The notes below the pieces were generated by a model. It did not search any database. It worked only from the letters and a program-made list of their open reading frames with translations, and had not been told where the DNA came from. From positions 1-45,875 of IMG/VR virus record IMGVR_UViG_3300042196_000317: 45,875 nt of DNA; one strand, 5' to 3'. The stretch's first letter is position 1, and every line of letters begins with the position of its first letter. Source of the stretch: a virus. Its lineage: Duplodnaviria; Caudoviricetes. Shown here in pieces: positions 1 through 45,875 of this stretch. A program made the position numbers and the translations under genes.

Positions 1-1732
1 AAATCCGCAGGGTGCCGTTCTTCTTGCCCTTGTCGCCAGCGTCGCGGAGGAGCTCGAGGTGCCACTCCTTACCCGGAGAGGGCGGGTAGAACAGGTTCGT
101 GAACTTGTCGACCGACGTGCCGCCGCCGCCGAGCTGGATCTGCCAGCCGGTGTTCACGCAGAGGCTGATGAAGAACTCGTTCGCTCCTCCCCCCTGCTTC
201 GATTCGGGCGACATCCCGAAGTAGGCCATCTTGTGGCCGTTGCCGACGCCACAGCACGCGTTCTGGCCCACGGGGACCACTCGCCGATAGGACCAATACT
301 GCCGACGCACGCCGTTGCCGGTGTAGCCGGTGCCCCCGTTGGCGGCGCTGAGCGCGCGGAAGCGATCCAGCTTCGCGGCCGGCCCGCCACCGCCTGCTCG
401 GTGCGTGAGCTTGATCGCCTTGCCCGAGCCGGTCGGGTTGTCCGGATCATCGACGATCACAGCGTCGCGCGTCCAGTTGTCGTCGCCCCATCCGGCGATC
501 AGCTTCGAGCCGTCCAGGTTCATCATCGGCACGAACCCCGCCGGCTCGTTCGGGTGGAGCGCCGGGTTCGGGCCGGGGCCGGGATCGACGGGCGGAGCCG
601 CCGGTCGGTCCCCTCCACTGAGGTAGATGTGGTCGATGAACTGGAACTGGTCCTCGTCGACGGAGTCGTTGTCGCCGCCGCCGAAAGTCGGGTTCCACTG
701 GAGCACGTCCTGCACCCGGTCGGCGCCGAGGCGGAGGAGCGACGCCTGGAGGTATTCGTGGCTCTTGCGACCGTCCACCCACGCGTGGATCTCGCCGTCA
801 CTCTTACCCGGCGCGGAGTCGGACACGAGGTGAATCTGGATGTCCGCCCACACGTCGCGAGTCAGGATCGCCGGGTTCGGAGCATTCGGGTTCTGCGGGT
901 CCTTGCCCACGTAGTTGTGGGCGCCGCCGACCACGTTCTGCGTGGCCACCTCGAGCGACAGTTCACCCGTGACGCCACGGAGCAAGAGCATGATATCGCC
1001 CTTGTTCTGGCCGTCGATCGTGTTGCGGATGAAGAACAGCTTGACCGCGCCGGCGCCTTCGTGGCCCTTCCAGTTCTTGCTCAGCTTGAGCGCGAAATGC
1101 AGGTAGAGCCCCGGCTTGCCGATCGGGTGCGTCAGGTTGATCGGACCGCCGCCGCCGACGAAGCCTCGCGGGAACAGGCACGCGGCCACCTTGCTCGGTG
1201 ACATCGGCGCCGCATCGTCACTCACGATCGAGAGAAGTCCGGTCACGTGGCCCGTCCAGCCCGCGGGCACCACTTCGTTCCAGGCCGTGTCGATGATCTT
1301 CACGTATCCGGCCGGCTCGTGCGGATGCAGCACGGGACCGGGATCGACCGGCGGGTCCTCCGGGTCTTCCGGGTCCTCGGGGTCGTCGACGGGCGGGTCC
1401 TCGGGGTCCTCGGGGTCGTCGACGGGCGGGTCCTCGGGGTCCTCGGGGTCGTCGACGGGCGGGTCCTCGGGGTCCTCGGGGTCGTCGACGGGCGGGTCCT
1501 CCGGGTCCTCTTCCTCGGGCGGGTCCTTGGGTCCCCCTGGCTTCCCGACGAGCTCGACGCGCACGGTGTAATCGTGCCTGTAGATCACCTGCGCGGTCGG
1601 ATCGGCGGCGAGCACCTCCGACGCGCGCTGGATCGCCTCACGCTCCGTCGTGTGCCGACCGTCCAACTCGACGTCATTCACGTAGACGATGTAGGGGCCT
1701 GAGCCTATGGCTGTGGTCTTGATTCGAGCCAT
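1..1732 (-). CDS. N-terminal ~577 aa of a two-domain polysaccharide-lyase/lectin-like (jelly-roll) protein with an acidic Pro/Asp/Glu linker; runs off position 1 and continues at 45875
   Basis: Absent from the ORF track because it has no stop in the window. ATG at 1732 follows GGGGAGG. Hand translation: MARIKTTAIGSGPYIVYVNDVELDGRHTTEREAIQRA...(DPEDPPVD)n...HPHEPAGY...GEIHAWVDG...QWNPTFGGG...FIDHIYLSG...HPNEPAGF...KNGTLRI. Two domains each start with HP(H/N)EPAG. The motifs resemble PL14/heparin-lyase-like folds (by-eye inference). Confidence 0.75.
   Translation of the reverse strand, partial: MARIKTTAIGSGPYIVYVNDVELDGRHTTEREAIQRASEVLAADPTAQVIYRHDYTVRVELVGKPGGPKDPPEEEDPEDPPVDDPEDPEDPPVDDPEDPEDPPVDDPEDPEDPPVDDPEDPEDPEDPPVDPGPVLHPHEPAGYVKIIDTAWNEVVPAGWTGHVTGLLSIVSDDAAPMSPSKVAACLFPRGFVGGGGPINLTHPIGKPGLYLHFALKLSKNWKGHEGAGAVKLFFIRNTIDGQNKGDIMLLLRGVTGELSLEVATQNVVGGAHNYVGKDPQNPNAPNPAILTRDVWADIQIHLVSDSAPGKSDGEIHAWVDGRKSHEYLQASLLRLGADRVQDVLQWNPTFGGGDNDSVDEDQFQFIDHIYLSGGDRPAAPPVDPGPGPNPALHPNEPAGFVPMMNLDGSKLIAGWGDDNWTRDAVIVDDPDNPTGSGKAIKLTHRAGGGGPAAKLDRFRALSAANGGTGYTGNGVRRQYWSYRRVVPVGQNACCGVGNGHKMAYFGMSPESKQGGGANEFFISLCVNTGWQIQLGGGGTSVDKFTNLFYPPSPGKEWHLELLRDAGDKGKKNGTLRI
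1344..1527. repeat. 33-bp tandem coding repeat (DPEDPEDPPVD linker), about 4-5 copies
   Basis: GGGTCCTCGGGGTCGTCGACGGGCGGGTCCTCG is repeated with no unique spacers, in frame with the 1..1732 gene. Confidence 0.9.
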
Positions 1733-1845
1733 GACGCTGCCCTCCCCGAGAGTTGTGTTCCCCTGAAGGATAACGGTCACCCGAAGGGGCCCGAAGAAAC
1801 ACCGACCGTTGCGGCGCGCGCTGCGACCCTCTAAGAGTGGCTGTC

Positions 1846-1946
1846 GTTGGGCGGGGGCGGGTCCGGGCTTGCAATCCGGGGACCCACGTTCGTTTGTGGG
1901 GTCGAGGGGTCGCCGATCTCGATCGCCTTCCCGCCTTCCGCCCAAC
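1846..1946 (+). promoter_or_regulatory. Putative structured RNA leader (multi-stem) upstream of the replication initiator
   Basis: GTTGGGCGGGGGCGGG (1846-1861) is complementary to CCCGCCTTCCGCCCAAC (~1930-1946). It encloses hairpins CCGG-GCTTGCAAT-CCGG and GACCCAC...GTGGGGTC. Confidence 0.4.
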
Positions 1947-1979
1947 TTCCCCCCTCAAGATCGGGAGGTAACCCTCATC

Positions 1980-2945
1980 GTGACCCGACAACACTCGCCA
2001 ACGGACGACCTCCGGGATCTGCGCGCGATCCTGGCCGTAGACACGCTCACGACGTCGGAGCGCATCGTGCTCAGCGCGATCGTGCTGCATCGGAACGGTA
2101 GCGACGGACGGTGTGACCCTAGCCTCGCCAGACTCGCACGGCAGACTGCCATGACGGAACGAGGTGTCCGCTCCGTGATCCGACGACTCGAGGCGACCAG
2201 CTTACTCCTCTCGAACCGACGTGAGGGACGGTCGACCTGCTACTCGGTCGCGATCCCTACCCCGGAACCAGCTTCCCCCCGGAACGACGTTCCCCCCGGA
2301 AGTGGTGTCCGGGGACCCCGGAACGACGTTCCCCCCACCCCGGAACCAGCTTCCCCCCGGAACGACGTTCCCCCCGGAAGTGGTGTCCGGGGACCCCGGA
2401 ACGACGTTCCCCCCACCCCGGAACCACGTTCCCCCGAACGTACGAAAGAACGAACGAAGGAACGAGCTACTACACACACACACCGCGTGCGTGCGCGCGA
2501 GCTGGACGAGAAGAGCTCGCGAGCCGACCCCGACGAGCTCGGGGTCTGGCTCGGTTCCCACGACAGCATCCTCGACGACGTGGCCGGCCTCACACCCGAG
2601 CTCCGTGCCAGCCTGCACGTCCAGTACGGTCCGCCCGGGATGCGAGCGAGGGCGTGGGCCAAGCCAGACGGGACGGCCGTCGAGGAAGCCGAGCGCCCAC
2701 GCCTGTTCTCGGTAGCGCTGAGCTCGTACCTGGCCGAGAAGGGCGGGCGGTTCGCGGCTGGCAATGAGTTCGCCGGCATGCTGCACGGGCTGATCGCAGG
2801 CGAGTTCCCGGCGGCGAGGGGTCCGACCCCGGGCTCGGAAGCCGCCGAGTTCGACGCGGAGGGAGAACGCTGGCGGGACGTGCAGAGACGTCACCGCGAG
2901 TTTGAGGCTACCGAGATGCGGAGGTTGCAGGTCCCCTCATCGTAG
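1980..2945 (+). CDS. Phage replication initiator (N-terminal HTH_36-like winged helix, lambda O-like layout)
   Basis: GTG at 1980 follows GGGAGG. N-terminal LTTSERIVLSAIVLHRN..GRCDPSLARLARQTAMTERGVRSVIRRLE is typical of phage replisome organisers, and is followed by internal DNA repeats. Confidence 0.75.
   Translation: MTRQHSPTDDLRDLRAILAVDTLTTSERIVLSAIVLHRNGSDGRCDPSLARLARQTAMTERGVRSVIRRLEATSLLLSNRREGRSTCYSVAIPTPEPASPRNDVPPGSGVRGPRNDVPPTPEPASPRNDVPPGSGVRGPRNDVPPTPEPRSPERTKERTKERATTHTHRVRARELDEKSSRADPDELGVWLGSHDSILDDVAGLTPELRASLHVQYGPPGMRARAWAKPDGTAVEEAERPRLFSVALSSYLAEKGGRFAAGNEFAGMLHGLIAGEFPAARGPTPGSEAAEFDAEGERWRDVQRRHREFEATEMRRLQVPSS
2259..2483. repeat. Iteron array / probable replication origin inside the initiator gene
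   Basis: A 78-bp unit occurs 2.3 times and contains nine GGAA(C/G)NNN(G/C/T)(T/G)TCC pseudo-palindromes (e.g. GGAACGACGTTCC at 2281, 2320, 2359, 2398). An A-rich strand-skewed tract follows (GAAAGAACGAACGAAGGAACGA...ACACACACAC). Confidence 0.75.
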
Positions 2946-3158
2946 CTCGGGGAACTCGAGCCAGCTCCGGAGCATGGGACCGTGCCCCGGCCAGTGGAGG
3001 AGGACGTAGGCGTCGCCCGGCTCGTGCTCGTGACGCTCAGCCTCGAAGCAGCGCCCGCAATATCGATGGAGCCCGCCGGCGCCGAGGTGGACCAGGACCC
3101 AGCCGTCACGCTCTACGCGTCTCCAGGTCGCGCCTCGGCCGCAGCTCACGCACTTCAC
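2937..3158 (-). CDS. Small CxxC...CxxC zinc-finger-like hypothetical protein
   Basis: MKCVSCGRG...RYCGRCFEAE; the GTG start overlaps the upstream stop (GTGA). Confidence 0.55.
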   Translation of the reverse strand: MKCVSCGRGATWRRVERDGWVLVHLGAGGLHRYCGRCFEAERHEHEPGDAYVLLHWPGHGPMLRSWLEFPELR

Positions 3159-3307
3159 GGGATGCCCCCTGGACGTGCGAAGCGGCCGAGTCGGGGCCCT
3201 TGGGGGGACGTCCGCCTCGACCGCTTCAACTGGAGCTTCCACGATGAGGAGGCGAACCACATCGGCTTGGGCTCCACTTCCCCCTTGGAAGGGAAGTACC
3301 CTCGCAC
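3155..3307 (-). CDS. Small hypothetical protein (start uncertain)
   Basis: Fills the gap in a tightly packed minus-strand run, and its stop is coupled to the 3158 start. Confidence 0.3.
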   Translation of the reverse strand: MRGYFPSKGEVEPKPMWFASSSWKLQLKRSRRTSPQGPRLGRFARPGGIP

Positions 3308-3320
3308 CGAACCTACTACG

Positions 3321-3596
3321 TCACCCGCCGTTGGTCGATCCCCCCCTTGGCTCCTGGTAGCCGAGCTCCATCGGTGGTGCGAGTTCCTCGAGGCCGGGCA
3401 GGAAGCGCGCCTCGAAGGCCGCAGAGTCGTCCGGCGCGGAGACCCGCACCGCGGCGATGTAGACGTCGACTCGGATCCCGTCGTCGGTCTCGCCGGTCCA
3501 GCGTCGTACCCGCGCACGGCCCGGGTGCGGAAACCCCAACACCTCCGTTGTCGGTCGGAGGTTGGTCAGGAACGGCTTGGTCTGGTCAGGCATCAT
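3321..3596 (-). CDS. Hypothetical protein
   Basis: MMPDQTKPFLTNLRPTTEV...; the ATG overlaps the stop of 3593..3820, with GGAGG upstream. Confidence 0.6.
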   Translation of the reverse strand: MMPDQTKPFLTNLRPTTEVLGFPHPGRARVRRWTGETDDGIRVDVYIAAVRVSAPDDSAAFEARFLPGLEELAPPMELGYQEPRGGSTNGG

Positions 3597-3820
3597 CCCT
3601 CCTCGGGTTCGAGCTCCAGACGTGGCTTGCACGTCGCTGAGTGGGGCCTGTAGACCTCGACGTCGACCAGGACCGCCCGGCGGGCCCGCTCCCCGGCCCG
3701 TGGCGCTATCAGCTCGAACCCGCGCGAGCGCGTCGCCACCACGTCGATGGGGAAGGTCGCGTCCGTGTAGTCGTCGCGGACGTGCTCGATCTCGGCCCCG
3801 CACGTTGCGCACGTGGCCAT
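3593..3820 (-). CDS. Small Zn-binding phage protein (CxxCG...HxATC), paralog-like to 43411..43695
   Basis: MATCATCGAEIEHV...FPID...PHSATC. Confidence 0.65.
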   Translation of the reverse strand: MATCATCGAEIEHVRDDYTDATFPIDVVATRSRGFELIAPRAGERARRAVLVDVEVYRPHSATCKPRLELEPEEG

Positions 3821-3824
3821 GCCC

Positions 3825-4331
3825 CTATTCCCCCGCCTTGGCGACCTCGAGGAGCGACTTCTCGACTTCCTTCGCCAGCGGCGCCCGTGAGTCGCGGATC
3901 ACCTGGAGCACGGTCTGGCGCGGCTTGGGCTGGCGCTCCTTCTCGCCGTCCTCGAGGCCGTTGAGGATGCGCACGGCCGCGGCCGGCGGGTTCGCGCTGA
4001 TCTCGGCCGCGACGAGCTCGCGCACGGCGTCCGTGTTCAGCTCCCACGTCCGGTAATCGGCCTTGTCCTCGAGGTCGCGCTGCGTCGGGTCCGGCTGCTT
4101 CTTCGCCTTGCGCTCTTCCTGCACGTCGAGCGCCCAGAACAGCCCGCGCTTCTCCTTCGTGCCCTTCAGCAGCTCGAGCTCGGCGTCGATCGCGAGCGCG
4201 AGATCCTCGAAGCCCTCAGCCGCCACCTTCTTCCGGAGGCTCTTGATCGTCTTCTGGCGCTCCAGGACCGCGCATCCGAGGCTCCGCTTCTCCTCCGGCA
4301 TCAGGTTCAGGACTTCCTTCAGCTTCTCCAT
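3825..4331 (-). CDS. Hypothetical helical protein
   Basis: ATG at 4331 follows GGGAGGGAG; protein-like composition MEKLKEVLNLMPEEKRS... Confidence 0.7.
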   Translation of the reverse strand: MEKLKEVLNLMPEEKRSLGCAVLERQKTIKSLRKKVAAEGFEDLALAIDAELELLKGTKEKRGLFWALDVQEERKAKKQPDPTQRDLEDKADYRTWELNTDAVRELVAAEISANPPAAAVRILNGLEDGEKERQPKPRQTVLQVIRDSRAPLAKEVEKSLLEVAKAGE

Positions 4332-4665
4332 GCTGTGCTCCCTCCCGTTGGAACTGTTGATAACAACGCATCGCTTCGGTGAAACTCCCCAGCACCTCGA
4401 TCGGTGCGGCCGCGAGGGCCAGCAGAAACGTGTCGGTGAGCAGGTCCCGCTCGTTCGTCGTCCGGAGCGCGGACGCCACGAGGTACGGCACGGTGTTCTG
4501 CGCGTCACGGACCATGAACGCGACCGTGGCCGGACTACCGACGTCGGCCGTGACGATGAGTGCGCACTCCGCCACGGAGCGGTGGACCCGGTCGCCCTGG
4601 CGTATCGTGACCACGATCGGTTGCGATGCGTCGAGCGACTCCTCGATCAGCTTTTTCATGGTCAT
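4216..4665 (-). CDS. Hypothetical protein
   Basis: ATGA-coupled to the recombinase stop; MTMKKLIEESLDASQPIVVTIRQG...; its 3' end overlaps the next gene by ~115 nt. Confidence 0.6.
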   Translation of the reverse strand: MTMKKLIEESLDASQPIVVTIRQGDRVHRSVAECALIVTADVGSPATVAFMVRDAQNTVPYLVASALRTTNERDLLTDTFLLALAAAPIEVLGSFTEAMRCYQQFQREGAQHGEAEGSPEPDAGGEAEPRMRGPGAPEDDQEPPEEGGG

Positions 4666-5735
4666 CGCTTGCCGAGCTCCGTCAGCCAATACTCCACGGC
4701 GTCGTTCCAGCCGATCGTCATCGCGCCGGCGATCACGACGCGCTCCTCGCCGGTGACCTTCACGCGGTCGAGGAGCTGGTCGAGCTCAGCCAGGCGATCG
4801 GGGTCGGCCGGGTACTCCTCGGCGAGCGCCTTCTCGGCCGCGTCCCAGCGGAGCGCGTTCTTGCCGGCCAGCGAGTCGAGGATCTGCCAGTCCTCGACGG
4901 TGCCGATCCGGCCGAGCTCGGCTGAGCCCGACGAGTAACGCAGCTTCAGCGTCGGGTGCGTGAGCACCATCGCGTCGAGGTGGTAGACGCGCAGGCGATG
5001 GGTGTTCATGAACGAGCGCACGCGGTCCTTGCAGCGCTGGATCTCGGCCTCCGCTGGCTCGCCCTCGAGCCTCTCGGGAGGAGCCGCCTTCGGGCCCGGC
5101 TCGGGCTCAGCGTCGCCCGCGTCCGTGGCGGACGAGCCACGCTCGCCGCCCTCCTCCGCGTCCCAGCCCGGGATCTCGCCCGGATACGCTGGCGTGCCGT
5201 CGAGGCCCGGCGGCTCCCAGCGGTAGACCTTCTGGCCGACCTTCGACTTGTAGCGGCCGCCGCGGTCGATGACAGCGCGCATCGGTCGGATCTCGCGGAG
5301 GTACAGCGCGATCCCGAAGTGCTCGCAGGCCCGCTTGAACGCGTTGCTGAAATCGCCCTTGCCCGCGCTCGACTCGCTGAAGTGATCGCCCTCCGCCTTC
5401 AGCATCCCGGTCCCGTCCCAGCGCCAGACCCACTCGGGACGGCCGCCTCCGGGAATGATGTCGACTCCGTGCATCATCATCGGGCTCGCCACGCGGACGC
5501 CGACGCCTACGTAGACGCGGCCGCCGGAGACCCGGGCGTCGGACTGCCAGCCGTCGATGCCGCACACCTGGTTGAGCCGGTTGATGAGCGCGGGCCGGTT
5601 GACGTACGGGGCCACCAGGATGAGCGGGCCCTGGTCGCCGTCCTTCGTGAACATCGCTCGCCACTCGAGGTCGACCGCCTCGAACGGCTTTCGGAGCGCG
5701 GCATACAGCTCTTCCGCGCTCGACGTGGTGGTCAT
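4662..5735 (-). CDS. Rad52/22-family (Sak-like) single-strand annealing protein
   Basis: LRKPFEAVDLEWR...YVNRPALINRLNQVCGIDGW...WVWRWDG...KGDFSNAFKRACEHFGIALYL matches the Rad52_Rad22 pattern; ATG at 5735 follows GGAAGGAG. Confidence 0.85.
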   Translation of the reverse strand: MTTTSSAEELYAALRKPFEAVDLEWRAMFTKDGDQGPLILVAPYVNRPALINRLNQVCGIDGWQSDARVSGGRVYVGVGVRVASPMMMHGVDIIPGGGRPEWVWRWDGTGMLKAEGDHFSESSAGKGDFSNAFKRACEHFGIALYLREIRPMRAVIDRGGRYKSKVGQKVYRWEPPGLDGTPAYPGEIPGWDAEEGGERGSSATDAGDAEPEPGPKAAPPERLEGEPAEAEIQRCKDRVRSFMNTHRLRVYHLDAMVLTHPTLKLRYSSGSAELGRIGTVEDWQILDSLAGKNALRWDAAEKALAEEYPADPDRLAELDQLLDRVKVTGEERVVIAGAMTIGWNDAVEYWLTELGKR

Positions 5736-5829
5736 GGTCGTGGAGCTCCTTCCAAGGGGTGGATCACACGCCGGGCAGCGCCGGGCGGAGACCTGCCGCA
5801 ACCTACCACTATGGGCGTAACGACGCGAG

Positions 5830-6342
5830 CTACTTCGGGCGCCGCTCGAAATGCGGCAGATCGTCGAAGCTCTGATCGTCGATCGCGCGGTTCCCGTTCC
5901 AGTCACCGCCCCACCGAATCCCGATGCCGAGCTCGTCAGCGACGCCGCACACGTAGCCCCCGAAGTAGTACCAGCGCGCGAGGTCCTTCGTGTATTCGCC
6001 GATCGCGCGGAGGATCTCGTCGACATCCTCCGCCTCTCCGTCTTCAGCTTCCGACACGAGCGTCTGGATCCTCGCCCGTACCTTGTTCAGCGTCGGCCAC
6101 TCGAGCGGGTCCGGAGCCGCGTCGACCGCGTTGGAGAACGGCTCGTCGAGGTGCCTGGAATCCAGCGTCTTCGAGACGCCCTTCGCCACGTTCTTCTCCT
6201 GCTGCTCAAACGAGCGCTTCGTCTCGAGGATCGTGTTCGGGAAGCGCGGGCCGATGTGCTCCCGGAAGAGCGTGACCAGCTCCGGGTGCGCGTCATCGAG
6301 TCGATCGAGCGAACGCTGCGAGTAGTGGTGACGACCGGCCAT
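5830..6342 (-). CDS. Endolysin, M15-family (L-Ala-D-Glu-type) zinc peptidase
   Basis: RSFEQQEKNVAKGVSKTLDSRH...AVDAAP...IRWGGDWN...FDDLPHFE are the hallmark SxH/D/PHFE motifs. Confidence 0.85.
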   Translation of the reverse strand: MAGRHHYSQRSLDRLDDAHPELVTLFREHIGPRFPNTILETKRSFEQQEKNVAKGVSKTLDSRHLDEPFSNAVDAAPDPLEWPTLNKVRARIQTLVSEAEDGEAEDVDEILRAIGEYTKDLARWYYFGGYVCGVADELGIGIRWGGDWNGNRAIDDQSFDDLPHFERRPK

Positions 6343-6344
6343 CC

Positions 6345-6374
6345 TTGCCCCCTTGCGCTAATAAGTGTTAGAGT
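6345..6374 (+). promoter_or_regulatory. Candidate sigma70-type early promoter in an AT-rich divergent intergenic region
   Basis: TTGCCC-N18-TAGAGT with a TGn extension, in one of the few AT-rich patches, upstream of the DUF932 operon. Confidence 0.3.
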
Positions 6375-6416
6375 GGTGCCGTAGGTTCTTTTTCTCCCCT
6401 TGGAACGGAGCACAGC

Positions 6417-7568
6417 ATGTCACACGAACTCGACTACAACCAGGCGACCGAGAAGCACGCGATGATCTCGGTGAAGCAGACGCCGTGGCACCGCCTGGGC
6501 ATCGTGCTCGACGACGCGCCCGATCTCGACCTCGCTCTCGAGCTGGCCGGCCTCAACTTCGGCGTCGAGAAGGTCCCCCACTTCTTCCGGCTCCCCTACA
6601 CCCCGGAGACGGCGCACGAGGGCCGCTACCGGCGGTCGTCTGACTCCTTCACGATCATCCGCACGGACCGCATGGAGTCGATCGGCACGGTCGGCTCGAC
6701 CTACCAGCCGCTCCAGAACAGCGACGCGTTCGGCGTGCTGCGTCCGATCCTCGAGGACGGCGTCGCGAAGATCGAGACGGCCGGCGTGCTGCGCGGTGGG
6801 AGCCAGGTCTGGATGCTCACGCGCTTCGACCTGACCACCGTCATCGAGCGGGCCATCGAGAAGGGCGGCGACCCCGAGCTGCTCGAGGTGCTCGCCGGTG
6901 AGGTCATGCCTTACGGCCTCTTCACGAACGACCACTCGGGCAAGGCGAAGGGCCGGATCAAGGAAACCGCGATCCGCGTCGTCTGCGCCAACACCTTCGG
7001 CATGGCGATGGGCCACGACGAGGAAGGCACCAGCGTCGAGGTCTCCCACACCGCCAACGTGACCGAGCGCTACAAGGCGGCCGCACAGAAGATGCTCACC
7101 GGCGTAGCGGTCCGGTACGCTCAGCTCGCGAAGGCGCGGATGCTGATGTCGAGGACGACGCTCGGCACCCGCACCGACGAGATCGTCGGCCGGCCGTTCA
7201 CGAAGCTCGTGCTCGACACGGCCGTCCCGATCCTGCACCTCGAGCGCAAGATCCAGCGCCACGAGGGAACCGGCCACACGACGGCAGCGCTCGACAAGGC
7301 GCACGGGCTCCGGAAAGAGATCCGCGAGCTCTGGTTCGACGGGTCCGGCCACGAGGGCAACGGAAGCGCGTGGGAAGCCTTCCAGGGGTCGGCCGAGTGG
7401 ATCGACCACGCGAGCGCCTCGCTGCGCGGCCAGACGGACCGTGACGAGCGGCGCGCCGCCTCGCTCTACGAAGGCCAGCTCGGCCGCACGAAGTCACGCA
7501 TCGCGCGCCAGCTCCTCGCCTACGCCGCCGCCGACACGGCCGAGAAGCGCTCAGCGCTCCTCTCGTAA
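6417..7568 (+). CDS. DUF932 / phage-plasmid TIGR03299-like protein
   Basis: Motifs TPWHRLG, YQPLQNSDAF, ETAGVLRGGSQVW, IRVVCANT, GSAWEAFQG. Confidence 0.85.
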   Translation: MSHELDYNQATEKHAMISVKQTPWHRLGIVLDDAPDLDLALELAGLNFGVEKVPHFFRLPYTPETAHEGRYRRSSDSFTIIRTDRMESIGTVGSTYQPLQNSDAFGVLRPILEDGVAKIETAGVLRGGSQVWMLTRFDLTTVIERAIEKGGDPELLEVLAGEVMPYGLFTNDHSGKAKGRIKETAIRVVCANTFGMAMGHDEEGTSVEVSHTANVTERYKAAAQKMLTGVAVRYAQLAKARMLMSRTTLGTRTDEIVGRPFTKLVLDTAVPILHLERKIQRHEGTGHTTAALDKAHGLRKEIRELWFDGSGHEGNGSAWEAFQGSAEWIDHASASLRGQTDRDERRAASLYEGQLGRTKSRIARQLLAYAAADTAEKRSALLS

Positions 7569-7840
7569 TGAGCGAGACCTACACCGACCTCCGGGGGCGC
7601 ACCGCGCCCCCGGAGGGCTGGTACGGGCCCGGGCACGTCTACCTGGGCACCCTTCACCGAGGCCGCGTGTGCTACGACACCGAGGGCCGCCGGATGAAGA
7701 TCGTTCGGCAGGGCGCGGGATCGACCGTCGTCCGCCGGGCTGGCCAGCCGAAGACGATCAAGGGGCGGACGTTCACACCGCCCGAGACCCTCACCCTCGC
7801 ACCGAGCACGGCCGTGCGATTCACGCGGGAGGCGCCATGA
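7568..7840 (+). CDS. Hypothetical protein
   Basis: TAATG coupling to DUF932; part of a run of overlapping small ORFs. Confidence 0.6.
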   Translation: MSETYTDLRGRTAPPEGWYGPGHVYLGTLHRGRVCYDTEGRRMKIVRQGAGSTVVRRAGQPKTIKGRTFTPPETLTLAPSTAVRFTREAP

Positions 7841-7953
7841 TCGCGCTCGTCGTGGCCGGCGCCGTCCTGCTCCTGCTCACCCTCAGCTACCGAGCACCGG
7901 ATCGGCCACGACCCGACCTCGGCGCCGAAGTCAACTACCGGAGGTCCCGATGA
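7837..7953 (+). CDS. Small single-pass membrane protein (38 aa)
   Basis: MIALVVAGAVLLLLTLSYRAPDRP...; ATGA coupling at both ends; GGGAGG upstream. Confidence 0.55.
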   Translation: MIALVVAGAVLLLLTLSYRAPDRPRPDLGAEVNYRRSR

Positions 7954-8180
7954 AGACGAGGTACTCGCCGCTGGACCCTCACCCGAGCGTGACCGAGAAG
8001 CGCCTCGAGCGCCTCTACATGGAGGAGGACGCGAACGAAGCGAACCTCGGGATCTGCATCCAGTGCGGCGCCGAGCGGTTCGGCGTCGAGCCAGACGCCG
8101 AGCGCTATCGGTGCGAGCGGTGCAAGCTCCCCGGCGTCTACGGCATCGAGACCCTCATGCTCCTTCTCGCAGGATGGTGA
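7950..8180 (+). CDS. Small zinc-ribbon protein
   Basis: GICIQCGAERFGVEPDAERYRCERC...VYG. Confidence 0.7.
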   Translation: MKTRYSPLDPHPSVTEKRLERLYMEEDANEANLGICIQCGAERFGVEPDAERYRCERCKLPGVYGIETLMLLLAGW

Positions 8181-8184
8181 CAAC

Positions 8185-8424
8185 ATGACCAGTACCGAAC
8201 TCTCAAGGCTCGTCGGCCGCAGGGGCGTCGCCCGATGGGTTACCGGCTCGAAGGACGCGCTCCTCGTGCCAGTCGTCACCTTGGACGCCCGCAAGGCGTA
8301 CGGCCGCGTCGACGTGCTCGTGCGACCGCTGGCCCCCAACGACGCCTTCGCCTGGCGCGACGGCGAGCTCGGGAGCGCGTGGATCTCTGAAGAGGCCCTC
8401 GAGCTCGAGGAGGCGACATCATGA
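8185..8424 (+). CDS. Hypothetical phage protein
   Basis: VVTLDARKAYGRVDVLVRPL; operon packing. Confidence 0.65.
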   Translation: MTSTELSRLVGRRGVARWVTGSKDALLVPVVTLDARKAYGRVDVLVRPLAPNDAFAWRDGELGSAWISEEALELEEATS

Positions 8425-8729
8425 CCGTGCGATTCGCGAAGCTCACCCGTGAGGAGCACGAGGCATCCGAGAAGATCGCGCGCCGGTTCCTGGCGCTGGG
8501 GTTCCTGGCGCTGACTGACCTCCCGAGTTTCACCCCGCTCGACATCGTGATGGACCTGTCGGCGGTCCACGCGCACACGCCGCTTCGGCTGGAGGAGCTC
8601 GCCGAGGCCGACGACTTCAATCTCGCGCACGACGTGTGCGGCATTCAGCGGCACCTCGATCGCCGCACGGGCAAGCTCGGCGGGTGCTTCGTACCCCGCT
8701 ACGCGGTGCCAGCCGGGAGGCGGCCATGA
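8421..8729 (+). CDS. Conserved small phage protein (DUF6874-like)
   Basis: MDLSAVHAHTPLRLEELAEADDFNLAHDVCGIQRHLDRRTGKLGGCFVPRY. Confidence 0.7.
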   Translation: MTVRFAKLTREEHEASEKIARRFLALGFLALTDLPSFTPLDIVMDLSAVHAHTPLRLEELAEADDFNLAHDVCGIQRHLDRRTGKLGGCFVPRYAVPAGRRP

Positions 8730-8983
8730 ACATCGCGAGCCTGCCGATCACCGAGAGGGCGCCCGAACCGCAGCCATCGTGCTTCGGCTGCGGGAAACCG
8801 CGTAAGGCGACGTACGACCTGGTCGATGACAAGGGCGTCCGCACATACGGGCGGGGTGCCGTCAGCCGCGTCTTCGGAGGCTGGGCCGGATACGGGCACT
8901 TCTGCACGACGACGTGCGCGGTCCGATATGCGAATTGGATCGTGGAGCACCACGGGATCCGGCTGAAGGCCCGCACGAGGTAG
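8726..8983 (+). CDS. Hypothetical Cys-containing protein
   Basis: CFGCGKP...GYGHFCTTTCA; ATGA-coupled. Confidence 0.6.
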   Translation: MNIASLPITERAPEPQPSCFGCGKPRKATYDLVDDKGVRTYGRGAVSRVFGGWAGYGHFCTTTCAVRYANWIVEHHGIRLKARTR

Positions 8984-8988
8984 GTCAC

Positions 8989-9024
8989 GGGGCCGGGGGG
9001 AAACCCGACTTGTCCCCCGGCCCC
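8989..9024 (+). terminator. GC-rich hairpin (possible terminator or processing site)
   Basis: GGGGCCGGGGG...CCCCCGGCCCC, an 11-bp stem just after the 8983 stop; there is no U-tract. Confidence 0.4.
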
Positions 9025-9050
9025 CCACCCCCCTACTTGGAGGTCACCCC

Positions 9051-9989
9051 ATGCGACGCAACGAGTTGGTCCTGCACCCTGCGTGCGAGGCGCTGCCCGC
9101 TCTACCAACGGCCCGCTATGACGAGCTGGTCGAGAGCATCCGCGTGAACGGTCTCGAGGACGCGATCGTCACCCACGAGGGCCAGGTCCTCGACGGTCGT
9201 CACCGCCTCCTTGCCTGCGCGGACGCCGGGGTCGAGCCGCGCTTCATCGAGTGGGACGGACGCGGCGGCGAGCCCGTCGGCTTCATCGCGCTGAAGCAGA
9301 TCCGGCGCGACATGACGACGAGCCAGCGGGCGGCGTGGGCCGCCGAGTTCCTGCTGCCCGCCGAGGAAGAGAAGGCGGCCGCGCGACAGGCGAGCCACGG
9401 GGCAGCACCCGGACGCGCCGCGAACACTTCCGGAAACGTTGCCGGAAGTGATGTCGGCGAGGCCCGCGACAAGGCCGGCGAGGCCGCCGGGGTGTCGGGT
9501 CGGAGCGTTGGTACGGCGAAGAAGGTCCGCGACGCCGACGCAGCGCTCTTCGATGAGGTGAAGGCCGGGACCATGACCCTGCCCGAGGCGGCCCGTCGCG
9601 CGACGCTCAACAAGAAGCTGACGGAGTTCCCGGAAGACGAGCGCGGGCGAGCGGGCGCCTTCCTGCACCACGTCATCGCTGAGGGCAACCACAGCTCCAC
9701 TGCGGTCGAGTTGGCTGACAACCTGCTCGCGAAGCCCGCCGAGGACCGCCTGCGCATCTACGTGTTCCACGAGAGCGAAGACCCGCGCGAGCAGTCCCTA
9801 GCGTTGACTGAAGCTGCTAATCTCCCGCCGATGCCGCATCCGGCGCTCCCTCACCTCAGAGACGCGGGCCGGGCGATCGCGAAGGCGCGGCGGTACTTCA
9901 ACGGCGACGCGTCCAGCGAACGACTCAAGGTCGTGCGCTCCGAGATCGACGCAGTGATCTCCACCCTCCAGGAAGGTGCCCAGCCATGA
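9051..9989 (+). CDS. ParB/Srx N-terminal domain protein with HTH
   Basis: HPACEALP...YDELVESIRVNGLEDAIV..EGQVLDGRHRLLAC...RRDMTTSQRA...ARDKAGEAAGVSGRSV. Confidence 0.8.
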   Translation: MRRNELVLHPACEALPALPTARYDELVESIRVNGLEDAIVTHEGQVLDGRHRLLACADAGVEPRFIEWDGRGGEPVGFIALKQIRRDMTTSQRAAWAAEFLLPAEEEKAAARQASHGAAPGRAANTSGNVAGSDVGEARDKAGEAAGVSGRSVGTAKKVRDADAALFDEVKAGTMTLPEAARRATLNKKLTEFPEDERGRAGAFLHHVIAEGNHSSTAVELADNLLAKPAEDRLRIYVFHESEDPREQSLALTEAANLPPMPHPALPHLRDAGRAIAKARRYFNGDASSERLKVVRSEIDAVISTLQEGAQP

Positions 9990-10417
9990 CCGACTTCGAC
10001 AGCGCCCGCGCGATCCAGCTCTACCACGAATACGGCGACCTCAGCTTCAACACGTGGGCTCGGGTGTGCCTGGATCACGGTGTCTTCTCCGAAGCCTTCA
10101 AGGCTCAGGCCGCCTTCCGGCGCGCGTGCTCGACACTGAAGCAGTTCGCGCGCGAAGAGGACGCCGAGACCGGGCTCCCGCGTCTCGGGCAGACGACGAA
10201 GACTGACGAGGCCGGCGACCCGATCATCCGCCAGCCCGAGTTGTGGGACCGCGACGACGCGCTCCTGCACATCCGGGTCAGGCTGGAGAACCGCAACGCC
10301 CAACACCTGCGTCTTATCAAGATCGTCGAGTGGTTCGAGGACCGATTCGGCGGCCCGTGCCCGTACCGCGCACAGATCGCCCGCCTGCCCGATTGCGACT
10401 ACGACGACACTGCTTGA
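9986..10417 (+). CDS. Hypothetical protein coupled to the ParB-like gene
   Basis: ATGA overlap; 143-aa ORF. Confidence 0.65.
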   Translation: MTDFDSARAIQLYHEYGDLSFNTWARVCLDHGVFSEAFKAQAAFRRACSTLKQFAREEDAETGLPRLGQTTKTDEAGDPIIRQPELWDRDDALLHIRVRLENRNAQHLRLIKIVEWFEDRFGGPCPYRAQIARLPDCDYDDTA

Positions 10418-10421
10418 GTCA

Positions 10422-10456
10422 CCTCCAGGGGACCCGCCTCCGGGCCCCGGGGGGGG
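10422..10456. terminator. Hairpin between convergent early and late transcription units
   Basis: GGGG-A-CCCG-cctc-CGGG-CCCC stem, extendable by CCTCC/GGGGG, in the 40-nt gap between convergent stops. Confidence 0.45.
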
Positions 10457-10741
10457 CTATCTCGTCTGGTCGGGATGGTGTGTCGGCCCGACCCCGCCGG
10501 TCGCGCTGTGGTTCGTCCTAGCGAAGTAGAAGCCGATTATCAGGAAGATCATCGAGGACAGCGTGGTCGGGATCGGAGCGCGCGGCCCGCCGACGAGTGA
10601 GTCGTGGACCATGATCCACACGCCGCCACCGATGGTCACGAGCGCGATGAGCGACTGCGTGATCTCCCATATCAGGTTGATCCTCCGCTGCCCCTGGGTG
10701 CGGAGTGTGGTCTCGAGCTCTTTCGCTTGCGAGTCGTCCAT
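10457..10741 (-). CDS. Holin-like two-TM membrane protein
   Basis: Two hydrophobic segments (SLIALVTIGGGVWIMV; TLSSMIFLIIGFYFA); last gene of the late module; ATG at 10741 follows GGGAGG. Confidence 0.55.
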   Translation of the reverse strand: MDDSQAKELETTLRTQGQRRINLIWEITQSLIALVTIGGGVWIMVHDSLVGGPRAPIPTTLSSMIFLIIGFYFARTNHSATGGVGPTHHPDQTR

Positions 10742-10786
10742 TGATACGAGGCCCTCCCGCCAAGGCTCGAGCTTGAGCATAAGACG

Positions 10787-13700
10787 TTAATCGCCGGGGA
10801 GTTGGCGGCCGAGCACGCTCTGAGCGATCCGCCGGGCCTCGAGGCCGAGCTCGTCGACAGCCTGCCGCTTCTCTTGGGACGTCATGTCCGGATCGCGCCG
10901 GATCGCCTCGAGCTGCGCCCTCAGCTCCGCCAGGTCGTCGGCCGCCGCGCGCAGGTCGGGCTCACGTGACCGGAGCTCGGCCATCTCGGGGTCGTTGAGC
11001 TCACGCTCGTACGCCTCCGCGTCCTGGATCCGATCGAGGAAGCGCAGGCTGTTCACGGCGACGCGCGCCTGCTGGTGGAGCTGGTAGAAACGCTCGACCG
11101 ACTCGGAGCTGAAGCCGGCCTGCGGGTCAGTGACACCGCGGATGCCGGGGAGCTCGGTGAACCGCTTGCCGATCTCGGGCACGTCGGGCTCCTGGAGGAA
11201 CGGCACGCGGCCCTCGAGCAGGGGATCGGTGACTTCCGTCGCGAGCCGACCGAGCCCTCCCGTCCAGGCGAAGAGCAGGTTGTCGATCTGGCGAGGGCTC
11301 CCGACGACGTCCTCGAGGATCGGCGCGCCCGACGTCCAGCGCGCGAGCATCTTCGCCGCTTCCGACGTGTACGGCCCGGCCTGGAGCTCCGGGTGGATCT
11401 CCTGCTCCGAGCGCGGCACGATCGGCCGACGCAGGAAGAAGCTGTAATTGACCGCGTTCTCGAGGAGCGGTTGAATCGCGTTCGGCGTCGGGATCGTGCC
11501 CGTGACCTCGCCCTTCACGAGCTCCTCGAGGAAGCCGCGCAGCTCGTGGCCACCCCCGGGTCCTCCGATCGCTGAGTCGAGGATCCGCACGGGCAGCGTA
11601 CCGAAGACCAGGCCGAGCTCGAACGGCTTGGGGATCGCCGCGAAGCTGTCACCGATCTTGATGAGCCAGAACAGGTCGCGCTTCCACTGAGGCTGCTCCC
11701 AATAGTCGGGGTCGTCCATGTTCGCGTAGTACTCGAGGAGCGACGGCATCGTGATGATCCCGAATGCCTTCGCGGCGAAGCGCCGCGGGTTGCTCTTAGC
11801 GGCTCTGAACATCCGGTCGTACCCCTGGAGCCGAGCGTTCCAGAACGCGCTCAGGTTGCGCACCGCGGCCGTCTTGGCCCCATGCCGGGCGAAGTCGATC
11901 GAGACCTCCCGTGACGCGAGGGCCGCGCGCTGGAGCGCCTGCTTCGAGGTGCCGAGCTTCTTCCTCGCGCGGAGGAACTCGCCCATACGCGTACCGTCCT
12001 CGAGGAGCGCGCTGAGCGCCTGGAGCGCGTCGAACGGGTGTTTGATGACGTTCTCCACGCCGCCGGCCTCGACGAGCTGGCGCACCGACGCTTGCATGGT
12101 GTTGCGATCGAGGGACGTGAGCGCCGCACGGTAGCCGCCGGCGCTGAGCCACTGCTGGTAGGCGTCGCCCTTCCGGAGCAGCTCGAACATGCCGCGGGCG
12201 AGGTCCAGGCCGGGCACGATGCCGTATTCAGACTGGATGAACGCGGCGACCTGGTCGCGCGCCGGGTTCCGGATCAGGAACTCGGGCGCGAGCGTCGCGC
12301 CGGCGCGCAGCGTGCGGGCGGGCAGGCCGAGGAAGCGAGCCCAACCGTCGAGCTGCTCACGGTTCAGCCCCTCGAGCGACGCGTAGAGCTCGGCGTCGAC
12401 CTCGTAGTACACACGCTTGCCCTCGCGCAGGACCGAGATCGTGTTCTGGCGGCCCATGAAGTCGCCCGGCCGGTAGAAGGCCAGGATCTCCTCGGCCGGG
12501 TCCTCGAGCACGATCCCTGACGCGGCAACCTCCTCCGGTGTCATCCCGGCCGTCGCCGCCTCGTAGCGCTTCTTCGCCTTCGCCCGAGCCTCGCCGAGGA
12601 GCTGGTCCGCACCGGGCAGCACGTCCTCGAGCTGCTTCTCGATCTCGCCGAGCCGGAACTGGCTGCGCTTGATCGGCGTTCCGAGCTCCTCGAGGATCGG
12701 GCCGACGCCCTCCTTGTCGGCGAGCGCCGCGAGCGCGCGTGATACCTGCTGCTTCTGCGCGACCTGCGTGTAAAGCAGCGCGTTCTTGGCCAGCGATTCC
12801 AGCGGATCGATCACGTCTCGGCCCGAGCCCTTGAGCTGCTTGATCGGGCTGAACAGGTGACCGTAGGTCTCGCCGAGCCCTCCCGCGCGGCCACCCTCGA
12901 TCACGCGGTAGAAGGGCACGTACGACTGATTCAGGTCGAGGATCGCCTTGTAGGAATCCGGGCTCACCACGCCGGCGTCGCGCAGGTAGCGGAGCAGCGA
13001 CTCGTTCCACTTCTGGATCCCGTCGAAGGCGCGCGTGAACGTCCGACCGTGCTTCGCCTCGAGCTGGCGGACGGCCGAGTCGACGTCCTCCGCGCGGAAG
13101 CCGGTCATCTTGTCGCGCGTGTGGAGCTCCTGCGCTCGCCGACTGACCATGTAGAGCCGGAAGTCGTCGAGGTCCGGCTTCACCGGCCCGAGGACCTCCG
13201 CGAGCGCCGGCCCGACCTTCTTGAGCGTGTGGAAGTTCAGGCTTCCGTGCTCGAGGAAGTGCATCCCGACGCCGACCGAGCCACGTACGAGCCGCGCGAG
13301 CGCGTCAGCCTCCTCGGCGAACGAGTCGATCCCGACCGTCTCACGGATCGCCTGCGTGATCCGGCGCACGGGCTCCATGTCGTCGATCACCGAGGTCCGG
13401 AAGCGAGACCACCGATCGGCGACCGTGAGGACCTCCACCTCCCGGTCGCCCACGCTGACCTTCGAGCTGATCCGCGAGAGCGCGTCCGACTCGCGGTACC
13501 GGCGCCAGTCCTCCCGGGCGAGCCCCCACGCTTCGGTGAGCTCGGGGAAGCCGGTGAGCCGCTGCTCGATGAACGCGAGCGTCTGCGGCGCCTCGCGGCC
13601 GAGCGCATCCGGGTTATCGAGGTAGCGGCGCCAGACCTCGGCCCATCCCTCACGCAGCTTGTCGGGCTGGCCGATCGCGTCCGAGAGCGCCTGGAGCTCG

Positions 13701-16700
13701 CCGCGGATCGCACCCGGTAGGACCTTCAGGTCGGCGTCAGACAACGCACCCGCCGGCGTCGTGCCGAAGAAGAGCTTGTGCATCGCGTGGCCGGCCTCGT
13801 GCCCGAAGACCGGGACGTCGCTGATGTCGATCTGGCGCACGACCTGGGCGCGCGTCTTGAAGATGCCGAGCGCGCCCCGGAGCGGCCCCTTGCCTCGCAC
13901 CTGGCCGGCCGCCGTCTTCAGCCCGAGCCCGAGACCCGCGCCCTCGAACGCCTCCGACATCGCAGCCGACAGGCCCTCGACGATCGCGATCGGGCTCACC
14001 AGGTCGGCCGATGCCGCGGCCGGGTCGTCGTAGAACTTGCCCGCGGAGGGGAGGCGCTCACCCGCCTGCGCGGCCGGCGCGAGCGCGTCGACCGCCTCGC
14101 CGGTACGGACCCGGCGCAGCGTCGGGTTGAGCGTCTCGAGCGCGCGGCGCGCGGTCGGGCTCGGCCCGCGTCGGCCCATCCCACGCAGGCCGAAGCCCGC
14201 GCCGAGCGACGCGCCGAGGAACGCGGCCAGCACCGGGTCGACGTCGAGCTCGTCGGACGATGCCGCACCGGCGACCGCGCCGATCGCCGCGCCGCCGGCT
14301 GGGCGGATGAGCGCCGGGTGCGCGAAGCCGAGCCGTTGGCCCTTCTCAGCCACCTTCGCGGCCAGCTCGTCGGTGATCTCGAAGCCGAGATTGGTCGGTG
14401 GCGCCTTGTACGCCGGCACGGCCAGGATCTCTTCGAGGATCGCCGGCGTGAACGCACGATCCCACGCGGCCTGGCCCTCCGCCTTGGCTTCGTCGGTGAA
14501 AGTCCCGAGCAGCTCGTCAAAGTAGCGACGTCTCCCCCGCTCGAGCGCGTCCTCGCCACTGAGACCGTCCGCGAACGCGTGCCTGATGGCCTCACTCGCG
14601 TCGTAAATCTGCCGACCGAACCCGCCCTCGATCATGGAAGTGCGGAGCTTGCTGAGCTCAGGCAACAAGCCAGGCATCGAGGGCCCTTGCATGGAGACCT
14701 CGCTGATCCATCGACCACCGACGACCGCACCCGTGCCTGGTAGCGTCACGGCCTCGATCTGCACGTCGACGCCGAGCTCCTTGAGCAGGCGCCGAGCCTC
14801 TTTGACCGCGATGTCGTTGTAGAGCTTGTTATGACCGCGGCCTCCGATCTGCGTGTTCTCGTCGAGCTCAAGCTGGTGCGGGCCCTCCACTCGTGGCGCG
14901 GCGACGTCGCCGAAGGCCGACGCGGCCCAATCGTCGTACTGCTGGAGGACCTCGTCCGCGTCTCCGACGAGCTCGATGAGCTCCTCGCGAACATCGTTTA
15001 TGAGCACGAGCCTGATCGGCCCATCCGCTAGCACTCTGCCCGGGCGACCCTCTCGATAATCCGGCGTCGCGACGAGCATGTGGCCGCTGGGGTAGCTGTG
15101 ATAATCAGAGCGGCTCTGCATGTCGATGAGTTGGCGCGCGGGGGGAGACGCCCCCACGACAGCACGGGACTGTGCGAGCAGCTTCTCGGCGAGATCCTTT
15201 CCGATCGCGTCGCGCAGCGTCCTGGGGTAGGACCTGGGTTCGATGCGAGCCAAGCCGGTGGAGGCGTCGACGAACACCTCGGGATCCGCCTCGACCGGGT
15301 AGATCTCGTTAACCGTCTGTCGTCCGTTGGCGTCGAACCCGAGGAGCCGGCCGGTCGTCGGATCGTACTCGAGGCGCCGGATCCCGAACTGTGCGAGGCT
15401 GTAGTTCATCCCCGCCTGCTCGCCGGACGCCCACGTGAAGAAGCGCGCACCGCGGTCGATCGCCTCGACGAGCTCGCGCCGCAGCATCACACCCGTCCAC
15501 TGATTCGTCGACTTCCACGGAGCGTCGGGCACCGCGCGGGGGCGGGTCATCGCCACGTGCTCGGCCGCAGCGGGCGACGCACCGTGAGCGCGCACACGCT
15601 GGGCTCCGTCCTGGACCACGTAGCGCCAGTCCTCCGCGCTACCGAGAGCGTCCATGTCGCCCCGCTTCAGCTCATCGGCCAGCTCGGGTCGACCGTACGC
15701 CTTCGCCAGCCAGTCGGCGTCGCCGGCAGGATCGAACTCGCGCACGGTCCAGCCGGCAGGCATTTGCGTCTCGCGGTAGCCTTCCTTCCGGCCGACCTGG
15801 TGGTGGTCAGCCTGGCGCTCCTCGACGTGGTACACCGGCCCTATGTCTGAGCGGTCGAGCCTCACAGCCTCATCTCGCATCTTCGCGCGGGTGAAGCCCA
15901 TCACGCCCGGCTGTGGGAAGTGCTCGGACTTCACGAACGTGCTACCGCGCAGCTTGACCAGGAGCTCGTGGTAATCGTAGCCGCCAGGCTGCTGATAGTT
16001 GTCCGGGAACCTGGCGCCGCCTTCGCCGGCGCGCTCCTCCCCGAACGCCTCGACCTCACTTCTGTAACCCACGACCTCATCCATCACGCGTTCGAGCTCG
16101 ACCTGCATCTCCTCGATCTCTTCGGCGAGATCGGTGAGCGCGACCACGCGGTCCTCGACGTCATGGAAGACGCGACGCGGAACGGCATCCATCACATCGT
16201 CGATCTCGTTGTAGCCGAGGTGTGGGTTGTGCTGCCTCAGCGCCTCGGTGACCCGGAGCTCGAGCGCCTCGATGACTCTTCCCGGGGTACGCTCGCCCTC
16301 CCTGACCATGTCCGTGGCGGCCGTGAATAGATCGTCGAGCAGCGAGTCGCGCGGATGCCGTACCCGCATTTCGTCGGGCGGGCGATCAAGCGGGAGATGA
16401 TCGACCCACTCGAGGAGCCCGTCGTAGACATCCGTCTCGATGGCGTCGCGACCCACGCCGCCCGCGTCGTAGTCATCGATCCGCGCCATCAGGTCCAGCT
16501 CTTCGGACTCGGCTTCAGCGAGGCGCTCCCGCGCCTGCTCGAGGTCGTACAGCGCGTCCGGGTCGGCGTCCTCCGTGAGCACCTCCTCCTCGAGCCGCGA
16601 ACGGAGCCCGTGCTCACGCACGATTCCTTGGAGGTCCTCCGTCGTGTACTGCGTCTTCTCCGACCCGACCCACGACATGCGACGACTTATCAGCTCGAGC

Positions 16701-18943
16701 TCGTCGTCGGTCGCGCCCTGCTTCTTGAGCCAGCTCATCCAGACGTCTTGGGGCGCCTTGCCCGGCGTCTTGCCGCTCGCGAGCGCGACCTCGGCCTTCG
16801 TCCAGTACTTGCCGCTGAAGGCCGCGAAGCCGCCGCGGCCCGCGATCGGCGACCGAGCCAGAGCCCGCCCGATCCCCGGCAAGCCGAGCGCGACCGCCGC
16901 TCCGATGAGCGCACCGCGGGCGGGCGTGACCTCCGAGCCCTCGGGCACACCGACAGCGGCGCCGGCCGCCGCTCCGACCGCCGCGCGGCCGAGCGGACGC
17001 TGCGCCGCGCGCGCGATCTCCTCGAGGGGCCTCGACGCGGCGGCGTCCATCGACTTCGGTCGTGCGGCACGCGCGGCCGCAGACTCCGGCGCCTCACCCG
17101 GTCGGGGCTCGGCCGCTCGGGCCTGCCTGGCGGCCGCTGCTGGCGCGTCAGGCGCCTCACGGGGTGCCGGTGCGGTCTCGGTGGGGGTTTCACGTGAAAC
17201 GCCTCCTGGGGCATCCTCGCGCGTCCCCGGAGCGACGACGTCACGGGCGCGGGCCTTGCCGGATGCAGCCTTCGCGGCACCTGCGGCCTCGTCGGCCGCG
17301 GAGAACGTGTCGCCCACGCCGTAGCGGACGCTGTTCGTGAAGGGCGTGCCTTCGATCGGTCGCTCGCCGAACGCGTCGGAGATCGCGCGGCCGAGCTCGT
17401 CGGCCTGGCCCTTCGGCGCCGCAATCACGAACTCGTCACCGCCAGCACGGAAGAGGCCGCGCGGCTCGATCCCGGCCTCCCGTGCATGGCCCTTCACGAC
17501 CGCACCGATCTCGCGCAGCACGTCGTCGCCCGCCTCGAGCCCGAGGTTGTCGTTGACCGCCTTCAGGTTGTCGACGTCGAGGATCACGAACTCCGTGCCC
17601 GGCTCCGCGTCGAGCCTGCCCTTCGCACGCTGGAAGGCGGTCTGGTTGCCGAGCCCCGTGAGCGGGTCCGTGTACGCGTCGTCGAGCTCGGAGCGCACGG
17701 TCGGGTCCACGACCTCGGCCAGGCGCCGGCGCAGCGTCGGCCGCGCCGGCTTCTCGACCATCGCCTCGCGGGCGACCGTCTGGAGCTCGGCGGGCAGCTC
17801 GTCGATCGCGCGCTGCATCGCTTCGGCCTCGGCGCCGGTCGCTTCCGCGGCCGCCCGGCCGAGCTCGGAGGCTCGCGGCTTCGCTCGCGCCCGCTGAGCC
17901 GCCGTGAGCACCTCGCCGAACACCTCGCCGAGACCCCACCCGGTGAGCACCTCGAAGGCGCCCCTGGACACCGGATCGGCCGCGACCTCGCCGAGCTCCG
18001 TGTCGCCGGTCAGCTCGGCGAGCGCGCCGGCCATCGACTCCTCGGGCCCGGCCTGCGAGATCGCGACGTCGATCGGAGCTCCGGTGACGAACGACTGGAT
18101 CGCGCGCTGGGCCCGGCCCTCGGGCGACGCGAGCAGCCGCGTGAACCGACTGGCCTTCTCGAGACCGCCCGCCGCGCGCGCCACGCGCTGCGCCGCGAGG
18201 CCGGGCACCATGAACTGCGTCCCTTCCCCGACGAGCTGCGTGCCGATGTTGGCCGCCATGCCGAGGCCGGTATCGGCCTCGCCGTACGTTTCACGAGCGA
18301 GCTCGCGCCCCGCACGCAAGTTGGCGGCCGTACGATCGGCGCCGACGAGCTCGCTCGATCCGATCGCCGTACGATACCCGACCTCCGACGCTCCACGGCC
18401 GACCTGACGCGCGACGTCCTCGCCCATCGCGCCGACGCCACGGCCGGCTTTCTCGGCCTCCGCCGCCGGGCTGTACGAGATCGCCTCATCACCGCGGCGC
18501 GACGGACCCGCCTTCAGGGCGTCGAGCGCGCGCTGCATCAGTGGACGGTCGTCCTTCGGCTCCTCCTCCTCCGGCTCCTCCCTGTCGCGCTGGATGAACG
18601 GTTCACCGCCCGGCACGGCTCGAGCGAGCGTACTGCCCACCGCCCGCACGCCACGCCCGATCCGCGACAGCACGCTCGGCTCCTCGGGTTCCGGCTCCGG
18701 AGCGGCGGCCGCGTGCGGATCGTCGAGGTGGCGAGCCGGAGGCTGCGGGCCAGCGGACGCACCCGGCCCCGGTCCGCTAGCTCGGGCCGGTCGTCGAGTC
18801 AGCGGAGGCTCGGAAGTAGGACGTTCTTGCGTCGTAGCACCGGCGGGATCCGGCGCTCCTCCGGCCTCCTGCTGCTGGCGGATGCGGTCGAGCGTCTGCT
18901 GGCGACGGATCCGCGCGAGGAGATCCTGGCTCGTGGTGCCCAC
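10787..18943 (-). CDS. Giant polyvalent internal-virion/DNA-ejection protein (2718 aa): GGDEF domain, Gly/Ala hydrophobic hairpins, HExxH metallopeptidase-like region, C-terminal LPD38-like domain
   Basis: TDPLTGLGN..ILDVDNLKAVND..GDDVL..RAGGDEF (~17270-17680); GHEAGH..REGWAE (13787-13801); WKRDLFWLIKIG..IPKPFELG..ENAVNYSFFLRRPIVP (~11230-11715). Its position after the tail genes and two smaller ejection-type genes is typical of podoviruses. Confidence 0.85.
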   Translation of the reverse strand: MGTTSQDLLARIRRQQTLDRIRQQQEAGGAPDPAGATTQERPTSEPPLTRRPARASGPGPGASAGPQPPARHLDDPHAAAAPEPEPEEPSVLSRIGRGVRAVGSTLARAVPGGEPFIQRDREEPEEEEPKDDRPLMQRALDALKAGPSRRGDEAISYSPAAEAEKAGRGVGAMGEDVARQVGRGASEVGYRTAIGSSELVGADRTAANLRAGRELARETYGEADTGLGMAANIGTQLVGEGTQFMVPGLAAQRVARAAGGLEKASRFTRLLASPEGRAQRAIQSFVTGAPIDVAISQAGPEESMAGALAELTGDTELGEVAADPVSRGAFEVLTGWGLGEVFGEVLTAAQRARAKPRASELGRAAAEATGAEAEAMQRAIDELPAELQTVAREAMVEKPARPTLRRRLAEVVDPTVRSELDDAYTDPLTGLGNQTAFQRAKGRLDAEPGTEFVILDVDNLKAVNDNLGLEAGDDVLREIGAVVKGHAREAGIEPRGLFRAGGDEFVIAAPKGQADELGRAISDAFGERPIEGTPFTNSVRYGVGDTFSAADEAAGAAKAASGKARARDVVAPGTREDAPGGVSRETPTETAPAPREAPDAPAAAARQARAAEPRPGEAPESAAARAARPKSMDAAASRPLEEIARAAQRPLGRAAVGAAAGAAVGVPEGSEVTPARGALIGAAVALGLPGIGRALARSPIAGRGGFAAFSGKYWTKAEVALASGKTPGKAPQDVWMSWLKKQGATDDELELISRRMSWVGSEKTQYTTEDLQGIVREHGLRSRLEEEVLTEDADPDALYDLEQARERLAEAESEELDLMARIDDYDAGGVGRDAIETDVYDGLLEWVDHLPLDRPPDEMRVRHPRDSLLDDLFTAATDMVREGERTPGRVIEALELRVTEALRQHNPHLGYNEIDDVMDAVPRRVFHDVEDRVVALTDLAEEIEEMQVELERVMDEVVGYRSEVEAFGEERAGEGGARFPDNYQQPGGYDYHELLVKLRGSTFVKSEHFPQPGVMGFTRAKMRDEAVRLDRSDIGPVYHVEERQADHHQVGRKEGYRETQMPAGWTVREFDPAGDADWLAKAYGRPELADELKRGDMDALGSAEDWRYVVQDGAQRVRAHGASPAAAEHVAMTRPRAVPDAPWKSTNQWTGVMLRRELVEAIDRGARFFTWASGEQAGMNYSLAQFGIRRLEYDPTTGRLLGFDANGRQTVNEIYPVEADPEVFVDASTGLARIEPRSYPRTLRDAIGKDLAEKLLAQSRAVVGASPPARQLIDMQSRSDYHSYPSGHMLVATPDYREGRPGRVLADGPIRLVLINDVREELIELVGDADEVLQQYDDWAASAFGDVAAPRVEGPHQLELDENTQIGGRGHNKLYNDIAVKEARRLLKELGVDVQIEAVTLPGTGAVVGGRWISEVSMQGPSMPGLLPELSKLRTSMIEGGFGRQIYDASEAIRHAFADGLSGEDALERGRRRYFDELLGTFTDEAKAEGQAAWDRAFTPAILEEILAVPAYKAPPTNLGFEITDELAAKVAEKGQRLGFAHPALIRPAGGAAIGAVAGAASSDELDVDPVLAAFLGASLGAGFGLRGMGRRGPSPTARRALETLNPTLRRVRTGEAVDALAPAAQAGERLPSAGKFYDDPAAASADLVSPIAIVEGLSAAMSEAFEGAGLGLGLKTAAGQVRGKGPLRGALGIFKTRAQVVRQIDISDVPVFGHEAGHAMHKLFFGTTPAGALSDADLKVLPGAIRGELQALSDAIGQPDKLREGWAEVWRRYLDNPDALGREAPQTLAFIEQRLTGFPELTEAWGLAREDWRRYRESDALSRISSKVSVGDREVEVLTVADRWSRFRTSVIDDMEPVRRITQAIRETVGIDSFAEEADALARLVRGSVGVGMHFLEHGSLNFHTLKKVGPALAEVLGPVKPDLDDFRLYMVSRRAQELHTRDKMTGFRAEDVDSAVRQLEAKHGRTFTRAFDGIQKWNESLLRYLRDAGVVSPDSYKAILDLNQSYVPFYRVIEGGRAGGLGETYGHLFSPIKQLKGSGRDVIDPLESLAKNALLYTQVAQKQQVSRALAALADKEGVGPILEELGTPIKRSQFRLGEIEKQLEDVLPGADQLLGEARAKAKKRYEAATAGMTPEEVAASGIVLEDPAEEILAFYRPGDFMGRQNTISVLREGKRVYYEVDAELYASLEGLNREQLDGWARFLGLPARTLRAGATLAPEFLIRNPARDQVAAFIQSEYGIVPGLDLARGMFELLRKGDAYQQWLSAGGYRAALTSLDRNTMQASVRQLVEAGGVENVIKHPFDALQALSALLEDGTRMGEFLRARKKLGTSKQALQRAALASREVSIDFARHGAKTAAVRNLSAFWNARLQGYDRMFRAAKSNPRRFAAKAFGIITMPSLLEYYANMDDPDYWEQPQWKRDLFWLIKIGDSFAAIPKPFELGLVFGTLPVRILDSAIGGPGGGHELRGFLEELVKGEVTGTIPTPNAIQPLLENAVNYSFFLRRPIVPRSEQEIHPELQAGPYTSEAAKMLARWTSGAPILEDVVGSPRQIDNLLFAWTGGLGRLATEVTDPLLEGRVPFLQEPDVPEIGKRFTELPGIRGVTDPQAGFSSESVERFYQLHQQARVAVNSLRFLDRIQDAEAYERELNDPEMAELRSREPDLRAAADDLAELRAQLEAIRRDPDMTSQEKRQAVDELGLEARRIAQSVLGRQLPGD
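17187..17200. promoter_or_regulatory. parS-like palindrome GTTTCACGTGAAAC (encodes VSRET)
   Basis: Perfect 14-bp core of the bacterial chromosomal parS consensus TGTTTCACGTGAAACA; only the outer bases differ. Confidence 0.6.
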
Positions 18944-18944
18944 C

Positions 18945-20216
18945 TTACCGGCCCCGCTCCCACAGCTCGAGGAGCTCTTCCGCCGAGAGCCCTGGGTTCG
19001 CTCTCACGAGCTCGGCGAGCTCCTCGTCGGTCGGCTCCGCACCAGCTTCGCCACCGGGAGCGCCTCCGGCGCCGGGGCCGGGGCCGGCGCCCTCGCCGCC
19101 GACGCCCTCCAGGCGCAGCGTACGCATCTCCTCCTCGAACTCGCGGCCGGACGTGAACCCGAAGGAGCTCAGGATCGAATTGATCTCCTCGGTCAGGTAT
19201 CCGGGAGGCATGTTGCGCCGCTCGTACGCGCTCATCTCGCGCACCTCGTTCCTGATCCGCTCGATCGAGCGCGCGGCGGCCATCGCGATCTGACGGCGAG
19301 TGACCTCGCCGGTGATACGCGGGTCGCCGCCGGAACCGCCACCACCGCCGGTGCTGCGCGCCTCGGCGAGGACGCGCTGCCACTCAACCGCCGCGGTCTG
19401 GCCAGCCGACGTGTTGGGGAAGTCGCGTCCGCCGATCCGGATCCGGTCCTCGTCCTCGTCGCCGAAGACTTGGGACGCGGGCACGTCGAGCTCGAGGAGC
19501 TCAGCCTGGAGCTCGGGCGGCACGCCGCCGCCGGTGCCCTCGCTGTCCTGGAGCTCGGCGAGCGCGGTGGTGAGCCGCCCCCGGCGTTCGACGTCGCGTG
19601 CGCTCTCCCGGGTCTCGCGCCGCCCCTCGGGCGAGCGGGCGGGATCGAAGTAGCGATCCTCGGTCACCTGCTCGACGCCGGGTCGCGTGCGCCGGCGGGG
19701 CGTCGCTGCCCGGGCCTGCGTCGCTGCCACGAAGTCCTGATCGGTGATCGCCTGCGGCGTGAACCCGAGGCCCTCGACGTAGGAACCGGGCAGCGCGAGG
19801 ACCTGGGGCTCGGGCGGTTCGGGCGGCTCGAACTCGTCGATCGAGCCGAGCGCCTGCTGCGTCCGTTGGCCGGCGAGACCCGGAAGAGCACCCTGGAAGA
19901 GCGCCGGCGCCTCGGAGCCCTGACGCTGCATCCCGATGCCCTCGCCGGCGAAGATGTCCTCGTCGGCCGGGACCTCCTCGGTCGCCTCGTCGCGGCCGAC
20001 GAAGCCTCGGGAGTACAGATCGAGCTCGCGGTCCTCCTCCTGCTGCCCACGCTGACGCTCGCGCTCCTCCTCGGCGCGTTGGCGTTCCTCCTCGTCGCGC
20101 TGGCGGCTCTTCTCGCGCGTGTAGCCGGACGCGCCCGACGTCGCGATGTGAGAGAGCGCGTCGAGGGCGCTCGGGACTCGGGTGTAGCCGGGGTCGCGTG
20201 GGCTGTACCTCGCCAT
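18945..20216 (-). CDS. Putative internal virion/ejection protein
   Basis: Position between the small ejection-type gene and the giant gene; charged coiled-coil N-terminus and low-complexity composition. Confidence 0.6.
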   Translation of the reverse strand: MARYSPRDPGYTRVPSALDALSHIATSGASGYTREKSRQRDEEERQRAEEERERQRGQQEEDRELDLYSRGFVGRDEATEEVPADEDIFAGEGIGMQRQGSEAPALFQGALPGLAGQRTQQALGSIDEFEPPEPPEPQVLALPGSYVEGLGFTPQAITDQDFVAATQARAATPRRRTRPGVEQVTEDRYFDPARSPEGRRETRESARDVERRGRLTTALAELQDSEGTGGGVPPELQAELLELDVPASQVFGDEDEDRIRIGGRDFPNTSAGQTAAVEWQRVLAEARSTGGGGGSGGDPRITGEVTRRQIAMAAARSIERIRNEVREMSAYERRNMPPGYLTEEINSILSSFGFTSGREFEEEMRTLRLEGVGGEGAGPGPGAGGAPGGEAGAEPTDEELAELVRANPGLSAEELLELWERGR

Positions 20217-20233
20217 GTGGGGTTACCCTCCTC

Positions 20234-20869
20234 TCAGGTCGCCAGAGCGGCCGCAGCGCCGCCCGGCCCACCGGCGAGGAATCCGCCGGCTCCCTTCGCG
20301 ATCGTGCCGAGCGCGCTGAACAGCCCCGACCGCTTGTCCGCCTTCTTCCGGCGCTCCATCTCCTCCTCGAGGAAGCTCGCGTCGCGTTCGGAGCCGAGCA
20401 CCTCGAGGTAACGGTTCGTCTGCTGGCCGCCGAGCCCGGCCAGCTGGCCGGTCGCGCTGAGGTTGAGGCCCTGCGCCTGGAGCGCGTTCTGAGCGAGCTG
20501 ACGGTTCAGGTCCTCGAGCGAGCCCTCGACCAGGCGGTCCTCGTCCTCGAAGCCGAAGCCCGAGTTGATGCGTCCGCGGCCGACCTGGCTCCCGCGCAGC
20601 GACTCGATGTTCCTGCCGAGGTCCTTCTCGAAGGTCTCGTACTGAGCGCGCCCGGCTCGGGCCGCGCCCTCCTCGGCGTCGAAGTCGCGGAGCCGCTCGC
20701 CGGCGACGTCCTCGGCCTCGGTGCCGCGCATCCGGTCGCGCTCCGCCTGGCCCATGAACTGCCGGCTGATGCCCGCTCGCCCGCCGCCCGCGTTGCGGTC
20801 CCGGCCTCGCTTGAAGATCGACATGTAGTCGCGCGGGGTGTTGCTCCCGTATCCCACTCCTGGCGGCAT
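20234..20869 (-). CDS. Putative small DNA-ejection/pilot protein
   Basis: Q/A/G-rich helical body with a hydrophobic Gly-rich C-terminus (GLFSALGTIAKGAGGFLAGGPGGAAAALA). Confidence 0.6.
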   Translation of the reverse strand: MPPGVGYGSNTPRDYMSIFKRGRDRNAGGGRAGISRQFMGQAERDRMRGTEAEDVAGERLRDFDAEEGAARAGRAQYETFEKDLGRNIESLRGSQVGRGRINSGFGFEDEDRLVEGSLEDLNRQLAQNALQAQGLNLSATGQLAGLGGQQTNRYLEVLGSERDASFLEEEMERRKKADKRSGLFSALGTIAKGAGGFLAGGPGGAAAALAT

Positions 20870-20878
20870 GCTTCCCTC

Positions 20879-21079
20879 CTACTCGGTATAGAGAACGTGG
20901 GCGCGGTAGCTGGCCGCGCTGTCGACGTCGCCCGCCTCGAAGCTCATCCCGACGACGCGCTCCTCAGTCCTCGAGGACAGCCACGCTTGGAGCTCGTCCT
21001 GGAGCGCCTCGAGCGTCGCCTGCTCGAAGAGCTCGACCTTCACGTCGCGCGCCAGGAGGATGTCGAGCAGCATCGTCAC
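20879..21079 (-). CDS. Small hypothetical protein (possible tail-fibre chaperone)
   Basis: GTGA-coupled to the preceding tail gene. Confidence 0.55.
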   Translation of the reverse strand: MTMLLDILLARDVKVELFEQATLEALQDELQAWLSSRTEERVVGMSFEAGDVDSAASYRAHVLYTE

Positions 21080-22734
21080 TCCTCCTCGGGCAGGAAGACG
21101 GAGACCTGCACGCCGAACTCGCCGAAGTCGTCGACCGCGAAGCTGGTCAGCTTGTGGCGCAGGTTCATCTCGAGCTGGAACTCGCCCGGCGGCACGTTGT
21201 TCAGAAAGCCGCTGATGACCTCCGTCGCCCCCGCCGCCGCGGTCGCCCGGAGCTGGAGCGGGCCGTTGTCACCCGCGTCGTCGTAGGAGTCGTGGAGCTC
21301 CGTCTCGAGCGTCACGTCGCCAGGGATGAAGCCGATCGTGTAGCCGCTGTGCGCGGTGACTTGGTAGTTGTACACCGGCGTCGTCGCCGGACCGCTCCAC
21401 ACGCGCGTGGCGGGCCCCTGCGGGCCGATCCCGGTCGCGACCGCGTAGAAGTAGCCGACCTCGCCCGCGATCGTCTCGTCGACGTACGTGACCGGGTCGA
21501 CGTGCGGGCCGGCGATCGTGTCGAGCAGCGTGTAGTCGGACTCGGCCGCCGTGCGCCGGTAGACGAGGATGTCCTGGGCGAGCGCTCCAACGTTGGGCTC
21601 GATCGTGAGCGTGACACGTTCAGCCGCTCCACCCGTCCGGGTCCACACGGCGGACTCGATCACCGCCGGGTCGACCGTCGTCGTGAACGTGCCGCGGGAG
21701 ATCGACGGCCAGGTCGCCGGATCCGACGTGTCCTCCGCGCCCGGGTTGTAGAGCAGCCCCCGGCGGTACCGCAGCGCGATATCGTAGTTCTGGCCGGGGT
21801 CGAGGTCCGACAGTCTCACGACCTGGTCGGCGCCCGCGCTGACGGGCACGCTACGCGAGAGGAACCACGGGCCATTCTCTGAGGGGATGTCGTCCGGCCC
21901 GACCGGCGGCCACGCGACCGGCTCACTCGACCATGAAAGAAACGCGACCCGCGTTGGCCGGTCGTTCGTCGTCACGGCTCCGGGCAACAGCCACCCGACG
22001 CCAGGGCCACCCGTAACTCCTTCCTCGCCGTTCGTTTCACAGTCCCACGCGCCAGGCTCATCCCCCCACTCACCCGTCCAGATCTTGATCTTCCACTGCG
22101 ACGTGCCAGCCGACTCGGCCTCATGGAGGCGCCGCATCCGAATCCAGATCCACTGACTGACCGGCTCCCCCGCCGCGGTGTCGCACTGGAGCGGGAGGAG
22201 GCCACCAGCACCGAGCGCCTGCGAGATCGCGTTCGCTTCGTAGTCTCCGGGCCCGCGCTTAAACATCGACCCGCCCACACCAGCGGGCGCGTTCGGCGCT
22301 ACGCCGTCGATGCAGAAACCGCCGCCTCCGATTCGGCGATTGTTGATGGTGTGGTCCATGCTCCACACCCTTGCGACGATCTCGCCCGAGTCGCCCATCA
22401 GACCTGACCACGCGTCGAAGACAACGGCCCTGCTGTCCGTGAACGTCGGGACAAACTCCAAGTAGCGCCCGACTGTCCCTCCTCCGTCGAAGACCTCCCA
22501 CGCGGGGGCGCCCTGACCGATGTGCGTCAGGCCGGCAGGTAGGCCAGCGCCCACAGCGAACTCGGAGAAGTCAGAAGCCCCGCGCATCACGCCGGGGGCC
22601 GGCGAGTTCGCGCCGCCCGACCCGGCGAAGGTCTGGCGCAACCAGAGCTCGAGCGTCTCGTCGCCGTCCTGGTTGTGGTTGCGCACGCCGACGTCGACGA
22701 AGGTGCCGGCCGGTACGGTCGGGATCGGGCTCAT
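21076..22734 (-). CDS. Putative tail fibre/receptor-binding protein with beta-sandwich (FN3/lectin-like) domains
   Basis: Beta-rich; LSDLDPGQNYDIALRY and YVDETIAGEVGYFYAV are FN3-like; located in the tail module. Confidence 0.55.
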   Translation of the reverse strand: MSPIPTVPAGTFVDVGVRNHNQDGDETLELWLRQTFAGSGGANSPAPGVMRGASDFSEFAVGAGLPAGLTHIGQGAPAWEVFDGGGTVGRYLEFVPTFTDSRAVVFDAWSGLMGDSGEIVARVWSMDHTINNRRIGGGGFCIDGVAPNAPAGVGGSMFKRGPGDYEANAISQALGAGGLLPLQCDTAAGEPVSQWIWIRMRRLHEAESAGTSQWKIKIWTGEWGDEPGAWDCETNGEEGVTGGPGVGWLLPGAVTTNDRPTRVAFLSWSSEPVAWPPVGPDDIPSENGPWFLSRSVPVSAGADQVVRLSDLDPGQNYDIALRYRRGLLYNPGAEDTSDPATWPSISRGTFTTTVDPAVIESAVWTRTGGAAERVTLTIEPNVGALAQDILVYRRTAAESDYTLLDTIAGPHVDPVTYVDETIAGEVGYFYAVATGIGPQGPATRVWSGPATTPVYNYQVTAHSGYTIGFIPGDVTLETELHDSYDDAGDNGPLQLRATAAAGATEVISGFLNNVPPGEFQLEMNLRHKLTSFAVDDFGEFGVQVSVFLPEEE

Positions 22735-22738
22735 CGCA

Positions 22739-23968
22739 TCACTCCGGCGGCACGTACTCGGGGAAGCCAGTCGGCGCGAGCTGCTCCTCCGTGGGCTCGA
22801 AGAGCGTCATCGCGCCGTACGAGGCGAACCCGAGCGTCTGGTAGCTCCAGCGCCACCGGCCTTGAATCCTGGCGGTGACCGCATAGACGCGGCGCCCGAA
22901 CACCCACCAGGCGACACGCCGGCGTGGCACGTAGAACGCGTAGGCATCGGCGACCTCGCCCTCGGCGACCAGGTCGTCCGGCTCCCACGCGTCGAGCGCG
23001 AGCGGAATCTCGAGCGACTCGCTCGGCCCGAGGCCCTGCCAGACGCGAGGACCCTCCTCCGCCCACGCGACCGCGAAGCCCTCGATGTTCACCCACGCGC
23101 GTGAGGCGACGATGCCGTGGCGCGGGTCGATGAGCCGGATCCCGAACGTCGCGCGGTCGTAGCCGAAGATCGCGTGCGTCTCGAGGCCCTTCCACACGTT
23201 CAGGATCGCGCCTTCCCCGCCGAGCACGCCGGTAGGGCCACACGCCAGGACCGGGTCTCTACGGTCGCCCGCGATCCAGTAGTGGTTCTCGTCGAACGTA
23301 GTCGGATCGCCGGGCATCGAGATCCTCACCATCTCGGGCCGCACCTCGGTCGCCGTCCCGAAGCCCCAGCCGACGAGGTAGGCCAGGTGGCGTACGACGC
23401 CGCGGAAGCGGATCGCGTTGGCGACCACCACCGATTCGGCCGACTCGCCCGACTCGGCTACGGACTCGGTCGACGTGCCCGCGAACGTCGCCGTGAGCAC
23501 GTTCAAGAGCGCGGCGCCGGTGAGCGGGTCGTAGTACAGCGTCGGAGCTCGGCGGGTGACGAGGCTCTGGTCGTGCGCCATGAAGACGCGCCCGAACACC
23601 TCCGTCATGATGACGCGCGGCACGCCGGGCCCCCAGCCCGAGGGTAGGTCGTGGACCCACTCGCCGAGCAGCTCGACGAGACTGAGGTCCGGAGCGACCC
23701 GGTAGACGTAGACGCGCTCGGTCGTGCTGTCGTGGCCCACGACGATGCCGAGCCCGTCCGAGCGCAGCGGGAAGCCGGCAACCAGGCGGTCGACCTCGCC
23801 GAAGTCGCCCACCCCGGCCGGGACGAAGCCCGTACGGAGCTGCATCGAGCCCTCGTGGAGCAGCACGTTGCGCAGGTCCCGGAAGTCGACCGGACGCGTG
23901 ACCATCAGCCCGGACTCGCGGTCGAGCCCCTCGCCCGAGTACATCGGCGTCCGGCTACGCGGAGGCAT
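22739..23968 (-). CDS. Tail nozzle / DNA-stabilisation protein (P22 gp10 / T7 gp12-like beta-propeller part)
   Basis: DLRNVLLHEGSMQLRTG N-terminus, MVRISMPGDPTTF, IDPRHGIVASRAW; position after the adaptors. Confidence 0.6.
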   Translation of the reverse strand: MPPRSRTPMYSGEGLDRESGLMVTRPVDFRDLRNVLLHEGSMQLRTGFVPAGVGDFGEVDRLVAGFPLRSDGLGIVVGHDSTTERVYVYRVAPDLSLVELLGEWVHDLPSGWGPGVPRVIMTEVFGRVFMAHDQSLVTRRAPTLYYDPLTGAALLNVLTATFAGTSTESVAESGESAESVVVANAIRFRGVVRHLAYLVGWGFGTATEVRPEMVRISMPGDPTTFDENHYWIAGDRRDPVLACGPTGVLGGEGAILNVWKGLETHAIFGYDRATFGIRLIDPRHGIVASRAWVNIEGFAVAWAEEGPRVWQGLGPSESLEIPLALDAWEPDDLVAEGEVADAYAFYVPRRRVAWWVFGRRVYAVTARIQGRWRWSYQTLGFASYGAMTLFEPTEEQLAPTGFPEYVPPE

Positions 23969-24455
23969 TGACCGCCGCCCTACCCTCGGTCACGAGCTCG
24001 TGCTCGAGCTCCCAGCCCTCGACGATCAGGCGACCATCCGGGATCACGCCCACCGTGCGGAGGTCGGCCTGAAACCACGTGCCGCGCATCGCGTTCGCGA
24101 TCTGCGGGTCCGCCGCGCTCGGGTAGTAGCGGGCGAGCCCGATCTCGAGCACCTCGCGCGTCGGCTCGGCAACGGCCGGCCGCACGATGTCTATCGGGTC
24201 CTCTTCCACACCGTCGACGACCGGCGTGAGCCGCAGCGTCAGGTCCGCGTCGTTCGAGCGGAAGAGCGTCAGGTAGACGTTCGTGAAGATCGCCTCGCCG
24301 CCGACGCCGGCCGGAGCGTACTCGTTCGAGCGAGCTACGAGCTCGACGGGCACGCCGAGATCGTCGGCGTTCTCCTGGCCGCCCTGGGCGAGGTTGTCGT
24401 CGACGCCGAGGTACCAGTAGACCGTGACGTCGCGGGTCGGGAGCTGGAGCGGCAT
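23955..24455 (-). CDS. Virion tail protein resembling a nozzle C-terminal domain
   Basis: Beta-rich, ends MRGTWFQADL...RLIVEGWELEHE. Confidence 0.5.
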   Translation of the reverse strand: MPLQLPTRDVTVYWYLGVDDNLAQGGQENADDLGVPVELVARSNEYAPAGVGGEAIFTNVYLTLFRSNDADLTLRLTPVVDGVEEDPIDIVRPAVAEPTREVLEIGLARYYPSAADPQIANAMRGTWFQADLRTVGVIPDGRLIVEGWELEHELVTEGRAAVNASA

Positions 24456-24459
24456 CGGC

Positions 24460-25167
24460 TCACAGCCTCACGTCCGAGCCGCCAGCCAGGAGATCGTTCA
24501 GCGGGACGTACGACTGCGCGGTGTAACGCTGGGCCGTGCCCGTCGAACGCACGACGCCCACGGTCGCGTGCTCGAGGTGCGCGATGAAGCGCCGGAGCCA
24601 TGCGTCACGCTCCGGCCGGAGCTGGGCGACCTCCTCGGCCCGCTCGTCCTTCAGCGCGAGGATGATCGCGTGCTCGAGGACGAGAAGCTCGTCGTAGGCG
24701 CGCGGCCACAGCGCTTCGAGCTCCGTATCGGCGTCGGCCGGGGTCTCCGGCTTCTTGGAGTACCAGAACGTCAGCGCCTCTTCGACCGACTCGGCGACCG
24801 ACTCGGCCCCGATCGGGTCGAGCGCGTTGCCGGCGGGGAAGAACACCTGGCCCCACTCGTAGATCGCTGGCGTGAACGGGTCGGCGTCGCGCTCGTCGAA
24901 CGGCACGACCTCGACCTGGCCGCCGTCGTCCTCGATGCGGAAGATCGACTCGGCGTCGTCCGGCCGCGGCCACCCGCCGAGCGCGACGCTGAACGGCACG
25001 TCGGCGATCTTGCCGAAGAAGGTGGCGTTGACCCGGGCGGCGATCGTCCAGAACACCGGGTAGTAACGGCGGAACTGGCTGAACAGCTCGGCCGGCGTCG
25101 CGATGATGCCCGGCTGGTTCTTCCGGTTCTTGGCCAGCGCCGCGGTGAAGATCTCGTTGGGGGTCAC
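24460..25167 (-). CDS. Head-tail adaptor-like protein (paralog 2)
   Basis: MTPNEIFTAAL...LTFWYSKKPETP..DTELEALWP..YDELLV, an adaptor-like pattern. Confidence 0.6.
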   Translation of the reverse strand: MTPNEIFTAALAKNRKNQPGIIATPAELFSQFRRYYPVFWTIAARVNATFFGKIADVPFSVALGGWPRPDDAESIFRIEDDGGQVEVVPFDERDADPFTPAIYEWGQVFFPAGNALDPIGAESVAESVEEALTFWYSKKPETPADADTELEALWPRAYDELLVLEHAIILALKDERAEEVAQLRPERDAWLRRFIAHLEHATVGVVRSTGTAQRYTAQSYVPLNDLLAGGSDVRL

Positions 25168-25168
25168 G

Positions 25169-25846
25169 TCACCAGACCTCCCGGACCCGCGAGACTATCG
25201 CGCCCTTCCTGCGTCGGAGCTCGTCGAGCCAGAGCGCCTCGGCGTCGTGCGCCTCGGCGATGTACTCGCGACGCGGCCGCGCGAGCTCGGCGTCGTTCGA
25301 GCGCCGAGCGAAGAACGAGCCGAGCGATGCGACCAGCGCATCCTCGGCCGTGATCGGGAGGACCAGCTCGACGGCCAGGTCGGTGATGTCAGCCGGCGTC
25401 GGCGTGTACGTGAGCTCGACCCGCTCGACGTCGGTGTAGTCCTCCGCCCGGCCGGTGAAGTAGAGCGTGTTCTCGGTGATGTAAGCCGCCTGGGGCTTCC
25501 GGTGCCGATCCGCCCACTCGATGAGCTCCATGTCTCGGGCCTGATCCCAGCCGCGCACGTAGACGTCGAGCGGTCGGTGGATCGCCGTCATCGCGATCGG
25601 TTCGGGCACCGACTCGCCCGACTCGGGCTCGTCCTCCAGGAGGGCGACGCCCGCGGCGAAGTCGATGAGCGGGAACGTGGCGGTGAAGACCTCGATGTAC
25701 TCGGTCCGCTCCAGCTTCGTCCACTCGGCGACGAGCCGGCGCTGCAACCGCGACAGGTGGTTGACGGCCACCCTACGCGGGTGGCGCGCCTCCACGAACG
25801 AGGGATCGAGCTCCCTCGCCTGCGTGATGATCTCCTCGGGCGTCAC
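25169..25846 (-). CDS. Head-tail adaptor-like protein (paralog 1)
   Basis: MTPEEIITQAR...VELTYTPTPADIT...LVLPITAEDALV, an adaptor-like pattern. Confidence 0.6.
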   Translation of the reverse strand: MTPEEIITQARELDPSFVEARHPRRVAVNHLSRLQRRLVAEWTKLERTEYIEVFTATFPLIDFAAGVALLEDEPESGESVPEPIAMTAIHRPLDVYVRGWDQARDMELIEWADRHRKPQAAYITENTLYFTGRAEDYTDVERVELTYTPTPADITDLAVELVLPITAEDALVASLGSFFARRSNDAELARPRREYIAEAHDAEALWLDELRRRKGAIVSRVREVW

Positions 25847-25861
25847 GGCTGTTCAGCCCCG

Positions 25862-26281
25862 TCAGCCGATGCGCCGCTCGAGCTGGTCGAGCAGGGTGAT
25901 GACGCTCTGTCGAGGACCACCCGGCCGGACGCCCTCCGCTGCCCGTAGCACGGCGATCGCGCCCTTCCTGGGCCGGTCCAGGTGACTGAGCTCCGTCTCG
26001 AGCGCGATGTCGAGCAGGATCGGATCCTCGGTCACGAGCTCCTCGAGCGTCGTGATCGACACGCGCCCGCCGAGCTCGTCGAGGAACGGGTTTTTCTTCT
26101 CGCCGGTCTCGACCGCCGACTGGAGCTCGGCGACCGCCTCGGAGGTGCCTCGCCGGCGGCCCATCTTCCGGTCGCCGTAGACCGTCGCCTGCCGTGACCG
26201 GAGCTGCGCCTTCGCCTGTAGTTCGGCCCACGCCTTCTTGCCGAGCTTGCGGGGGCCGTACTGCGTCTTGACCTCATCCAT
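25862..26281 (-). CDS. Hypothetical protein with two E...PR..(V/I)..L helical motifs
   Basis: ETELSHLDRPRKGAIAVL and AEGVRPGGPRQSVITLL. Confidence 0.65.
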   Translation of the reverse strand: MDEVKTQYGPRKLGKKAWAELQAKAQLRSRQATVYGDRKMGRRRGTSEAVAELQSAVETGEKKNPFLDELGGRVSITTLEELVTEDPILLDIALETELSHLDRPRKGAIAVLRAAEGVRPGGPRQSVITLLDQLERRIG

Positions 26282-26840
26282 TTCGGACTCTCCTGTCGCC
26301 TACTCGGCGCGTTGAGCTCACGGACCTTCGGAACACGAAGCGGTACGCCTCGCGCGCGGCATCCGCGGCCTTCTTCCCGAACTCGACGATGCGCTCTGCG
26401 TTGAGTCGGTCCATCGAGACCGACCGTTTCAGGGCGCGCTTACCGTGGAGCTCGGGCGTGTTCCGCCAGTTGTAGTCGCGTTGGCGGAAGTCGTCGACGA
26501 CCTCGGCCCACGTCCAGCCGTCCTCCCGTACGCCGCCGTCGATCGTGTACAGCGCGATCGGCCGGAAGCCCGAGGCCATCACCTGATACATCGCGAACTC
26601 GCGCGCGAGCTCGACCTCCATGAACGCACGCTCCGCGGGATCCTCGATCGTCGGCCGCCGGCTCGCGTGGTGGTGCGCATCGGCAAGCTGCTCCTCGGCC
26701 GCAGGGTTCGGCGCGCGCACGCCGAGCCACCACTTCGGACCCTCGAGGTGGATGAGCTCCGCCTTCGGGTCGATCGCCTTGATCGCGGCATCGATCTCGT
26801 CAGGAGCCCGCAGGGGCCCGATCACATGGAGCTGCTGCAT
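26274..26840 (-). CDS. Hypothetical protein (post-capsid)
   Basis: 188-aa ORF in a packed operon. Confidence 0.65.
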   Translation of the reverse strand: MQQLHVIGPLRAPDEIDAAIKAIDPKAELIHLEGPKWWLGVRAPNPAAEEQLADAHHHASRRPTIEDPAERAFMEVELAREFAMYQVMASGFRPIALYTIDGGVREDGWTWAEVVDDFRQRDYNWRNTPELHGKRALKRSVSMDRLNAERIVEFGKKAADAAREAYRFVFRRSVSSTRRVGDRRVRNG

Positions 26841-26844
26841 CGCG

Positions 26845-27066
26845 CTACTCGGGATGCCTCATCCCGTGAAACGTCTGCTTCGCGGAGTTCTCGAGGTTGA
26901 TCAGCGCGTTGTCGAGGTCCGTGGGGTTGTCGGTCACGGCCGCGACGATCTCGGTCGCGAGCGCCCGGAACAGCACGGTCAGGTCGTCCATCGCGTCCTG
27001 GGTCGCCGTCATTCTCGACTGGCCGGAGTAGGCGACGGCGATGTACTCGGCGGAGGAGCGCTCCAT
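26845..27066 (-). CDS. Small hypothetical protein
   Basis: ATG follows GAGAGGG, downstream of the post-capsid hairpin. Confidence 0.55.
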   Translation of the reverse strand: MERSSAEYIAVAYSGQSRMTATQDAMDDLTVLFRALATEIVAAVTDNPTDLDNALINLENSAKQTFHGMRHPE

Positions 27067-27105
27067 TGTGACCCTCTCAGGTTATTCGGGTGATCGGGCG
27101 ATCCT

Positions 27106-27135
27106 CTCCCCCGGGCCTCGCTGGACCCGGGGGAG
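27106..27135 (-). terminator. Hairpin downstream of the major capsid gene
   Basis: CTCCCCCGGG / CCCGGGGGAG perfect 10-bp stem, ~30 nt after the capsid stop. Confidence 0.55.
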
Positions 27136-27162
27136 CGAACCTCGCTTCCACTTCCAGCCGGC

Positions 27163-28539
27163 TTAGACCGACTCGGCCGGGATGCTCTCGGCCGGGCTGG
27201 TGAAGCCTTCGAGGCGCCAGCAGCGCTGGGCCGACTTGATCGCGATCTCCATGTGGGCCGTGCCGTACGCGAAGAAGGCATCCTTCACGCCCGTCGCGTC
27301 GGTGACCTGACGCCACAGCGATCCGGTCGTGTCATCCCACTGGAACTCATGCAGGATGAACTTCCTGAGCTGCTTCGAGTCGATCCCGAAGACGAGCGTC
27401 GACGGAAGCTTTCGGGCCGTGCGGAACGTGACCTGCCGCGTCCCGCCGAAGTACATCAGGATGCCCTTTCTGCCGATCGCATAGGACCGCGGGTCGTTGA
27501 CCACGCGGTCGTCCCGGATCTCGATCCACACCGCGTCGAACGCCTCATCCGACATCACGATCATGTCGACCATGCCGCCGCCGCGGTGCCGGGACTGCCG
27601 GTCCGTCTGGAGCGTGGCGAACTCCGTCAGATCCGCGCCGTTGAGGTCCCGCACGTACGAGCGGAACCACAGGTGGACGTTGCGGTCGATGTTCTGAAGC
27701 GTCTGCACGATGCCGCCGTCGTCGATGAGCCCGAGCAGACCCATGACGTCCTTCCCGGCGGAGTTCGAGGCTGCGTCGCCCTCGAACAGGTAATCGCCGT
27801 CCACGAGGTCGGCGACCGTGTCGAGCGTGAGCGCGTTGTTGTCCCAATCGACCTGGTCGACCACGTACGCGGTCGCCCTCGGCGCCGTGCCGTCGATGTT
27901 CGGGCTCGCGCGCAGGCGCAGGCCCCTACGGAACTGCATCAGCTCGTGATCGAACCCGGCGATGCCGAGCGTCGAGCCCACGACGACGGGGTTCGAGATC
28001 ACCCCCTCGTTGACCCTCGCTCGGATGCCCGAGCCGTCGCCGACGAGCTGGCGGTCGAGCTCGTCGACCAGCCCTTCCTTGAAGAGCGGGAACTGCTCGT
28101 CCGACCACGTGATGAAGGCCGCCTTGTCGCGCTTGATCTTCTTCAGCACTTCGGCGGTTTCCTCGAGGGAACCGACGACCTTCTTGAGCGTCACGCGCCC
28201 GTTCTCGGCCTTCGCCGCGTTCGCCTGCGGGATGTAGTCGTTCTGCGTACGAGAGCCCCAGCTTCCGGGCGACTGGTAGAGCTGAGAGGTCTCGAACCAT
28301 CGACCCTCGGGCCCCTGCTTGACCTCGCCCTCGGGCATGAAGTCCATCAGCTCGGTGTCGTAGACCGTCTCCATGATGACTGTGTCATCGAAGACGATCT
28401 TCATCAGCTCCGTGTAGTCGTCGGTCGTCGCCGTGTCGCCTACCACGAAGGGCAGGGCGAGCAGCGCCTCGGGCACGTAGCCGAGGAACGCTGCCAGAGC
28501 GAGACCGACGCCCACGAAGAGCTTCTGGCTCTGCTTCAT
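27163..28539 (-). CDS. Major capsid protein with hydrophobic N-terminal leader
   Basis: Portal-scaffold-capsid synteny, size, downstream hairpin, and HK97-type motifs (LKKVVGSLEET, ELDRQLVGDGSG, GLLGLIDDG..LQNIDR). Confidence 0.8.
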   Translation of the reverse strand: MKQSQKLFVGVGLALAAFLGYVPEALLALPFVVGDTATTDDYTELMKIVFDDTVIMETVYDTELMDFMPEGEVKQGPEGRWFETSQLYQSPGSWGSRTQNDYIPQANAAKAENGRVTLKKVVGSLEETAEVLKKIKRDKAAFITWSDEQFPLFKEGLVDELDRQLVGDGSGIRARVNEGVISNPVVVGSTLGIAGFDHELMQFRRGLRLRASPNIDGTAPRATAYVVDQVDWDNNALTLDTVADLVDGDYLFEGDAASNSAGKDVMGLLGLIDDGGIVQTLQNIDRNVHLWFRSYVRDLNGADLTEFATLQTDRQSRHRGGGMVDMIVMSDEAFDAVWIEIRDDRVVNDPRSYAIGRKGILMYFGGTRQVTFRTARKLPSTLVFGIDSKQLRKFILHEFQWDDTTGSLWRQVTDATGVKDAFFAYGTAHMEIAIKSAQRCWRLEGFTSPAESIPAESV

Positions 28540-28593
28540 GGGTTGGCTTCTCCAGGTGTTTGATTGCTTTGCGGGCGCCTGGACCCGCCCCGC

Positions 28594-29979
28594 TCAGAGC
28601 TCCTTCTTCTCCTTCAGATTCAGCGCTCTCGCGAGACGGTTTCGACGCTCGAGGTACGACTCACCCGGAACCTTCTGGAAGCCCGCAGGGGCCGCGGATC
28701 CAGCACCAGCCGGTGTGGTGGCGGACGCGCTCTTCCTGCGCTTCAGTCGATCCCGCACGGTGGCGACCTCGGCACGGTCGACTCGGGCTCCCTTGGCAGG
28801 CTTCTCGCCGACCTCGGGCTTCTTGCCGGAGCTGTTCGTGGTAGGTGCCTCCGCCCTGCTGGCCCCGCGCCCGTTGGACGCAGGGAACTTGTACGCCTCG
28901 AGCAGGCCGATCTCGGCGAGGATCGCGGGGATCTTGGCCGGCTCGAGAGTGGTCAGCTTGTTGTCGCGAGCGTAGAGCTGGAGCTCCCGCGCCGCGGTGC
29001 GGACGAACATGTCCGCCACGTTCTTGGTCGCACCCTCCGGGACGACGGAGCTGATCGCGGTCCGCAGGTCCCGGGTGTACGCCTTCTGCTGGTCGGCCTC
29101 ACCGCTCGAGGCCAGCCGATCGCGCTCACGCTTCAGCCGGTCGCGTTCGGCTTTCGTCTTGGCGAGCTCCCTCGACTCCGGGTCCCGCGTGTAGTGCTGG
29201 ATCCGCTGGGCGAGGCCGCGCAGCGCTTCGTCATCGAGCTGGACCAGCAGCTCGTCGACGACCTGGCCGCGGAGACCCTCGTCGACGTGCTGCACCAGGA
29301 AGCCGACCGGGTCGGCCTGCATCGTCTCGTAGATCGCGTCGAGCTCGGCCCGGTCGTTCTCGACCGCAGCGACCGCAGCCTCGGCGTCGGCCCGGTACAT
29401 GTTGCCGTTCTTGAGCTGGTTGATGCGCTCGACGACGTCCTTCGGGTCGATGCCGAGCGCCTCGAGGAACTCGACGTCGATCGGGAGCTCGAAGTCCTCG
29501 CGGCCCTTCTCGCGCGCCGGCACGGCGACGTAGATCACCGCGTCGTCGTCGGCCTCCGCCGCCTGGGTGTCCTCGGCCTCCTCCTCTTCACCCTCCTGGA
29601 CCTCCTCAGCGGCCTCCTCCTGCTCCTCGGCCTCCTCCTCCTGGTCCTCGCCCTCCTCGGCGGTCTGCTGCGCTCCTGCGGCCGCGGCCTCGGCCGCGCG
29701 CTGCTCCTCGGCGACCTCGGCGCGGAGCTCGGCCATCCGGTCAGCGAACGGCGTCGGCCGTGCGGCGGGATCGGGGGGCTCCTCGGTGCCCTCGTCGCCA
29801 CCCTCGCCGGCGTCCTCCCCGCCCTCGTCACCTCCCCCGTCGTCCCCGCCGGCGGCATCGTCGTCCGTGTCGCCGAGCACCAGGGGAAGCGTCATCGCGA
29901 GCGCGTCGGGCGCGTAGCCGAGCACGGCGGCGAGGAAGAGGACGAGCGCGGCGAGGAGCTTCGAGGTCTGTCGAGTCAT
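28594..29979 (-). CDS. Capsid scaffolding protein with hydrophobic N-terminal leader
   Basis: ATG at 29979 is TGATG-coupled to the portal stop; very acidic, coiled-coil body with basic C-terminus; lies between portal and capsid. Confidence 0.75.
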   Translation of the reverse strand: MTRQTSKLLAALVLFLAAVLGYAPDALAMTLPLVLGDTDDDAAGGDDGGGDEGGEDAGEGGDEGTEEPPDPAARPTPFADRMAELRAEVAEEQRAAEAAAAGAQQTAEEGEDQEEEAEEQEEAAEEVQEGEEEEAEDTQAAEADDDAVIYVAVPAREKGREDFELPIDVEFLEALGIDPKDVVERINQLKNGNMYRADAEAAVAAVENDRAELDAIYETMQADPVGFLVQHVDEGLRGQVVDELLVQLDDEALRGLAQRIQHYTRDPESRELAKTKAERDRLKRERDRLASSGEADQQKAYTRDLRTAISSVVPEGATKNVADMFVRTAARELQLYARDNKLTTLEPAKIPAILAEIGLLEAYKFPASNGRGASRAEAPTTNSSGKKPEVGEKPAKGARVDRAEVATVRDRLKRRKSASATTPAGAGSAAPAGFQKVPGESYLERRNRLARALNLKEKKEL

Positions 29980-32264
29980 CACGCGACCTGTTCGGGTGAG
30001 AGCTGTTCGGACCCGGGCCCCATGATCTGTTCGGTCTGGCCCTGGATCTCGGCCGCGGTCGCCGCGGCGGCGGCCTGGACGGGCGCCTGCACGGCCATTT
30101 GCCGCTCCGCGCCGAGCAGCATCGCCTCCTGGCCGGCGACGATGAGCCGCTGGCGGTAGAGCACCATCTCCTGCATCACCGGGGGGGCGATCTTCAGGTA
30201 CTCGGGGCTCTTCATGAACCGCTCGAGCACGCTCTGGTGGAGCACGTGGTCGTACCACTCGAAGATCGGGACGGCGACGGCCGGCGTGCCCGTGAGCAGC
30301 TTACCGACGTTCTGCTCGGCCGTGGCGCGGTCCGGGCCGCCGGGCCGTGACGCGCGGCCCATGTGCGGGAAGCGAGCCTGCTCGAGGAACGTGTTGATCG
30401 CCTCGGGCGCCATCGGATCGCCCCACACGCCCGACTGCCAGAAGCGCCAGACTCGGTTCTGGCGCTCGCCCCGGCCCTCGGGCAGCATCGACTCGACGTC
30501 GGGCTCCGCGTTGACCGTGCCCTCCTCGAAGAGCGCCGGGTAGACCGTGATCGTCCGCGCGATGTTGTCGTCGCCGACGACCTGGATCGTCTTCTCGACG
30601 TCGAACACCGAGGGCGTCATCACCCGCCAGTCCTCGCCGAGCCGCGCGAGCTCGATCACCATCCGACGCATCGGATCGGCGAGCGGCCGGTCGGCATTGA
30701 ACCGGAGCTCCTTCACGAGCTCGCCTGACGCGTCCGCGGTCGGGCTCCGCCCCTCCTGGCCGCCCATGTGGCCGAGCTGCTCGATCTCGTCGGCGAGGCG
30801 GTCGGCCGACTCGTAGACCTCGGGCCCGAGCCGGCCCGGGTGGACGAACTCGATGAGCGGAGCCGCGGAGCCCTTCCTGGACGCGTAGACCTGGAAGCCG
30901 GGCACGTTCTTCACATCGCCGTCGCGCAGCCCCGAATCGAGGTCGATGACCTGGATCGGGTTCGCCACGATCGTCGCGTGCTGGATGCCCTGGGCGTGCA
31001 GCCGGTTCCTCGAGCGCACCGGCCCGTTGAGCATCTCCTGGCCGCTCGTACCCTGGGGCCTCCCGGGCAGGTTGTAGAAGTCGAAGCACCGGATGGGCGA
31101 CGTGTACTTGAACGGGTGCGTGCGCGGTCCGTCGCGCAGGACCTTCTTCGAGCCCGCGACGACGCAGAGTCGACCGCCGGGTGAGCCGCCCGGGATGCGT
31201 TGCGTGCCGGGCATCCGCGTCGGCTTCTGCCAGAGCTCGTAGACCGAGACGAAGTCGCGGCCCTGGGCGGCGGTCTCGAGGATCGCGCCCCGGCGCCCCT
31301 CGGCCGCACCGAACAGGCCCGAACCGTAGAGCAGCCGCATGAAGATGCCCGTCGAGTCGGACGTCTCCTCGCCGGTGATGTCCGGGTCGAGCTCGACGCC
31401 GAACGCTTCATAAGCCTGGAGCGGGCTCAGGAACGAGCGCTGGATGTGGTACGCCTTCTTGTGCCAGGGGATGTGTTCGCCCCACTCGCCTCGGGCCTCG
31501 AGGCACGTCAGCACGTCGACGTCGAGGCCGCCCTCGTAGAACACGTGCGGTTCGCCCTCCTCGAGGACCTGGCCGCCTTCCTCCTGCAACAGCCGCGCAC
31601 GCGGAGCGCCCTGCTCGTCGAGCGGCACGTCGTCGATCTCGCGCTCGATCGGCTCGCCCGACGCGTCGAGGATCGGCTGGCCCTGCGCGTTCAACAGCCG
31701 GAGCGTCGCCCGGTCGATCGCCTGGATCGGCATCCCCTTCATCGCGTCGACCCGGCTCTTCAGGTGCGCACGGCCGCCGGGCAGCATCCACGACGTGAGC
31801 CGGTCTATCACCTCGAGCATCCCGACTTCGCGCCACCAGTACTTGAAGATCGGGTCCATCACCTCGGCCAGCTCGGCGTCGATCCGGTCCGGGCCCGGCT
31901 GCCACACGATGACCGGCGGGTTCTCGTTCATGCGAGCGTGCGTGAGCACCCACCACCGAAAGATCTGGTTGAGCACCGGCATGTGGCGCCAGCGCTTCTC
32001 GTCGTCGTTCAGGTGCTCCGAGAGGTCGACGAACTTCTGGCGGAGGTCCGACCAGACCGTCCAGTGCTGGCCGAGGAGCATCCGGACGTTTTCCTCGACC
32101 TGGCGGTCACGCTGGCGCAGCCGGTCGTCCTGCTCGTGCCAGAGCCCCATCACGTACTCCGCGCGGAGCGCGTCGTGTACGTCCGGCTCGAACGGATCGG
32201 CCCGGAGCGGCGGGATGTCACCGATCCGCGTGAAGCGCTGGCCCCTCGTTCCGGCTGAACTCAT
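29979..32264 (-). CDS. Portal protein (podovirus/P22-like, 761 aa)
   Basis: MLLGQHW..PVLNQI..NPPVIVWQPG..DAELAE N-terminus, ASGELVKEL, Q/A-rich C-terminal barrel; synteny. Confidence 0.85.
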   Translation of the reverse strand: MSSAGTRGQRFTRIGDIPPLRADPFEPDVHDALRAEYVMGLWHEQDDRLRQRDRQVEENVRMLLGQHWTVWSDLRQKFVDLSEHLNDDEKRWRHMPVLNQIFRWWVLTHARMNENPPVIVWQPGPDRIDAELAEVMDPIFKYWWREVGMLEVIDRLTSWMLPGGRAHLKSRVDAMKGMPIQAIDRATLRLLNAQGQPILDASGEPIEREIDDVPLDEQGAPRARLLQEEGGQVLEEGEPHVFYEGGLDVDVLTCLEARGEWGEHIPWHKKAYHIQRSFLSPLQAYEAFGVELDPDITGEETSDSTGIFMRLLYGSGLFGAAEGRRGAILETAAQGRDFVSVYELWQKPTRMPGTQRIPGGSPGGRLCVVAGSKKVLRDGPRTHPFKYTSPIRCFDFYNLPGRPQGTSGQEMLNGPVRSRNRLHAQGIQHATIVANPIQVIDLDSGLRDGDVKNVPGFQVYASRKGSAAPLIEFVHPGRLGPEVYESADRLADEIEQLGHMGGQEGRSPTADASGELVKELRFNADRPLADPMRRMVIELARLGEDWRVMTPSVFDVEKTIQVVGDDNIARTITVYPALFEEGTVNAEPDVESMLPEGRGERQNRVWRFWQSGVWGDPMAPEAINTFLEQARFPHMGRASRPGGPDRATAEQNVGKLLTGTPAVAVPIFEWYDHVLHQSVLERFMKSPEYLKIAPPVMQEMVLYRQRLIVAGQEAMLLGAERQMAVQAPVQAAAAATAAEIQGQTEQIMGPGSEQLSPEQVA

Positions 32265-32297
32265 GGGACCTACGCTGTCCCGCCCGGTGTCAGCCCG

Positions 32298-32543
32298 CTA
32301 TTCGGACTCCACCGAGGTCCCATCCGTCAGCACCCACACGAGCACGCGCAGATACGGGGTGAGCCTGGGCTCGAAGTCGGCGCGGATCTTGGCGTTGCAC
32401 GCGATCACATGCGCCTCGACCGTGCGCCACGAGATCGGAGGGTCGAGGGCACGCGCGATCTCGGAAAGCGACCGTGCTCCGCCAGCGATTGCGTCGATGA
32501 CCTCGAGCTCGCGGGTCGTGAACGGCGGCGGCTGGTCGATCAC
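32298..32543 (-). CDS. LuxR/GerE-type HTH protein
   Basis: FTTRELEVIDAIAGGARSLSEIARALDPPISWRTVEAHV..CNAKI; GTGA-coupled start. Confidence 0.7.
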   Translation of the reverse strand: MIDQPPPFTTRELEVIDAIAGGARSLSEIARALDPPISWRTVEAHVIACNAKIRADFEPRLTPYLRVLVWVLTDGTSVESE

Positions 32544-32887
32544 GACTCCTGGATCCATCCCTGCGCCCGGTCGCCGAGACCACGCGCGAGGAGCGTCCGC
32601 CACTCCTCTTCGGCCTGCTCCGTGCTGAACCCTTCGTCGAGCATCTCACGGAGGAACGTCGGAGGCACGTCCGCGAGCTCGGCGTCACCCGTGTTCTTCG
32701 GCTCGTACGGGCTCCGGGTGACGGGTGACGGCCTACTGTCCGGAAACGGGAGCACGCCCTCCCGGCGCTGAGCGTCGATGCGCCGGCCGCGCTCGCCGAG
32801 GTAGAGACCGACCGTGACCAGCGACCCTGCCATGAACCCGACGCCGAACGCGGCCGCGGCGACCAGTACGAGATCGGAGCCCATCAT
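32540..32887 (-). CDS. Small membrane-anchored protein
   Basis: N-terminal TM LVLVAAAAFGVGFMAGSLVTVGLYLG; ATGA-coupled. Confidence 0.6.
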   Translation of the reverse strand: MMGSDLVLVAAAAFGVGFMAGSLVTVGLYLGERGRRIDAQRREGVLPFPDSRPSPVTRSPYEPKNTGDAELADVPPTFLREMLDEGFSTEQAEEEWRTLLARGLGDRAQGWIQES

Positions 32888-33534
32888 CGGTAGTCCGCTT
32901 CGACCGGACCGCCGTCGAGCCGGATGTCGCCGGCGCGGAGGTCCATCAGCGCGTTGTCGCCGTGGATCACGGCGATCGCGCCCGGCCCCTTCATCCATTT
33001 CGGCTGCACCAGCTCGTGGAGCTTGCCGTGGCTCGCGCAGTAGGCGTAGAGCTCCTCGGTCGGGTTGTAGATCGCGTAGAACGGGCTGACCCGCTTCTTC
33101 ACCCGGTAGCGGAAGCGGTGGCGGTGCAGGCGGCCGTCGCTGAGCCGCTGCTTGATCGGTTGCCAGGTGCGGAGCTCCGTACGGCCCCGCCGCCAGTAGG
33201 ACATGACGGTCGCGAGGTACCCGGGCTCGATCCGGTCGTCGGAGTCGAGCGTGACCTGAACATCGTCCGTCTCGGGCCCGAAGTCGTCGACGACCTCGAT
33301 GCGCCCCGGCCAGCCGGCTCCGGCCACGGCCGCCCATACGTCCGGCGCGTGCCGCTCGTGGGCCCGCCACCGCCATGTGAGGGAGGCGCCGAAGATCTCC
33401 GCCGCGGCGACGACTGCGGGGAGCTCCGCCGCGGCGACGACTGCGGGGATGCAGGTCCGCCGCGCGAGATCCATCCGCCGCTCGAAGGTGTCATCGTCGT
33501 CGTAGCGCTGGCGGGTGCAGACGGAGACTCTCAT
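32884..33534 (-). CDS. Putative glycosyltransferase (rhamnosyl-transferase-like GT-A)
   Basis: ERRMDLARRTCIP, TLDSDD (DxD), SPF, IHGDN match the putative rhamnosyl transferase pattern as recalled. Confidence 0.6.
   Translation of the reverse strand: MRVSVCTRQRYDDDDTFERRMDLARRTCIPAVVAAAELPAVVAAAEIFGASLTWRWRAHERHAPDVWAAVAGAGWPGRIEVVDDFGPETDDVQVTLDSDDRIEPGYLATVMSYWRRGRTELRTWQPIKQRLSDGRLHRHRFRYRVKKRVSPFYAIYNPTEELYAYCASHGKLHELVQPKWMKGPGAIAVIHGDNALMDLRAGDIRLDGGPVEADYR
33397..33449. repeat. 27-bp tandem duplication (PAVVAAAE x2) within the glycosyltransferase
   Basis: CTCCGCCGCGGCGACGACTGCGGGGA occurs twice in tandem. Confidence 0.85.
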
Positions 33535-34298
33535 GGCTCCCGGTACTCGAGGGGGACGGTGACAGGCCGAACATACAGGCCGCGCCGGTGCTTCACGAGG
33601 CTTCGGGCGCGGCTCGCGAACTCGCGGCGGAGCTGCGTCTTGAAGCCGGTCGCCGGGTCCTGGGTCAGCGAGGCGGGGTGGACGCGCCGGACGTACAGCG
33701 CCTTGTTGACCGGCTGCACGACGATGCGCAGCGCCCGGGCCCGCAGGATCAGGTCGTGGTCGGCCGCGATCGGCCACGCTCGGTAGCCGCCCAGCTTCTC
33801 CCATGCCGGATGCGAGATCACCGCGACCCCGGATCTGAAGCTCGTCCGGCGCCGCAGGATGCGGCCGTGCTCGTTGATCTGGCTCCGGCCGCCACCGGCG
33901 ATTCCGTTCTTGCCCATCCAGTGAAGCAACGTCTTCAGGTAGGGCGGCCGCATCATGTCGTCGGCGTCGAAGATCGCGTACGCCGACGCCGGCTCGAGCA
34001 GCACGAGGCTGTTCCTCATCACGTACGGGCCGACCGACTCCGCGGCGTACCAGTGCGGCCGGCCGGCGCGGAGGAGCAAGCGCGAAGTCTCGGGACACCC
34101 GTCGACCCCGACGCGGAGCGAGTACTCCCACCCCGCTCGCGCCTCCTGGCCGTCGATCGAGTCGAGCGCCTCGAGGATCCAGCGCGTCGCGCGTCGCGCG
34201 GCCATGACCACCGCGCACGTCCCGCCAGGGTCGGTCGGAGCACGGCGACGGCGGAGCTGCGCGCGGCCTCGGCCGCGGCGCCGGGGAGGGCCCGGCAC
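33531..34298 (-). CDS. GT2-family glycosyltransferase
   Basis: AVVMAA..WILEALDSI..Q...VGVDG...GPYVMRN...IFDADD...WEKLGGY....AADHDL..R...YVRRVHPASLT. Confidence 0.85.
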   Translation of the reverse strand: MPGPPRRRGRGRAQLRRRRAPTDPGGTCAVVMAARRATRWILEALDSIDGQEARAGWEYSLRVGVDGCPETSRLLLRAGRPHWYAAESVGPYVMRNSLVLLEPASAYAIFDADDMMRPPYLKTLLHWMGKNGIAGGGRSQINEHGRILRRRTSFRSGVAVISHPAWEKLGGYRAWPIAADHDLILRARALRIVVQPVNKALYVRRVHPASLTQDPATGFKTQLRREFASRARSLVKHRRGLYVRPVTVPLEYREP

Positions 34299-34675
34299 TA
34301 CTCGAGCCTGATACCGTCCTGGCGCTCGCGGATCAGCTCGGCCGTGGCGATCTCCTCCGCCTCCACCCGGTCCCGGAGCGCAAGCTGCTCCCACGGGCTC
34401 TTGTTCAGCACGCGACCGCGCCAGCCCCCGAAGAGCATCCGCCACTTCCGCCGCAGCCAGTTGCGGACGCCGGCGTACTCCTTCAGGTAGACCTCGTGGT
34501 GGTACCACGCGAGGAGCTCCCACACGTGGTTGCGCCGCGCGTACTCGCGGCCGTCCGGCGGCAACCGCCACTGTCTGATCTTCGGCATCGGCGGGAGCTT
34601 CATCGCCTCGAGGCGCGCCTGGGTCTCCGCCTCGAGCTGCTCCTGGATCAGCGCGTTCTTCGGACCCTTCGCCAT
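34298..34675 (-). CDS. Hypothetical protein
   Basis: MAKGPKNALIQEQLEAE...; TGATG-coupled. Confidence 0.6.
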   Translation of the reverse strand: MAKGPKNALIQEQLEAETQARLEAMKLPPMPKIRQWRLPPDGREYARRNHVWELLAWYHHEVYLKEYAGVRNWLRRKWRMLFGGWRGRVLNKSPWEQLALRDRVEAEEIATAELIRERQDGIRLE

Positions 34676-35040
34676 CAGAGGTACATGTCGTGCAGCGCGT
34701 GAACGATGGCCATGAAGAGGCTGTCCTTGAGGCGCTGCTCGAGCGGGAGCTCGTGGTACGGCAGGATGCACGGATGCGTTTTCGCGTCCGGGTCCTTCAC
34801 GGCTCCGTAGGTCCACCCGGCCTCGAGCTTCTCCTTCATCCAGCTCTCGTGGGAGTCGATGGGGTTGGCCAGCGGGTTGTCCTGGTGGAAGAGCACGCCG
34901 TTGATCGCGCTCTCACGCTGCCAGTCGGGCGCGTCCTCCCACGACGGTTGAGAGTCGTCGCCGATCGTCGAGCAGTACGCGCGATTGGCTTCGTGACAGA
35001 CCCTCGCGATGGCCTCAGCCTCCGCCATCTCCTCGATCAC
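34675..35040 (-). CDS. RyR-domain protein
   Basis: IARVCHEANRAYC...SHESWMKEKLEAGWTYGAVKDPDAKTHPCILPYHELPLEQRLKD is the RyR repeat signature. Confidence 0.85.
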   Translation of the reverse strand: MIEEMAEAEAIARVCHEANRAYCSTIGDDSQPSWEDAPDWQRESAINGVLFHQDNPLANPIDSHESWMKEKLEAGWTYGAVKDPDAKTHPCILPYHELPLEQRLKDSLFMAIVHALHDMYL

Positions 35041-35345
35041 CCGTTCCTCGCGATGCCGGCGTTGGCCGCCATGACGCATTCCTCGAGCTTCGTGAGCGCG
35101 ACGTGGAGCTCGCGGCCGGGCGGCACGAGGTCGACGAGCCGGTGCGCGTACTCGCGGGCCCGGTCGCGGATCTCGTTGTACTTCGGGACCTGCGCGTCGG
35201 TGGGCGCGTGGTACTTGAAGTCGCGCTCGATTCGGTCGTGCAGATCGAGTCGCTCCGTGACGCCTCCCGCTCCGGGCTGGCCCTGGTCATCGGGTCGACG
35301 GAGACCGCCGTCGTGGGGAGCGGCCCGGCTGATCGGGTCGTTCAT
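35037..35345 (-). CDS. Acb2/Tad1-like helical-hairpin protein (candidate immune-signal sponge)
   Basis: FKYHAPTDAQVPKYNEIR...PPGRELHVALTKLEECVMAANAGIAR. Confidence 0.7.
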   Translation of the reverse strand: MNDPISRAAPHDGGLRRPDDQGQPGAGGVTERLDLHDRIERDFKYHAPTDAQVPKYNEIRDRAREYAHRLVDLVPPGRELHVALTKLEECVMAANAGIARNG

Positions 35346-35494
35346 GCGTCGGCCCTCCGGGTGCGGTGCTTGCGCTGGCGCCGCTTCCGCTTCGAGGGTC
35401 GGCCCATCGCACGTTGGTGCTTTTTCTTCCGCGTGCCGAGCCTCGCCTTGTCGCGCGCGAGCTGGTCCTTCGACGATCGATCCTTGCGGTACAT
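35342..35494 (-). CDS. 50-aa highly basic peptide
   Basis: Below the ORF-track cutoff: MYRKDRSSKDQLARDKARLGTRKKKHQRAMGRPSKRKRRQRKHRTRRADA; G-rich RBS; ATGA-coupled to the next gene. Confidence 0.55.
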   Translation of the reverse strand: MYRKDRSSKDQLARDKARLGTRKKKHQRAMGRPSKRKRRQRKHRTRRADA

Positions 35495-35502
35495 CGCCCC
35501 CC

Positions 35503-35709
35503 CTACTCGTCGGCGCTCGTGACCGGGTAGGTGCCGCCGACCGAGGAGGAGCTGACGGCGCTCGTGACCTTCTTCGTCGGCGGACGGCCCTTCGACGTCT
35601 TCGCCGGCATCGGCCCCGACGCGTCCGGCTGGCCCGGCTTCTTCGGCCGACCGTGGTTCGGCTTGGCGGTCTCGCTCCCTGAGCTCGGGTAGCCTCGTCC
35701 TTGTGGCAT
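35503..35709 (-). CDS. Small Pro/Lys/Ser-rich disordered protein
   Basis: Starts 1 nt after the TerL stop and fills the operon gap. Confidence 0.55.
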   Translation of the reverse strand: MPQGRGYPSSGSETAKPNHGRPKKPGQPDASGPMPAKTSKGRPPTKKVTSAVSSSSVGGTYPVTSADE

Positions 35710-35710
35710 G

Positions 35711-37462
35711 TCAGTCGACCCTTTCCGTGAGGTGAGCTGGCAGTGGACTCGGTGATCGGGGCACGCGATCGACGAGCCTGCGCGCCTCGAGCATCCGGTC
35801 GAGGCCCTCCTCGCTGAACGCCTGGAAGTCCTCGTCCTCGTCCGGGTGGAGACGGTGACGAATCCAGTTCCAGATCATCACCGCGTCCGCCCTGTCCGGG
35901 CTCCGGCCGAGTCGTTCAGCGATCAGGGCCTTCTCTTCGCATGTGATCTTACCGAGTACGGGCTTCCAGCGCATCGCCCGCAGCTCTTCGTGCAGCTCGG
36001 CGTCGGGTGGCAAGGCGACGCGGTCCATTTGGAGATCGAGCGAGAGGCGCCACGCCATTTGCGCCCGGACGTTGCGATAGAGCACGTCCTCGCGCACCGG
36101 GTTGCCGTGCTCGTCGAGCTCCGTCTCGTCGATGCGCGGCCGCGCGGCCGCACCGGGGTTGATCGACTGCACGTACAGCCCGAGCGACTTCAGCATGTCG
36201 ACCGTGCCGCCGCCGTACCCGCCGCCGACGTCGATCCCGACGTTCTGCTCGCTGATGTCCCGGGTCGCCATCATCGCGGCGATCCGGACGCCGAGCGCGT
36301 GGACGTCGGGGCACGGGAACGCCGGGACCTCGTCGAGATGGGCGCCGAGCCCGTCCGCGATCGCGGCCAGGTCACCGGCCTCCGAACGCGCGACGTCGAC
36401 GCCGAGCCCCGGTAGGCCGTAGCGCAGATCCCCGGTCCTCCACCGTTCGGCCGCGCGGTCGAGCCACACCTGGCGGATGAGCGCGGTCTGGTGTTCCGGA
36501 GGGCTGATTCCGCGGACGCGGGACTGGAAGTGCCGGTGCTCGCGACCGTAGCGGCGCAGCCGGCGCGCGATCGACATCCTCGAGACCGCGCCCGGCACGA
36601 TCATCACGTCGCCCTTCAGGTCCCGCCACTCGGGATCCCGCACGTTGTTGACCACCACGTTCGGGTGATCGAGCGCGCTGATCCGGATGTGAACCGTGTC
36701 TGGCAGGATGCAGAACTGGTGGAGCGCGTCGTCCTGCGAGTCGGGGTTGCCGACGTACTGACGCAGGTTGTGGGGCGCCGTGCAGGTGTTCTCGAGGCCC
36801 GCTGACGCCGCGTGGTGGAACTCCTGCGACTCCTCGACCGAGATCAGCATGTGGGGGGCGTGCATGCCCGCGGCGCCGGCGGCGATCTCCGTGGCCGCGC
36901 CGACCTTCACGCCCTGGCCGAACGCGCCCCAGCCCGTCATCTCGCCTTCGCGGATCTTGCCGTCCATTCGGACCCGGAGGACCCCGAGGTGCGCGGAGGG
37001 GAAGACCACTCGGAACCGCGGCCAGAGCTTGCCGAGCTCCATCCACGAGTACTCCTCGAGCTGCTCCTTCTTCGCCGCGAAGTCGAACGCTCTGGCCGAC
37101 TGCCAGCTCGCCAGAAACCAGAGCTTCGTCAGCGCGAGACCGAAGCTCTTGCCGGTCCCGGTCGCGCTCTCGATCCCGACGTCTTTCCAGTCGACGAGCG
37201 CACCGAACCAGGCCGCGATCGGGTCCGGCGTGCCGTCCCACACGTGGCCCTCGTACTCGGGCAGCTCGCTCCAGACCAGGGTCTCCCGCCGGATCCCGAG
37301 CTCAGAGACGCAGAAGCCCACCGGATCCGTCTGGTAGTGCTCCATCCCCGGCGGGGCCTCAGCCGACGTGCTGAGCTGCTCTGACGCCTTCCTGAGCCCC
37401 TCAGCGACCACCGACCGGGGCCGCGCCTCCCACCACGCACCACTGAGTGCGGAGCCTGTCAC
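35711..37462 (-). CDS. terL: Terminase large subunit
   Basis: Walker A SATGTGKS, Walker B ISVEES, motif III VGNP, nuclease LGVDVAR...IDVGGGYGGG...RSPDRADA. Confidence 0.92.
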   Translation of the reverse strand: MTGSALSGAWWEARPRSVVAEGLRKASEQLSTSAEAPPGMEHYQTDPVGFCVSELGIRRETLVWSELPEYEGHVWDGTPDPIAAWFGALVDWKDVGIESATGTGKSFGLALTKLWFLASWQSARAFDFAAKKEQLEEYSWMELGKLWPRFRVVFPSAHLGVLRVRMDGKIREGEMTGWGAFGQGVKVGAATEIAAGAAGMHAPHMLISVEESQEFHHAASAGLENTCTAPHNLRQYVGNPDSQDDALHQFCILPDTVHIRISALDHPNVVVNNVRDPEWRDLKGDVMIVPGAVSRMSIARRLRRYGREHRHFQSRVRGISPPEHQTALIRQVWLDRAAERWRTGDLRYGLPGLGVDVARSEAGDLAAIADGLGAHLDEVPAFPCPDVHALGVRIAAMMATRDISEQNVGIDVGGGYGGGTVDMLKSLGLYVQSINPGAAARPRIDETELDEHGNPVREDVLYRNVRAQMAWRLSLDLQMDRVALPPDAELHEELRAMRWKPVLGKITCEEKALIAERLGRSPDRADAVMIWNWIRHRLHPDEDEDFQAFSEEGLDRMLEARRLVDRVPRSPSPLPAHLTERVD

Positions 37463-37677
37463 GAGGGTAGGTTCAGCCCCGCCATCTCGTAGCGTCGGAC
37501 ACCCGCTCGCTCGGTCGGCATCAGGACGTACGGCGTGTCACCGTGGTGCCACTGCACCGCGACCTCCGATCTCGAGCCGAGCACGCGGACGTAGAGGATC
37601 GCGGGGAGCGGCGCGCCCAACTTCAGGCGCTTACCGTCCCACGGCCCGCCGACGAACTCGATCGAGGTCGCTGTCAT
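37459..37677 (-). CDS. Small hypothetical protein (FVGGPWDG motif)
   Basis: GGPxDG is a common small phage protein motif; coupled to the TerL start. Confidence 0.6.
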   Translation of the reverse strand: MTATSIEFVGGPWDGKRLKLGAPLPAILYVRVLGSRSEVAVQWHHGDTPYVLMPTERAGVRRYEMAGLNLPS

Positions 37678-38448
37678 TCACTCGCCGTCCACGAAGCAGC
37701 CGCAGCCACCGATCTCGAGCATGTCGACCTGGTCGCCGCCCTCGAGCCGCTCACGCAACGCCCTGAGCGTGAGCGGCGTCACGGAGCCGCCCGTGCGGTC
37801 TCGCAGGATCGAGACGTCGCCAAGCTCGGCGCGGAGGCGCTCCTCGTTCTGCTCCCACTCGGCGAACCGACACGGGTCTGCGGCAAGCAACCGGGCGAAG
37901 CCGCCCTGGCCCATCTTGATGCAGCCGCCCCCGCAGTTGGCGTGCGGCATGCCGAGCTGGTAGAGCCGCTGCCGCTCGAGCCCGGCGAGCTCCGCCCACT
38001 CGTGCAGGTCGTCTTTCGTGAGGTAGGGCGGATCGCACAGCGGCGCCTCGTAGACCCACGGCCGCTTGCGCTCGCGGAGTCGCTCGTATCGATGGATCTC
38101 GCTCCAGTCGATGCCGACGTAGACGATCACGTTCTCGGGCTCGTAGTGCTCGGCGAGCCACGCGTCGGCCAGATCGCGCTTCAGCACGCGCGAGCACGGA
38201 TCGACCCGCGAGTTGCCGAGGAAGCGCACGTCGGAAAAGACCTGCCACGGCGTCCGTCCGTCCGCGATCTCGACGAGCTGGCCCCCGACGTTCGCCGCGG
38301 CCTCACGCAGGAAGCGGTACGTGTCCGCGTCCTCGATCAGCGTGTCGGTGAAGAGGAGGACCAGGTCCTCGGTCCCGTGCTTCTCGGCCACGCGCCGCGC
38401 GGCCGCCCACGAGCCGACGCCGCCCGAGAACATCACGACGCGGCTCAC
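37678..38448 (-). CDS. PAPS-reductase-like / PP-loop adenine nucleotide alpha-hydrolase
   Basis: VVMFSGGVGSW, LLFTDTLIEDADTYRF, PCSRVLK, HANCGGGCIKMG, GGCGCF. Confidence 0.8.
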   Translation of the reverse strand: MSRVVMFSGGVGSWAAARRVAEKHGTEDLVLLFTDTLIEDADTYRFLREAAANVGGQLVEIADGRTPWQVFSDVRFLGNSRVDPCSRVLKRDLADAWLAEHYEPENVIVYVGIDWSEIHRYERLRERKRPWVYEAPLCDPPYLTKDDLHEWAELAGLERQRLYQLGMPHANCGGGCIKMGQGGFARLLAADPCRFAEWEQNEERLRAELGDVSILRDRTGGSVTPLTLRALRERLEGGDQVDMLEIGGCGCFVDGE

Positions 38449-39062
38449 ACGGCCTCGATCTTGAGCCAATCCTGACGGATCTGTTCGCGGACCGCCTCGT
38501 CGTGGACCCTGGCGTCGACCACCCTGCCCATCGCTAGCATGATCCGGTAGAAGGTGCCCCGGGGGATGTACTTGTCCGACGTCGCCCGCTCGATGCGGTA
38601 GACGATGCGGCTGATCGACTCGAGCGCCGGGAAGAGCTCGGCGATGTCGGGCACGCGTGCCGGGCGGTCCTCCGGGAGCCGGCTCTCGTTCCACTCGAGG
38701 ATCGCGTCACGGAGGAGGGCGTAGCGCTCGGTCCAGTCGACCAGGAGCGCCCGGGCGAGCGTGAGCTCCTGCGTCACGTCGAGCGGGTTGCCGGCCGCGT
38801 GGATCTCCTCCTGGATCTCCTGGATCCGCACGTCGGAGACCGTCGAGTACAGCCCGTGCTTCAGCCGCCGATCGGTGTCTCGGTTCTTGATCCCGCCGTG
38901 CAGCTTGCAGGCGCCTCGCCCGGCGTGGGACGTGCCCCATCCGGCCGGGAGCGTGCAAAGGCCCGTCCGCCGGATCCGCATCCGTCCGCACGTCGGGTAC
39001 GGCCGCTCGTACAGCTTCCGATCGAACGCGGCCAGGGCGCCCTCATGGTCCTGCTCCGTCAT
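38445..39062 (-). CDS. Probable terminase small subunit (HGG-motif type)
   Basis: CGR...CTLPAGWGTSHAGRGACKLHGG...KHGLYS followed by a helical region, upstream of TerL. Confidence 0.65.
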   Translation of the reverse strand: MTEQDHEGALAAFDRKLYERPYPTCGRMRIRRTGLCTLPAGWGTSHAGRGACKLHGGIKNRDTDRRLKHGLYSTVSDVRIQEIQEEIHAAGNPLDVTQELTLARALLVDWTERYALLRDAILEWNESRLPEDRPARVPDIAELFPALESISRIVYRIERATSDKYIPRGTFYRIMLAMGRVVDARVHDEAVREQIRQDWLKIEAV

Positions 39063-39457
39063 AGGGCTGGGCTGGAGGAATCACCGTCATGGGGACCCTC
39101 CCGTGCGATGACTCGACGGATCTCCTCGTAGCGCACCTCCAGCTCGGCGCTCAGCTCATCGTCGGTCAGCTCCTCGTCCCGAGTCGACCAGTGGCTCGGA
39201 TCGGGACGAATCTGGAGCAGGTACTCCATCGGCACGCTGTCCATCCACACCTCCGGGTCCGCACCCAGCGCATCGAACGCGTCGCTCGCCTGCATGGTGA
39301 CCGAGCTGGCCATCGGCCCCTTCCCGGCGTCCGCCCCCGCCGCCAGCTCGAAGACCAGCACGTCAAGGCTGGTTCGGTTGCTGATCGCCCACATCAGCGC
39401 GTCCGTCCACGCCATCATGTAGCTGAGCGACGCCCGGCGGAACGCCGAGGTGGTCAC
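39059..39457 (-). CDS. Hypothetical protein
   Basis: GTGA/ATGA coupling at both ends. Confidence 0.55.
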   Translation of the reverse strand: MTTSAFRRASLSYMMAWTDALMWAISNRTSLDVLVFELAAGADAGKGPMASSVTMQASDAFDALGADPEVWMDSVPMEYLLQIRPDPSHWSTRDEELTDDELSAELEVRYEEIRRVIAREGPHDGDSSSPAL

Positions 39458-40056
39458 CGGCTCGCTCGGCCGGCCATTACGGCCCGTTCGAGGTCCGTCA
39501 GATCCCACTCGGCCACGACCGCGCACAGGTCACCGTGGAGCGGCCGGAGCAGGTAGGGGTCGCGGTCCGGGACGGCTCCGATCGGGGTGTCTGACCACTC
39601 CTCCACCTCCCATAGGATCAGGTGCTCACTGAGATGGGAGCGGCCCCCGGCGGCTCGGAGCGCATGCGGCGGCACCATCGGCACGAGCGCGTAGCCGGTA
39701 CCGGCTCGGGCGCCTTGCTCGTTCGGGATCGTTATGAGGAGGAGCGAGCCCTCCGTGACGGGCCGCCCAAAGCCCGACGTGGAATCGAAATGGCTATCTG
39801 CGCGCCACGAGCTCGTGACCCGCACCTGCGTCCGGTCCGCGCGAGCGATGGCGAGCATCGGCCGATTCTTGCCGTCCGTGGGCGCGTCCCGGATCGCACG
39901 CCCGTACTGGATGACCGGCGTGCCCTCCGCGAGCGCCCGGTAGCCTGCGGCCGCTGCCTGGTACTCGGCGTCCGCGCTCCGGTGCAGGCTCGCACGGTAG
40001 GACTTCAGCCGCTCCCGCGCCTCTTCCGGATCCATCGTGATCGCCTCGACGTTCAT
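39454..40056 (-). CDS. Conserved-looking hypothetical phage protein
   Basis: ALVPMVPP...LILWEVEEW...DPYLL...VVAEWDLTDLERAV; GGAGG RBS. Confidence 0.7.
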   Translation of the reverse strand: MNVEAITMDPEEARERLKSYRASLHRSADAEYQAAAAGYRALAEGTPVIQYGRAIRDAPTDGKNRPMLAIARADRTQVRVTSSWRADSHFDSTSGFGRPVTEGSLLLITIPNEQGARAGTGYALVPMVPPHALRAAGGRSHLSEHLILWEVEEWSDTPIGAVPDRDPYLLRPLHGDLCAVVAEWDLTDLERAVMAGRASR

Positions 40057-40060
40057 CGCT

Positions 40061-40738
40061 TCAACCTCCTTGGGGGGGAACGCGGAAGACCATGTTGCGC
40101 TCGTCGAGCGGCTGGCCCTCGTACCCGAAGCCGGCGAGGAAGCGGGTGATCGGTTCGGTCCGGTCGCCACCGCTCCCGCTGTGGACCTCCACGAAGAGCA
40201 CCGGGGCCTCCGTCGCCAGGGTGACGGCCGCGCCGGATAGCGCGGCGAGCTCGTGGCCCTCGACGTCGACCTTGATGACGGCCACCGGGCGGCGCCGGTC
40301 CAGGTCGTCGATCCGCACCACTTCGACGTCGCCGGCCGGGTCCAGCATCAGCTTCCCGGTCGAGCAGATACCCTTCGCCTCGTCGTCGATCTTCATCCGG
40401 CCGAAGCCGGGCTCCGAGCTCGCGGCCCACCGCCTGACGATCCAGTCGACGTACGTCTTCGTCGACGCATAGAAGCGGGTCAGGTTCTCGTGGAGCCGCT
40501 GAAACCCGGCCGGGTTCGGCTCGAGGGTGATGACCTCGCGGGCGCCGGCGCGGACAGCGAGCATCGAGTAAAGACCCGTGTACGCGCCGACGTCGATGAC
40601 GCACCCGTGCGGGTCGTTCTCGATTGCCTCGACGAACGCGGCCACGGTCTCGGGCTCGTACGGACCCCGGCCCGACTCGACGTAGAGCGCGATCCGGTCG
40701 CGCTCCGTCCGGAGCTCCACGCCGTGTACGACCGTCAC
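40061..40738 (-). CDS. FkbM-family SAM-dependent methyltransferase
   Basis: YEPET, IDVGAYTGLYS, LEPNP, IKVDVEGHELAALSGA, PVLFVE. Confidence 0.9.
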   Translation of the reverse strand: MTVVHGVELRTERDRIALYVESGRGPYEPETVAAFVEAIENDPHGCVIDVGAYTGLYSMLAVRAGAREVITLEPNPAGFQRLHENLTRFYASTKTYVDWIVRRWAASSEPGFGRMKIDDEAKGICSTGKLMLDPAGDVEVVRIDDLDRRRPVAVIKVDVEGHELAALSGAAVTLATEAPVLFVEVHSGSGGDRTEPITRFLAGFGYEGQPLDERNMVFRVPPQGG

Positions 40739-41493
40739 TGAAGGAGGTCCTGCGCCTCGAGAATGACCTCGGCGATGGCGAGCGCATGACGGCGCGACAG
40801 TCGGCCGGTCAGGTCCACGTCAGCGTGAAGGCCGTATTGCTCGGCCCGTAGCGTGAACGATCCCCACGTTCCCGAGAGCGAGAGCGACGTCAGAAGCGGG
40901 TCTGGCGTAGGCTCCGGCTCGCCATCGGGCACGGGGGCCTCCGGTTTCGGCTCGATCACGTTCGGCTCGATCACGTGAGGGGGATCCGGGGCGGCCAGCT
41001 CCGAGGGGGAAGCGGCCAGCTCGAGCTCGTGCCGGGCCAAGTACGCCTTGATCGTCCCGAGCACTTTCTCGGTCACGTAGGGGACCGCGAGGAGGTTCTC
41101 CTCCGTCCACTCGAGGAGGTCGCGAACCTGCGTGATCTCCGCCTTGCGGAGTTCCCCCCGGGTCCGTGCCGGGAGCTCCATCATGTGGATCGGTCGCTTC
41201 ATGACGTCGGCGGGCTCCGCACGTTTCCGGATGCTCTTCCGCCCGTTCTGGCGCCGCTCGTCGAGTTGCTCCGTGACGAGCGAGCGGAGCCGGGTGAGAC
41301 GCTCCGACGTGTAGGACGAGGGCAACCTGGCGAGCTCGTCCGAAATGTGCTGCTGCGTCACGTCGCCGGCCGTCTGCATCCACAGCTCGGTCGCCAGGCG
41401 TTCAGCTCTTCGCTCGTCGGCCGCCAGCTCGTTCCTAGCGGTTGCCGCGGATCGCTCGGCCTCGAGTTCCTCAGCCGACAGTGTCTCACTCAT
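40735..41493 (-). CDS. Protein containing an RNA polymerase alpha-CTD-like domain
   Basis: PIHMMELPARTRGELRKAEITQVRDLLEWTEENLLAVPYVTEKVLGTIKAYLARHELEL aligns by eye with the alpha-CTD helix-hairpin-helix. Confidence 0.7.
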   Translation of the reverse strand: MSETLSAEELEAERSAATARNELAADERRAERLATELWMQTAGDVTQQHISDELARLPSSYTSERLTRLRSLVTEQLDERRQNGRKSIRKRAEPADVMKRPIHMMELPARTRGELRKAEITQVRDLLEWTEENLLAVPYVTEKVLGTIKAYLARHELELAASPSELAAPDPPHVIEPNVIEPKPEAPVPDGEPEPTPDPLLTSLSLSGTWGSFTLRAEQYGLHADVDLTGRLSRRHALAIAEVILEAQDLLQ

Positions 41494-41786
41494 TGCGGGT
41501 CCCTTCCGGGGGTTGTGGGGGAGCGGGGCTCGGCTGCCCAGGGCCACGGGTTCGCCTGCTCGAGCTCCTTGATCCGGGCCCGCACGTCGGGCCGCTTGAG
41601 GAGCCGCGCGCCATGCGTCGCAGCGACGTTGCCGCGAGCCGTGTAGCCGGCCGCCTCGTAGGAGCGGGTCGCGTTGTGTCGTGGCTTCTCGCGCCAGCTC
41701 GTCGGGGCGCCGTTGGTTGTGGGATGGCCCTCGACGTAGAAGCGGCAGAAGGCTTCGTGTTTGGCGTTACGGAGGGGGGAGGGCAC
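41490..41786 (-). CDS. Terminase small subunit N-terminal HTH-like protein (Terminase_2-like, short)
   Basis: LRNAKHEAFCRFYV...NATRSYEAAGY...AATHGARLLKRPDVRARIKEL. Confidence 0.7.
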   Translation of the reverse strand: MPSPLRNAKHEAFCRFYVEGHPTTNGAPTSWREKPRHNATRSYEAAGYTARGNVAATHGARLLKRPDVRARIKELEQANPWPWAAEPRSPTTPGRDPQ

Positions 41787-42119
41787 TCAGTCCTTGTAGG
41801 CCAGGGGGAGCTCGGGGCGCGCCCTGCGCCGGCCGCTGAAGTCGCGATCGACATCGTACCCGTCCGCCTCGAGCGCGTCGAGCTGCTGGCGGATCCGGAC
41901 GAGCGCGGCGCGCACGCTGACCGGCTTCACCGGGTCGGCGTCCAGGCACAGATCGCCGCGCGTCATGCGGAGCAGCTCGCGCGTGAACGCGTTGCGCGAG
42001 GTGCCGCAGCGCTGGCATACCTGCTGCGCGGTGTGAACGGGTCGGTTGTCGATCTTCACGACGACGACGGCCGGCCCGCTCCAGGCGTGGGAATAGTACA
42101 TGGGCCCAAGGTAGCGCAT
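41787..42119 (-). CDS. Hypothetical, possibly HTH DNA-binding protein (start uncertain, could be GTG ~42058)
   Basis: HTAQQVCQRCGTSRNAFTREL is HTH-like; first gene of the long leftward unit. Confidence 0.5.
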   Translation of the reverse strand: MRYLGPMYYSHAWSGPAVVVVKIDNRPVHTAQQVCQRCGTSRNAFTRELLRMTRGDLCLDADPVKPVSVRAALVRIRQQLDALEADGYDVDRDFSGRRRARPELPLAYKD

Positions 42120-42174
42120 CGGATGGTCAGGTGACAGATTCGGACGCACTACCCCCTTGGAAGGAGGATCTTCA

Positions 42175-42654
42175 ATGCTTGAGACGTACCCGAGCATCCA
42201 GGCGTTCTACACCCGCTACGCCGAAGCCCGGCATTCGGCCGAGTCTGACTACGGAGTGTGGTGGCGCGACGCGGACGGCGGCGTCTGGCGGGTCACCTAC
42301 GTTCACGACACCGGCCACGTCTACGCGGTCCGGGGCAGTCATTGGTCCGGGGCAGTCACCCTCGGCGACCACGAGGTCCTCGTGGTCTCGGCCGGCAACG
42401 GCGAGGGCCTCGTCGTGATCCTCGGCCGACTCCCCACGTTCACCTTGGAGCGCGAGGGGCAGCTGCAACGCGAGCTCCGCGATGCGTGGGCAGAGTCAGG
42501 CTACGCGCGCGAGCTCGCCCCTCGGAGCCAGTACTCGGGGCCCCCGGAAATGGAGTACGCCTTCGAGGGGTGGGCCGAGGTGTGCGGCACGCAGGGCTCG
42601 CTCGAGTGGGCCTACCAGCGGGTCCGCTCGTCGTCGGTCGAGGCCGGATCGTGA
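42175..42654 (+). CDS. Hypothetical protein
   Basis: AAGGAGG RBS; MLETYPSIQAFY...SAESDYGVWWRD. Confidence 0.7.
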   Translation: MLETYPSIQAFYTRYAEARHSAESDYGVWWRDADGGVWRVTYVHDTGHVYAVRGSHWSGAVTLGDHEVLVVSAGNGEGLVVILGRLPTFTLEREGQLQRELRDAWAESGYARELAPRSQYSGPPEMEYAFEGWAEVCGTQGSLEWAYQRVRSSSVEAGS

Positions 42655-43184
42655 AGGCGTGCTCGTGCGGCCAGCTCGTCGAGGATCACGTACGCTTCCA
42701 CTGGACCGGGCCCGAGCACGGTCACTACGTCGAGGAGGAGCTCCAGGTGGCCGCGGCGTCGGTCCCCGGCGGGCTGCTGATCCCCGAGAGCTGGCCGAAG
42801 CACCTGGTGTTCGCGGCGTCGTTCTTCGCGGGCCCGCCGTACATGGCGCCTCCGCCGGGCGAGGTTCCTCCGAAGCCGTGGGGCAAAGAGGCCACCCTGC
42901 GCAGGCTCGGCCTCCAGTTCCTCAAGGGCCAAGGCTACGGGGTGTGGGACCTCGAGCAGGGGTACCGCGCCGAGTCGGGCGGATCGCGCCAGGGATCCGG
43001 GATCGGTGACGCCTACGTGATCCGTCAGGACGTGCGGGCGTGGATCGAGTTCAAGCGCTACGACAACGAGCCGTCCGACGCGCAGGTCGCGTTCGGTACC
43101 GCAGTGCTCGACGCCGGCGGGATCTACCTCCTGATCTACGAGGTCGACCAGCTCGTGCGCTGGCACCAGGCGCTCGGCCGATGA
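42651..43184 (+). CDS. VRR-NUC / PD-(D/E)xK nuclease (resolvase-like)
   Basis: KEATL...GIGDAYV...WIEFKRYDNEPSDAQVAF...GGIYLL. Confidence 0.75.
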   Translation: MKACSCGQLVEDHVRFHWTGPEHGHYVEEELQVAAASVPGGLLIPESWPKHLVFAASFFAGPPYMAPPPGEVPPKPWGKEATLRRLGLQFLKGQGYGVWDLEQGYRAESGGSRQGSGIGDAYVIRQDVRAWIEFKRYDNEPSDAQVAFGTAVLDAGGIYLLIYEVDQLVRWHQALGR

Positions 43185-43414
43185 CGCCCCGGGGGAAGCA
43201 CGAGGGCCCGTCCCTCGCCGAGATCGAGGAAGCTGGCCGCGAGATCGGCCACATCATCGGCTCCCTTCTGCCCGAGGGCGTAGGGTTCGCCCTGCATCTA
43301 TGGAGCTTCGGCGACAGACCCGGGTGGGCCACGTTCGTGTCCAACGTCGATCGTAAGGATCACCTCGACGCGCTCCGCGAGATGATCTCCTTGGCGGAAG
43401 AGGAGGAGTTGTGA
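43181..43414 (+). CDS. Hypothetical phage protein
   Basis: GFALHLWSFG...FVSNVDRKD..DALRE; coupled overlaps. Confidence 0.65.
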   Translation: MTPRGKHEGPSLAEIEEAGREIGHIIGSLLPEGVGFALHLWSFGDRPGWATFVSNVDRKDHLDALREMISLAEEEEL

Positions 43415-43695
43415 GCGGCCGTCAGGCCCGGTGCCGCGGCTGCGGCCAGGCGATCACGTGGGCCGAGACCGAGCGGGGCAAGCGGATGCCGTTCGACGCG
43501 CAGCCCTCGGAAGAAGGTACCTTCGTGCTGATGAACCCGAGCGTGTTCTACGGCCGGCCCGCGGAGGACGGGACGCCGATCGCGGTCTTTCACACGAAGG
43601 CCGAAAGCGTTCGCACAATTCGCAGAAACGACGACCGCGAGCGGTTCACGCCCCATCACGCGACGTGCCCGGAGAAGGATCGATACGGATGGTGA
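43411..43695 (+). CDS. Small Zn-binding phage protein (CxxCG..I.W...HHATC)
   Basis: CRGCGQAITWAETERGKRMPFDAQP...PHHATCP. Confidence 0.7.
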   Translation: MSGRQARCRGCGQAITWAETERGKRMPFDAQPSEEGTFVLMNPSVFYGRPAEDGTPIAVFHTKAESVRTIRRNDDRERFTPHHATCPEKDRYGW

Positions 43696-43904
43696 GCCTG
43701 CTCTCGTGGTGGCGACGCTTGCAGCGTGCGATCGACCGGAGGATTCTGCTGCCCCAACTGATCGCGCAGGCTGACTCCAAACAGCAAGTGGTCTTCGCGC
43801 TCGGCCTGCACGCGAGCGTCGACCCCGCGTATTCCGATCTCAGCCTCGTCGAGTTGCACGACCTCATCCGTGAATGGGTCGACAAAGCATGGCTCGACGA
43901 CTGA
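43689..43904 (+). CDS. Hypothetical protein
   Basis: Coupled to the upstream stop; MVSLLSWWRRLQRAIDRRILLPQL... Confidence 0.5.
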   Translation: MVSLLSWWRRLQRAIDRRILLPQLIAQADSKQQVVFALGLHASVDPAYSDLSLVELHDLIREWVDKAWLDD

Positions 43905-44134
43905 AGCCGCGCTGGATCGTCTCGGGCGCGCACGACGCGGACACCGCCCTGAAGCCCGAGAGCTACAGCGCCGATCAGGCGAGCTCCTCCGCAGACGCCG
44001 CTCAGCGGTTCCTCCGCAACCAGGACAAGCTCAAGCAGCTCGGTGGCTTCGTCTCGGTCGTCGACACGGAGACGGGTCGCGAGCGCCGCTACCGGGTCCG
44101 GCCGAAGCGACCGAGGGCCAGCGCGCAGCCGTGA
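43889..44134 (+). CDS. Hypothetical protein
   Basis: Last ORF before the convergent lyase-like gene. Confidence 0.5.
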   Translation: MARRLKPRWIVSGAHDADTALKPESYSADQASSSADAAQRFLRNQDKLKQLGGFVSVVDTETGRERRYRVRPKRPRASAQP

Positions 44135-44171
44135 CCCCCATTTATCACCTGCCCACGAGATGCTCGATCCG

Positions 44172-45158
44172 TTACAACGGTCCGAGCGTCCAATCCGTGA
44201 AACCGACGTTCTTGCCGGGCACCGTCGGCGTCTCGAGGGCAAGGAACGACGCGCTCGGGCCGTAGGCTGCGCTGAGGATCCAGGAGATCCACAGATCGTC
44301 GCCCTCCGGCGGATACTCGAGGACGCGCACGATCCAGCTCGCGGCCCGTAGGATCGCGCGATCGCCCCACAGCCACACGTCGGGGTAGCCGTTCCTCGAC
44401 AGCACCCACGCAACCGCTGTGGCGCCCTGGAGCGCCTCCCACACGTAGTTCAGCCACTTCGTGCGAGGCACCGGCCAGGAGAACGGGCCGTCAGGACGGC
44501 CACCGTCCCACCTCCGCATTTCCTCGGGCTGCATGCCGTCCATCGGCGAGCTGTCGATCGTGGCGTGCATCGGTGCGACGCCGACCGGGTTAGACGGGTC
44601 CGGTTGCCACGTGAGGGGACCGAAGCTGTGGGTGAGCAGCGGGCCCTCCCCGCACCACGCCCGCACGGCTCGGGCGACGAGAGCGAGGCCCGCGGAGTCG
44701 CCGCCACGGGCGTAGACGCACGCCGCGCTGAACGCCGCGTGCAGGCCCCAATTGTTCGGCCTCCGCTCCATCGACGCGATGAGGTTCGCCTGGCCGGTGG
44801 TGGGCGTCGTGAGGAGCGGTGAGAAGTCGATGTCATCGGCGTACCCTCCCACGAGCTCGGCGGCGATCACGAACGCGCCGAGGTTGCGACTGAGCGGGAG
44901 CGTCGAGCCCTGGTAGGAACCCAGCCGCGCGATCTCGGCGACCCTCGCGACGCCCTGCATCGCCCGGTGGGCGTAGCGCGGATCCTCGAGCCTGGCGTAG
45001 ACGAGCGCGGCCGCGAGACAGTCGACGTTGTCGGTCGAGTTGCCGCCGACGAGGTCCGCGCCGCCCTGGTACGCGTCGGCCCGGGCGAGGAGCGCTTCCC
45101 ATGCCGGACCCGCGGTCGGGAGGTCGGCGAGCTCGAATCGCGAGATCCAGACGCTCAT
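44172..45158 (-). CDS. Alginate-lyase-like (alpha/alpha toroid) protein
   Basis: LAAALVYAR..DPRY, LSRNLGAFVIAAEL, RPNNWGLH, QPEEMRR, NYVWEALQG resemble the Alginate_lyase family NN(W/H) and catalytic Tyr motifs. Confidence 0.65.
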   Translation of the reverse strand: MSVWISRFELADLPTAGPAWEALLARADAYQGGADLVGGNSTDNVDCLAAALVYARLEDPRYAHRAMQGVARVAEIARLGSYQGSTLPLSRNLGAFVIAAELVGGYADDIDFSPLLTTPTTGQANLIASMERRPNNWGLHAAFSAACVYARGGDSAGLALVARAVRAWCGEGPLLTHSFGPLTWQPDPSNPVGVAPMHATIDSSPMDGMQPEEMRRWDGGRPDGPFSWPVPRTKWLNYVWEALQGATAVAWVLSRNGYPDVWLWGDRAILRAASWIVRVLEYPPEGDDLWISWILSAAYGPSASFLALETPTVPGKNVGFTDWTLGPL

Positions 45159-45694
45159 GCGGCGGAGCTCTTGCGGGCGACCACGAGGTTCCGGTTGCAG
45201 CAGACCGCGACGTCGCCGTGGTCGTTGTTAAGTAGGCGCTTAACATCGTCGCCCGAGCACGAGTCGGGCGCGTGCAGGTCCTCGATCGCGTAGTAGCCTC
45301 CGGGCCGGACGTGGCGCCAGAGCCAGGCGAACGAGAGGAGCTGATCCGTCGCTCGATGCGAGCCGTCGTCGATCACGACGTCGAACGGCGCGTGTGCCTC
45401 GGCGATGCGCCCGAGGACTGCCGGGTCCGACTGACTGCCGCGGAAGAGGCGCACGTTGTCGAGCTCGATCGCGGGCGGCCTGCGGACGTCGAGGCCGACG
45501 ATCGTCGCGTACGGGTAATACTCGGCCCACATGCGGATCGACGCGCCGCGCGCTACTCCGAACTCGAGGAGCGAGCGCACCTGGAGGCCGTGGAAGAGGA
45601 GCTCGTAGATCTCGGCGTAGCGCTTCGGGGCCAGCCGCGGGTGAGCGCTGCCCTTGTCGGTGCCGTGCTGGATCGCGAGCTCGTCGAGCGTCAC
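45155..45694 (-). CDS. Class I SAM-dependent (sugar) O-methyltransferase, MycE/TylE-like
   Basis: HGTDKG..H...Y, LLEFGVARGASIRMW, FDVVIDDGSH, PGGYYAIEDL; GTG at 45694 overlaps the upstream TGA. Confidence 0.85.
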   Translation of the reverse strand: MTLDELAIQHGTDKGSAHPRLAPKRYAEIYELLFHGLQVRSLLEFGVARGASIRMWAEYYPYATIVGLDVRRPPAIELDNVRLFRGSQSDPAVLGRIAEAHAPFDVVIDDGSHRATDQLLSFAWLWRHVRPGGYYAIEDLHAPDSCSGDDVKRLLNNDHGDVAVCCNRNLVVARKSSAA

Positions 45695-45875
45695 TTCCAG
45701 CTGACGTACCACTCGCGCTCAAGCCACGAGTGCGCGGCGTCGGGCGCGTGCTGCGTGTGGTAGAGCTCCATCCCGTCGAACAGGTTGCCCGGCCGGGTCG
45801 GGTCGTCCCACGTGAGCCCCGTCCACGGGCTCCCGGGAACCTCCTGGCCGTTCACGAAGATGCGCAGGGTGCCGT
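45691..45875 (-). CDS. C-terminal ~60 aa of the lyase/lectin-like gene that begins at 1732
   Basis: Reads GTLRIFVNGQEVPGSPWTGLTW...EREWYVSWK*, continuing KNGTLRI from the window start. Confidence 0.75.
   Translation of the reverse strand, partial: GTLRIFVNGQEVPGSPWTGLTWDDPTRPGNLFDGMELYHTQHAPDAAHSWLEREWYVSWK

What the first reader, a model, noticed from the sequence alone, without database searches (positions are those of the whole stretch)
28432..29979. Major capsid and scaffold share a homologous signal-peptide-like N-terminal leader
Seen: the capsid starts MKQSQKLFVGVGLALAAFLGYVPEALLA-LPFVVGDT (28432-28539) and the scaffold starts MTRQTSKLLAALVLFLAAVLGYAPDALAMTLPLVLGDT (29866-29979). Both follow the pattern basic n-region, hydrophobic core, LAAxLGYxP(E/D)AL, LPxVxGDT, while the rest of the two proteins is unrelated. 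Established: staphylococcal phage 80alpha capsid and scaffold share a short leader cleaved by the host protease Prp, but that leader is not membrane-like. Inference: this may be a different maturation system, in which a shared membrane-anchoring or export-like leader tethers procapsid assembly to the membrane and is removed by a host (signal or intramembrane) peptidase, perhaps at ALA|x or G|D. I recognised no phage prohead protease.
Basis: partly seen in the sequence, partly recalled or inferred. Interest (0 to 1): 0.85.

Follow-up and report, generated by a model that had tools for sequence, protein, structure and literature searches.

The report
Membrane-type leader on phage capsid proteins
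The coat protein and the likely scaffolding protein of this uncultured tailed phage begin with the same greasy 33-35-residue add-on peptide, which likely holds them on the inner face of the host membrane until it is cut off, possibly by a membrane-embedded protease of a kind that a few related phages encode beside their head genes.

Summary
The HK97-fold capsid protein and the probable scaffold share a homologous leader (19/36 identical); the rest is unrelated. The scaffold copy is closest to this phage's own capsid leader (rank 1 of 101). The leader is mainly a capsid feature: 101 of 181 non-redundant relatives have it (57 of 57 in the close clade). Scaffolds carry it only here and in two close relatives; 28 of 29 capsid-leader phages with scaffold DNA lack it. 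That argues against export. It occupies the place of the ancestral start Met, so the likeliest cut is V33|G34, as with Prp, which was not found in the probable host group (Gemmatimonadota). It differs from host signal peptides in having a second hydrophobic segment after a conserved Pro. New here: 3 of 16 leader-bearing relatives encode a compact site-2 (M50) intramembrane protease between terminase and portal, against 0 of 9 leaderless ones (p=0.28). This phage has none; hosts usually do. Best model (about 0.4): a cytoplasmic-face membrane anchor removed by a site-2 protease. Membrane binding and cleavage are untested. I found no such leader in print; this scan noted similar leaders before on other DNA.

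The parts
27163..28539 (-). Major capsid protein, 458 aa, HK97 fold, podovirus type
   Evidence: NF033394 capsid_maj_Podo 91.3 bits over cut-off 80; phrog_14242 E 7e-17; AlphaFold model matches HK97-fold capsids
28441..28539 (-). Capsid leader, residues 1-33: basic n-region, hydrophobic segment 1 (7-20), Pro23 break, Ala28, Pro30, hydrophobic segment 2 up to Val33. Gly34 (28438-28440) aligns with residue 2 of leaderless relatives
   Evidence: Close clade of 57: P23 54/57, A/G28 57/57, P30 54/57, G34 56/57, T36 53/57; residue before the Gly is Met in 16/57; leaderless N-termini
28550..28553 (-). Shine-Dalgarno-like GGAG, 10 nt before the capsid ATG
   Evidence: sequence; similar motif in 32 of 35 relatives
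28594..29979 (-). Probable scaffolding protein, 461 aa (acidic N-terminal half, helical middle, basic C-terminal end)
   Evidence: position between portal and capsid here and in relatives; alignment; nearest named Atlas cluster is phage scaffold at 0.87, a lead only; no Pfam or PHROG hit. Identity is inferred
29875..29979 (-). Scaffold leader, residues 1-35, a diverged copy of the capsid leader; Gly36 follows
   Evidence: nearest of 101 capsid leaders is this phage's own
29977..29989 (-). Portal stop overlapping the scaffold start (TGATG), with AGGT upstream
   Evidence: sequence
29979..32264 (-). Portal protein, 761 aa, P22-like, no hydrophobic leader
   Evidence: phrog_156 E 7e-13; PF16510 below cut-off; N-terminal hydropathy
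32540..32887 (-). 115-aa protein with one N-terminal membrane segment. Its homologues directly follow (L008) or lie one gene after (L006) the M50 protease gene; rival substrate for that protease
35711..37462 (-). Terminase large subunit; the relatives' M50 gene lies between this gene and the portal and was not found here
   Evidence: phrog_2 E 3e-11; tblastn and PF02163 negative in the window

Best explanation
The capsid protein and the probable scaffold start with a homologous 33-35-residue hydrophobic leader that likely folds as a Pro-kinked hairpin in the cytoplasmic face of the host inner membrane and is likely cut off just before the conserved Gly, most likely by a site-2 (M50) intramembrane protease that this phage would take from its host. 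Shown: the leader, its conservation, its place at the ancestral start Met, its duplication onto the scaffold, and M50 genes in the head module of three related phage lineages. Inferred: membrane insertion with both ends in the cytoplasm, concentration or timed release of coat subunits for prohead assembly at the membrane, the cut site V33|G34 (L35|G36 in the scaffold), and the enzyme.
For: (1) Compartment logic: capsid and scaffold must meet, yet 28 of 29 leader-bearing phages have leaderless scaffolds, and this phage's portal and terminase have no hydrophobic N-terminus, so the leader should not move the protein out of the cytoplasm. (2) It is longer and shaped differently from host signal peptides: median non-polar span 31.5 vs 20 residues; residues +1..+6 after the AxA-like site are hydrophobic in 63 of 81 leaders vs 3 of 35 host peptides. 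L006 and L008 have unbroken 34-38-residue apolar stretches. P23 is kept in 54/57. A Pro-dependent monotopic hairpin is known in stomatin (PMC5456319, passages). (3) Leaderless relatives start M-G/A/S-x-T; the leader's last residue takes the Met's place and is Met in 16/57. A cut before Gly would restore the ancestral end, as Prp does for L27 (PMC9405229 table passage). (4) At least 8-11 gains or losses on capsid trees suit a removable tag. (5) Compact M50 proteases with intact HExxH and NLxPxxxxDG motifs lie between terminase and portal in L004/L104, L006 and L008/L028. A fifth is on a phage-like contig of the MAG that holds leader-bearing capsid L080. The five form one side of a 100/99 branch against 11 host enzymes. 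Homologues were found in 75 of 101 genomes of the probable host class. [quoted passage not shown]
Against: No experimental data on binding, topology or cleavage. The first 28 residues fit a Sec/SPase I signal well (A/G at 28 in 57/57, Pro six residues before, basic n-region in 56/57, acidic 12 residues after the Gly in 57/57), and the positive-inside rule (established knowledge) predicts N-in/C-out. The M50 association is not significant: 3 of 16 vs 0 of 9, Fisher p=0.28. PF02163 found nothing in this phage or in 9 other leader-bearing phage records (no phage record known to carry the gene was run as a control). The phage M50 has a rival substrate in the neighbouring single-pass membrane protein, present in 12 of 22 leader-bearing and 5 of 15 leaderless loci. 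The M50 tree has long branches. G34 conservation is also explained by ancestry alone. In 80alpha, uncleavable capsid protein is viable (PMC5744158, passages), so removal need not matter. The host is inferred from binned MAG contigs of relatives.
Confidence: 0.4

Rival explanations
1. The leader is a removable assembly or chaperone tag in the Prp manner, cut by a soluble or other host protease at or near the Gly; its hydrophobicity serves chaperone or subunit binding rather than membrane insertion.
For: Same logic as 80alpha, where the leader sits on capsid and scaffold and in other phages on other virion proteins (PMC5744158, passages); it takes the place of the start Met; no M50 in most leader-bearing phages.
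Against: Prp was found in 0 of 151 genomes of the probable host class; no host protein with the whole leader in 201 genomes; a mean 28-residue apolar span is far more membrane-like than Prp leaders.
Confidence: 0.2
2. The leader is a true Sec signal peptide: the protein is targeted to SecYEG and cut by signal peptidase I after Ala28, with part or all of it exported.
For: Canonical n/h/c layout, A/G at -1 in 57/57, A/L/V at -3 in 53/57, Pro at -6, acidic early mature region; the weak host matches to the leader profile look like ordinary signal peptides.
Against: Scaffold usually, and portal and terminase here, lack a leader; conserved hydrophobic +1..+6 residues and G34 are not explained; Leu at -3 in 22/57 is atypical (recalled); L076 has no basic n-region.
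Confidence: 0.15
3. The leader is not removed; it stays as a hydrophobic arm inside the shell that packs between subunits or recruits lipid.
For: No dedicated protease in this genome; cleavage is dispensable for the 80alpha capsid.
Against: Clean losses back to an ancestral-type start in nested lineages (L007, L033/L039, L036/L084); a copy on the scaffold, which normally leaves the head; no membrane segment in the portal.
Confidence: 0.15
4. The leader is a tolerated extension of little function, and the scaffold copy is a neutral duplication.
For: 80 of 181 capsids and most scaffolds lack it.
Against: Present in 57 of 57 close-clade capsids at 55-100% identity with near-invariant P, A/G, P, G; three diverged scaffold copies keep the Pro, Ala, Pro and Gly.
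Confidence: 0.1

Closest known systems
Prp-cleaved leaders of Staphylococcus phage 80alpha capsid and scaffold (PMC5744158, PMC9405229; passages read)
   Same: One leader on two unrelated head proteins; no phage prohead protease; the cut would restore the ancestral N-terminus; similar motifs occur on other virion proteins of other phages.
   Different: 33-35 hydrophobic residues instead of 13-14 with an LxLQxF|A motif; Prp and a long L27 were not found in the probable host class; here the capsid copy is the conserved one and the scaffold copy is rare, whereas the 80alpha scaffold N-terminus is essential.
Pro-sigmaK and SpoIVFB (site-2 protease, M50) of Bacillus subtilis (PMC11486902; passages read)
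   Same: Hydrophobic N-terminal pro-sequence on a cytoplasmic protein; the phage-borne proteases match MJ0392, RseP and SpoIVFB by profile.
   Different: Substrate would be a structural protein made in hundreds of copies; the leader is longer, has a basic n-region and a Pro break; the phage enzymes are about 143 aa and lack the CBS domain; no cleavage is shown.
Membrane-associated prohead assembly of phage T4 (PMC9026906; passages read)
   Same: Head assembly on the cytoplasmic face of the inner membrane, with release by proteolysis.
   Different: T4 anchors through the portal and YidC and uses its own protease gp21; here the anchor would be on each coat subunit.
Sec signal peptides cut by signal peptidase I, including M13 procoat (recalled, not read)
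   Same: n/h/c layout, Pro at -6, small residue at -1.
   Different: Extra hydrophobic segment ending in a conserved Gly; the passengers have to assemble with leaderless cytoplasmic partners.

Membership tests
HK97-fold major capsid proteins of tailed phages | HK97 fold; gene in a terminase-portal-scaffold-capsid module | tested here: met
Prp/L27 leader system | Short LxLQ(F/L)F|A-type motif on the substrate | tested here: not met
   leader sequence against the motif table
Prp/L27 leader system | Host encodes Prp (PF04327) | tested here: not met
   0 of 151 genomes of the probable host class; control rings in 3 of 14; host inferred, genomes incomplete
Prp/L27 leader system | Host L27 has an N-terminal extension | tested here: not met
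   18 of 19 loci examined printed an N-terminus, all with Met (17) or Val (1) directly before AHKK
Sec/SPase I signal peptides | Basic n-region, hydrophobic core, small residues at -3/-1 after a helix breaker | tested here: met
   (-1 is A/G in 57/57; -3 is A 24, L 22, V 7); by inspection, SignalP not available
Sec/SPase I signal peptides | Polar mature N-terminus and usual length | tested here: not met
   hydrophobic +1..+6 in 63/81 vs 3/35 host peptides; span 31.5 vs 20 (host set picked by heuristics)
Sec/SPase I signal peptides | Passenger is exported and cut by LepB | not testable with these tools
   needs reporter fusions; partners lack leaders
Tat or lipoprotein signal peptides | Conserved twin-Arg motif, or lipobox Cys | tested here: not met
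   neither window leader has RR or Cys; no conserved RR or Cys column
Peptidase M50 (relatives' gene, not in the window) | HExxH and NxxPxxxxDG zinc ligands in a membrane protein; PF02163 over cut-off | tested here: met
   4 of 4 scanned score 32-56 bits, cut-off 27.2; motifs invariant in 5 of 5
Site-2 protease substrates (Pro-sigmaK type) | Leader binds the protease and is cut in the membrane | not testable with these tools
Site-2 protease substrates (Pro-sigmaK type) | Protease co-occurs with the leader | tested here: inconclusive
   3/16 vs 0/9, p=0.28; host homologues in 75/101 genomes

The most novel reading that the evidence does not exclude
A large group of Gemmatimonadota podophages makes its HK97 coat protein as a membrane-anchored precursor and matures it by regulated intramembrane proteolysis: a portable hairpin leader, added to the coat, sometimes the scaffold and perhaps a tail fibre, is clipped by a site-2 protease that some of these phages have captured and shrunk into their own head module.
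Probability: 0.3. Interest if true: 0.87.

Novelty: new variant of a known kind. Interest (0 to 1): 0.66.

Why it matters
Tailed-phage coat proteins are taken to be soluble cytoplasmic proteins matured by soluble proteases. A membrane-anchored coat precursor released by an intramembrane protease would be a new route to head maturation. It would give a substrate to a common but poorly assigned bacterial site-2 protease subfamily, and would explain a phage-borne M50 gene. It can be tested in E. coli with three genes from one related phage. It also warns annotators that a signal-peptide call on a capsid protein need not mean export.

Tried and rejected
Dual start or wrong start call: 32/35 SD-like motifs at the leader ATG, 7/35 start codons before the junction Gly, none with SD; rejected. 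Assembly artefact: rejected. Prp/L27: not found. Host protein carrying the same leader: 12 of 201 genomes gave weak, partial matches (E 1e-3 to 9e-3); those printed look like ordinary signal or membrane segments. Leader-specific partner gene: the large head and tail families occur with and without the leader. A weak GlpG rhomboid match on the 64-aa ORF 20879-21073 (E 0.0025, 17 bits vs cut-off 335) has no membrane segment; rejected. The only peptidase-like window gene is an endolysin. Tail-fibre leader-like segments in L011/L118, L013 and L120 sit just before the fibre's anchor domain and end in hydrophobic-Gly-x-Thr, but score 7.7, 8.5 and -2.4 bits (12.4 and 6.9), within the host signal-peptide range, so homology is not shown. 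Two viral scans with the phage M50 alignment returned only the four contigs already known. 13 GenBank phage records hold M50-like matches at 30-39% identity, all unannotated and not followed. ESM Atlas gave nothing above 0.76 for the leader. The AlphaFold model of the M50 was poor (pLDDT 64) and was not searched. No RNA holder was listed. A scan with the scaffold alignment could not be run. Caveats on counts: leader labels are a hydropathy cut (KD11 >= 2.0); L049 and L110 look truncated, and P0063 and P0073 are protein-only, so some 'none' labels may be wrong; capsids too short or cut at contig ends were dropped before the 234/181 count.

Full report
The window is a 45,875-nt virus record rated complete, 69% G+C, held by sediment metagenomes. 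On the minus strand it encodes terminase, a P22-like portal, a 461-aa probable scaffold and a 458-aa major capsid protein. The capsid model matches HK97-fold shells, closest to Arthrobacter phage Jasmine. The scaffold is named from its position and make-up only. Leader-bearing relatives lie in MAGs labelled Longimicrobiales and Gemmatimonadota (L080, L083) and in one more genome of that phylum, so the host is probably a gemmatimonad; this is inference from binned contigs.

The leaders are 53% identical over 36 residues and the remainders are unrelated. An HMM trained on 96 capsid leaders finds the scaffold leader as the best non-capsid hit among 20,529 ORFs, at 31.7 bits against at most 12.2 for 70 host signal-peptide-like proteins picked from 553 called genes in 60 stretches of four genomes. 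Of 101 capsid leaders, the nearest to the scaffold's is this phage's own, which points to duplication within this lineage. Both starts have translation signals, relatives have them in 32 of 35 loci, and none has an SD-backed internal start. A contig from another run carries the same leaders.

The leader belongs first to the capsid. All 57 close-clade capsids have it, and 101 of 181 non-redundant family members. Trees need at least 11 changes on 181 rows (FastTree) and 8-9 on a chosen 55 (IQ-TREE); distant relatives are leaderless. On scaffolds it is rare: 1 of 29 leader-bearing phages with a whole scaffold gene, the window itself, plus the closest relative G459, whose scaffold start lay at the other end of its record, and the protein pair P0085/P0096. 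P0086 has a short hydrophobic remnant, and P0087-P0089 have none. One of 40 leaderless-capsid loci (L098) has a hydrophobic scaffold start. Since capsid and scaffold must meet, a leader that exported the capsid would strand it from its scaffold in most relatives; this is the main argument against export.

Anatomy: basic n-region, about 14 apolar residues, Gly-x-x-Pro, a second apolar segment with Ala/Gly28 and Pro30, then Gly34-x-Thr. The first 28 residues look like a signal peptidase I substrate, and the charge pattern favours N-in/C-out; this counts against my model. But the apolar span is longer than in host signal peptides, and the six residues after the AxA-like site are hydrophobic in 63 of 81 leaders against 3 of 35 host peptides. 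A helix-Pro-helix of about 30 residues is how stomatin stays on one face of a membrane, and its Pro47Ser mutant becomes transmembrane (PMC5456319, passages); that is an analogy, not a test. Leaderless relatives begin M-G/A/S-x-T, and the residue before Gly34 is still Met in 16 of 57, so the leader ends where the ancestral Met stood. Cutting before the Gly would restore the ancestral end, as Prp does for L27.

Which enzyme? None was found in this genome. Prp was found in 0 of 151 genomes of the probable host class, and L27 is short there. Clustering neighbours showed a compact M50 site-2 protease between terminase and portal in L004/L104, L006 and L008/L028, all with capsid leaders. A fifth lies on a phage-like contig in the MAG holding L080, on a different contig from that capsid. 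The five keep their catalytic motifs, are about 70 residues shorter than host enzymes, and group apart from 11 of them, on long branches. Host homologues occur in 75 of 101 genomes. SpoIVFB, an M50, removes the hydrophobic pro-sequence of Pro-sigmaK and frees it into the cytoplasm (PMC11486902, passages). Against this link: the split is 3 of 16 vs 0 of 9 (p=0.28), nine other leader-bearing records and this one gave no PF02163 match, and a single-pass membrane protein next to the M50 gene is an equally plausible substrate.

Mechanism, committed at about 0.4: the leader inserts as a hairpin in the cytoplasmic leaflet and gathers coat subunits (here also scaffold) at the membrane, where proheads form as in T4 (PMC9026906, passages). 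A site-2 protease, host-made for this phage, then cuts before Gly34 and releases subunits or proheads. Sequence, conservation, distribution and the M50 genes are shown; topology, cleavage, site, enzyme and purpose are inferred. Rivals: a Prp-like tag cut by another host protease (0.2), a true Sec signal (0.15), a retained internal arm (0.15), a near-neutral extension (0.1). In 80alpha the purpose of cleavage is itself unclear, and uncleavable capsid is viable (PMC5744158, passages).

Novelty: six literature searches (listings and abstract starts only) showed no paper describing a membrane-type leader on an HK97 capsid or scaffold, or a phage M50 in a head module. The library lacks most subscription papers, and I read no supplements. 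This scan's earlier notes report the same or similar leaders on other DNA but returned none on a phage site-2 protease; they are unchecked and are not counted as support. I class the finding as a new variant of a known kind (a leader on head proteins, probably removed by a host protease), with a 0.3 chance that it is maturation by intramembrane proteolysis.

Noticed in passing
L004:3025-3450 (= L104:5025-5450), L006:2692-3120, L008:2946-3380, L028:2889-3323, L225:391-828 (-): Compact (about 143 aa) phage-borne M50 site-2 proteases with intact motifs; no PHROG family
   Followed up: yes
L011:11203-13116, L013:7827-9785, L120:14387-16217: First tail-fibre gene has a leader-like hydrophobic segment before its anchor domain; paralogous fibres start at the domain. 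Homology to the capsid leader is not significant
   Followed up: partly
window 32540-32887 and 32298-32558 (-): Single-pass membrane protein followed by a LuxR-like HTH gene just before the portal; the membrane protein type occurs in 17 of 37 loci; possibly a membrane-linked regulator pair
   Followed up: partly
window 10787-18943 (-): Giant (about 2,700 aa) probable ejection protein with GGDEF and LPD38 domains
   Followed up: no
window 35037-35345 and 34675-35079 (-): Acb2/Tad1-hairpin protein (possible anti-defence sponge) next to a RyR-domain protein
   Followed up: no
window 40735-41379 (-): Protein containing an RNA polymerase alpha C-terminal domain
   Followed up: no
window 37678-38448, 40061-40738, 44172-45158, 45155-45694 (-): PAPS-reductase-like gene, two methyltransferases and an alginate-lyase-like gene near the terminase
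   Followed up: no
L076/L164/L166 capsid start; L098:4126-5184; scaffold starts of L030, L339, L347, L349: Distant relatives with other hydrophobic or aromatic N-terminal extensions: a capsid leader with no basic region that keeps the ancestral Met (L076), and short scaffold extensions
   Followed up: no
window 6417-10417 and 42175-44134 (+): Plus-strand early-type gene clusters including DUF932 and DUF6874; Rad52-like recombinase at 4662-5735 (-)
   Followed up: no
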